A stretch of 53,490 bases of DNA, filler included, from Sphacelaria rigidula (taxonomy: Eukaryota), in the NCBI GenBank assembly GCA_964200075.2. It is 5 parts of 5 records of this genome, joined end to end, with 100 filler letters (N's around TTAATTAATTAA, not from the genome) between each part and the next. Parts side by side here need not be neighbours in the genome. Positions count along the whole stretch, not along the records: positions 21,439 to 32,056 come from CAXNAA020006187.1; 4 more parts are not named here. One strand, written 5' to 3'. Under the pieces are notes generated by a model. It was not told the DNA's origin. It made no database searches and saw only the letters and a list, made by a program, of their open reading frames with translations. Positions 1-53,490 of the stretch are shown here, in pieces; the first letter of the stretch is position 1, and each line of letters begins with the position of its first letter. A program made the translations under genes and the position numbers.

Positions 1-1198
1 GGGCTCGAGGCACCGCAGTGAGAACATCATGGACAATCAATCGCTCTCCCATGGACAAATTGTTGACATGGTTCCCGCTTTTTCTTCTGACCATGGTGAA
101 GTTTGACGCCGTCCGTCGCCCGCAGCTGTTCAGGGATGGGTGGCATGTGCAACCACGGACGCACTTCCTACTCCTCCCCAAAATTACACATCAGCAGCGT
201 CGTACGGTACTCTTGATGGCTTTTTTATATTCAACGGCTAGGGTCTTTAAACCTCATTTCATTGATGAACCTCATTTCATAGAATCCCCTGTTTCATAGA
301 GTTATTCTTCTATTTGCCATCTTACAGCTCATGCGTTTGGGGTTTAGGGAGATATGTTATCCTTTGGCTGTACTGTTCACAAGATTTGAGAAAGATCCGC
401 CCCAAAGCGTTTCATGCCTGCAGATGTTGAACCAGATATAGTCGCTTATTACAGTAGTCGTCAGGAGTGTTGAACACCTGAGGGTTGTGCTCCGAAATCG
501 TTCAGTTTCATATCCAAAACCCCCAACGCTAGCAGCACTTTCCCCCATTTTTCCAGTGTAATTGTTAAATTTAGTGGCAAAAAAAGGAGGGGGGGGGGGG
601 AGAAAAGAAACAACAGTCCCCAACGTAACCGAATACGAGCTGCTTTATTCAACGATACGAAGTGGGAAGCCCCGATGAATGCTTTTCAGAGTGCTACACC
701 AGGGACGATCCTTGTCTGTTGTGGGTACCGGTGATAGGCATATGTCAACTTTAGTCATCCAGTGACGACTGATTGTGACCTGACAGCACTGGTACACACT
801 AAATACGCGCACAATGAATCAGCACACACCATGCTATTTTTGCAGGGTCATTTCTGCTCGAACAGTACGAACAGAGACTGTCGCGAGTACGCTCGATCAT
901 ACGGTTGCAGACGCTGGGGAAAGGCCAGTCTCAACTTATAACGATGGTAAAGATTTGCCTTTTGTAGCCCTGATTGATATCGGAGATTGACTTCCAGGAC
1001 ACTCACTGCATATAAACATCCGGTATTCAATACACACCACAGGTTATGGACTGGGCACCAAAACCCCTTTGCCCCCCCCCGCCCGACAAAAGAGTCGATA
1101 CCGGTGGCCCGTACCCTACTGTTGATCCTGTGTGAGACGTTCGTCATGCCTAAACTAATTTGCAGTCAAAAGGGGGGGGGAGCCCCGCAGCACCATGA

Positions 1199-1735
1199 GT
1201 GAGATATTTATGTATATTACTCAAGTTATCAATGGACTACCGACCCGCAAATCACCCAGGTCAAAGTACCTTTGAATGGGCAGGTGCATGGATGCTTGAT
1301 ACATTGCCCGACAAGTGGGACGGGTATGCAGACCCAACGTGTTGGATTAAACGTACACTCCCGGATTCATCCGTCCCTTCCGACATGCCCTTATTTCAAA
1401 AACTCTTTGGCCGTACTCTCCCGGCTGCCCTAGACACTCTTGAACAACAAATGAGCGGCACTGACACCGCGTTAGGTCTAGAGAATTTCGTGAAACAAAC
1501 ATTAAAACATGAACCAGACCAGGTTAAGGTAGTCCCAAAAGCCAGACAGGGAAACAAGCAAAAGACCAGACAAACGCGGAGTGCAAGCATCACAAGACAC
1601 GTCCCGGGAACGTCGGCGAGAGAGTGGAGACAGGTAAGTTATATGATTACTTTGATCCATACGAGCGTGTGGGATACCCGTACGACGAGTGGTTGGAATT
1701 CAGCTGGGGGCAACTTCGTAAAATTAGCAGTATAA
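1199..1735 (+). other. Uncharacterised ORF inside a probable LTR-element remnant
   Basis: 178-codon ORF with no recognisable motif. It lies upstream of tandem repeats and a polypurine tract. Confidence 0.2.
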
Positions 1736-1937
1736 AGTGGGAGGTATCCAGTACACACCGACAACGGGTTGCAAACTATAGGTAGCAGGAGCCATGCCAC
1801 CAGACGCGCACCCCCCCGGAGTGAGTGGTTTACAGGTGGAGAACCTGATACAGGATGAACAAGGGTGGAACATTCACTCAAGCTCAGAGATGCAGAAGAA
1901 GATGATAAAGTTACCTGGCCCTCGGGTACAGCCGAAT

Positions 1938-2150
1938 CTGGGTGCAGCCGAAACGGGCCTCTATCCCGTACTTTCCCGGTGGAAAGCCGTAGAGAAGTGT
2001 GTATGAAACTGGGTGCAGCCGAAACGGGTCTTTATCCTGTATGTTTCTTCTAGGGAACTGCAGGGAAGGGTGTACGAAACTGGGTGCAGCCGTAACGGGT
2101 CTCTATCCCGTATTTTCCTCGTGTGAAACTACGAGGACGTGTGTATGAAG
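1938..2150 (+). repeat. Tandem repeat, 3 x 71 bp
   Basis: CTGGGTGCAGCCG(A/T)AACGGG(C/T)CT(C/T)TATCC(C/T)GTA starts at 1938, 2009 and 2080. Confidence 0.9.
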
Positions 2151-2235
2151 CGCCGCTGTAATGTCACACGGTCCCTGGTTGATTGCGCTAGTCTCAACCC
2201 GATTAGGTATGCCTGGTAAAACACTTGGCAAATCT

Positions 2236-2698
2236 AAAAGGGGGGATTTTACAGGATAAATAATGACCCTGTAGAAGAGACAATAAAGTGATCCAACTGC
2301 GGGTCTGACACCTTAACCCGCTCGAGGATGAGACAGTGAAAACATGGGATAGGCAACTGCGCCTGTGATGAACTGCACTCCACCATTGCTGACCACTGAA
2401 TGCGACACCATCTACCCTTCACCAAGGATAAGCCATACGCTATACGCAGTGCTCATTGCGTGCCGCTCTTCTGCAAAGCTGTAGTCGACTCAAGAAGCAA
2501 AAGGTATGGATGGTCTTGGCGTTATGTAAAGAGCTTGTATCATTACGGTAGCCGTCGCATACTGTTGTACAGGGTCCTAGGATGCCTTGCGTACCCGAAG
2601 CAACCCATCTAGAGGCTACCTTCCACACCCAACCAATGCATTTACTTTTCTTCTGCGACACCTGTGCCCGGTTGGAATATTGCTGCGACATATTCATT
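2236..2698 (+). mobile_element. Polypurine tract plus probable 3' LTR abutting the EsV-1-7 array
   Basis: AAAAGGGGGGA at 2236-2246 is followed by ~450 bp of non-coding sequence ending where the EsV-1-7 repeats begin. No second LTR is available for confirmation. Confidence 0.35.
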
Positions 2699-2699
2699 C

Positions 2700-4826
2700 A
2701 CTGCCGTTGAAGGGGATCATCCCGGCGCGGGAGTTTGTAGTGCAGAACTTCGCCTTCCCGCTAACAGCAGCACCGAGCGATGGATGTTTCAAGCAGCCCT
2801 GCATGTTGGCTCCGCTTGTATGTAACATTGACCATACCCGTCCGGGCGTGTGCGGCGCAGAACTCCGCCTTTCCACCACCGGCAGCACCGAACGATGGAA
2901 CTGTGGAACAGCCTCGCTTGCCGCAGCACTTGCGTACTACGCTGACCATACCCGCCCGGGCGTGTGTGTCGCAGAACTCCGCCCCCCCGCCAACGGCAGA
3001 AGCGAATATGGCTGTTTGGAGCATCCCTGCGTGCCGCACCGCTTGCTGATAACATCGACCATACCCGCCCGAGCGTGTGTAGCGCAGAACCCCGCCTTCC
3101 CGCCAACGGCGGCACCGAACGATGGCCGTTCGGAGCATCCCTGCGTGCCGCACCGCTTGCTTATGACATCGATCATACCCGCCCGGGAGTGTGCGGCGCA
3201 GAACTCCGCCTTCCCGCCAACGGCAGCACCAAACGATGGAGCTGTGGAGCAGCCCTGCGTCCCGCACCGCTTGCTGATAACATCGACCATACCCACTCGG
3301 GCGTGTGCGACGCAGAACTCCGCCTTCCCGCCAACGGCAGCACCGAACGATGGAACTGTGGTGCAGCCCTGCTTGCTGCACCACTTCCTCTTTGCAGCGA
3401 CCATGCCCGCCCGGGCGTGTGCGGCGCAGAACTTCGCCTTCCCGCCACAGGTGGCACCGAGCGATGGAATTGTGATGCAGCCCTGCTTGCTGCACCACTT
3501 CCTCTTTACAGCGACCATGCCCGCCCGAGCGTGTGTAGCGCAGAACTTCGCCTTCCCGCCACCGGCAGCACCGAACGACGGATGTTTTAAGCAGCCCTGC
3601 TTACCGCACCGCTTGTATAAAATATTGACCATGCCCGCCCGGGCGTGTGTGGAGCAGAACTCCACCTTCTCGCCAACGGCAGCACCGAACGATGGAGTGG
3701 TGGAGCAGCCCTGCTTGCTGCACCACTTCCTCTTCACGTCGACCATGCCCGCCCAAGCGTGTGTAGCGCACAACTCCGCCTCCCCACCACTGGCGGCACC
3801 GAACGATGCATGTTTCAAGCAGCCCTGGTTACTGCATCACTTCCTGTTTACACTCATCATACCCGCTCGGGCGTGTGCGGCGCAGAACCCCGCCTTAACG
3901 GCACAGGTGGAACCGAACGATGCGTGTTTCAAGCAGCCCTGCTTGCTGCACCGTTTCCTCTTTACAGAGACCATTCTCACCGGAGCGTGTGTAGCGCAGA
4001 ACTCCGCCTTCCCGCCAACGGCAGCACCGAACGATGGAACTGTGGAGCAGCCCTGCTTGCTGCACCACTTCCTCTTTACACTCATCATACCCGCTCGGGC
4101 GTGTGCGGCGCAGAACTCCGCCTTCCCGCCACCGGCAGCACCGAACGACGGAATTGTGGTGCAGCCCTGCTTGCTGCACCACTTCCTCTTTACAGCGACC
4201 ACACCCGCCCGGGCGTGTGCGGCGCAGAACTCCGCCTTCCCGCCAACGGCAGCACCAAACGACGGAACTGTGGTGCAGCCCTGCTTGCTGCACCACTTCC
4301 TCTTTACAGCGACCATACCCGCCCGGGCGTGTGCGGCGCAGAACTTCGCCTTCCCGCCAACGGCAGCACCGAACGACGGAATTGTGATGCAGCCCTGCTT
4401 GCTGCACCACTTCCTCTTTACAGCGACCATACCCGCCGAGCGTGTGTAGCGCAGAACTTCGCCTTCCCGCCACCGGCAGGCACCGAACGATGGATGTTTC
4501 AAGCAGCCCTGCTCGCCGCACCACTTGTATAAAACATTGACCATGCCCGCCCGGGCGTGTGCGGCGCAGAACTCCGCCTTCCCGCCAACGGCAGCACCGA
4601 ACGATGGAATTGTGGAGCAGCCCTAAATGCCACAACGCTTGCTTCTTACATTCACTATGCCCGTCCGGGTGTGTGTGGCGAAGGATTCCGCCCTTCTGCT
4701 ATCCACTACGCCATATGATGCACTTGTGGCGCCCGTGCGGGTACGTTCAATGGGCATACTCTGCGCGACTGCAATCAAAAAGGAGCCAAGGTCGCGGGCG
4801 TCTCGCTGCTCGTGCTTCACCCGCAC
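2700..4826 (-). pseudogene. EsV-1-7 domain repeat protein (about 18 tandem 114-bp / 38-aa Cys/His repeats), disrupted
   Basis: Repeat consensus KRKWCSKQGCTTxPSFGAAVGGKAEFCAAHARAGMV matches the EsV-1-7 motif (C-x4-C...PSFG...FC-x2-H...GMV). In-frame stops at 4623-4625 (TAG) and 3837-3839 (TGA), a compensating indel pair near 4436/4479, and a frameshift near 3007. No introns. Confidence 0.9.
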
Positions 4827-5399
4827 CGTTACACACCGCGCGAGAGAACAAGCTCACTAATCCAGCAACAGCCTGCACAAATCAACCAGCAAAGGTAACG
4901 ATAGGTTGTGTAAAAGGGGACGGTGGATTAGCCGCCATCATATTATCTCGGCCGCGAATAGACGTATCGACTACAGTGGACTGACAAGCTTACGTTGGAT
5001 TTAGCAGGCAATTTGGGTACAGCTACTGCAGCATGATTGCTACCGAGGGAATGACGTCTTCTGTAAAATATTTCACCCCCAGTACACGTACAGGTGAATG
5101 GTGATGCTGTTCGTTGATGCCACGGTTTAGGCATGATGTATACATGAGATTGAATCAATGGAGTTTATATGGAGTGTGGCCATCGCTTCTTCTCACATAA
5201 CATATATGTGAGGGGGGACCGATCACTTCCGGTAACGAACTTATTTTTTGAAGTCTCCAAGCTCTAGTGAGCGAGCAATCCCTTGCAGCAGTTCTTTGAC
5301 CTCACTGTGACTTGACATAGGTCTGAAGTATACGTTTACAAGGAACCCACGTTCCCTAGGTGAGGATTGTATCCGGCTGCAAGGTGCCGTGCAGTTGTA

Positions 5400-8300
5400 C
5401 GAGGTGTGTCGTCTGTGCAAAGCGATGGCGCTCGTCGAAGCACATAGGGACGGATACGTTTTCTAGAAAGCACTGCGCGAGAGCTACGTTGGAAGGATGC
5501 CAGCGCGCAGGAGAGGTGGCGGGAGCGAGCGACTTGATGGGGTGAAGCTTAGTCTCACTGAGTTGACCGTAAGAGGATCGCTGAAGCCATCAAAACACCG
5601 GTGTTCTTTCAGGGGGAGTGCATTGTGTCATTTTTTTTAAAGCATGAAGGATGTGAAGGAGCTTTTACAGAGAAGCAACGAGAATCGGACAGTCCAGGGT
5701 GCCTTATTGACCGTAACTGAGGTAGCGCCAACGCACATTCGCGCATTGCTTTCCCAGACACTCTAAGACGTAACGGGTGTGAACGATGATCAAGTTGGGC
5801 AGGCGGTCGGCAGACATGCAAAGTATTGGCCATACAGCGATAGTCCCTTCAGTCGCTGCAGCTATTGTACTCTCAAATAATGCTTGGTCGAAAACGCGAG
5901 TGCGGAGCGTGCGGTCCGCGAGTATCGTACGTTCAAAGCAGGGGCCGCAGAAATTAAAACGCGCGCGAGCTATGCCCGTCAGTGCGACCCCGCCGAGTTC
6001 AAAACGAACGATACTGCATATGAATGGGATGTGTCCTGAGGACCCTATGCTGGTCCACGACGTGTCTCGTGAAGCAGCATAAGCATGGAAGGCGGCGAAG
6101 CAGGATGATAAGCAGCGCCGTCACCAGCCGCAGCTGAAGCAGATGAGGGGCAGCGATACTTCTGGGTCAAAGCCAACAGCCGGGTGGAAGAGCGGCGATT
6201 CCCCGAAATGGGACTGCCAGCTTCGGCGAATCTCTGAAACCGAGCTGAGCGGATTGCTTTTTTTAACGCGGACATAAAGACTACTTCCGGAGGGATTCCA
6301 ATAAGCTAGGCAAAGCTCCTGCTCCATAGGATACTGCTAGTGGGCAGACGAAGGCCGGCCACACGCAGCAGCAACAGCAGTAGCGGTTACAGGGTGCGGG
6401 ACAGGTACCTCGTGTAGGGGGCGAGGGTCCCGCCACTACATGGGCTGTGTTTACAGGAGATGCGAGGGGTACCCCCAGTTGTCGAGCGATGCTGCCGCCC
6501 GAGCCCGCCGTTTCTACTGATGGCGTACAGCATAGCATGTCTGCTGAAACAGTCCGGGGATGAAAATCTGAGACAGTGCCGGCGTGGAGATCGGTTGAAC
6601 TGGTGAGGAATCAGAGTTTCCGTCTTGAGGGTCGGGTCGTGGATACCAAAGAAAAGTGGTGCCTCGCGTGCTTTTCTATAGCGAGTGCACGGCCACAGGG
6701 TGTATGTTAAGACGGAGTAGTTGGCACGCTGCAAAGCGATGATGGTGACGCTCGGGCTCGGGGATCGCAATTTACAGGCAGTGTAAACGAGAGCGGCGAT
6801 TGTGACGCCCAATAATGGCGACTCGCGACTGGTGAGTGACTACCGTGAGGTAAAATAGCGAATTGATAAGGCCCAGCGTGTGATGTAATACTACGATTAC
6901 GCGGAAATGGTAAATTTGCGGGGGCGGGGGCTGCTTGTTTGGGCAAGCTTGATAGGCTGTACGGGTACTGGGAGGTACCGTCAGCGGCCGATGATCGAGT
7001 CATTTCTCACCATTGCGACCCCGGACGACCCGTTCACGCCTACGTGGGTACTAAAAAAGCATACTCAACGCTACGAGGTACTTCAAGGGCACCATGATTA
7101 AGCTTTAGCTTGACTTCACTGCACGTTGTGGGCAGCTGACATCTTGTGGGGGCAGGCCAATGAAGACGACTTACTTCCTCTGTCCCATAAGCAATACCTA
7201 AATTTGTACGGACCCGTAACGATGTCCGATCGTTTTCTTTTTAATAAACTCTACGTGTTTTTTAGGTGAAGAAAATGTGTTCAGAATTTGCAGCTCGTGC
7301 TTGAACCATTCCGCCGAACGGCTGCAAAAAAAGTAGTCGGCCCCAAAATTGCCATGTTTTGTCTCTTTCCGAGGGGAAAAAAAGTGTCGATTTATAAAAC
7401 AAAAAAATCCCGTGGGACTTCCTGGCAGCCCCAGTGAAAAGGCGGGGGCAATTAAAAAAGATTGCAAAAAAAATCGACACTTTTTCCCCCCTCGGAAAGG
7501 GACAAAAAAACGGCCATTTTGGGGCCGACTACTTTTTTTGCAGCCGTTCGGCGGCATGGTTCAAGCACGAGCTGCAGATGTGAAAAACATTTTCTTGACC
7601 CAAAAATCACCGTAGAGTTCATTAAAAAAAAACACGATCGGACATCATTAAGGGCACGAACAAAGTTAGATACCTTTACTTATGAGACAGGAAGTATTGT
7701 GCACGCTGGACGCGATTTGAGGTCGCGTGGAGAATGCGGTCTTCCTGTAGCTGCAAACAAGTGTATGTTCCATGACGCGCAAATTACATGGTGCGGCAAG
7801 GTGCTCTCGGGTGGATAGGTGGACCACGACCGCAAGGAGCTGCGATGTTTGGCGAATACTACGAGGCGTCCTCGAGCCGCGGGCGAGCTGATGCAGTTCC
7901 TGCAGGCCATGAACTGGCTGCGGATTCCTCTGCATCGTCTGGTCGAGATGAAGCCACTTCATGTCTTGCCAGAGGAGCACGTGGCGGGTCACGTGAGCCG
8001 TACTAAGCGGGTTATTGTACTTCTAATAGGACGATCAAATAAGTGACGTGGGCGTTCGAGCGTGCGCGAGCGTGGACCAAGGCGCAAGATTTGGTGGCAC
8101 ATCCTGTTGCCTTTTCTCATCCCAAGAAGGGATACGAGGTGATAATATTTTCCGACGCGTCGAATCTTGGTTGTGGTGGTTTCGTGACGTACGTGCCGAG
8201 AGATGGGATGGACACCGCGACGTCGCGGTTGAAGACAAGAGGCTGGATGTCCAGGGGTTGTGGCATCGTTAGAGGGGTTGCAGGACTATTGTTGCTGGTT

Positions 8301-9480
8301 CCGGATGAAGATCCATAGGACCGACTTTATGAAGCAGTGCCTGCACTGATTCAATTGCAAGGTGGGGGAGAAAATCGCGCGTCCCCTCGACTAGACGGTG
8401 CACGGTCATCGCCCGCGGAAGGTGGGGCATTTTGATTCCACCACTTCAGCGAGTGTGGTTCTCAGGGGAAAAGTGGATTCGACGGAGACGGTTTCAGGTT
8501 ATGTCTCGATGACGGACGATCTGAGCAACTTCGTGTGGTCTTCGCCTGCGGGAACCAGCAACGACGGTGAATCATCTATCGACTTAGTGAAAGACGCCGG
8601 GGCCGATGGAGATATGGGTCCGCGATACTGCGTCGCATTTCAACAAGCATGGGATGGAAGCGCTCGAGAAGGCGCTGGCTCTGAAGCTGGATCGGGTATT
8701 CGCGGTGGCCACGTCGCCATCGTCTAATGGTACGAATGAGCGAATGATGCGTGAGACTGTAGAAACCTTGAAGGTCATGTTGCAGAAGGAAACGCGCGAT
8801 GTTCGTCACTAGGTGGGCTTATTGCCCGCCGAGTAATCGGCATTGAACACCGCTTTCCGAGACCACTATGCACGCAGGCCGAACCACGTGATGTCTAGCC
8901 GAGCACCGCGAACGAGTATCTCCACGGCGGCAACGTCAACTGGAAGCGACTGGAAAATCGATGTGCTTAAACACCCTTTCAGCAAAAGGTGGCATTAACT
9001 GTCGAGCCACAGCGAGAGTTGAACGAGAAGGTAGCGCTGTGCGTCGGGAGTAATCGCGAGCTGCAGAGATTCGTGGCCAGGAAGGGGCAGCTTCCAAACT
9101 CTGCAGTTGGTGATCACGTGCTGGTTGCAAGGGTGAGACGGTCGGGGACAAAGCCGAAGCTCGTAGGCACGCGGATGAGCTTGGCCTTGGCCGTGGCGGA
9201 TCGTCGCGGCGGAGAATGAGCACGCTTACGCGGTCACCAGCATTGGCACGGGCGAGGAACAGGGCGTACATGTCCCTTGCCCTCGATTTTACGCGAACAA
9301 GGAACTAGAGGTTATTGTTGAGCTGAAGGAGGGGTTCCAGCACTCGTTTGCACAACGAGAGTTCTAGATGGCGGCTGTCGTCGGCATATTTGAGGTTAAG
9401 GCAGGAGATGGACTCAGTGAGCGAGTGAACTGGGTCGTTTGGCCGGCATAATAACTCGTCAGGGCCGTGAGTGACTCGTT
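5400..9480 (+). mobile_element. Degenerate Ty3/Gypsy LTR retrotransposon (gag, RT, RNase H and integrase remnants; possible chromodomain)
   Basis: Colinear similarity to 47460-51135. Fragments include FTIATPDDPFTP, NKCMFHDAQITWCGKV, QFLQAMNWLR, IIFSDAS and SNGTNERMMRE. Protease region missing; many stops and frameshifts. Confidence 0.85.
7174..7694. mobile_element. Stowaway-like (Tc1/mariner-derived) MITE inserted in the Gypsy RT
   Basis: Flanked by TA (7172-7173 and 7695-7696). Termini CTTCCTCTGTCCCATAAG...CTTATGAGACAGGAAG, with ~220-bp inverted arms. Excising it restores EDDLLCTLD, matching EGDLLCALD in the second Gypsy copy. Confidence 0.92.
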
Positions 9481-9499
9481 GGGAAGGGAACCCATATTT

Positions 9500-9772
9500 C
9501 ATTTTAGGACAATGGACAGAAAAGGGTGCACCCTGGTGCTTTTGGAAGAGAAGATGGACGCTTTTTTCGCCTTGAGGCGCGGCGCTGAACGCGGGCTGAA
9601 CACCTCGAGAACACGTTCCTGCGCCCCATCTCCGTGCTCAGGGTGTCTGGGCAGCATGCCCGATCATTCTTTTCATTTTCACAAGTGTTACTAGGCTGAG
9701 CCACGGCGCCGAAAATGAGCGCCTGTGAGAGTACCCTTTTTGTAAACAAACCAGGAGGGAACGTACACCCTG
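9500..9772. mobile_element. hAT-like non-autonomous element fragment
   Basis: 9510-9700 is an inverted homolog of 39880-40070. It ends in TACACCCTG, a CAGGG-type terminus. Confidence 0.55.
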
Positions 9773-10620
9773 CCCTCTGCTGAAACATTCATGTGTTACC
9801 CGTTTTTTTCATATGTTAATCCTTTTCTGTGTAATGGTGACCGTACAGCCGGCTCAGCAGAAGATAGGCTGAGCAGTCACAACCATAGCTATTTTCGATT
9901 GAATTATACCCCGCCAAAAAAGGCCGAAACCCAACGACCAATGGAGTGTAGCCCCCTGCTATTTGGACCGAGGATCCGGAAGATCCAACGATGCATACAG
10001 GGCGCTTGTGTGCCGGAGCTCACAAAGATCCCACGAACATGTGTGAAAATCTTGGCGACACACACGCCCGAACGGCGTCAGGTGGTGACAACATCAGACC
10101 GCTGGGGAATTTGCAATTTGCAGCTTGGAAAACAAAGATGGGCACCGACAGGATTCCGGTTTGGAGCAAGAACGCCTAACTCCGATGACGTAGACTGTAC
10201 AATTGAATGTCCTCCAATCCTCGCTGTTTCATCCATAATCATGTCAGACCAGCACTACGAGCTGGACAAGCCTAGGAACGGATCGTACTTCGCAGTTCAA
10301 TTTTCACCTCATTTTTTAGAGTTGGACCCTGAAATGTTTTGGTATGGACAATGGACCACAAAAAGAAAAAGTACAGACCCAAAGATTTCTTCTTCCTTGA
10401 CGGCATTCTACTGAAACCTGAAAAGTGACAATGGCCTTCAACTTATCAGGTCTCCATGGCCTGCTAAGGGAGGAGGCCCTTGAAGCGTTCATGTGACCTC
10501 GTTTTGAGTTTAGGCAGGTCTATACTCCTCTATTACAAGTTTAGTGCCGCTCAAAGCAGGTGTGTGTTGTGTGTTGTCGTCCCATTTATTCTGGGCGCCA
10601 GTCTACCCCTTTCAGGATAT

Positions 10621-10720
10621 NNNNNNNNNNNNNNNNNNNNNNNNNNNNNNNNNNNNNNNNNNNNTTAATTAATTAANNNNNNNNNNNNNNNNNNNNNNNN
10701 NNNNNNNNNNNNNNNNNNNN
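10621..10720. other. Artificial contig linker N44-TTAATTAATTAA-N44
   Basis: Seen directly; the 12-mer places stops in all six frames. Confidence 0.98.
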
Positions 10721-11565
10721 CTCGGCACGGCGTATAAAACTCAGGGGTATCTGCCTCTAACATATGGAGAACATAAACTAGCGGTTTTTTCCGGCCTTGG
10801 TGCCAGCCTCGACTAACAGGGGGGCAATGTAAACAACAAGGATGACAAGATCTACTCCTGTCTCCGCGCGGATTTCATACCGTTACCCTCTAGAACTGTC
10901 ATCAGAAAGTATTCTTGTTTTCGGAATCACTGCAGCATCGTGCATAATCATCCTTTCAAGCCACGCAGCGCACAAAACGCCCTGGTTCACCGAAACTGCT
11001 GCCTGCGTCAACACCTACCTGCGGCTTCAGTCCACACATACGTAAAGTTTCAGTATCATCAGACGCCTGGTGTACTGTGTTGGGGCGCCTAATCTACAAA
11101 AATACCGCCTCCATAATATTGAAAAGGAATAACACTGCTACTCGCTCTCACAGACGCGCAACTTTCGACTGCAAGGTGATACCAACAGCCGCACTCGCAT
11201 TTTGCGCCAAACCCGTGTTGAGTCAGGAACCTGCCGAAACCCGCGTTGAGGCAGGACCCACCTTATCCTCGTCGAGGCGCAAGTATGAAATAGTTGTTTG
11301 GCTTATCACTTCGTCGAAATGCAGATTCACCACTGTTGCACATGAAATAAATATAGAGTACTTTGTTTAGTGCAGTATAATGCGCAGACAGTACTGTAGT
11401 GCACCACGTAGTCAGTAGGAACTTGCAGAACAACACAGAACAAAACATGAAATGGTTCTGGGTGCATGTAACGTGCATGTACTACTGTCTGCACATACTG
11501 TCTGCTCATCTGAGGTCTACCGCCGCCTGTTGCCATCCACGTGTCCACCTGCACAGGAGATGTAC

Positions 11566-12211
11566 CTTGAGAAAGTTGGAGATGTTCTCCATCTGCTTAA
11601 ACGGCATCCTGGACTCGTTGATCTTCCTCACGCTACCAGGAGAGATGCAGTTCACGAGCCTGCACAGGATTACGCCGTTTCGCAGAGCCATCCCGAAAGG
11701 TCCTTCGCATTGCTCCTTTGTGACCGTCCTGATCCACGCCTGTATGTTGGTTGTTCGTAATAAACAACGATTCCAAAAACAAAGTTGCACAAACACATTT
11801 GACGGTGGGAGATCGATCACCTGAGCCACAGGACGAGCCATCATAAAATCCTCGTCGTGTGGACATGCAATCACGACCGTTTCAAGCCCCTTGCACGGAG
11901 AGTAGCTTCATGAGGGTGCCTCAACCGCGCGATATAACAAACAAGGTGACCTCTCCTAGCACATCGCCCATATAAAGCTGTCGAGGTCGAACGCGGACTG
12001 CCTTTTAGAGGGCTTACTGAAATAGCCAAGGACACATGATTCTGGCCCAACGCTAGAAAGAATCTAGGTGGAACATAACCGACTATTCCCTTACCCTAGC
12101 GTCGTCTTCCGCCGCGTAGTCGTACTCGGCCTCACGCTTTTTTGCCAGTTCAGCATCCAGGCCATAGCCCCCACCACGAGCTCCAACCGCCTGACGGTCG
12201 AACGCAGACAT
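11566..12211 (-). CDS. Calponin/transgelin-like calponin-homology domain protein, 5' exons (12211-12095, 11739-11566); remainder not found before the contig edge
   Basis: MSAFDRQAVGARGGGYGLDAELAKKREAEYDYAAEDDAR|AWIRTVT...ALRNGVILCRLVNCISPGSVRKINESRMPFKQMENISNFLK is a classic CH motif (L+DG++LC+L+N...F+QMENI..FL). GT-AG phase-0 junctions. Confidence 0.9.
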
Positions 12212-15200
12212 GTCTTCTCGCATTATCAGTACTACTGTACCCAAATGTGGTGTACCGTGCTGTCGTACGTACTGTCTACTGTGCTGTACCGACCGTACTG
12301 GACTGCATGTATCACGCCAAGTCACTCAGTGACCGAAACTCTCGTCTCCGAAGAAGTGTAGCACGCAAGCTGCTTGGCTGATACCTGAAATTCGATCACT
12401 TCAGCCTCAAGCCCGATTGTACTGTATATTTTTATGATTCTTAGTATGCTGTGATAAGAACACGCCTGGTGACAGCTGCAGAGCGGTAAGTGTGGAGACA
12501 TGGGCACGAATAGAACCGAGAAGCATCAACACAATCAGAAATAGAACTGCTTCCTGAACAATGCATCAACTTTAATGACTCCGCATTTTTCACTCAAACG
12601 GAACTTAAAACCCAATCGGTCCGCAATTCCCGATCCTGCTATTCGCCACGAACATGGCCCGCCTTTTGGCGCTTTAACCTCCTTTCGGAATAGTATCAGC
12701 GACCGACGCATGAGAACGTCGTGGCGGAGTAGCTTCCTCCATGTCTGCGAGCATCACCCCCAGTGGTGGCATATCGTGTATCCTATGGTCTTCATTCAAC
12801 CCATTCCTCATGTAATTTGTTCAACTAAAAGAAGGATTGGACTAAAAAGACAAAAAAGTGTTGCGGAAAAACAGCGATCCAACCCGTGAGAGATGCTCCA
12901 CCTCTCTGTATACGACATCGCCAGCTGTCGATCCAACCGTCATCGAACATCACACCACGGCCGAAAGCCATGTCACATGAGGACCCGCTATTTTTTTATG
13001 ATACAGAAGAGGCTAAGGGTTATGACCAACGACATTACGATGGGACTGGGTAGGCTACGTGCTGAACCCCCCAAGCTTGGATTGGTCGCCGATCCTTGGG
13101 AGATGGTGTACACTTTCACAGCACCATCATTGCAGTTTGGACATCTGGTGAGGTGCCGCGTGGAAGGGTTCCACATTCAAAATACCACACAAAAAACACA
13201 GCACCCAGTGTTAGAAGTGTAAAGATATCTCCCTCGTGTCGCATGGTGGTAAAGCTCTCCTCAAACTCGTGTTTTTCGCGAGGGGGAGGGGAACTTCTGG
13301 AGAATAGTGTCGATTCTGGCGTCAAGGAATACCACCAATACTTCTATGTTCGTATCGTGTTACATTATTGACTGCAGGAGTTGGGAGGGACGAACAATTT
13401 GTATCCCCTACTGAACACGTCCGTCATCGACGTGCTGAAGGTAGGTGTACGGCTCCGTAGACCGTACGTTCCTGTGCGAATTAGTTGCCCGTGTTTCGGA
13501 ATACTTCCGCCGCGGGCGATCAGATTATTGGTATGTTTCATCGTGGCATGCGACCTAATATACATATTAGGCCCACTTCGTATTGTCGACATTGTACTCG
13601 TACTGTTTTTTCTTCTTTCAGAACCCCCCCCACAAAATCCGACATGTCGGACACTGCGTTCGGGCTCCTCCAACAACGAAGTGGCTTGATTTTTTCTCCA
13701 AATAACCTTCATTTTTGAACGAATCGAACATTTTAGGACTGCAGCCCAGCACTTCGGAGAGCTGTCCCATGTATGCCGCGGCGCTCATAAGCTGTCGACG
13801 ATCATCAATGTCCGAAATTTTCGCACATGTCCGAAAAAGCAGTGTCGGTAGTAACCTAGGGCCTTAAAAGGATGAACCTTGGGTACACTAGCAGCGACTA
13901 GATGATGGCCAATTATAACTATACAATAGTGGTTCCACGTTATTGCCAAGGAGGAGGCAATGATGTTTTCGTTCTTGCCAAATACAGTATTTCGCGGTAA
14001 ACGTGGCCATTAATCAGACTTGCTTGGCACATCTAGATTGTGGGCAAAAATTGAGGATAATACACGTGACCCAGGGCAAAGACCGCGCTGCGAGGGGGTG
14101 CGACGCGCGGTGTCGGAATTCTGTATGCGGATGACGCGGGCACAAGTTTAAGGTACCCAGGCAGCCTTGATAGGATTATGACTGTGATAATGGTGAATGA
14201 GTTTCTCGAGATGACCATTCGCAAGTCACGGTGTTAGCTTTTAGAAAACATAATTTCGCTCTTTGATGGTTTCCCGTGATTTTGGCCATCATCTGCTGAC
14301 TACCACCCTCCAGTAGGCTTTATTGATTGTTGGTAGACCACGGTTATGAAGTGATTATTCCGATGGCGGTACTGTGAATTTGTGATGACGACCTACAGTA
14401 CGCTGTGGGTCGCTTCTTTTATCGGAGCACGGGGTCTGGCCTAGACGTTCGAGCGGTGCATACCAGCGCTGGTTGTGTGTCTTTACCCCGCCATGGTCCG
14501 TATCGCGCAAATAATGGGGCTGGGCAGCACCTTGTTCGTTTTAGGGAAGACGAAACAGTAAACACACCAGTCGGTGTGCAGATAGCACTGCGTCCCGACT
14601 GATACTATATTTACAGAGACGGACACAACAATACAGCAGCTCAGGCAATCTCAGCGGAGACCAAATCGTCTTCGCAAGGTCTAAATACACCACAGAGCAG
14701 TGACAGCTACAGCACATGAGAGAGGACGTGGGTGTGTTCGTGCTGCAGTACAGTGAAACAGGCCATGCCTCATGTTTTAGTTCTTCGCCTGATTTTAAAC
14801 GGGTCCTCAGTGTTTGCCGGGCGCCGATCTTGGACGTTCGGCCATAATCGCGCTTAGCGCAAATGCAAAATCATCCCCATGTATGGCTCCTGTGCCCTCT
14901 TACTTATCCAACGCCGATACCACAATAACCGTGTTCGCATGAAGCACACTGTACACGAAACCCTTTACCACGAGCTGCGGGCAGAAAGGACTGAACAGTT
15001 ATTCATTCCAAACGTGAAAAATTCCGACGACATGATGCTAGAAAATTATCTATGAACACCGCACGAGCCAAGCGCTAACTTTCTCATGGCTATTCTGCAT
15101 TTAGTAAGAGGTTCGCGTTTACATTAAAGGCGCGAATAACTGGCTGAGAGGGGCGATACTCGGGAATTTACTTGCAAAACTGATCCCGCCACACGTTCAC

Positions 15201-15945
15201 GTTTCGTGGTATGTTCTATTTTACTTGAATATGTACGCGTATACAACTGTTTAAGCCTCCGTATCAGAATGATTCACGAAGGACAAAGACTCGTGCACCT
15301 GCTCCCTCAACTACGTGGCACGCACATGAGGCCGAGTTTACAGAAAATTAAGCACCTTTGTCTCATACAAAATACCCGAGGGTACAACGGTGCGCGAAAC
15401 AATATGTTTCCACATCTGTTCCCGAGGGTACTCTGAAACTAAGTAATATATATGTATATGTATATATACTTTAAACTTTTCTCAAAGTCCTAAGCCACTA
15501 ATTTGTTTCGAATTCACGTTTTGGCGTGTACCCTTAGAGTGTAGTCACGGTAAATGCTAAATCATAAATCTGGTTCCTCGGACCCGTGGCTAGTGTTGTA
15601 GTGTCACTCCGAACCGCGGTCGTACTTGCCGAGAACGGGGGGACATGCAATTATCGAGACCGAGTCACGCTATGTTTGTGGTTCTAAAGCTATAACTGAC
15701 ATCCCACGATAGGGGAGGGAGCAGAGGTCGACCAAATCGTTGCTCAAAATGGCCACTTTTAGAAGTCGACGAAGGCAGGCAGCAAAGAGCACCTGAAAGA
15801 AGGCGTATTTCTGTTGTCGATTCTTAGCGACATGCTGCTAGCTTGACGCGATTTTTTTCCCCTTTGTCACACCTTCTACGCTTCTCTTCCCTCAGGACGC
15901 GTCCGTGGTCTCAATGGACCAACCCATTTCCCCTCCCCGGTACAC

Positions 15946-16061
15946 GCCCAGGTGATTGAAAGCAAGCCTGGTCCGGCGAAAACCCGACGTGCTCCGTCCC
16001 GGCTTTGTAGGGATGCGAGGTCAATGGTCTCATGACTATGGCATGCATGATCATGAGTACA
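15946..16061 (+). mobile_element. 5'-truncated retroposon copy (CATGCATGATCATGAGTACA family) with 11-bp TSD
   Basis: CCCCGGTACAC at 15935-15945 and 16062-16072. Homologous to copies at 21439-21620, 26914-26938 and 35785-35850. Confidence 0.8.
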
Positions 16062-16959
16062 CCCCGGTACACACCTCGCACTTTGGTATCGTAAATTGGA
16101 TCAGCACTCTGACGAGATAAAAATGTTTTCTACTCACGCCCTTGTATTTTTAACGCCAGAAATCACATACTTTCAGAAGAAAAAAAATGAATTCGCCGTG
16201 AAATCGAATCCATATTCTTTCGATCTAATGGTCTTTGTACCTCGTGAAAATGCACGGCACACAAAAGCGTGCCGTTTTACATCGCATCCGTAAATGCCAT
16301 CGTTTTGTTCCACAATTTATCTCCCCAGCCTACCATGAGGTGACTCGATGGTAGTTACTCGCCTATCCCTGCTGATTGGTCCCTTTTTGAAATGTGTTTT
16401 CTATCGACACTCATATTCCCACCTCCTGATTGCTTGTCAACAGGCCCGTACGATACGTAGCATTGTCTATCCGGTAATAGTACACATATGTATGAAGTAT
16501 ATGGGAGTATTTCGCTTCATACCTACTATGTTGTCTGGATAGTCTGTGGGTCGGGTCGAAACTGCGCCACACGAAGTGCCCGACCTTAAAAGTAAGCTCA
16601 AGAAAGAACCCTCTTGACGGATACCTTGTTTAACAGAAAAGCACACTATGGTAATAGCACGTGGAAGATAGGCACATTGCATTTTATTGAACTACTGATT
16701 GCGTCTGGATACTACACACGAGCACGGCCGAAAAGACAACGACGATCTCGGTAAAACGTGTAACCTTTGCGTCGACTCTCAGTGACATGAACACATATCA
16801 TTCTAGTGCACGTGCAATCTTTTCTTTTACGAAACATGCTGCCCTTGTAACACACACTTTTCGATTCGTGTTTTTGGTGGGTGTCGGGCCACCCTGCGTT
16901 GATCTAGAGAGCACGCTTGCCGTGTCCTACCACTACACGATATGCTAATGCCGGAAAGC

Positions 16960-19900
16960 TCATTCTGTGATCATCTCGGGGTTGCCAGCCACAGCAAGCT
17001 TGTCCTGTACCACGAGGATAAGCTGGTCTACGCAGGAGGTGCCCGCATCCGGCATGTTTTCTTTGCAGAATGCAAAGATGACATCCGCCGGCTCGTCGTC
17101 CTCGAATATGGTCAGCTCCATCTCCACATCGTCAACGCTTATAGGCAGGGAGAGTACTACGCCATCCTGGTAGAAAAATGTCAATGTAGTATGCAGACGG
17201 AAGGATAAAGTGACAGGCATTTTTCAGATTGACCGAAAAAAAAGCACAGTAAATCTGATCGACCGATATCCCCTAGTCGTCGGCCGATTGTGGTTCGCAT
17301 TGGGATGAGTAATGGAGAATCAGGCAAAGGTACCGCCAATTTGTTTTCAACACACCAAGATTACGAGTGAAAATTTAGCAGTTTTGGGACAAGGGTAGGG
17401 AGGTGGTAGCGATGATACCCCACAAATGTCGTGTCCTCTCCCCGTGCGTCCCAAGTTATTATCCAGGAAGTGGCAGGATATACACTACCACCCTCCCTAC
17501 CGCCCCGAAGGCTCTTCTAACGCATAGAGATGGAGGTGCTCGACCGTTGTAATTCATCGTTGGAATGTGCGTCGTTGGTGAGTGGGGCGGCTGATCAAGC
17601 AACCTTGTCGACAACAACAGAAGGAAGATCGATTGTCGCGATGTGCAGGGAACAGTCAGTCAATCAGAACCATTAAAATGGTTACTCCACCTCCCCTTAG
17701 GCCTACTGCCCGATCTGAACATATCCTGGATACACGCATGTTTGATCTGGGAAGTAATCTCTGATGATCGGGGGACCCGTTCGCCCCTCCATCAAATACA
17801 TAAAACCCTCGGTTGTCAGCCATCGATACTCTTCCGGAACGATCTGCGTAGCATACTGCATTCCCGACATGCAAAACCCCACATCACGCTACACTCCATC
17901 TTCACGTGGCATTTTCACGCAAATTCTGTATGTCCCAAAGTAGATACTATCCCTCGGAGAGTGGAACGTACAAATTCCAGTCCACAGGGCACTATCGTCC
18001 CAAGGTAGCCGGTGTTCACGCAAGGAAAGCAGAGGGCACACGGTGACATAAAAAAAGACGCACGAAGGGCACGCATCACGATGATACCGACTGGTGGTGT
18101 AGCTGTTTGAAATTTCAACTTCTGGGTGTCCATTTGTTGATTTCCCCTTCCCAGGGGAAGAAAGCGTGTGCGGGGGCGGGGGCGGTGCCTGGGCATCCAA
18201 AATCCAGGGCACGAGTCCTCTTGCATCAGGTGGAGTTTACGGAGTACTAGTATAAAATGCTCACGTTTCGACGGGTATTACCACGCAGTTTTCGCGTACG
18301 ATTTTTTCGGGTTCAACATCAGCTGTTGGCACCTGATTCCTACCTCCATTTCCAGTGCCGATACTCGAAAAGTGTGCTAAGCGGTCTTTCCGCTTTTCCT
18401 ATACAACCACGAACCTCTGCAGGTGTGGTCCTCATGTAATTCCTGTCGGCTTTCTCGAGGCTACCCTCGGCTACGTCACGGAAATCCACGGGGAGTGGTG
18501 GACTTTCCCACGCCTCTTTGTTTTTTCCTTGGTACTGCTCCTCGTGGTTGAGCGGTGCTCCCCCCTCGTATTCGGCGTCCAATTTACCGTCCGTGTTTTT
18601 GTTGCCACTCTCGCTCGTGGCTTGCTCAACCAGAACAGCGTCAATCGCTCTACCCGCGTTGATCTGCAATGCGTCAACCAATTGCGTAGTCGGGGTTTCG
18701 TCGGCGCTAACGAAATGAGCCTTACTCAAGTTAGCGTCTGTTGACAGGTATGTACCACGTCAAGCTGACCTACATATATATATACAACAGCACTGAATGG
18801 GATATCGATCGACACATCGACCGGTAATAAAGAGTGTGCAGTTTGGCACAATACACGCAACGTGTGCCTTTTGAACGGCTGACCAAATCAGCAAGACAGC
18901 GTGAACTTAGCTTGGAACGGTGGTCGAGGCAGAGATACACGTCAGATGGGTCTATTTCGACTGTGCATCGCTGTACTGTGGTTCGTCCGCGCACACCTCG
19001 ACACCAAGTTCGCTAGTAGCTGCGCCAGATGGGGCGGCAGCTGCAGCGGTAGCGTGAGTCCTCTGAGTAGATTCGTGGGGCTTCAGGTCTTCTCGCAGGG
19101 ATGCTAGCAAGGCTGGACTTGACTGTCAGATACGAAATGACAAGGAATTATATGCAGGTCGCGGTGACCTTCCCACGCACGGTAGAGTCATCTTCACATC
19201 ATATTCGAGTGAGTATAATCGAAGCTGATAGCTCTCGAGGTGAAATCGTAAGGTGCAAAGGAGGCATGGATCAGCAGGTCAAAATTTACCCGTGCTTCTA
19301 CTGTATATGATCCGCATCAAATCAACACGGGATCAATATCATACATTTTCTATTGCGAGTACGATATCCCCATTATCTTGCTGTAAAATCATTCAAGAGG
19401 TTTGTCGTCCTTGCGTCTTCCTCGTGTAGGCGTTAAAAAGCGCAACTTCCACGTTGTCTTACCTTCGCGATCCTCTTCAACAGCGAGGCGGACATGTTCT
19501 CTATTCCTGACCGGAAACCCTTCACGCATGCATCATGGCACAGCGGCCTGGGGGAGTCGTTCAAGGCGCGATTACACTTTTGATCCAGTCGACTCTCGGC
19601 ATGAAAAGAGGAAACTTTGCCATCGTTGACACACGCGTCGTAGCAGTTCGTATCGACGGCTTCCTTGAACGCATCCTGACAGTAGCGCGGTACCTGCGAG
19701 GAGTGCAACAGCGAAGATTGTCGCAAAAATCATGTTGCTTGTGCATATATACTAGATTTTCAAAATTAGTGGTGCGCTGTATATATACCAGGCACCCAGC
19801 CCAAGCTGCCAGTGGCGCAAACCTTTGTGTACGCATGTATCGTATGTGCATCGTGGGCCGTGGGCTCACCTTGGGCCTCGGCAACGAATTCCGGAAGGCA

Positions 19901-20025
19901 CTGCACGCCGACTTGGCGTTAATCGATCTCTTGACATCGGCGCAAATTATGTGGCACTCATCAGCCACGGCCGCTATCGCTGCCAAAAGGACGATGAGTA
20001 CAGGAACGGCAATATTGCTCCTCAT
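16960..20025 (-). CDS. Secreted Cys-rich protein of unknown function; exons 20025-19870, 19693-19463, 19122-~19005, 18737-18415, 17166-16960
   Basis: Signal-peptide-like N-terminus (MRSNIAVPVLIVLLAAIAAVA). Two C-x7-PRP-x5-C repeats, a low-complexity linker and an acidic C-terminal domain (LSLPISVDDVEMELTIFEDDEPADVIFAFCKE). GT-AG sites with compatible phases; the exon 3 donor is uncertain (19005 vs 18997). Confidence 0.8.
17394..17501. repeat. Small inverted-repeat (MITE-like) element in an intron
   Basis: GGTAGGGAGGTGGTAGCG ... CACTACCACCCTCCCTACC, ~18-bp inverted ends. Confidence 0.5.
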
Positions 20026-21338
20026 TGTACCTAGATCGTTGAAAAAGTCACTATAGTTGAGGTTGTTGCAAGGGGAGGCAACTTTCGACTACCGGCGCCG
20101 TCCTGCCCAGACAGTTACAATCACTACTTGCACTTATCCAAAAAAAGAAATCTGCATCCATATCCAAAGTCTTGACGGCGTTTTTTTACGATGCAACAAG
20201 TGTTTTTCCTGTCGTACTCTTTTTATGTTTGTCTCGTACGGTTGGCACATGCTCGGGTTTTTTCTCGTCATGTAGCTACATTCCTTCTTGAGACGCGGTA
20301 TATACCCTCAGCAGTTCACCATTGTAGTGACGCAGCCCTTGCGAGAGGGATGATGCTATATGTTTGCTTTTTTGCTTGGTGTGAGTACCAGGGTAGTCCA
20401 CAAGTCTTCATCTGGGATATTTTTTATAAATCCATCTATCGACTGCGGGTCTGAATGTACACTATAGGAATGGTCATGGCATCGGAGCGATGGTCACATC
20501 CCACGAGCTGGCGCCACAGCATCGTCAGCTGTCTGGCGTCTGCCGTGGGTAGATAGAGTGCTCCCCGCGCAGAAAAAAATTGGAAGGGCTGGAACGGATC
20601 AAAGCAGCTTCGTTCATTCGGTAAGAGAGGAAATACGAATCATCATGTTGGCAATTCCTCTCCCATAGATGGTGCTGTCACGACAAGCCGCTCCTATTCC
20701 CGCTTTGGTACACAAGGCAGTACGATGCAAGCACCGTACTATTTTATCTCGCCCGCCAACGAAGAGCGAGATTAGGGCTCACGTGCATCTTGCTCATGCT
20801 GTCAATGTTTTTCCGTAAATATAAAATAAAAGTGCGTGGTGGTCACCATTTTGTGCTTCGGACATAAGTGCGGTGCCCGAAACGGCCAACTCGGATTCAG
20901 TAAGGTTCAACACTACAGTACAGTGGAGTACTGTATACGAACAGCATCGAAGTTGAATGTAACGCGCTGTACTGCACTGTCTGCGGACAGCGCCGTCTGT
21001 TTTCGGCAGTTGCACGCTGTCAGGTACATGACTCAATGATATCTCGTCCGATTTCCAATTCATCATCATATCACACACATATACCGCATCACTCAAGCAG
21101 AGCATACCCTTTTTATTCCTGTACGAGTATGCGGTCTTTGGTGTGTTTTCGTTTCGTCACATGTTCACCCTTAGACGGCGAGCGTCGCCTCGGAACAGTT
21201 TCGCAGGCTGACAGTCCGGAGACATCCGGGTGTCTCCAGGAGGGGAGAGGGGGGGGGGGGGTTGTCCGCAGAGCAGTCGCAGAGCTCCAAAAAATCAACC
21301 ATGTGTGTTTGGAAGTCCCTCATGGAAGATTCTAAGCC

Positions 21339-21438
21339 NNNNNNNNNNNNNNNNNNNNNNNNNNNNNNNNNNNNNNNNNNNNTTAATTAATTAANNNNNN
21401 NNNNNNNNNNNNNNNNNNNNNNNNNNNNNNNNNNNNNN
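21339..21438. other. Artificial contig linker
   Basis: N44-TTAATTAATTAA-N44. Confidence 0.98.
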
Positions 21439-21620
21439 CATCAGACCATTGACCTCGCATCCCTACAAAGCCGGGACGGAGCACGCCGGGTTTCCGCCGG
21501 ACCAGGCGGCTCGGGGGGGGGGGGACTCATGATCATGCATGTCATTGCCATAAGACCATTGACCTCGCATCCCTACGAAGCCGGTACGGAGCACGCCGGA
21601 TTTTCGTCGGACCAGGCTCG
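21439..21620 (-). mobile_element. Two adjacent copies of the CATGCATGATCATGAG retroposon family separated by a G-run
   Basis: GACCATTGACCTCGCATCCCTAC(A/G)AAGCCGG occurs twice and is the reverse complement of 15966-16060. Confidence 0.75.
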
Positions 21621-21889
21621 CACTTAACCACCAAGCGCGATGCGCCGTGGTGTGTTGGGCGAGTCACATGAAGGGTGAGTTGCGTCCTGCCAGATTGTTT
21701 GGCCCGAAGCCTATTGATTATCTTGCATTTGGATGACAGCCTCCAATGCGTTGCTTCATTGTCTGGTATCGCCACCTCCGGAGACAGCCACCGCTTTTAC
21801 ACTGCCTAATGGGTATCTCACCAGCGGGGAGCGGGGACTCAGTACGGCTCTCACAACTCTCCATGAAGTACATTCTTCGGAAGATTCCA

Positions 21890-22289
21890 CACCCTGGACA
21901 ATACAATATGTTCCCAATATATATTAGTCTATCATATTGGAATACTGCGATATATTGCCGGCGTAATATATAGTGGATCCCGTGGACTGCACACGTATTG
22001 CGCACCCAATATATATTGGTGTCGCGGGACTGCAAACGTATTGCCCACCCAATATATTTTGGTACCGTGGAATTGTACACATATTATCCCATCAATATAT
22101 ATTGAGGCGGTGTGGGCGAAGACATATTGCATGATCAATATATATATATTGGGGTCGTATTGGTGAGAACATATTGACCGTTCAATAGATAGTGGGTCCG
22201 CGTGGGTGCCAGTGTATTGGTCGGTCAATATATATTGGGCCCGTAAGGGTGCGAATATATGTATATATATATATTGCCCGGTCAGGGCG
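21890..22289 (+). repeat. Motif/spacer array 1: (Y)RTATTG-N6-CAATATATATTG-N17-18, period 43 bp
   Basis: Palindrome copies at 21964, 22007, 22050, 22093, 22136, 22183 and 22226, plus 21915. Bounded by CACCCTGGACAATA and TATTGCCCGGTCAGGGCG. Confidence 0.88.
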
Positions 22290-22316
22290 TCAGTACAAGT
22301 ATATACTATACATCGG

Positions 22317-23411
22317 GGTAGTTTGTATTGTACCATCTTTTATGGCAGTCACCGATCTCGAAATTTCCGAACATCGGGGGGAAATCATCGGGGAACGTAT
22401 TTTCGTGGGCCCCGATTTCGACCGAATCGGGGGAGAAAAAATCGTGGTGTAACGATTTCCTCCAATATTTTGCGGAACATCGGGGGGAAGAGCAATGCTA
22501 CGGTAGGGGTATACTTTTTTCGCGAAATACCGGCTAGTTCAGGGGCTCCTAACGATTATAGATACACAAGAATATGGGTCAGGGCATCCCCGTTCGCAAA
22601 TTCATTCGGGATATCCCCAGCACATTGGAGTAGTAATCCTGCCGCACGTTTGAATATTTTCATAAGTGGTGTTCTGCATGAGATCAAGGGCTCTTACCAA
22701 TCCTAACCTCAGAAAATATTTGTGCACCCCTATCGTAGCATCACTCGGAAGGTGAGGTACCCCCAATTTCGAGGAGGTAACGCACGTACACTGGCGTACA
22801 ATGGTAGGATTTTGAGGCGTGTGATATTTTTGCGATAGCAGCAAAAGACAGTCTCGTGATAGCGCAGGGTGTGCCTGCTCGCGACAGCTGCTGAAGCAAC
22901 TTCGCAAGAGGTCTGACTAGCGGATAAGCGCTAACGCCGTACGGCGGCCTTGGTGATATCTTATGCTGCAATGCCCCCGCCATGTGGATCACCATGACGA
23001 ACGGTACTGTACCATGATAGTCTGTTGTCGCCGTACTTGCAGGGTGATACATGGCACTGAACTACTGAACTTTTCTCGCGTACTGTTTGTTCATTATTCT
23101 CGCAATCAATGCCGACTGTGGCATCATGTATCACCACGCGTCATTGTCATGTACTGTGATGATGGAGTGCCCTAGACCGTATTACCCTAGGGTACCATCG
23201 GACGACACCGTACTCGAAGGATTATTCACAACCTACCTACTCTTCGGCTTCAAGAGTACGCTCGCGAGACAGACAGTAGCGCTCTCATGCAGAAAGAGAC
23301 TGTACGGAACTATTTCACAAATCTGTGATACCGTGAAACGGTGACCCCGATTTTGAGTTCGCGAATTTGAGGTTCGTTGCCATAAAAGGTTATTACAACA
23401 TATCACCTACC
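22317..23411. mobile_element. Diverged long-TIR non-autonomous DNA transposon
   Basis: 22317-22390 is an imperfect inverted copy of 23345-23411 (shared TGCCATAAAAG; GGGTAG/CTACCC ends). 22490-22520 is inverted at 22715-22746. Repeated ATCGGGG subterminal motifs. No TSD seen. Confidence 0.55.
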
Positions 23412-23657
23412 CAATATAAATTGGGTGGGGGTGTTGATGTCGGGTATATCTTTCACCGAACCATAGTATTCAAGTAATATACTCTACCCCGTCCTGAAAG
23501 TCATGCCGTCCAACGAATCTCTCATTCACTGTAATGCAACAAGTACATCATTCAATATTTGTCTTGGCGAGCAGGATATTTACAAGAGATCCATTTCGAA
23601 TCAGTCCGAGAAGAAAAACGTAGGCGAGAGTATTGCGTCGTCCCTTGGGGATACCTC

Positions 23658-23882
23658 GGAGTAGTTTTTCGAAGAAAAGTGATCTGATTAATTCGTCACC
23701 TGACCCTTTGGCTGCGAGGTTACGTTGGTGGATGAATCGGCATCACTTTTTCTTGAAACAATTCCGGAATATTTCGGAGTAATGCTTTGAGGAAAAGTGA
23801 TCCAAATCATTAGTAGCCTGCTCCTTTGGCTGGGAGATGTTTACTCTGGCTAATGAATCGGCATCACTCTTGCTTGAAACAA
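23658..23882 (+). repeat. Diverged tandem duplication, 2 x ~120 bp
   Basis: GAAAAGTGATC...CCTTTGGCTG...ATGAATCGGCATCACT...TTGAAACAA occurs twice. Confidence 0.75.
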
Positions 23883-24033
23883 AACCACGAACGTCGGGGG
23901 TATTTCATACTGAAAGTTCCGGTATTGTTTCCTGTAAATTACTTTTTGAATATACCGGGAGTCTCAAGTTTGATATGCCTCTGTTGTGTACGAGCTAGTT
24001 ACCTCTCGGGGTATGTACTATTTTGTGGCAGTT

Positions 24034-24690
24034 AAGTGCAAAAAGGGTGAATGGCTGCCAGCTACCCACGGAAGAATATTCGTCTGTGGCTCTCAGCTGT
24101 CCACGGGAAAACATGTATTTGTGGATCTCTATCCCTCTACAGACCACCCGCCCACCACCCCCTTCTCTCCTCCGCATAACGAAGGAGCAAGGCGACTGTT
24201 TGCATACAAAGAAGACATACTGATCAATTTGTCATAAAAAGTAGAAAATGGACGCATTTGTTTCGTAAAGCCATGCAATCGGCCGACCGCCAGTGGCGAG
24301 TACTGAATGGTGGTGACGAGGTCAGACGATGGGTGCAGTTGTGGGACCTCGCAGGGGTCGACGAACACCTGTGCCGTCTTGCCGCATCGATGGGTTGCCA
24401 CAACAACCCGTGTACCGGAGGGTGTCAAGACGGCAATCGCCAACATCGATCTTCTGCAGGGAAAACGGCTCTGCAGAGTCCCGCCAACCTCAAAGACCAT
24501 GCGATATTTCAAGTATGGTGTACGCTTTGAAAAGGTCCAGACGCCATGGATGCCGGAGCCCGTGCGGATAGGGAAAAGCTTGCATGAAAGGAAGCCACAG
24601 AAGTTCTCGTCCGTGGCCACGGAAAATTGACGAAAGAGTTTGATATATCTATTGGCCGGAAAATATTATAACAGACGAGGCGACCGAGTA
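24034..24690 (+). pseudogene. Decayed ORF, possibly a MULE-type transposase C-terminal/SWIM remnant
   Basis: One frame runs ~220 codons with three internal stops. It contains CSCGTSQGSTNTCAVLPHRW, which loosely resembles a SWIM finger plus the RW motif. Confidence 0.25.
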
Positions 24691-24848
24691 TAAATGCTTT
24701 CTGATACCTATCTCGCAAGCGGTGCGGTGTCGCCCATACTCTTCACAGTACGTAAGATATCTTGGCTGAACTATACGACGGCAGAAAACGTGGGTCGATA
24801 TATATGCCCCTTTTAGTACCCCTCTGGTCACTGGTGCTGTGTTGATTA

Positions 24849-25793
24849 TACCCTGAACAATACAACGTTTTACTATGATATCAATACTTTATATTGAGGA
24901 CAGCGCGAATATTGGCCTTTCAATATGTATTACGTTAAGATGCCCTCGGAGACATTGAAGTGGCAATATATATTCCTCGTGCCATTATCGCAAAGTAATG
25001 CATGGCAATATATATTGGACACGTTTTTGCTCCGGAAACACAACATTCAATATATATTGTGCATGCCGGCGGTGTATATATTCAAGTGTGAATGTATATT
25101 GAGATGAAGCGATGCATAACATTTTGTTGTCAAAATATATATTGAGCAAAAAACATGTAAGGGTATTGTTTTCCCAAAATGTATTGCACCCGCTCATCGC
25201 ATAGCTATTGTGCAGCCGATATATATATATTGAACACGCTCGCGGAGGACTATATTGAGCGCTTTCGGCATCTGGTGATACACCTTTCAATAGCGCCCGC
25301 GAACATGAAACTGCCCACCTTACTAATTTCTACACACTTTCCAACATACATATTGAATCACCGGTATATATTGCTACACCAATATGCATTGTGATCGTCG
25401 GTTCCCTTGTGTATTGTTCGCCCAATATATATTGGACGCATTGACGCACGACATACTGGGGCGGCAATATATATTTTGGCGCTTCAGGTGTTAAGTATAT
25501 TGAATCGTCAATATATATTGACCTCGTGTGGCAGCCAATATAGTACTCGACAAATATATATAATGGTGCCTTGCCGCACCTACATATTACTCGGCCAATA
25601 TATATTGAGGTGGCGCCTGTCGTGATGTATTGTTCGGTCGATATGTATTTCACATCGCGAGCCTTGACATATTGATGACACAATATATATCGACTTGTCT
25701 CTCCTGCCATCATTTTGCTCGCCCAATATATATTGACCACCCGACGCGTCGACATATTGAGCGAGCAGTATATATTACATATTGCCCCGGGTG
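24849..25793 (+). repeat. Motif/spacer array 2 (blocks of 8 and 10 units), period mostly 42-43 bp
   Basis: Palindromes at 24921, 24964, 25006, 25048, 25090, 25133, 25175, 25217 and at 25380, 25423, 25465, 25509, 25552, 25596, 25639, 25681, 25724, 25766. Bounded by TACCCTGAACAATA and TATTGCCCCGGGTG. Confidence 0.88.
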
Positions 25794-26913
25794 TGGAAGA
25801 TTCAGTACTGGCTACTACTACTCGCATATACCTACATATGCTGTTATGATCATATCCTATACTCTGTAGCTTTATTGCATTGGTGAAAAAAAATGTATGG
25901 TGTACGTGAGAGTCTTTTTTCTTGACTTGGGCCGTTTATTACGGTCGTTTAGCGGGGGGGGCAATAGGGCGTACTTACTTGTTTATCTGTCCTCGTCGTT
26001 TGACCATTGACCACGCACCCTTCTCGAGACGGAGCACCCTTTTTTCTTGTGATAGAGATGCCTCCAATATTTGGACGCTCACTGTGTTTCTTCCATACAC
26101 TGTGCAAAGTTATATATATGCTGTTCCGTTCCTGATCCGCCGTCAGTGGTCACCACCTATCTCGTAGTGCAGCGATCGCTCTCCCGCTTGTGTCCAATCT
26201 ATCAAACGGTTTCGTGCCACCTTCGTTACTTCCCACATATTATGCTGAAGCGTTCTGGGGGGGGGGGAATTGGTGACGGTCGTTTCATATTTGGGGTCTG
26301 CGATCCAGTTTTCTGCCCTAGAACAGGCAATATCGCCGTCACTTGTCTGGAACGGTTTGCATCACCTTACTGTAAGTAGTCTAGCCCACTTTTCCGATCC
26401 GCTTGGCTCCGAGGTTTTCAGAATGGCCTCCGAACAAACGTCCAGCTGAACATGACAAAATGCGATGCTGTGTCATTTTCTCCATGTGACTTTTGCGGTG
26501 TCTTGACACGTTAGATGATAATACCTGCAGACACCACATGTTTTCCTCCAGTCGTATTTTCATCCAGAGGCCCTGCTCGGAACTTCGCAGCCGGGCGAAT
26601 CTGAAGAGTGGGCTAGGATCCTCTCGACGGTGTGATGCAAACTAAAGTGTCCAAGACGCGTGGGGTCATCCTATGATGAGGGGGGGGAGGTATTTTGGGC
26701 CACTTCTTGCACGAAATTCCACCTCAAATCGTTATTGAAAGCAGCAACGGTTGTTCGAACGAGCTTGTTATAGATGAATAACGCTCATCCATGCTTGACA
26801 CCGTTTTGAAGCAAACTTAAGCGCACCGCGAGTGTAGCAAGTCGTCTAACACACATCTGAGCCTTTTGTTTCGTGCAGTAAAATCCCCGCCCCCCCCCCC
26901 CCCTCCCGCTATC

Positions 26914-26938
26914 TATGGCATGCATGATCATGAGTACA
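26914..26938 (+). mobile_element. 25-bp 3'-end-only retroposon insertion with 13-bp TSD
   Basis: TATGGCATGCATGATCATGAGTACA flanked by CCCTCCCGCTATC at 26901-26913 and 26939-26951. Confidence 0.85.
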
Positions 26939-29370
26939 CCCTCCCGCTATCGTAGAAATACTCTGTGATTGCGATATTTTCTCTCTTTGGGGATCAAAAT
27001 CCGTGCCAAATGTCCCAAGGGTGCACAAAACGACCCTCGAAAATATTCCAAACGACAGGAATGGCCTTGGGCACACATTTCTCCACGGGCATGTAGTTTT
27101 TTCACGCAGTGTTGGTGCGCGGCACGAAAAAAACTCGTTGGTTCGTGACCAATATTTTCTGTTTATTCGCCGATATCTGTGTCAGGTGCAGTCACTCTGC
27201 CAAAATTCGTACAAACTGACTTCACCACTCGGGGACGCATTCCGCGATACGATCACCGTGACATCATGTCGAAACCCGTCAAATGTCATGCCGTGCGGGG
27301 ATGTTGAAAGTACAGATACAACGGTGGAGTGCAGCAGTAAAGTGTCTGAGGAGAGGTGCAGAAGAAATAGAAACGTCGTAGGAACTATACATATGCAGTC
27401 ACATGAAGTAGATGAGAAACCAAAGGGTTACAGCGCTACGTACGAGACTTTACCTCATGAACGTAGAATCGGGTAATTCAGAAAACGATATATGCTGTTG
27501 ATAAAACACACATCAACAACACAGCAGCAGGCGGCGTATATCGTACAGAGAACAAGCGAACTACTGGCAATGACAGTCGCGAGTAAGGTGGTTTTCCAGA
27601 CACACCCAGCTTCAGCGAGGTGCATGTATTCCCTCACTATTTTGCTGGTCATCCGACAATGTGTAGGTGTTGTGGCGTAGCGCTCACATTAAAACATTCC
27701 CGTCATCATATTGTACAATCACATCTCGAGAAAAGAGATTAAGCCCGGATATGACAGCCGATCATTGAGGATGGAGATTTTCATTGAGGGTGAAAACCCG
27801 ACAAAACCAATATTCGTGTGTCCACACCTATTCTCAAGTACTAAATATCATACCAACCTGGATCCCAATAACTAAAATTTGGGGGTCGTGGGTGAAAGCC
27901 TCATCCTCGGGAATTCCAGTGATCCGTTCAAAATTTCGGGTATCGGAATTCACGTTTGTATGGCGTGTAGTATAGTTGCTATTCGCTACCAGTGGGTGAA
28001 GGAAAGCAGCCATGCTCCGACGCAATGGTGTGGATACGATGATTCGAATATTCCGTGTCCTCCTCAATGACAAACTTCATCCTCAACTTTGATATAGTCC
28101 ACATTCGCTCCTTACGACAATTCCTTACTCATGGTGTATTGAACGATTCCCAACAAAACTCCAGAATAAAACCCAGCCCATGAATTTGAGCCACAAGTGC
28201 GTGTGGACCCCATCGCCGACAACCTATACACAGGAGGAGTAGGTAACTCCTCTATCCGCTGTGAAAGTATTTGCTCATGACTATTTTCAACCATTAGACA
28301 CAGGAGGACTACGCAGCCGCTCTAGAATAGTATACACACCAAGCAACTCATTTCTACTCAATTGTCGAAACCATTAAATACATTTTGTACGAGCATTAAA
28401 ACGCCATCCGGTGTAAGTCTAAACTTCAATCCCACCTCTTTGGTGTTAAACCAACCGTGTGGATTGGTGCTAGCAGCCCCTTGACACCCCCTCGAAAAGC
28501 CCTTTTCCTCGCGAACCCCACCAAGTTCGTCACCTGGGTAGCCGTCATGACCTGAAGAACGCGCTCCTTTCCGAAGCCGTTCTTTGTTAAACAGACCTGG
28601 TCGTTCCCCCCCCCCCCCGCGCGGCAGGTGTCGCTCACTTGTTGATGAAGTCGTATCCCTCCTCTCCAGGGCCGCCAAAGGTCTCCGAACAAGGGTGGTA
28701 TGTCGAAAGCTGCACCCATCAAAGGACACGTGTCCGTGATGAGCTTAGTGTCGACGCGTTCGCACCTCGGAAGTTTGGGCTGTGGATCCATCACGAATCA
28801 CTCCACCTCCCCCCAAGTGAACTTTGTCAATGATCAGACGACTAAGGCAAGCAACACATGAGAACGCCCCCCAAGTGAACTTTGCTTTCGGATTCATATG
28901 GGGATCACATGGCGAAGTATGCCCTCGCTACGGTAATCTGGGGATGACGCGTCCCAGACACCTTCTCGTCTGACGACGATGCCCATGCTTTGGTCTCTGT
29001 CCAGCGTGGAAGATTTTCCACTGCTCAGCTTGTGTTTACCGGACAGGCCGACGACGAAGGGCCGAGTGAAGGCACACTGAACTGTTTCATGCATGTTGGG
29101 GTCGCCGACGGAATCCCCCTCCCCTCTTTGGATGCAGCGCTACCCGGAACTACTGGCGCTCGATCATGCGGTTCGCTTTGTTTGATAAACGAAAGCTCGG
29201 GTATTCACTGTGCTTACCAAGCACACGCTTTCGTGTGGAACGTCCTCACTCCACATTGCAGGTTATCTAGATGCGTAATTTTTACGTGTCGAAGACCGAA
29301 CCACCCCAAAAATACTGCCCTCGCCGCCCTTTGCCGCTTTGCCTTGTAAACTGCCCTTTTGCTTCCCAAG

Positions 29371-30618
29371 GTGCCATCGCCGTGCATACCGCTTCAATTG
29401 TAGCAGAGGGAGCAACAAACTTCAACAGTAACAGAGCCAAGAACGGAGCGGGGGGTGGGATATACTGCACTGTTGCAGTGGCTTCTTTCGAAGGCTCCAC
29501 TTTCACGGAAAACGAGGCCGTCTGGGGGGGAGGTCAGTGGTAGCTTTTGTCGGGGCCGATTTTTGAGCTCATGCCTTCTCTCTTCGGTCGCAGCGATACA
29601 TCCTTTGCGGTGAACCTAGTTCGAAGAATGTTCTTCAACTATTACGTATCTCACTTCAAGAGCTGCGCTGCCTCGCCCATCATTGTTACGTGTAAAGGCC
29701 AGGCCGGAAGCTAAACCCACTGATGTGAAGATGTCACAGCTGTTCCTTTGTGGTTGTAAGCATGCACTGGGCATTCTGCTGTCAAATGCGTAGGAGCAGC
29801 ACCAAGGACCGCGTTCCACGCCATTAAAGGTCCGAAATATGGAACTTGCCCCGTGGGAAGTGAATTGGCTCATGTCTTTTCGGGCTTCGCCAGATAACCA
29901 TGAACCATATCATCGTCTTTTCCCTCTTGCTCCCTTCCTTCCCCCTCACGTGTGGATCAATGACGTCCGAGATCAGGCCTGGCCCTTTTTTCCTCTGGTT
30001 CTGAGTGGGACATGTATTCACCTAACGACACCGGGCCTACCAATACGGCCATGTGTATCTTTGAACGGAACAAGGCTGTGGACGGGGGTGCCATGTACAG
30101 CGCCGCCGGGTATGACATGATCACAAACTCTTCGTGTGAGGAAATTTTGGCAGGTATAGCCAGAGCGTTGTGCCTAGTGATTCCAACTAGAAATCGTTTC
30201 AACTGTATACCGTGGTATTCGATTTTCGAGGGTGCTCAGCAGAGATCAAAACACATGAAATCGTAAAGACAATTATATGTCAAACAAGACGGCGAAAAAA
30301 GCTTGATTCCCTTCCAACAGTGAATGCCGAGCACAGCTGCCATCTTCCGCATGACGCCCCGCATTATGTCATTACTTTTCCTTGTTTCTTCAACTTCTTC
30401 GTTTCACGGCAGAGGGGTCCGGCGGGGCGTACCTGCATTCCGGAGTTCTGGTTGAACTTGGCGGCTCTAAATTCGTCGGAAATAGAGCCGGTGATGCTGG
30501 TCTGGCAGTGTCGAGTCTCGGAATGGTGAAAGATATTTCCAACACGTCCTTCGAGTCGAACACCAACTATTGCCCTTCTGGGGAGTACGGCTACGACATT
30601 GATAAATTCGAAGACGAG
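29371..30618 (+). pseudogene. Exons of a brown-algal polymorphic outer membrane protein/adhesin-like (GGA-FxxN repeat) gene; fragmentary
   Basis: Exons 29371-29532 (FNSNRAKNGAGGGIY, FTENEAVWGG), ~30012-30153 (FERNKAVDGGAMYSAAG) and 30413-30618 (GGAYLHSG, FVGNRAGDAGLAV, FESNTNYCPSGEYGYD), with GT donors. The middle exon lacks a clear acceptor and flanking exons were not found. Confidence 0.7.
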
Positions 30619-32056
30619 GTGACCAAACTACAGTATTGCCGAGTAGCTTGCCAGTGGATAACTACGCTTCACGTTTCGGTTGGAAATGGTACCGAGTGTT
30701 GAGCCTTGCATGGATGTAGCATTTTAGTTCGTCAATTTCGCTGATGTCCGCACAGTTGGTTTGCCCGAAGATTGCTCCCGTACGCAGCTGTGATGGTGTC
30801 GCTCATTTCATTGCGGGCTGACTTTATGTGGGAAGACCTGTTCAACAACAGTAAATACTACACTCCGACGGTTTCCTCGCCTGTTGCCCTGGTCACCCTG
30901 CCCTCGTGATGGTCAAGTGGAAGCACCGATAGCAGCAGTGCATGCCTTACAAACCATACGAGCTGGTTGCCGTCATACCTCTGAATCCTCCCCGAAAATT
31001 GCACGATATATTGGGGGTAAGTTCGTGTTCCCCGAGGGAGTGTCGCCTCGACATGGAACGGAGCACTGTCACACTGTAATGCGTGAGAGGGCCGCATTGT
31101 GGTTCGAAACACCTCAGGATCGACGTTTTTCGGAGTCAATGGCCGGCCAGTTCCTGCAGGGACCACGCCCCTGACCTTAACCCCCACACTAACCCTAGCC
31201 ATGGGGGTGTTCAAACTTCGATCCGATCCTTTGAGCACGCGGCCCCCTCACGGACTACAACACGCTGACACAGAAATCCCCACCCTTACGTTCTCTGGTT
31301 ACTTTTCAACCCAGAATTGAACCCATCTTTCCCCCGGACGACCGTATCAAATGGGTTATGAAATGGACTGGTAAATATCGCCATGAAAGCTGGAACTGGC
31401 GACGAGGGCACAATTTATCGAGCTCATCCGAGTGATAGCTAATACCAATTTGAGTTCCTTGATCGTATAACGAGAAAGTTTGCCCGTCGCTGCTTGATCG
31501 CTGACATTCCAGGTGTTATCTACTTGTTCAGTCCGGTCTGCTCTGTTGATACGTCGTGTCTCTGCTATTTTCTCTCTTCCGACCACAGCGTGCAGATCGA
31601 CGGTTGAACCAATTGAGAGAATACAAACACAAATTGAGAAGCGTGACTTATATACGATGGAACACTTGTTGCGGAAGTGCCGAACGCCAGATCTTAAGCG
31701 TCAATTGAGCGGTGGGAAGCGTTCTGAATAGAACGCAGCATTTGCTCAGCACACCTCGAAGTGATGGAGCGGATATACACCAAGGTTTCTTGTTTCATTG
31801 CACGACATCTGGAAACAGAAATGATGAGCGACAACTCACAACCACAAGACAAGCTACAGTATGGCATGCTATCGAACTTCATGCAAGCGTGTCCAGTGCG
31901 GACGTGAAGATATTCGTGCTTTTATCCCCACGTGTCACCAGGCTGGTCTTCCTTGTTCCCATCACCCACCCCTGGTGGACACTCTTTTTTTGCTACATAC
32001 CACCACTGGATTTGTTTTGAATCGCTCATCACTTCAGACGATGGAGCCACTCCTTT

Positions 32057-32156
32057 NNNNNNNNNNNNNNNNNNNNNNNNNNNNNNNNNNNNNNNNNNNN
32101 TTAATTAATTAANNNNNNNNNNNNNNNNNNNNNNNNNNNNNNNNNNNNNNNNNNNN
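32057..32156. other. Artificial contig linker
   Basis: N44-TTAATTAATTAA-N44. Confidence 0.98.
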
Positions 32157-32769
32157 CGTAACGCGTCATGTTCAGTATGTCGAAAAATCGAGAGAAATTA
32201 CTCGGGTAAGCACCCTTGTTCCTCTACACCACAGGGAAAAAGATGGCAGCGTACGGATCCCATGTCTTGCGCGAGGAACAGCATCCTGATCATGCCCGAC
32301 AGGGTGGAGGGGGTGGGGGTGTTCGTCAGGCACGGTTAAGACGGGCACTGTTCGTGTCTTGGTATCGATCAGCTGCGGCTTTGTGCTTCCCCCCTCAATC
32401 AAGAAGTCGGTTTCAAGGCAACATGGATAACCCATTGCCCACAAGATTCCGTTACGGAAACGACTCGGATACTCCCCTTCGAACATTTCCCTCTGGCGAG
32501 AAGAATGATGCTTGTCTTTCATCGAATTCGAGAACGCGAGCAGGTGTTCTACGCACGGTGCTACCATCGTTTGCGGTCGACAAGCGTTGACGCCGTCTAC
32601 TCTCATCAACGGGTACCCCCGGAACAAAACCACGCACAACGCGACAGGACCATGAACCACCCCCCCCCCCCTCAAACCCCCTATCCCAATCCAACCCTAT
32701 CAAAACAGACCCTCGTATTCAAAACCGAAGCCGCAAACATGATATCCGTCAATCTCCCGCGCCGTCATT

Positions 32770-33435
32770 GGCTGTGATACCGTCTTCATCGGCAGTGTCT
32801 TCAGCTTCATCTGCATCGTCTTCCTCATCATCGTCGCAGGGACTAGCTAGCGGCTGGGGTGATTCCAAGCCACCTTTTCTTAAATCCAGGGCCCCTTACA
32901 ATAAGATCCCCGGCACCAATGACTAATGGCTTCTCCGCCGCTAATCTACTGCTCCGCACGCGAGGTGTTGGTACACAAGCAAGGAGAGCGTGCCTATCTC
33001 CACCTTCGCTGCCTACAGCGGCGGCAAGTTGTAGACGGGGAATCTGCGACAAATGTCGATGGCCCCATCATCGACCGTTGCTTCCCACGTGAGGTACAAA
33101 AATGGGCATGTCTCCGCCGCTGCTAGGTATAACGCCGCCTTTGCTTTACACGTCTCCATGCCAAGGTCCAACATTCTCCTCAGTTCTTTGTTGGTAGCTA
33201 CCAAAATAAGGTGGATATACTGCTCCTCTACAACATGGTCGACATATTGAAGGGCGTCCTCCGGAGTGTCGTATATTATATACTTCCCGCAGACGGGAAT
33301 GTCCGGATAGGCGACGTCTTGGCCTTGTTTCGCGATCACGTGCAGCCTGTTGACCTGATCTAGACTCGAAAACTGTGACCAAATTGGATTGCACGCGCGG
33401 CGGAGGTGAATGCGCGAGACGCGGTTCCTAGTCAC
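32770..33435 (-). pseudogene. Decayed coding fragment of unknown family with an acidic tail
   Basis: Protein-like 140-aa ORF (YDTPEDALQYVDHVVEEQYIHLILV...), followed after stops by DDDEEDDADEAED. Confidence 0.3.
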
Positions 33436-34932
33436 GTCGCGAAGAGAGGAAGCAATAATGTGTAATACACTTCAAGCATTCACTGTAGACGTGTGAAAAC
33501 GATGGTACGAGATCCCGCGACAAACCCCACCCCTCAGATTCTCAGCGATACACACTCTGCATGATCCCAAACGAAGGATTCGAAGCGCGATACGCATTCT
33601 GTCTGGCATGCCGTGCCCATTTCCTTCGAAATCTCCGCGTCGCGACTAGAAGGGTGGGAGGTGACAAGACGACCCCCGAGTGATGGCCTTCTCACACGCC
33701 CGTCCCATAATTTAGGGCACTGAAGGGCAATAATACGTTGTCTGGGTATAATGGTCGTTGTGACGGCTTTACAGATGGGTTCGTTACGAAGTTAGAGGGC
33801 AGACTCAGCCGACGTAAAGATAGAATAACGAGTTCTTTACTTGAAATGGGCCGAAATATACCCGAGCATCGCACTTATTCTACTATTTCGAAGCACTCAT
33901 GGAAGGTTTCGGCCGTTGTCGAGCCGAACAGCGCTGGTTTTACCAGCAAGGTTGGTCAGTGAAGAAGGCAGTGGGGTCCAACAAACGGTAATACGTAAAA
34001 GTAGTGGTTGATTCGCGATTGTGATTACCGTTCGTTGTTTTTTTAGAATGTTGTTTTTCTCTGGAGTTTAGAAAGGGGGGTGTGCGGCCATTTTCGGGCT
34101 CGAGTATTTGTTTTCATTCGTACGAAGCAAGCACCGAATGTAGACAAGATATGCTTTTCACCGGAAATATAGTACAAAAAAGATACAAAGACAAAATCCG
34201 GGCAAGGTGATGGGCCCGTACAGTTTAGGGTATCCTCTTGTATGATACAGGGAAACTATATTTGACTCGCAAATGCGTCAAGAAATATGCGAAAAGACTA
34301 AAACTGGTGCGTAGGTGCCCGCTAGCCTGATTACCACCTTGTCCTCACTGTGCGACCCTCGGACGGCCAAGAAGCAGGTAAACAAGACTCGATATGAACA
34401 CCGTTTGGGTCGCCCGAGGCACTCTCACCTCCACTGCGTATCCGAACGGCTGCACGGCGGTCTTCATGACCTCTCCAGCAGTCTTCATCAGAAGTACCGG
34501 CGGCAGGAGTCAGTAATGCCGGCGGGGTCGTGTCGGCCGGCAGCTTCGACGGGAGCAACCCTGGGCCCACATACACTGCGCCGCCGATATCGTGCTGCCG
34601 AGAAATAGAGGGTGAAAACGAGCCCGGCGGCAGTTGGAAAGATTGGTGAGAGTTCATGAAACCTCTCAAAAACGAAAACCTGTTACACCTGCATAAAGAG
34701 CCGCCGCTACGGCAATCAGAGAACACGACCTTTATTTCCGCTTGTATACAGGCGGTGGTGTTTTACACTCCTTCACCAGTACTACCGGAAACGATGCAGT
34801 TGAATTCCGTGCCTGAGCAACGAGGCCCGTCACCGATCAGCTCGCGACAGCGAATATATGTCTCAACTTTCCTAGAATAAAGTCAACTATCGACGGGGAG
34901 TAACGCACCAGCTCCAAGGGCCGTAGAAGGTT

Positions 34933-35770
34933 TCACTTGTAGACCGCCTCGAATTCCTTCATGGCATTGCCTTCCTGTTCTTCAGCCGGCAGGCTTTCTC
35001 CCGTCTCTGATATCGTCTTGTCTACGGACGATATATAGTCCCCCACGAACAGCTGGAGATCTTCCAACCCGTACGTATCGTCTATCATTTTGTGCACCCC
35101 GCTGTTCACAGAAATCGGAATCGAAAACATCAAACGTCGCACCACACGTCGCACCACATTCTGTGACAGGTCGACTAGTGTGCAGTGATATTTACGCACA
35201 CGGCGGCGCATTCTTACGTGGTCGCCGGAGCACCTTAGCTCGGGCGGCGGCCGGGCTACAGATTAACGGCACTCACTCCTCAAACCTGTCCGTCCAAGCA
35301 AGACGAGGCACCACGCTCTCGATTCTCTCCACCAGGTTGTGCTCGATGCGGGCGTTTTTGGTGATCCGATCGCAATCTTTCGGTATGGGTGTCATCTTGT
35401 TCGCCCTCGAATGTCTGTCGTGGTACGGTCGAAAATCGAGGATGAATGTTGTTTGGGTACAGTCCTTGAGATCTTTCGTAAGCATCGCGATACATTGGAA
35501 ATAAAGACATATCTGCACTCTCCGCCTGTGAAATGTGGCCTCGCTCATCCTCGAAAACAGCCATCTGCAATTCCTGACCTCCGGTGTTTACACGGAACGA
35601 TATCATCCTCCAGTGATTCTGGTACAAAACACTACGATGAGTGAGGTCGCACATCACAGCCGGAGAATGCTCTTGTATTTTAATTTTGAAAACCTTTTCG
35701 ATGTTCATGAAGGTTCCCGAGGTTCGTCCTCTACCAAAAATACTATCTTCAATTTTGAAAATAGACTGCT
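34933..35770 (-). pseudogene. Frameshifted intronless ORF remnant (virus- or transposon-like, unassigned)
   Basis: Three successive protein-like minus-strand ORF pieces: 35280-35789, 35273-35548 and 34933-35211. Confidence 0.3.
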
Positions 35771-35784
35771 TCGAGCGGAGGGGG

Positions 35785-35850
35785 TGCACTCATGATCATG
35801 CATGCCATAGTCATAAGACCCTTGATCTCGCATCCCTACAATGCCGGGAC
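35785..35850 (-). mobile_element. 66-bp retroposon copy with 13-bp TSD
   Basis: CGAGCGGAGGGGG at 35772-35784 and 35851-35863 flanks TGCACTCATGATCATGCATGCCATAG...GCCGGGAC. Confidence 0.85.
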
Positions 35851-37459
35851 CGAGCGGAGGGGGGGGGGGCATGTGTAGTTATATCCTGGATAATTGGTCC
35901 TGATGGTCCATTAAACAGGACACATACCACATGACACTCTCTCGTCATCCTTCGGTGCGGCGAGTTAATGAAAGATAACTCGAGATTATCACAACAAGCG
36001 ACTGGATGTACCGGCGGTGCATACCTTACGAGCATATTGACGGCGATCGATTGCGCTGCGGGTTCGGCGTGTAGATCGCCGTAAGCCTTGCTCTTCAGGT
36101 ACGTCAGCGAAATACATTTCGATACCGGGGTCCGACGTCTGGAACGCCCAGGCAATTGCTTTCATTGCTTCCGGTGTAGTGGCGAAGCAGGCCTTTCGCC
36201 AGTGCCGCATCGTCACTAGCGACAGAGAATTCAAACCCAGCTGTTTTCGGTGACGAGGGGACACCAACGGGCCGTGGAGAAAAACATATAGCAGATGCGG
36301 TGAAATCGAGTCGGCCATTTTAGCGTCCGTGGATGTGCAAAATGATCCATAGTACCGTACACAACTTCTCCCGACTGAACAGAATATCGGTACCGGCTCT
36401 CACATCGAATCGCCGCGCCCCCGCTCCAGAGCGGCAACTTCACTGCGACCGTCGTGCGTGCTGTATTACATACGTGATCGAGGTCTGTTGTGTTCGCTGC
36501 ACACTGGGTTGTTTCTCGGCGCATGAGCGGGTGGGAGATGCAGTACACGCGTCGCAAACCCTCCGGCAACTAGTTTACAACAATACAAACGGACTTGACT
36601 CGGTGCCTTGATGTATCATAAATGACCCGCGGCGCACATGTGATACAATACGAATTTAAACTTCACCCAACGCCCACTACCGTCCCCGTATAATGCAGAC
36701 CCGGTTTTGTAGTACCCCGTCTTTCACATTCCATTACTCACGTTCGTGAACTCCTTTGCTATTTGCCCCCCGTAACGTCATCACTCCCCGTCCTCTCCTG
36801 GACCGACGTTATGATCCCAACGTACATGTAAAGCTTGTCGTACGTGTTGCGGGGAGACAGAGTCTCGCCGACATCGTTTAAAGCTGTTCGAAAGCAGGCA
36901 GGCAGAAGCAACGCCTGCTTCTTCACTGTTGTGGTATGCAGGCTGCAGGCGGCGGTGCAGTGGATTGTGTAACGGAGAGGTGGGGGGTGGGGGAGGGGGA
37001 TAGAGCGAGGGACAGTGAGAACATCCTAATATTGCGGTTAGTTGAAGGTCACGATCGGTACATGTTACCCACAAAGCCACCTGTACTCGTAATTCGACCA
37101 CGTATCTGGGTCATATCACTCTCGCATGAGTACTGATAAGCCATGTTCTTCGATAACACCTAACTTTGTAGCTAGTACAACGGTATCTTTCTTTCGAGCT
37201 CTACTTTCGGTACAATGGTGACCAACTTGCCGCGTGGCAGGTGCCATACCGCTGAAACAATCCCACCAGCCAGGCAAGTGAAAATACCTAAATATTCCGG
37301 TATTTGTCGACATGTGTCCCATTCTCTGATGACGCTTCGGGTGCACATGGCCACTTGCACAAAGGATCACAGGATATGTGCCGCAACATTCTGACGGTCA
37401 GGGCACGTTGAGTTGTGGTCTCCTAAAGATTGATCCAAACGCGGAACAACGCCAACTTC

Positions 37460-37890
37460 ATCGTTGCTGTCCAAACATGACCAGCCCGCCCATGCTGTCA
37501 TAAACGTATTGGCATCGCCTACTCTCAAAACCCACATACCAGAGGAATTAGTGTGGGCAGTGCGTTTATGCCTATTACAGAGGCGGGCTGCCTCGTGTTC
37601 GCGACCTCGGTTGAACCCACGGAGCGGAGCATCGAATCATGTGGGCATACGAGCGGCTTGACTCCAAAAAGAACGAGAGCGCGTGCCGTACCAGAAACCC
37701 GGTAAAAACGTGGGGCCGATGTATGTTTCTGACGGCTTGGTGTGTAATCGTTTCTTCACAAGAGCGTTTGCTGTGTCGAAGAACCTCGTTGAGAACGCCA
37801 AGAGGAACCCGGTGTTCCATCGGTGTCGAGAACCACGTGAGTACAGTATCCTATATCTCGTCGCCAAGTTGGGGCAGATGTGTGACGACC
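37460..37890 (+). pseudogene. Possible Sola-type/uncharacterised transposase N-terminal remnant
   Basis: VCNRFFTRAFAVS resembles the VCxxFFxxxxxIS motif of such transposases. HIPEELVWAVR lies upstream in another frame. Confidence 0.3.
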
Positions 37891-39879
37891 GCTGTCGTGT
37901 AGCAAAGCGAACATATTATCATGTAGATTTCACAACATACGGCGGTACTGTACTAGGCGAGCGCGACGTCAAAATAGACCGAAAATGTGTGCTACCACAG
38001 CCTGCTGTAACCGTGCTTTACTGTAGCGCCGGCCAACACATATCGGCTCACTGCTTCTTACCGTCGTATCCGGCGAAAACAACGGGTACAGGTTTGAATA
38101 TTGAAATCTACCACTGTATCCAGGTTTACTGTAATGCGACCGTGGTCCGCCTCGGGACAGTTTAATCGGCTGACAGTCCAGGAACATTCGCGGGTTTCCA
38201 CATATCAGGGGAGGTTATACGAACAGCCGGAGAGCCCAAGAAGTCAACCATTTGTTTTTGGAAGTAAAGACTCCGCTCGCAGCTGTTCGGGTGTACCTGG
38301 CCCTTCTCGCGTTGCCAGAATAGCTTCACACTGTCTGTAGTGCTGCTGGGAAAAACGAACCAGAGACATTAGCAGCGTGCATGCAACGACGGAAACGGAA
38401 AGGTGCTCGTCGAAGACATACTGTTCCATACTATACTGACTTTGCGTACACTTGACTGCGGGCTCAAAACCGGTCAGGAATGTTCCTGTATTGTTGTCTA
38501 TACATGGGTCCTACATTCACGTGTCGCAAAAATTATATCCACCTATATAGGTGGATCCTTGTTTCCAGTATCCTTTCATCATGACCGATCCCGCGTTGTT
38601 TTTTTTAACTCGGGAGCCCACATGTTTTTATTCAGCTGTCCGTTACGCATGTGTGCATACAAAGTGAAGCCTTTACGTGCAGTACCGTGGTGCAGGTAGT
38701 AGTCAGTAGCCATATCCTTTGCATCTGCATCCACTGCCATGGATGTGCAGCTGCATATGAAGACGGTATAGTACTGTGTTCTATTGGCAAAGCACAGCTA
38801 CCTACTGTGCTCGCGAGTACAACCCGTGCTGTAACCTGGCAGAGTACAGCCTGTACTCGGACATGGAGTAGTACAAGATAACAAATACAGACTACAGCTG
38901 TACCGTGTTTGCGAAGTATAGCCTATAGTTGTAATGTCGTACTGCTCGCAAAATCCACGGCCTGTATCGTGAATACTCTTGCCTGCTGCAACACCCTGGC
39001 ACTGATCGTACTACTTTTATACCGTCAAGTCTACATCGTACAGAATGTATCATGCCCATCATCTCGAGAAAACAAATGTCATCATCCACGGCACCTGTCA
39101 TGAAGACGCATATTAGTCTGTTGATGCCGCTTCAGACCTGTTGTCGATTCTAGCCATGGTGTGCATTTGTTCCGGAGACTACAGGTCTGTTCAGAGGTGG
39201 TCGGATACGGATGTGAACCTGTATAATCACAGGAATAATACGGGCTTTGTTCGCTGTAGCCACGAACAAACCCCCCTGATGAGCACTACCAACTGCTCCC
39301 ATCTGCTAGCCAGCAAAAGGAAGTCTAACCATCGGTGAGAGATATTGGCTGGTCTGGGTTGGATTGATTGAGTGGTATCGGAGTTAGAATGAAGCTAATT
39401 AAGAGAGAAGTCCAAGAACCTATTTGCGTGAACCTCGGTTAGCATTTGGATATTGAGCAGGTTATACAGCCTTCTGCACGTTGTAACAGTCTGACGATTG
39501 TACACTTGCCTGACAAGCTTGTGCCTTGGGTTGCAAGCTGTGTCCTTACATTATACAGCCCCTTGCTCTATATTACAGACCCTTCCATAATGTATTGATA
39601 CTCAGAGCCGGTGAATCTCCGTTTCTGTGGGGGTGGGCCGAGGTGAACAATTTGATGTTAAATAAATGATCGGCGCCGCCTCGCAGCATAACATCATTCG
39701 TGGGGGGCATTGTTATTACTCCGAGGCGGTGTAGCGTGTTGAACTTTGCTGCTCATGATAATCTGAAGGTTTTCTGTACGTGTTGCTTGGGTTGTGGCGC
39801 GTCGGTCTCACAGCTTCGGGTATTCCGAGTTGTGGTCGGAGGGTGCGTGTTTTGCGATCAGACGAAGACACTGTACCTG

Positions 39880-40089
39880 ACTGTAACACTTGTGAAAGTG
39901 AAAAATAATGGTCGGATGTGCTGCCCAGGGACTTTGGGCGTGGGGCTGAAGCGCTGAAACGTGGTTTCGAGGTGCTCAGCCAGCGTGCAGCGCCGCGCCC
40001 CAAAGCAAAAAATGCGCTACCCTTTTTTACTCCAAAAGCATAAGGGTGTACCCTTTTTTGTATATTGCCATTTGATTGTTTACGCCCTG
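39880..40089. mobile_element. hAT-like non-autonomous element end
   Basis: Inverted homolog of 9510-9700; terminus TTTACGCCCTG. Confidence 0.55.
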
Positions 40090-42774
40090 AAAGAGAGCTC
40101 GGCGAAGTACAACACCTTAGAATAACCTGCTGTATTGGTTGAGACGGTCCCAGGATATGTATCAGCTTTTCCTGGTGGCCGCAGTTTCTATTTTAACCAA
40201 ATGAGTATTTTTGTCCAAGAACGGTGAAGATTGGTCAAATCTACGAACAAATGTCACTCTCCGCTGGGCTCGACCGTCTCTGAACAAAACTTCTCGTTTG
40301 GCCCAAATAAGAACTGCAACCAACCGTCAGAAAACGGGAAGACGTCCTCGAACCGCCTCAACCAATAAGAGCAGGTCTTTTCATGGTGTCGAACTCCACC
40401 AAGCTCTCTTTTCGGGCGTGAAATGACTAAGAAGAGCTGAAACAGCATTTTTTCGACTTTTTGTTCACTGTAAGAAGTGGCCCGAGATTGCCGACTGTAA
40501 TCGTTTTCACAAATTAAATACGGTAAACTGTTTTCGCGAGCAAAGGCTTCAACCTTTCTGCAGGGTGTGCTGACAGACTACTGCAGTCCATCGTTCAGGT
40601 CAAAACTGTAGGAAAGTAGGATGTGTGGGCCCGAGTCTAAACATTATGTCGCAACCTGATTCTCACAAACCAACAACTTGCCATTTTCCGTGAACGTGTT
40701 GCGAAAAGCTCGGAATGTTTTCCATCGATGGAGGGTCGTGCTTCGTTGGAAAATCGAGGTTGATATTCTTATTGGCCAACACTGCGGGTGTTGACCTACG
40801 CTATCTGTCACTCGCACGAAAGTCGGGAAGAAGACTTGGCTTTGGGGACAACAGGTACCCCTCTTTTGCTCTCATACGAGTATGGCTCCGACTGGTTCAA
40901 TTGAGCCTGCGTGTCACTCTTGCCTGAATTGTCTGCACTCTTGCATGTCGTGTGGCTGGCGGAACTCGGTCTCGTCATGTTGTCATTCCATTCATTCATG
41001 TCTTGGTCCACACGTCCGCACCCATGTACCACATTGCACAGCATACTTGTGTGTCGAATGACAACCCGGTCGATGCAGCAGGTACTACGCAGACACCTCC
41101 TTCTCTACATCGGCGTGCCGACTAGCCAACTCCATCGCAAAAGTGGACAAGGTACGCATGGAAAACTGACGCGTTTTACGATGCTACTCCGCACTCAACG
41201 TGATCCTCTCTCCAATTCGACATCTCCAACCCGGCTACAAATTCGTCCGTGATTGCGCCACTTGTTCCACCGGGTCTGCTCAGTGGACAGCCGCTGCCCT
41301 GAGGGCGGCATCACCATGAATACCGGTACAAACAGAATTGCCGGAAACGTTGACGTGTTCATCATGCAATGAAGATATACCGTGCGTTCTAGAGAGTAAT
41401 CTGGGCAACACATACCCTCTTTCCTCCCTCCCATCCCCGCAACGGTTGTGGTTCTGCATGATCCGAACTCTCTCGTCTGTCTTGCCTCCTGACATCACCA
41501 CCTGGCCTCAAGATTCTCTCCCCTTGCTGCTTCTTTGCGTCGCTCATCACCGATTGCTTCATTTTGATGAATTCTTGCGTGTAGTACTTCCTCCAACATG
41601 GTCAATTTAGCGCTATTATCCGAGAAGATGCTAAAAAACGCCATGCGAAACACTGCTACACTCCACTTCTCCGACAACGTAAAAGAGTTTCCCCTAACCC
41701 TAGCAAAGTGTTGGTTGGAAAGCCCGGACCTGCCACCACTTCACATACTTCTTGTTCAGGGAAGAGCATAATCTACACACGGTCGTCACCCCCGCGTTTG
41801 TTTTCAGCCCTTGTGGCTTCCCCCCTCGGTGTGAATCACCAACGCTCGTTCTCCCTGATGATCAAAACGAACAGCACCCCCAACAACAACATGCCAGCGC
41901 CCAGGAACACTCCCGAGAAAATAGAGTTGTCACTATCCGTTCCAACGAACGCCCCGAAAACGGTGAGACAGGCCCCACTGGTTACGCTCACCCAGTTCTT
42001 TACGTCCTCATACCATTGCGCTGGAACCTGCATGGTGAACGGATGGAATTACGACTGCTCGGTGAGGCGCGTTTATCCCAGGCGATGATTGTTGCCACCT
42101 TCCAATGAGCTTTCGGTTGTAAAGTCAACCGACTCGAGCTAGGGGAGTACAGCATATGGTTAGGATAAGACCCCGAGGAACAATGTCATGCTTGGGATTC
42201 GCCGAGACAACGTGCGGGCAAAGTTGATTCAACATCAAGATCTAATGTATGCCATAAGCAGCACGTAGATCGGCAACCTTTTAGTACCGTAAGTGGTGAA
42301 ACACCGTCGATCATACCTCGCGGGGTGTATTGGCCTCGTTATGTGGCTGACCAGCGGGAATCTGTGCGGAAACAGTTCGGTTGCGACAAAGGCAGCAGAC
42401 GAGTCATGCAGTCGAGAGCGCGCTTACACTTCGTAAGCATCAAGGTCCAACTATATGATGGTCTCAACGAAGACCATTCTTCATAAGAATACGGCATTTT
42501 CTCGCTGCAAAGTACATTTTTGCAGTTGCACGCGACCAAGAGGCCCCTACTTCATGCTCGTAACTCAAAACTCGCTCGCACGTGCGTGATATGGCACGTG
42601 GTTTGATACCGTTGAACATACCTGGTGGCTCGGACTGATACGGATAGATGCCTGACCAGTCGATATCTGTGCAAAACCAGTTTGGTTGCGAGAAGGGCAA
42701 AGGGACGATTCGCGCAGGCGTGAGCAGATCTACATTTTTGGGGTATAGAGGACCACGTGAAAATGGAATTTTTG

Positions 42775-42874
42775 NNNNNNNNNNNNNNNNNNNNNNNNNN
42801 NNNNNNNNNNNNNNNNNNTTAATTAATTAANNNNNNNNNNNNNNNNNNNNNNNNNNNNNNNNNNNNNNNNNNNN
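42775..42874. other. Artificial contig linker
   Basis: N44-TTAATTAATTAA-N44. Confidence 0.98.
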
Positions 42875-42899
42875 CGTTGCTTGTTCCACGCTTGGCCAG

Positions 42900-45200
42900 G
42901 TACGGCCAGGAAGAGGAGTCTAAGGACGTCAAACACGTGGTGAGACCTGCGTGAGGAAGAGGTGCTGTGGCCGTTGTCGTTGTAAGGTGGTACAGCGCGT
43001 CCCGGTGTAAGGAGAGAGTTGTTGTTCCTGTGAGTGGGAGGCGACTTTGTTTTTCGAAAAAGGCGGTGTGGAGTGCTGTACTGCTGACCAAACTGTTTGA
43101 GGGGCAGGAGTATGTCGCGGTGGACGGCCATGTTCTTCGTGCGCCGCAACAATATGTTGTCATCGATGGTCGCGCTGTCCGTGTACGATTTCTGGATATG
43201 CCAAACTACGGTCGCAAGTTCTCAAGTGAGAAATCTGCCCAGTTTCTGCGGAAGTATGAGGACTACCTTCGTGAGGTGCACGCAACGAACGCGCGTCAAG
43301 CACGCTGGCACGTTGTTGAGGAGCCAGCAGTTTCTGACCTCATGCTCGCACATATCGAGAACTGTCTATGCGACACATTTTTGGATGATGCGAATGATGT
43401 TGGGCAAGAGAAAGTGCTCTTTGCGCTGCGTATGCATGCATCTTATGCATCGCCGAGTGCGATGCAAGACAGTGTGAAGTTCGGCGGCGGTGGAGACAGG
43501 CACGCCATTTTGACGGGCAAGAAGGCGACACAACGTAGACCTGTCCGAGTGCGCAGGCACGAGAGCGCTAAAGGCGTTGCCGCTATTGCCGTCAAGGAGC
43601 AGGCCAGACACGAAGTGGCGGCTGTAGCGAGTATGGGTGACACTGCTGCTGCTGCTGCTGGCGATGTTGAAAGAGCGGGGCCTACATGAGCCAATTAGGC
43701 AAGTACTGGTGGGTAGAGGTCCCAGTTCCTTGTTGCCGCCGGATCAGCGCGTAGCTGGAGATACTCCTTGCATGCTCGATGCTGCAGGGGAGTGTTATTC
43801 GCGTATGGTGAGCGAGCAGGGTGAGCTTGGGGCTTGCCGTGCTCATGGTGAATCTATCTGCGCCAGTGGCAGGGCGGAACATCGTTCAGATGATTCGCAG
43901 GGGTGCCTGCTTGAAGGACAGGTGGATGCCGGGTTGGCGGAATTGCCGCCGGAGCATCGCATAGCTGTGGACACGCCTTGTATGATGGAAACAACAGGGG
44001 CGTGTGACCCGCGAGAAGCGGGTTCGCAGAGCGACCTGCAAGCTCGTGATGCTGTTAGCCATCACAATTCTGACGGCGACGACGAGCGTGGCATGGTGTT
44101 GGGGGTGGTCGTGTGCACTGCTGTTTACATGGACAGGTTTGGCGTATTTGACGGCGATGGCGGCGGTGTTTCCACTGTTGCGCCGCGGGGTGTTTGAGGA
44201 GGATAGCGTGCCATCAGGAGGTGTTGCTGTACGGGACTGTGTAGATGTTCCCGTTTCGCCTCTGGTTTCCTCTGTCAAACCGACTGAAGCACAGGTGTTC
44301 AGTACTGCCTAAGTAGCTGTGAAGGCAGATAGATGGCTTGTCGCATTGGTTCGGCGGTGTGGATATGCCTTTGAGAGGCGTGTTGAGCTCAACCATGGGG
44401 GTGCCAGGTGTAGCTAGACTGAAGGTTCGAGGAGGGACTGTCCGAGAGGAAAGGATGCTCTACGCTGTGCACGGGGTTGTGGTTCGAGTCCTGCTGTCTC
44501 TAAGGAGCGAGCTGGAGGACTACAAGGAAGGCATTATTACCTGAGGTGGTGAGCGCCGAGTTGGGTGCTGATATTGAGTGCACATTATGACTGGTATTCG
44601 CGAATCGTTTTGAGAATGGTTGCCGCTTGTTATTGTGTGGTTTGTGGTCATCTTTGCGCATGAAAAATGGTAGTTGAGCGAGTATGATCGTATCGCGTGT
44701 GTAGGGTAAAACTCTGGCGTACACGTGGGTATTTGGCATGTGTGTGTTGTGCTCATGTGGTTGGCACGGACGATGCATGGTGTTTGCTGCGATGAAGGTG
44801 ACATTGCATGTGCCGAGTGAAATGTTGGAATGCATGAGCGTATTTTCATATGTTTAGTAGAAGTTTGGCAGGCATGTGCGAATTTTTGCTCGAATGGTAC
44901 TGATATGAATGGTATCTGGTGATGACCTAGGGTGGGGCAGTTTTCAATATACTGCTGTATGCTAAATGAAGTGAACCTCGTATAACCTTGTTCGCGCAGT
45001 AACACAGTCGAATCATATTTGTGCGGTTTGCACGTGCTGACCGCACGATATATGGATTGCTGCTGTTAGCGTGAAAATGAGCTGGAAGATACGAGATGCG
45101 TAGGCTCGTACCGACTGTAGGAGACGGAGACACCTGCTGTTAGCGTGAACATGAGCTGAAAGATACGGAATGCGTAAGCTCGTCGTATGTGAGCAGGTAT
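42900..45200 (+). mobile_element. Gag-only non-autonomous Gypsy-derived element (family X), copy 1
   Basis: MPNYGRKFSSEKSAQFLRKYEDY...SDLMLAHIENCLCDTFLD aligns by eye with Gypsy gag VPEYGRVFSEQASRRFYQRYREY...QELVPKRIQKCVSDTIFD. No pol. Homologous to 51136-53400 and 46610-47367. Confidence 0.75.
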
Positions 45201-45299
45201 GGCGCGAGTACTTCCGGTGGTTGAAAATACAGACATCATGCGCGCATGCATCAATGATCTTTGACCGTGGCACGTTTTGGTATGGATTGTCACGTGTTT

Positions 45300-46600
45300 G
45301 AACGAGCACGTGGTTGGTCTTTCGTTTATGTCAGAAGGAGGATGTGGATGATGCATCGATATGTTCGAAGAACTGGTGCAGGTGGACTGCAACAGTGTCA
45401 ACGAATTCATTATTTCTACATTTTGGCTGATGTGCGGATGGGATATGATGGTTCAAGATCCAAACGAGATATGTGAATATCTGGGGTTTTCTCGAAAACA
45501 AGAGTTCGAGAAGGAGATCACGAGGTGTGATCAATGATGGCGGATATCGAGGTCCGTTCGCCGTCGTTGGATTGGTATGCATGACCTGAAGAGCGGTTGG
45601 AGGCATAGCTTTCCTATGATTTTCTGAATGAAATAATGGCAAGTTGAAGCATTGAAGCTTTGACGGCGGGAGGCCATGCGATGCATACATTGTTTACGGT
45701 GTTGCAGAAGCAAGAGGCCAGGTGCGTTTTGGACGTGTTGGGTGCATATTTCCTTCGAGCGTGAGGATGATGTATCAGTTGGCTGTTGCACTCCGTTGCG
45801 TAGGTGTTGAACGTACAAAGAGTGCATTTTGTAAGAACCTTGTCTTGGATGAGAGGGACGATGAGTCACGAATGCTCTGGAAGTTGACGTGCGCTGACAT
45901 TCCCGGTTTCGTGCCGATCAAGAGTCAAGAAGAGACTTGTCTTGGGCGAAGATTTGAGAATTTGGCGCTAGCTATCGCTTTGTAACTCGAAGTGGTGCAA
46001 GTAGCGTGGTTGATTGTTCATGGTGGGGGATATTTTCTTGGAACCCCTTGCGAGTTGTTCGGAAGTGGGGCAAGCTTGTATGGAGCTGATGTCGAAAGCA
46101 GCGGAAGAGATTGGTATTCTTTGCGGAAGACGACGGTACTATCAGGCACCAATGATGTCTGAGTTTGTCAAGCTCTGATGAAACCACTTGTCGGTAGTAG
46201 AGAGCTTTGAGGGTGCTGTAGACTCTAGCCATCATTCTTACCTATAGACTTCTGTCACTCAAGATTTGATTGCCATGTGGACTCACTCCTCCCATGACGG
46301 GCACATGGACTTCAGCAGCTTCACTTTACAGCAGCTTTACTTATTCATGTATTAACCTTCAGCATAGTACAGGAACACAGGACCATAGCCTCTCTCCACC
46401 AGAGTAGCGAAACCAGTCTATTTCGTCAAGGAGGTCACCCATCACAGAATTTGGCAATCAGACCCGCAACTACACCTACCTACATCCCTAACCTTAGACA
46501 AACGGACACTCCATTCACATTGTCTTTTCAGACGGAAATGGAATATTCCCTCCGAAGACGTTCCATAGCTAAAGATCGCTCATCTTTAACCACAAGAAAC
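45300..46600 (-). mobile_element. LTR-element 5' remnant (LTR, PBS-like site, non-coding leader)
   Basis: The minus strand reads ...ACA-AGTGGTTTCATCAGAGC near 46190-46172, resembling a tRNA-iMet PBS (TGGTATCAGAGC). Confidence 0.35.
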
Positions 46601-46609
46601 ACCCGCGTT

Positions 46610-47367
46610 TTCCTTGCGCGCATATGAGCCTACGCATGTCGTACTTACTACTCATTTGAACGCCAACAGCAGCAATCTATATATCCTGCAGTCAGCACGT
46701 GCGAACTGCACAAATATGATTCGACTGTGTTCCCGCGCGGACAAAAAATCCACTCAGCATATGAAAATTCGCACGTGCATTCCAACATTTCACTCAGCAC
46801 ATGCAATGCCACATTTCTCGCAGCAAACACCATACATCGTCCATGCCAATCACATCAGCACAACACACATATGCCAAATATCCACTTGTACGCCAGAGTT
46901 TTACCTTGCACACGCGATACGATCATACTCGCTCAACTACCACGTTTCATGCTCAAAAATGACCACAAACTTTACAATAACCAGCTGCAACCATTCTCAC
47001 AACGATTCGTGAATACCAGTCGTAATCTGCTTCCTCATTCTCAACAACGCTTAATCATCGCAGCACTTGCTCCTCAACATCAGCACCCAACTCGGCGCTC
47101 ACCACAACAGCAAACACCTCAGGTAATGCCTTCTTTGTAGTCCTCCAGCCCGCTCCTGAGAGACAGCAGCACTCGAACCACGACCCCGTACACAGCGTAG
47201 AGCAGCGTTTCCACTCGAATACTCGCTCCTCGTGCCATAAGTCCAGCTACAGCTCCGACCTTCGTGGAGCTGCTCAGCTCGTCACTAACGGGTATATCCG
47301 CACCGCCGAACCAATGCGACAGATCATCTGCCCCCACAGATGCTCGCGCATTCACGAACGCTCGTGA
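46610..47367 (-). mobile_element. Family X 3' part (partial copy)
   Basis: Direct homolog of ~51630-52487; similarity breaks at 47367. Confidence 0.8.
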
Positions 47368-50300
47368 GGATACTTACGTTGAATAACAGGGAGAGGGGAA
47401 AGCGGCGGAAAGAGAGGCGCAGGCCACACGGAATCCAAGGGTACTGCAGTGACAAGAGGCTGTTGGAAGGATGGCAGCGCGGAGGAAAAGTGGCGCCAGC
47501 GAGGCGGTTGATGACGTGGAGTTTGCAGTAACCGAATTGACATTGGGTGGATCGTGGAAAGTGCCCGAATATGGTCGAGTATTCAGTGAACAAGCTTCCA
47601 GACGGTTTTACCAAAGGTATCGCGAATATGAGGAGGCAGTGGGGAAAAGTAACAAAGGCCGGTCGGTTAAGTGCGCGCTCTCGACCATGCAAGAGTTGGT
47701 GCCCAAGCGCATCCAGAAGTGCGTGTCTGACACCATCTTTGACGGGTTGCCACTCAACGAAGACGAATTGCAGCAAGGGATTGCACGCCACGCGAAATGC
47801 TGGATCGACATGGAAATTGATCCTTCCGAAGCTGCAGCAGATGTCAAAAAGGCCCTCGCCGCACGGTCTGAAGCAACTGCGATGAGTCGAGTTGAAGGGC
47901 AATGGAGTTCATTACAGGAGTACCTTGCGGAAACCTTGCGGAAAATGCATGTGCGGAGTGCGTTTTCCTTGAACCTGATCGTACGTTCAAGGCTGGTACA
48001 GCACACGTTATTACGAGAGCTATGGTCGCCGGCCTGACCCCACCTGAGTTAAAGAATAAAGTTTAAAATATACTCTTTATGAAAAGGGACTGGAAAGAGA
48101 GCCCGAGAGTGGTTTATGAAGTAGCTCATGACTTGGCGGAAAAATGGAAGACTGTTGAGGAGGTTGACAAACACCGCCGCCAGCGACCGCAACTTGGGCA
48201 AAAACGCGGCCCATTAGGCTCAAAAAGCTGACATCGCATGCCGCCGCAGCAGCGGCTGCGGCCGCAGCAGCGGGTAGTGGCGGTAAGAGCTCGAAAAAGC
48301 CCCACAAACCTGGTCCGAGCTATGCAGGTTGTTTCGAGTAACGATGAGGGCCACTACAAGAAGGACTGTAACAAATAGAACACACCTGCGGCTGCGGTGA
48401 GTGCGTCAGGTGGGCAAGCAAAATCGTCGCCGCCGCCGCCGCCGCAGCAGCAGCAGCAACAGATCCATGTTCAGCGGGGGGGCTTAAAGGTCCTGCTCCC
48501 ACACGGGCTGTTTTCTCAGGGGATGGAATGCAAGGGGGTGCTAGTAGTGCAGATAGCATGGTGCCACCCCGGCCTTCCGCTCCGGCTCCTACAGCTTAAA
48601 CCCAACGACCGGCGGGACCGGCTCAGAAGTGGATGTCTCAGACAATGCCGGTATGATGGGGTCTGCACACCGCTGAGGTTGCAGATTTACAGGCTGAGGG
48701 TGTGGTAGTTGACCGCAAGCAGCGATGCTGCCGGACAGACTGGTCCGTTCCTGGTTCCGCAGCCAAAAACCTTTGCGCTGTTACCGCTGTTTTGGATTCG
48801 GGGGCTGGCATCACTCTCATGTCTGAAAAAGTGGTGGCCCAGTTGCAAGCAGTGTTCCCTGATGTGCCAGTTGTCACGAGCATGGCCCGTGCACACCCGG
48901 TGAAACTAGCTGATGGTAATGTACGGAGTATGTAGTCAAAGACGTGCCTAGTGCGCACCGCTCTGCACACCAGCTGGGGGCCGGTGGTGCTAGATCCGTG
49001 TCATTATGCGGTCATGCCAGGTGCCGATGATGTGGTGATCATCGAGAGCGGTACGCTGGAGGCCATGGGCATTGACGTGTACAGAGAGCTGGACGCATGC
49101 GCACGCTAAAGACACGCGTTGGGGAGAGGTGTAGATACGCCTGAATTCCGAGAATGTAGGCGTGTGAGCATTGCGATTAAGGCGTTACAGGATCCAGGTG
49201 GACAAGAGGAGCCTGTGGATCCCTCCGTTGAGCGATTGATGTCGCGTTGTGCCGAGATGAACATGACTCAAGAGGAGGAGCTGGCAGAGGGTCGTGTTGC
49301 ATTGGATCATGCAGTACAGGCGGCTGCGGACAAGGGGATGTCGGCGAGCGGCGTTGATAAGCGTCGGGAGGTTATTGGGCGACGTGTCAACGCTTTTCGG
49401 TGAGCATTGCGCAGTGATCCGCCTGCTCGTGTAGAGAGCCATTGAGGGTGAAATTCAAACCTGGGGCTCGAGCAGTCAAGGCGAGCCCGCGGGTGTATTG
49501 CCCTGTAAAGGCCGCGTGGTTAGCAGGGTGTATGGCGACACTGGTAGCGCTTGGGCTAGTATTTCGCAGCTTACAGGCAGTGTGAACGAGTGTGGCCATG
49601 GCGACGTCGAAGAAGGGCGGTTATCGACTGGTGAGTGACTATCACGCGGTAAACAAGCAGATTGAGAAGATTTCGAATGTCATGCCTAGCCACGAGACGG
49701 AGATGATCGACCTGCTAGGCGCTGCGTGTTTTGGCACGATTGATATGCTGCAGGGTTACTGCCAGATGCTGTTGGCGGCTGATGCACAAGAAATGTTCAC
49801 GATTGCGACTTCCGAAGGTCTGTTTACCCCCACACGGGTGCCGCAAGGGGTGTTGAATGCGACGGGGTAATTCCACGGCATCATCACAGGGTCATTGACC
49901 GGACATCAGTGCAAAGTATGGGTGGATGATATCTTGTGGTGTGGTAAAGATGAGGGTGATCTGCTGTGTGCACTGGACAAGATGTTGGGCCGTTTGGAGG
50001 ATGCTGGTCTTTTTGCGGCTGCGCACAAGTGCATGTTCTACGACACACAGATCATGTGGTGCGGAAAGGTCTTTTCAGGTGGTCAAGTGGCTCGTGACCG
50101 CGAGAGACTGAGCGGGTTGGCCAATCTTGGGGCCCCTGCGCACAACAGGCGATCTTCTGCACTTTCTGCAGGCGGTCAACTGGCTGAGAACGTCCCTGCC
50201 GCGTTTGGCGGAGGTGGTAGAGCCGCTGCGGGTATTACTGGAGGAACATGTGCAGGGAAACGTGCGCCGTACCAAGCAAGTGGGGTCAAACCGGACAATC

Positions 50301-51135
50301 GAGGAGTCGGTATGGACGTCCAGGCGTGCTCAGGCGTGGCACGAGGCGCAAGACTTGGTGGCGCATGCTGTCGCTTTGTCATATCCCAAGCAGGGGCATG
50401 AGGTGCTCATGTTTCCAGACGCATCGGATCTACGCTGGAGAAGTCTTCTTGCGCAGGTGCCGGAGGATGAGCTGGGTGGTATATTGGCGGTGGAAGACAT
50501 GAGCCATGAGCCGATGGGGGCTTTTAGCGGAATTTTTCGTGGAGCGCAAGTTCGGTGGGCTGTTGTTGGTTCCGGATCGAAGCTCATGTGACAGATTTTG
50601 TGAGGAAATGTTTGCAGTGTGTGGACTTCGAAGCGGGTGAGACGGTCCCGCGGCCACTAGGGGAGACAATGCATGGCACGCGGTCCGGTGAGGTGATGCA
50701 TTTTGATTATCTGTATACATTAGCGAAAGCGGTTCGGTGGGCGAGAGCGACCTGGACGAAGGCGACGGGTATGAGTACATATTTGTAATGATCGATGATC
50801 TGTGCAATTTCGCGTTGTTGGAGCCCACCGAGTCTTGTACAGCTGCAGCCATGGTGCAGCATCTGTTGGCGTGGTGCAAGGTGTTGGATCCGCTGAAGGT
50901 TTTGGTTAGTGGAACCGCATCGCATTTTAAGAACCGTGTGATGCGAGCACTGGAGAAGGCGCTGAAGCTGGAAAGGAGGTTCGCGGTTCCCAACTCGCCG
51001 TGGTTAAATGGTACGTGTGAAAGGATGATGCGAGAGGTTGTCTGTACTTCGAAGGCCATACTGCAAGAAGAGAGGCGCGACGTTCGTGGCTGGGTGGGAC
51101 CGGTGCCTGCCGTGCAGTGAGCATTGAACACGGTT
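47368..51135 (+). mobile_element. Degenerate Ty3/Gypsy internal region (gag-PR-RT-RH-IN)
   Basis: gag from 47471; protease VLDSGAG (~48789-48809); RT YRLVSDYHAVN, IDMLQGY, TRVPQGVLNA, WVDD (49919-49930); RNase H MFPDASD; integrase RKCLQC, HFDYL, VMIDD, SPWLNGTCERMMR. Several stops and frameshifts; no LTRs. Confidence 0.93.
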
Positions 51136-53400
51136 GTCCAACGCGCGTTCACTTGATCGATATCCCGCACATATTGCTCGTATTCCCGTAAAAACTCGGC
51201 TGATTTTTCGCTCGAAAAACTATGGTCGTAGTACGGCACCTCCAGAGCCAGACAGGAACAACACGACCATCGACGATGGCATATAGCTGCGCCTTATCAT
51301 TTTGAACAGTCGAACGGGCTTCGCCGCTACCTCCACGCTGCTCATCAGGCACCGAGCCACCACGACATGTGCACATCATGGACAACCACAAAGCAGCACC
51401 TCAACAGCTCAACAGCGGTTCAGAAAAACCGGCGTTGTTTCTCAATCACAGAAGACGCGCTTGGCGACAATGGCCACAGCCCCTCTTTCTCACGCAGGTC
51501 TCACCACGTTCTGGAAGTCCTTCGACTGACACAAACAGATTTGTCACTTGATACAAACAGAATGTGTTGGCCGAAGTTGTTGTCAACATTACGTAGGGTT
51601 AGTCACCATCTCGTACAGTCGGTACGAGCCCACGCATCTCGTGGTTTTCACTTATTTTCACGCTAACAGTAGCAATCAATATATTCTGCAGTCAGTACGT
51701 GCAAACCGCACAAATATGATTCGACTGTGTTCCTGCGCGAACAAGAGTAGACGAGATTTACTTCATTTAGCATACAGCAGTATATTGAAAACTGCCCCAC
51801 CCTAGGTCGTCACCAGATACCATTCATATTAGTACCATTCGAGCAAAAACTCGCATATGCCTCCCAAAATTCCACTCAGCATATGAAAATCCGCACATGC
51901 ATGCTAATATTTCACTCAGCACATGCAATGCCACCTTCCTCGCAGCAAACACCATGCATCGGTCGTGCCCACAAGATCAGCGCAACAAACACACGCCAAA
52001 TACCCACGTGTACGCCAGAGTTTCACTTTGCACACGCGATACGATCATACTCGCTCGACAACCATGTTTCATGCGCAAAGATGACCACAAACCACACAAT
52101 AACAAGCTGCAATCATTCTCAAAACGATTCGCGGATACCAGTCATGACGTGTTTCCTCATTCTCAACAAGCACTCGATCACCACAGCACTTGCTCCTCAA
52201 CATCATCATCCAACTCGGCGCTCACCACAACAGCAAACACCTCAGGTAATGCCTTCTTTGTAGTCCTCCGGCGCGCTCCTGAGAAACAGCAGCATTCAAA
52301 CCATAACCCCGTGCACAGCGGATAGTAGCGTTTCCACTCGAATACTCGCTCCTCGCGCAATGAGTCCAGCTACAGCTCGCACCCTCGTGGAGCTGCTCAG
52401 CTCGCCACTAAACCATATATCCGCACCGCCGAACCAATGCGACAGGTCACCTGCTTCCACAGATGCTCGCGCATTCACGAACGCTCGTCCTTCAGTCGCT
52501 TTTTCAGAAGAAACAATAGGCAAAACGGGAACATCCGTACAGTCCCGCACAGCAACACCTCCTGATGGCATCATGCCATCCTCCTCCAGAACCTGATCGT
52601 ACAGCGGCGAAGACACCTCCGCCATCGCCGCCAAACACGCCAAAACTATCCATGCATACAGCGGCGCACACGACCATCCCAGCACCACGCCACGCTCGTC
52701 CTCGCCGTCAGAATTGTGATCGCTAACAGCATCACGAGCTTGCAGCTCGCTCTGCATACCCGCTTCACGCGGGTCACACGCCCCTATTGTTTCGATCATG
52801 CAAGGCGTGTCCACAGCTACGCGCTCCTCCCGCGGCAATTCCGCCAACCCGGCATCCACCTGTCCTTCAAGCAGACACTCCTGCGAATCATCCGAACGAT
52901 CTCCCGTCATGTCACTGGCGCAGATAGATTAACCATAAGCACGGCAAGCTCCTTGCTCACCCTGCTTGCTTGCAATGCGCAAACAACACCCCCCTTCAGC
53001 TTCGAGCATGCAATAAGTATCTCCAGCTACGCGCTGGTCCGGCGGCAACAAGCAACGGGGACCTCCGCCCAACAGTACTCGCTCATTGGCCCATGTAGGC
53101 CTCGCCCTCTCAACATCGCCAGCAGCAGCAGCAATATCACCCATACTTGCCACAGACGCCACCTCCTGTCCGGCTTGCTTCTCGACGGCAATAGTGGCAA
53201 CGCCTCTAGCACTCTCGTGCCTGCGCACTCGGACAGGCCTGTGTTGTGTCGCCGTCTTGCCCTCTAAAGTGTTGTGTCTCTTACGAAACTCTTACGAAAC
53301 CCGTCAAAATGGCGTGCCTGTCTCCATCGCTGCCGACCTTCACACCATCTTGCACCACACTCGGCGATGCATAAGATGCATGCTTGTGCAGCGCAAATTG
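51136..53400 (-). mobile_element. Family X tandem copies (body and tail 53400-51610, then the head of the next unit 51540-51136)
   Basis: Reverse-complement similarity to 43420-45130 and then to 42910-43300. Confidence 0.8.
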
Positions 53401-53490
53401 TTCGATTCTGTGTTCGAGAAGAATCGAGCTCTTGTGCAGAAGCGGATAGGAATTTTTCAGATCTGGATCGCGGTTGAAGTATCTTGAAGT

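What the first reader, a model, noticed from the sequence alone, without database searches (positions are those of the whole stretch)
24849..25793. CRISPR-like architecture in a eukaryote: 18 phased conserved motifs with largely unique spacers
Seen: unit (Y)RTATTG-N6-CAATATATATTG-N17-18 at a period of mostly 42-43 bp. The motif and spacing are conserved while the 6-nt loop and 17-18-nt spacer differ from unit to unit. An ordinary satellite decays uniformly, so this pattern is unusual. Inference: the period equals four helical turns, suggesting phased protein-binding sites. The ATATTG-N6-CAATAT core has the geometry of a tyrosine-recombinase site or a small hairpin with a variable loop. Possible explanations are transposase-binding arrays of an undescribed DNA transposon, a viral-type replication origin, or a cassette-acquiring/processed-RNA array. 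No cas or recombinase gene is visible.
Basis: partly seen in the sequence, partly recalled or inferred. Interest (0 to 1): 0.85.

Follow-up and report, generated by a model that had tools for sequence, protein, structure and literature searches.

The report
Transposon end arrays of binding sites
The CRISPR-looking array is the repeat-filled right end of an ordinary gene-less "cut-and-paste" jumping gene that is present in many copies in this alga-like genome, and its conserved motifs are most likely docking sites for the enzyme that moves it.

Summary
Eighteen phased units (period 42.9 +/- 1.1 bp) carry a conserved TATTG-N6-CAATATATATTG motif, while loops and spacers are near random.

The array is not free-standing. 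A second array of 9 units lies at 21915-22276 in the same orientation. Both sit just inside 16-bp terminal inverted repeats (CACACCC...CAATA, 14 of 16 matching) flanked by an exact 8-bp direct repeat, GAAGATTC. No such pairing appeared in 5000 shuffles.

So 21888-25795 is a 3.9-kb DNA transposon. It has no recognisable gene: 16 of 16 internal ORFs have no Pfam family above cut-off.

Contigs of four public runs show a multi-copy family:
- About 100 contig variants cover each array position listed.
- Summed depth is about 1e5 at 25714 and about 55 at 25826, just outside the right end.
- Paralogues align through the spacers at about 80-82 % identity.
- The family majority restores TATTG at two places where this copy is mutated.

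The spacers are therefore inherited, not acquired. The best reading is subterminal transposase-binding sites in helical phase. The superfamily is open: hAT, KDZ/Zisupton or MULE, judged by the 8-bp duplication. The CRISPR-like, recombinase-site and hairpin readings are not supported. This is a known kind of element; interest is low to moderate.

The parts
21880..21887 (.). Left copy of the 8-bp target-site duplication GAAGATTC
   Evidence: Exact 8 of 8 direct repeat with 25796-25803, immediately outside the inverted repeats (I7, 37). 0 of 5000 shuffles of the two 120-bp zones give an exact 8-bp duplication next to an inverted repeat of at least 14 of 16.
21888..21903 (+). Left terminal inverted repeat CACACCCTGGACAATA
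   Evidence: 14 of 16 complementary to 25780-25795. The half-site CAATA starts at nucleotide 12 from the terminus, as at the right end.
21915..22276 (+). Left subterminal array: 9 units, period mostly 43 bp, same polarity as the right array
   Evidence: Part of it is seen by TRF as period 43, 2.3 copies (21965-22064). Spacers keep a consensus here: majority fraction 0.66 against a null of 0.47, for the 7 central units analysed of the 9. 16 exact ATATTG/CAATAT hexamers in 403 bp.
22277..24848 (.). Internal non-coding region with nested or unrelated repeats; no transposase
   Evidence: Longest stop-to-stop ORFs are 178-179 aa. 16 of 16 scanned ORFs have no Pfam family above cut-off. Summed contig depth varies from about 1.9e3 to 1.4e6 between bins; a hyper-abundant repeat lies at about 22454-22860. 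An isolated degenerate unit lies at 23398-23431 (D1).
24849..25793 (+). Right subterminal array (the finding): 18 units in two blocks (anchors 24921-25221 and 25380-25766), period 42.9 +/- 1.1 bp
   Evidence: 30 exact half-site hexamers in 947 bp (31.7 per kb) against 0.56 per kb in the rest of the window.
25780..25795 (-). Right terminal inverted repeat (reverse complement CACACCCGGGGCAATA)
   Evidence: (I7). In X1 the summed contig depth is about 1.06e5 at 25714 and 54.8 at 25826, so the family's right boundary lies between those two places (table 3).
25796..25803 (.). Right copy of the 8-bp target-site duplication GAAGATTC

Best explanation
The array is the right subterminal region of a 3.9-kb non-autonomous cut-and-paste DNA transposon (21888-25795). 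A shorter array of the same units forms the left subterminal region.

Shown:
- 16-bp terminal inverted repeats starting 5'-CACACCC.
- An exact 8-bp target-site duplication.
- Arrays directly inside both ends.
- No recognisable gene.
- A multi-copy family in the same genome whose copies share the spacers.
- A conserved motif with decayed spacers.

Inferred: each unit offers three copies of one half-site, ATATTG. They are arranged as ATATTG-N6-CAATAT|ATATTG, that is, one inverted pair 6 bp apart followed by a zero-spacer palindrome. The half-site is recognised by the DNA-binding domain of a transposase encoded elsewhere by an autonomous relative.

The terminal inverted repeat carries the same half-site at nucleotides 12-16 from each end. 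That copy would position the catalytic domain at the CA terminus. The period of 42.9 bp (about 4 helical turns) puts all sites on one face of the helix. Many transposase subunits could then bind cooperatively, raise local occupancy and help pair the two ends. Cleavage and 8-bp staggered integration would follow.

Only copies that keep enough sites in phase are re-mobilised. Motif and spacing are therefore held by selection among copies, while loops and linkers drift. Units are also gained by local duplication; the left array is the younger-looking one.

The superfamily is not determined. An 8-bp duplication fits hAT, Zisupton/KDZ or a MULE such as Muta1.
For: Ends. TIR 14 of 16 plus an exact 8-bp TSD (I7); 0 of 5000 shuffles give such a pairing.

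Two arrays. Both lie just inside the ends. The first half-site starts at nucleotide 12 from both termini.

Differential conservation. Majority fraction is 0.90 in the 12-mer and 0.76 in TATTG, against 0.41-0.42 in loop and spacer; the null is 0.39.

Half-site density. 39.7 per kb (left) and 31.7 per kb (right), against 0.56 per kb in the rest of the window.

Family evidence from contigs of 4 of 4 laid runs:
- At the five listed array positions, 83-102 contigs in X1 carry the family's majority letter.
- Summed depth in the array bins is 3e4-1.1e5 in X1, against 341-709 in the low-copy flank bins.
- Paralogous contigs align over 25405-25784 (61 other letters and 15 gaps in 380), 25242-25608 (57 and 8 in 367) and 25223-25632 (57 and 19 in 410). 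This is impossible if only the roughly 40-47 % motif columns were shared.
- The majority letter restores TATTG at 25456 (C>T) and 25714 (T>A), where this copy is mutated.
- Joints 21917>24874, 22238>24536 and 22239>24505, seen in all 4 runs, are shorter family members with other internal parts, as in Ds-type derivatives.
- One X1 contig enters the element at 21884 from a different flank (table 5c).

No gene. 16 of 16 internal ORFs have no Pfam family above cut-off.

Precedent. In Muta1, 9 subterminal 12-bp repeats separated by variable linkers increase transposase binding, cleavage and excision, and all left/right differences lie in the linkers (PMC5499845, passages read).
Against: - No transposase was found, so binding is inferred and not shown.
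- Both arrays have the same polarity on the + strand, so the two ends are not mirror images beyond the 16-bp TIR. This is unlike foldback-type elements such as Muta1. The 12-mer is a palindrome, which softens the point.
- No empty-site joint across 21887>25796 appears among the 15 joints shown; 1294 more were not shown.
- Depth of Logan contigs is not a copy number, by the tool's own warning. 4654 contigs in X1 fit two places of the stretch.
- The TIR start CACAC and the duplicated octamer GAAGATTC do not fit the hAT consensus forms I recall (YARNG; nTnnnnAn).
- The left family boundary is masked by an adjoining hyper-abundant repeat.
Confidence: 0.7

Rival explanations
1. Neutral internal minisatellite of a transposon. 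The 43-bp unit was amplified by slippage or unequal exchange inside a mobile element and has no role in transposition. The motif looks conserved only because AT-rich palindromes mutate more slowly or are renewed by microsatellite-like slippage.
For: A few spacers still resemble each other: 7 of 276 spacer pairs score at least 4, against a shuffle mean of 0.4 and a maximum of 3 in 300 shuffles. So the units do descend from duplications. The left array keeps a spacer consensus (0.66 against a null of 0.47). The core holds an (AT)n run that varies in length in R08 and L06. A 4-base length variant at 25219 is seen in 12-20 contigs per run (table 4).
Against: Uniform decay is not seen. The 12-mer stands at 0.90 while spacers are at the null. 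This includes the non-microsatellite letters C, A..T, G and the separate TATTG 6 bp upstream. The spacers are 55 % G+C with 41 CpG in 484 nt, so they have not been eroded towards A+T. The same half-site sits in both TIRs at nucleotide 12. The family majority restores the motif at 2 of the 5 listed array differences.
Confidence: 0.12
2. Binding platform for a protein other than the transposase (host silencing factor, chromatin or regulatory protein, or an accessory protein of the element), carried passively by the transposon.
For: The phased, one-face geometry and sequence-specific conservation without covariation fit any dimeric DNA-binding protein. The arrays have the same polarity at both ends, which a transposase does not require.
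Against: The half-site is also part of both terminal inverted repeats, at the same distance from the cut site. That links it to end recognition. No gene for such a protein is present in this copy.
Confidence: 0.08
3. Array of tyrosine-recombinase core sites or of single-strand hairpins with variable loops (recombination cassettes, or HUH/rolling-circle recognition hairpins).
For: ATATTG-N6-CAATAT has the arm-spacer-arm geometry of a recombinase core site. 86.3 % of 146 stem cells can pair.
Against: Pairing is no better than when the 3' letters are shuffled among units: 85.2 +/- 0.9 %, with 93 of 500 shuffles as high. Only 1 of 146 cells has a change on both sides, and the covariation score is 0.128 against 0.111 +/- 0.015. 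The element has TIRs and an 8-bp duplication, the mark of DDE transposition and not of tyrosine recombinase or HUH elements (recalled). No recombinase domain was found in 16 of 16 internal ORFs.
Confidence: 0.03
4. Iteron array of a viral or plasmid-type replication origin from an integrated element.
For: Phased direct repeats with an AT-rich core resemble iterons (recalled). The window carries a gene with the EsV-1-7 motif (Pfam E 2.4e-85). The Ectocarpus TE paper says this domain is otherwise known mostly from giant viruses (PMC12477816, section 5 part 2).
Against: The motif scan of 2.9 million viral contigs gave 36 stretches, each with one match and none with an array. There is no replication gene in the element. 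The EsV-1-7 gene lies in a different piece of the concatenated window. TIR plus TSD and hundreds of dispersed copies fit a transposon.
Confidence: 0.03
5. CRISPR-like adaptive or processed-RNA array.
For: Only the superficial repeat-spacer look.
Against: The spacers are shared by paralogous copies. The repeats are only 76-90 % conserved per column and include a variable 6-nt loop. The 43-bp period is shorter than any CRISPR repeat-plus-spacer unit I recall. Rfam gives 0 matches at E up to 1. The array sits between transposon ends.
Confidence: 0.005

Closest known systems
Muta1 (Mutator-like element of Aedes aegypti) and its non-autonomous derivative Muta1NA1
   Same: It has 8- or 9-bp target duplications and a short terminal motif followed by many tandem subterminal repeats separated by variable linkers. 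All left/right differences lie in the linkers. Repeat numbers are unequal at the two ends (3 and 7 in Muta1NA1). More repeats give more transposase binding, cleavage and excision (PMC5499845, passages read).
   Different: Muta1 units are 12 bp with 3-4-bp linkers and form 145-bp inverted (foldback-type) ends. Here the conserved part is a 23-bp composite with a variable 6-nt inset, the linkers are 17-20 bp, the period is 43 bp, the arrays reach about 0.36 and 0.95 kb, and both have the same polarity. No MULE transposase was found here.
hAT elements with subterminal transposase-binding repeats (Ac/Ds of maize; Hermes; Tgf2)
   Same: They have 8-bp target duplications (PMC12730594 passage). They have short TIRs plus subterminal repeats, and heterogeneous non-autonomous derivatives (PMC3260210, abstract start in the listing). 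The Tgf2 zinc finger contributes to DNA binding (PMC4890040, title and abstract start in the listing). Binding of Ac transposase to AAACGG hexamers and of the Hermes octamer to subterminal repeats is recalled, not read here.
   Different: hAT subterminal motifs are short (5-6 bp), irregularly spaced and in both orientations (recalled). The TIR here starts CACAC, not the recalled YARNG. No hAT transposase or dimerisation domain is present.
Zisupton / KDZ transposons
   Same: Zisupton generates 8-bp duplications, and KDZ relatives have 5'-CA..TG-3' termini (PMC12730594 passages). In the brown alga Ectocarpus, KDZ has 6403 copies against 128 for hAT, with many non-autonomous forms (PMC12477816, Table 1 and section 5).
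   Different: I saw no description of KDZ subterminal arrays in the passages read. No KDZ transposase is present here. It is not shown that the organism is Ectocarpus.
En/Spm (CACTA) subterminal TnpA-binding motifs
   Same: CAC termini (PMC12730594 passage). Many copies of a roughly 12-bp protein-binding motif fill several hundred bp inside each end, partly as inverted pairs (recalled).
   Different: CACTA and its relatives make 2-5-bp duplications (PMC12730594 passage). Here the duplication is 8 bp.
CRISPR arrays
   Same: Alternation of a conserved element with dissimilar intervening sequence at a fixed period.
   Different: The host is eukaryotic. The repeats are imperfect, with an internal variable inset. 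The period is 43 bp. The same 'spacers' recur in about 100 contig variants of paralogous copies. The array lies between transposon ends. There are no cas genes in the 10.6-kb piece and no Rfam match.

Membership tests
Class II TIR (cut-and-paste) DNA transposon, non-autonomous | Terminal inverted repeats | tested here: met
   21888-21903 against 25780-25795, 14 of 16 complementary.
Class II TIR (cut-and-paste) DNA transposon, non-autonomous | Target-site duplication directly outside the TIRs | tested here: met
   GAAGATTC, 8 of 8, at 21880-21887 and 25796-25803. 0 of 5000 shuffles give TSD plus TIR.
Class II TIR (cut-and-paste) DNA transposon, non-autonomous | Several genomic copies with the same ends in different flanks | tested here: inconclusive
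   Multi-copy: 83-102 contigs per listed array position in X1. Depth falls from 1.06e5 at 25714 to 54.8 at 25826. One contig enters at 21884 from another flank. Individual copies and their duplications could not be read, because no genome is held.
Class II TIR (cut-and-paste) DNA transposon, non-autonomous | Absence of a transposase gene in the copy (non-autonomous) | tested here: met
   16 of 16 internal ORFs of 72-179 aa have no Pfam family above cut-off. One sub-threshold DUF7298 hit: E 0.023, 14.8 bits against a cut-off of 27.
hAT superfamily | 8-bp target-site duplication | tested here: met
   'hAT usually generate 8 bp TSDs' (PMC12730594 passage).
hAT superfamily | TIR beginning YARNG and target consensus nTnnnnAn (both recalled, not from a call) | tested here: not met
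   The TIR begins CACAC. The duplicated octamer GAAGATTC has A at position 2 and T at position 7.
hAT superfamily | hAT transposase (BED finger, DDE, C-terminal dimerisation domain) | not testable with these tools
   There is none in this copy. The autonomous partner cannot be sought without the genome.
KDZ / Zisupton | 8-bp target-site duplication; CA..TG termini | tested here: met
   Literature passages.
KDZ / Zisupton | KDZ transposase | not testable with these tools
   No genome held.
Mutator-like elements | 9-11-bp duplication (recalled; 8 or 9 bp in Muta1) and long TIRs | tested here: inconclusive
   8 bp is at the lower edge (Muta1: 8 or 9 bp). The inverted similarity ends after 16 bp, because the arrays are in direct orientation.
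CACTA / EnSpm | 2-5-bp (typically 3-bp) duplication | tested here: not met
   The 3 bp outside the TIRs are TTC and GAA, while the exact repeat is 8 bp. The TSD range is from the PMC12730594 passage.
CRISPR array | Near-identical repeats, spacers unique to the locus, prokaryotic or viral host with cas genes | tested here: not met
   Repeat columns are 0.76-0.90 conserved with a variable inset. The spacers are shared by paralogous copies. The motif occurs only singly in viral contigs (36 of 36 stretches). No cas-like domain was found in the ORFs scanned.
Neutral minisatellite | Uniform decay of all unit columns | tested here: not met
   0.90 against 0.42, with a null of 0.39.
Structured-RNA / hairpin repeat | Compensatory changes in the stem | tested here: not met
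   1 of 146 cells. The covariation score is reached by 72 of 500 shuffles. Rfam gives 0 matches.

The most novel reading that the evidence does not exclude
The arrays are the end-recognition platform of a brown-alga transposon lineage whose cis requirements are undescribed, for example non-autonomous KDZ/Zisupton elements or one of the many 'DNA/Unknown' families. About 27 tripartite half-site clusters are spaced exactly four helical turns apart and have the same polarity at both ends. They would nucleate a long one-faced transposase filament rather than the foldback or short-motif arrangements known from MULE, hAT and CACTA elements.
Probability: 0.2. Interest if true: 0.45.

Novelty: new member of a known kind. 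Interest (0 to 1): 0.25.

Why it matters
It removes a false lead: there is no CRISPR-like system in a eukaryote here. What remains is modestly useful. It is a clean natural example of selection keeping protein-binding sites and their helical phase while linkers randomise. It gives a precise candidate binding site (CAATAT|ATATTG, plus ATATTG 6 bp upstream). That site could be used to find and classify the autonomous partner and to annotate this abundant family in brown-alga genomes.

Tried and rejected
- Whole genome: none is held for this window. Copies, their duplications and an autonomous partner could not be collected.
- Earlier findings of this scan: nothing by place, sequence or relatives, and nothing relevant by words.
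- Motif scan of viral contigs: 36 stretches, each with a single match and no array.
Of the 80 rows listed, 79 have one match; one (L100) has two overlapping matches on opposite strands. No array was found. These loci were not used further.
- Sequencing runs: no RNA holder is listed, so expression and small RNAs could not be examined.
- Empty site: no joint across 21887>25796 is among the 15 joints shown; 1294 were not shown.
I scanned ORFs one by one instead.
- ESM Atlas on the 178-aa ORF 24129-24665(-): no usable hit, recognition 1787. I ran no further search on it.
- Rfam (E up to 1) and ARAGORN on 21439-27500: 0 and 0.
- blastn of the element and its flanks against the other four pieces: no second copy of the element in the window.
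- Higher-order (2-unit) periodicity of the spacers: lag means are -3.7, -3.0, -2.6 and -3.9 for lags 1-4, with no clear signal.
- Literature: the motif string occurs in 0 held papers. The Ectocarpus TE paper's main text has 0 occurrences of 'subterminal' and 'MITE'. Its curated library is in supplements, which are closed, so the family may already be named there.
Full report
**1. The window and the context**

The 53,490-base window is not one stretch. It is five pieces of about 10.6 kb joined by N44-TTAATTAATTAA-N44 spacers at 10621, 21339, 32057 and 42775. The finding lies in the third piece (21439-32056), and only that piece is real context.

No whole genome is held. The DNA looks eukaryotic and alga-like:
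- Another piece carries a 114-bp tandem repeat. Its minus-strand ORF matches the Pfam EsV-1-7 cysteine-rich motif seven times (E 2.4e-85). The Ectocarpus TE paper describes this domain as expanded in brown algae and otherwise known mostly from giant viruses (PMC12477816, section 5 part 2).
- One of the public runs that holds the region is labelled 'algae metagenome'.

I did not try to identify the organism further.

Yes.

- CAATATATATTG with up to 2 mismatches occurs 30 times in the window, against 1.35 expected; 0 of 100 shuffles reach 30.
- Seventeen of these lie in 24921-25777. Sixteen are in phase. Two more in-phase units have 3 mismatches.
- The period is 42.9 +/- 1.1 bp over 16 spacings.
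- In an anchored alignment of the 18 units the majority-letter fraction is 0.90 in the 12-mer and 0.76 in the upstream TATTG. It is 0.41 in the 6-nt inset and 0.42 in the 17-nt linker. Random columns of this composition give 0.39 (95th percentile 0.50).

So the motif and its spacing are kept while everything between is close to random.

Corrections:
- The phase breaks once (159 bp between the anchors at 25221 and 25380), so there are two blocks of 8 and 10 units.
- Degenerate units continue leftwards to about 24650 (families D8 and D13).
- Tandem Repeats Finder misses the array entirely.

**3. What surrounds it**

The same unit forms a second array of 9 units at 21915-22276. Part of it is regular enough for TRF (period 43).

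Directly outside the two arrays lie inverted 16-mers: CACACCCTGGACAATA at 21888-21903 and its imperfect complement at 25780-25795 (14 of 16). Directly outside those lies an exact 8-bp direct repeat, GAAGATTC, at 21880-21887 and 25796-25803 (pair I7). In 5000 shuffles of the two 120-bp boundary zones, an exact 8-bp duplication next to an inverted repeat of at least 14 of 16 never arose.

This is the signature of a cut-and-paste DNA transposon, 21888-25795, 3908 bp long.

The half-site of the array motif (CAATA) is part of both terminal repeats and starts at nucleotide 12 from each terminus. Exact ATATTG/CAATAT hexamers number 16 in the left 403 bp and 30 in the right 947 bp. That is 39.7 and 31.7 per kb, against 0.56 per kb in the rest of the window.

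The 2.6 kb between the arrays has no ORF longer than 179 codons. None of the 16 ORFs scanned (72-179 aa) reaches any Pfam cut-off. The ESM Atlas gives no lead for the longest minus-strand ORF. The copy is non-autonomous.

**4. Evidence from other copies**

Five public runs from two studies hold the stretch. I laid the Logan contigs of four of them on 21439-27500 at 80 % likeness or more. The results agree across all four runs.

a. *The array is multi-copy.* At the five listed array positions where most depth differs from the window (25071, 25456, 25493, 25581, 25714), 83-102 different contigs in X1 carry the majority letter. The other runs show 46-102.

b. *Depth.* Summed contig depth in the array bins is 3e4-1.1e5 in X1, against 341-709 in the low-copy flank bins. 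At single positions it is 1.06e5 at 25714 and 54.8 at 25826. So the family's right boundary lies between those places, where the terminal repeat ends (25795). The tool warns that such depth is not a copy number. I read it only as 'many copies, probably hundreds'.

c. *Paralogues align through the spacers.*
- 25405-25784: 61 other letters and 15 gaps in 380.
- 25242-25608: 57 and 8 in 367.
- 25223-25632: 57 and 19 in 410.

That is about 80-82 % identity. Only 40-47 % of columns are motif, so this is possible only if the linkers are shared too (my inference). The 'spacers' are inherited parts of the family's sequence, not locus-specific acquisitions.

d. *The majority letter restores the motif.* Two of the five majority differences restore TATTG where the window's copy has TACTG (25456) and TTTTG (25714). 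The family's founder had the intact motif there.

e. *Shorter family members exist.* Joints 21917>24874 (skips 2956), 22238>24536 and 22239>24505, some with 33-35 other letters between, are present in all four runs. They are members with deleted or different internal parts, as expected of a heterogeneous non-autonomous family.

f. *A different flank.* One X1 contig enters the element at 21884 from a different flank (table 5c). An X4 contig bridges the right end into this locus's flank (25738-26687, 2 differences).

No empty-site joint was among the 15 joints shown; 1294 were not shown.

**5. Tests of the alternatives**

*Hairpin or recombinase core.* On the 25-unit alignment (18 right-array units plus 7 of the 9 left-array units; L01 and L09 were left out), 86.3 % of the 146 cells of the stem TATTG/CAATA (extended by one pair) can pair. 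Shuffling the 3' letters among units gives 85.2 +/- 0.9 %, and 93 of 500 shuffles are as high. Only 1 of 146 cells has a change on both sides. The covariation score is 0.128, against 0.111 +/- 0.015, and is reached by 72 of 500 shuffles. Departures from the motif are one-sided. This fits sequence-specific recognition of each arm, not a selected structure.

*Processed RNA.* Rfam gives 0 matches at E up to 1, and there are no tRNAs.

*Viral origin.* The pattern occurs only singly in 36 of 36 viral stretches. It occurs singly in 79 of the 80 listed metagenome stretches; the 80th has two overlapping matches.

*Neutral minisatellite.* The units do share descent. Seven of 276 spacer pairs score at least 4, against a shuffle mean of 0.4 and a maximum of 3. 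These are mostly in the left array, whose spacers keep a consensus (0.66 against a null of 0.47, for the 7 central units). But decay is far from uniform in the right array. The spacers are 55 % G+C and still hold 41 CpG in 484 nt, so faster erosion of G+C-rich linkers does not explain the contrast.

**6. How it most likely works**

*Shown:* the ends, the duplication, the two arrays, the multi-copy family, the differential conservation and the lack of a gene.

*Inferred:* each unit presents three copies of one half-site, arranged as ATATTG-N6-CAATAT|ATATTG. A transposase encoded elsewhere binds them, probably as dimers on the palindrome. The copy of the half-site at nucleotides 12-16 of each terminal repeat would place the catalytic domain at the CA terminus.

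The period of 42.9 bp, about four helical turns, aligns all sites on one face. Many subunits could then bind cooperatively and help pair the two ends before excision and 8-bp staggered integration. Copies that lose sites or phase are mobilised less often. This keeps motif and spacing, but not linkers, among the copies that found new insertions.

The closest experimental precedent I read is Muta1 (PMC5499845, passages):
- 8- or 9-bp duplications.
- A terminal motif followed by nine 12-bp subterminal repeats with 3-4-bp linkers.
- All left/right differences in the linkers.
- Unequal repeat numbers at the two ends of a working derivative.
- Binding, cleavage and excision that rise with repeat number.

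An unusual point here is that both arrays have the same polarity on the + strand. Beyond the 16-bp terminal repeat, the two ends are therefore not mirror images. The palindromic 12-mer is orientation-free, and only the extra upstream TATTG gives polarity. The two ends may simply be functionally unequal, as in several known elements (recalled).

**7. Which family?**

Membership as a non-autonomous TIR transposon is met on three features: ends, duplication and absence of a gene. The dispersed copies with the same ends are only partly shown.

The superfamily cannot be fixed without a transposase.
- An 8-bp duplication fits hAT ('usually 8 bp') and Zisupton ('generates 8 bp TSDs') (PMC12730594 passages). 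It also fits Muta1-like MULEs (8 or 9 bp).
- It does not fit CACTA and its relatives, which make 2-5 bp (same paper), despite the CAC terminus.
- The hAT terminal consensus YARNG and target consensus nTnnnnAn, both recalled, are not met (CACAC; GAAGATTC).
- In Ectocarpus, the one brown alga with a curated TE census that I could read, KDZ has 6403 copies, hAT has 128, and 51 'DNA/Unknown' families have 9109 copies (PMC12477816, Table 1).

If this organism is similar, a KDZ-dependent or unclassified family is at least as likely as hAT.

That paper's main text has 0 occurrences of 'subterminal'. Its library is in supplements I could not open. The motif string occurs in none of the held papers. 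So I cannot say whether the family is already named.

**8. Verdict**

The CRISPR-like framing is wrong.

This is a new or at least unplaced member of a known kind of element. It is notable only for the length, regularity and same-sense polarity of its binding-site arrays.

- Interest: 0.25.
- Most novel reading not excluded: the end-recognition platform of a brown-alga transposon lineage with undescribed cis requirements, such as KDZ. Probability about 0.2; interest if true about 0.45.

Noticed in passing
window 10621-10720, 21339-21438, 32057-32156, 42775-42874: The window is five pieces of about 10.6 kb joined by N44-TTAATTAATTAA-N44 spacers, so features in different pieces are not neighbours.
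   Followed up: yes
window 21439-21700, 22454-22860, 25905-26107, 26717-27122; also 15951-16065 and 35777-35855: A hyper-abundant short repeat: summed contig depth is 4e5-8.6e6 in X1, about 1000 times that of the low-copy flanks. It forms a tandem pair at 21439-21507 / 21549-21617 (91 %). One copy sits inside the transposon's internal region. No tRNA or Rfam match, so it may be a MITE or SINE.
   Followed up: partly
window 21515-21545 and 26915-26945: A 31-nt inverted repeat (87 %). Contig joints link 21562 directly to 26913 (skips 5350; 2 contigs in X1, 1 in X5), and there are many opposite-strand joints 21439-21448 / 26913. The transposon and its immediate flanks may be nested inside a copy of another repeat.
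   Followed up: no
window 2742-4624: A 114-bp tandem repeat, 16.5 copies, 81 % matches. Its minus-strand ORF (2937-3836) matches the Pfam EsV-1-7 cysteine-rich motif seven times (E 2.4e-85). This is a repeat-protein gene of the type expanded in brown algae.
   Followed up: partly
window 23648-23761 and 23766-23882: A direct repeat of about 117 bp (75 %) inside the transposon's internal region (D10/D16, 45). One isolated degenerate array unit lies at 23398-23431 (D1).
   Followed up: no
window 49871-50401: An ORF with a weak reverse-transcriptase match (RVT_1, E 9.1e-4, 19.4 bits, below the 29.6 cut-off). It is probably a decayed retrotransposon in another piece.
   Followed up: no
window 26381-26430 and 26567-26616: A 50-nt inverted repeat (76 %) with 136 nt between the arms, in the right flank. 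Depth there is moderately raised (I1).
   Followed up: no
window 29271-29543: An ORF with glycine-rich GGGIY / WGGG motifs. By eye it resembles beta-helix repeat proteins and is possibly an exon of the neighbouring gene. It was not searched.
   Followed up: no
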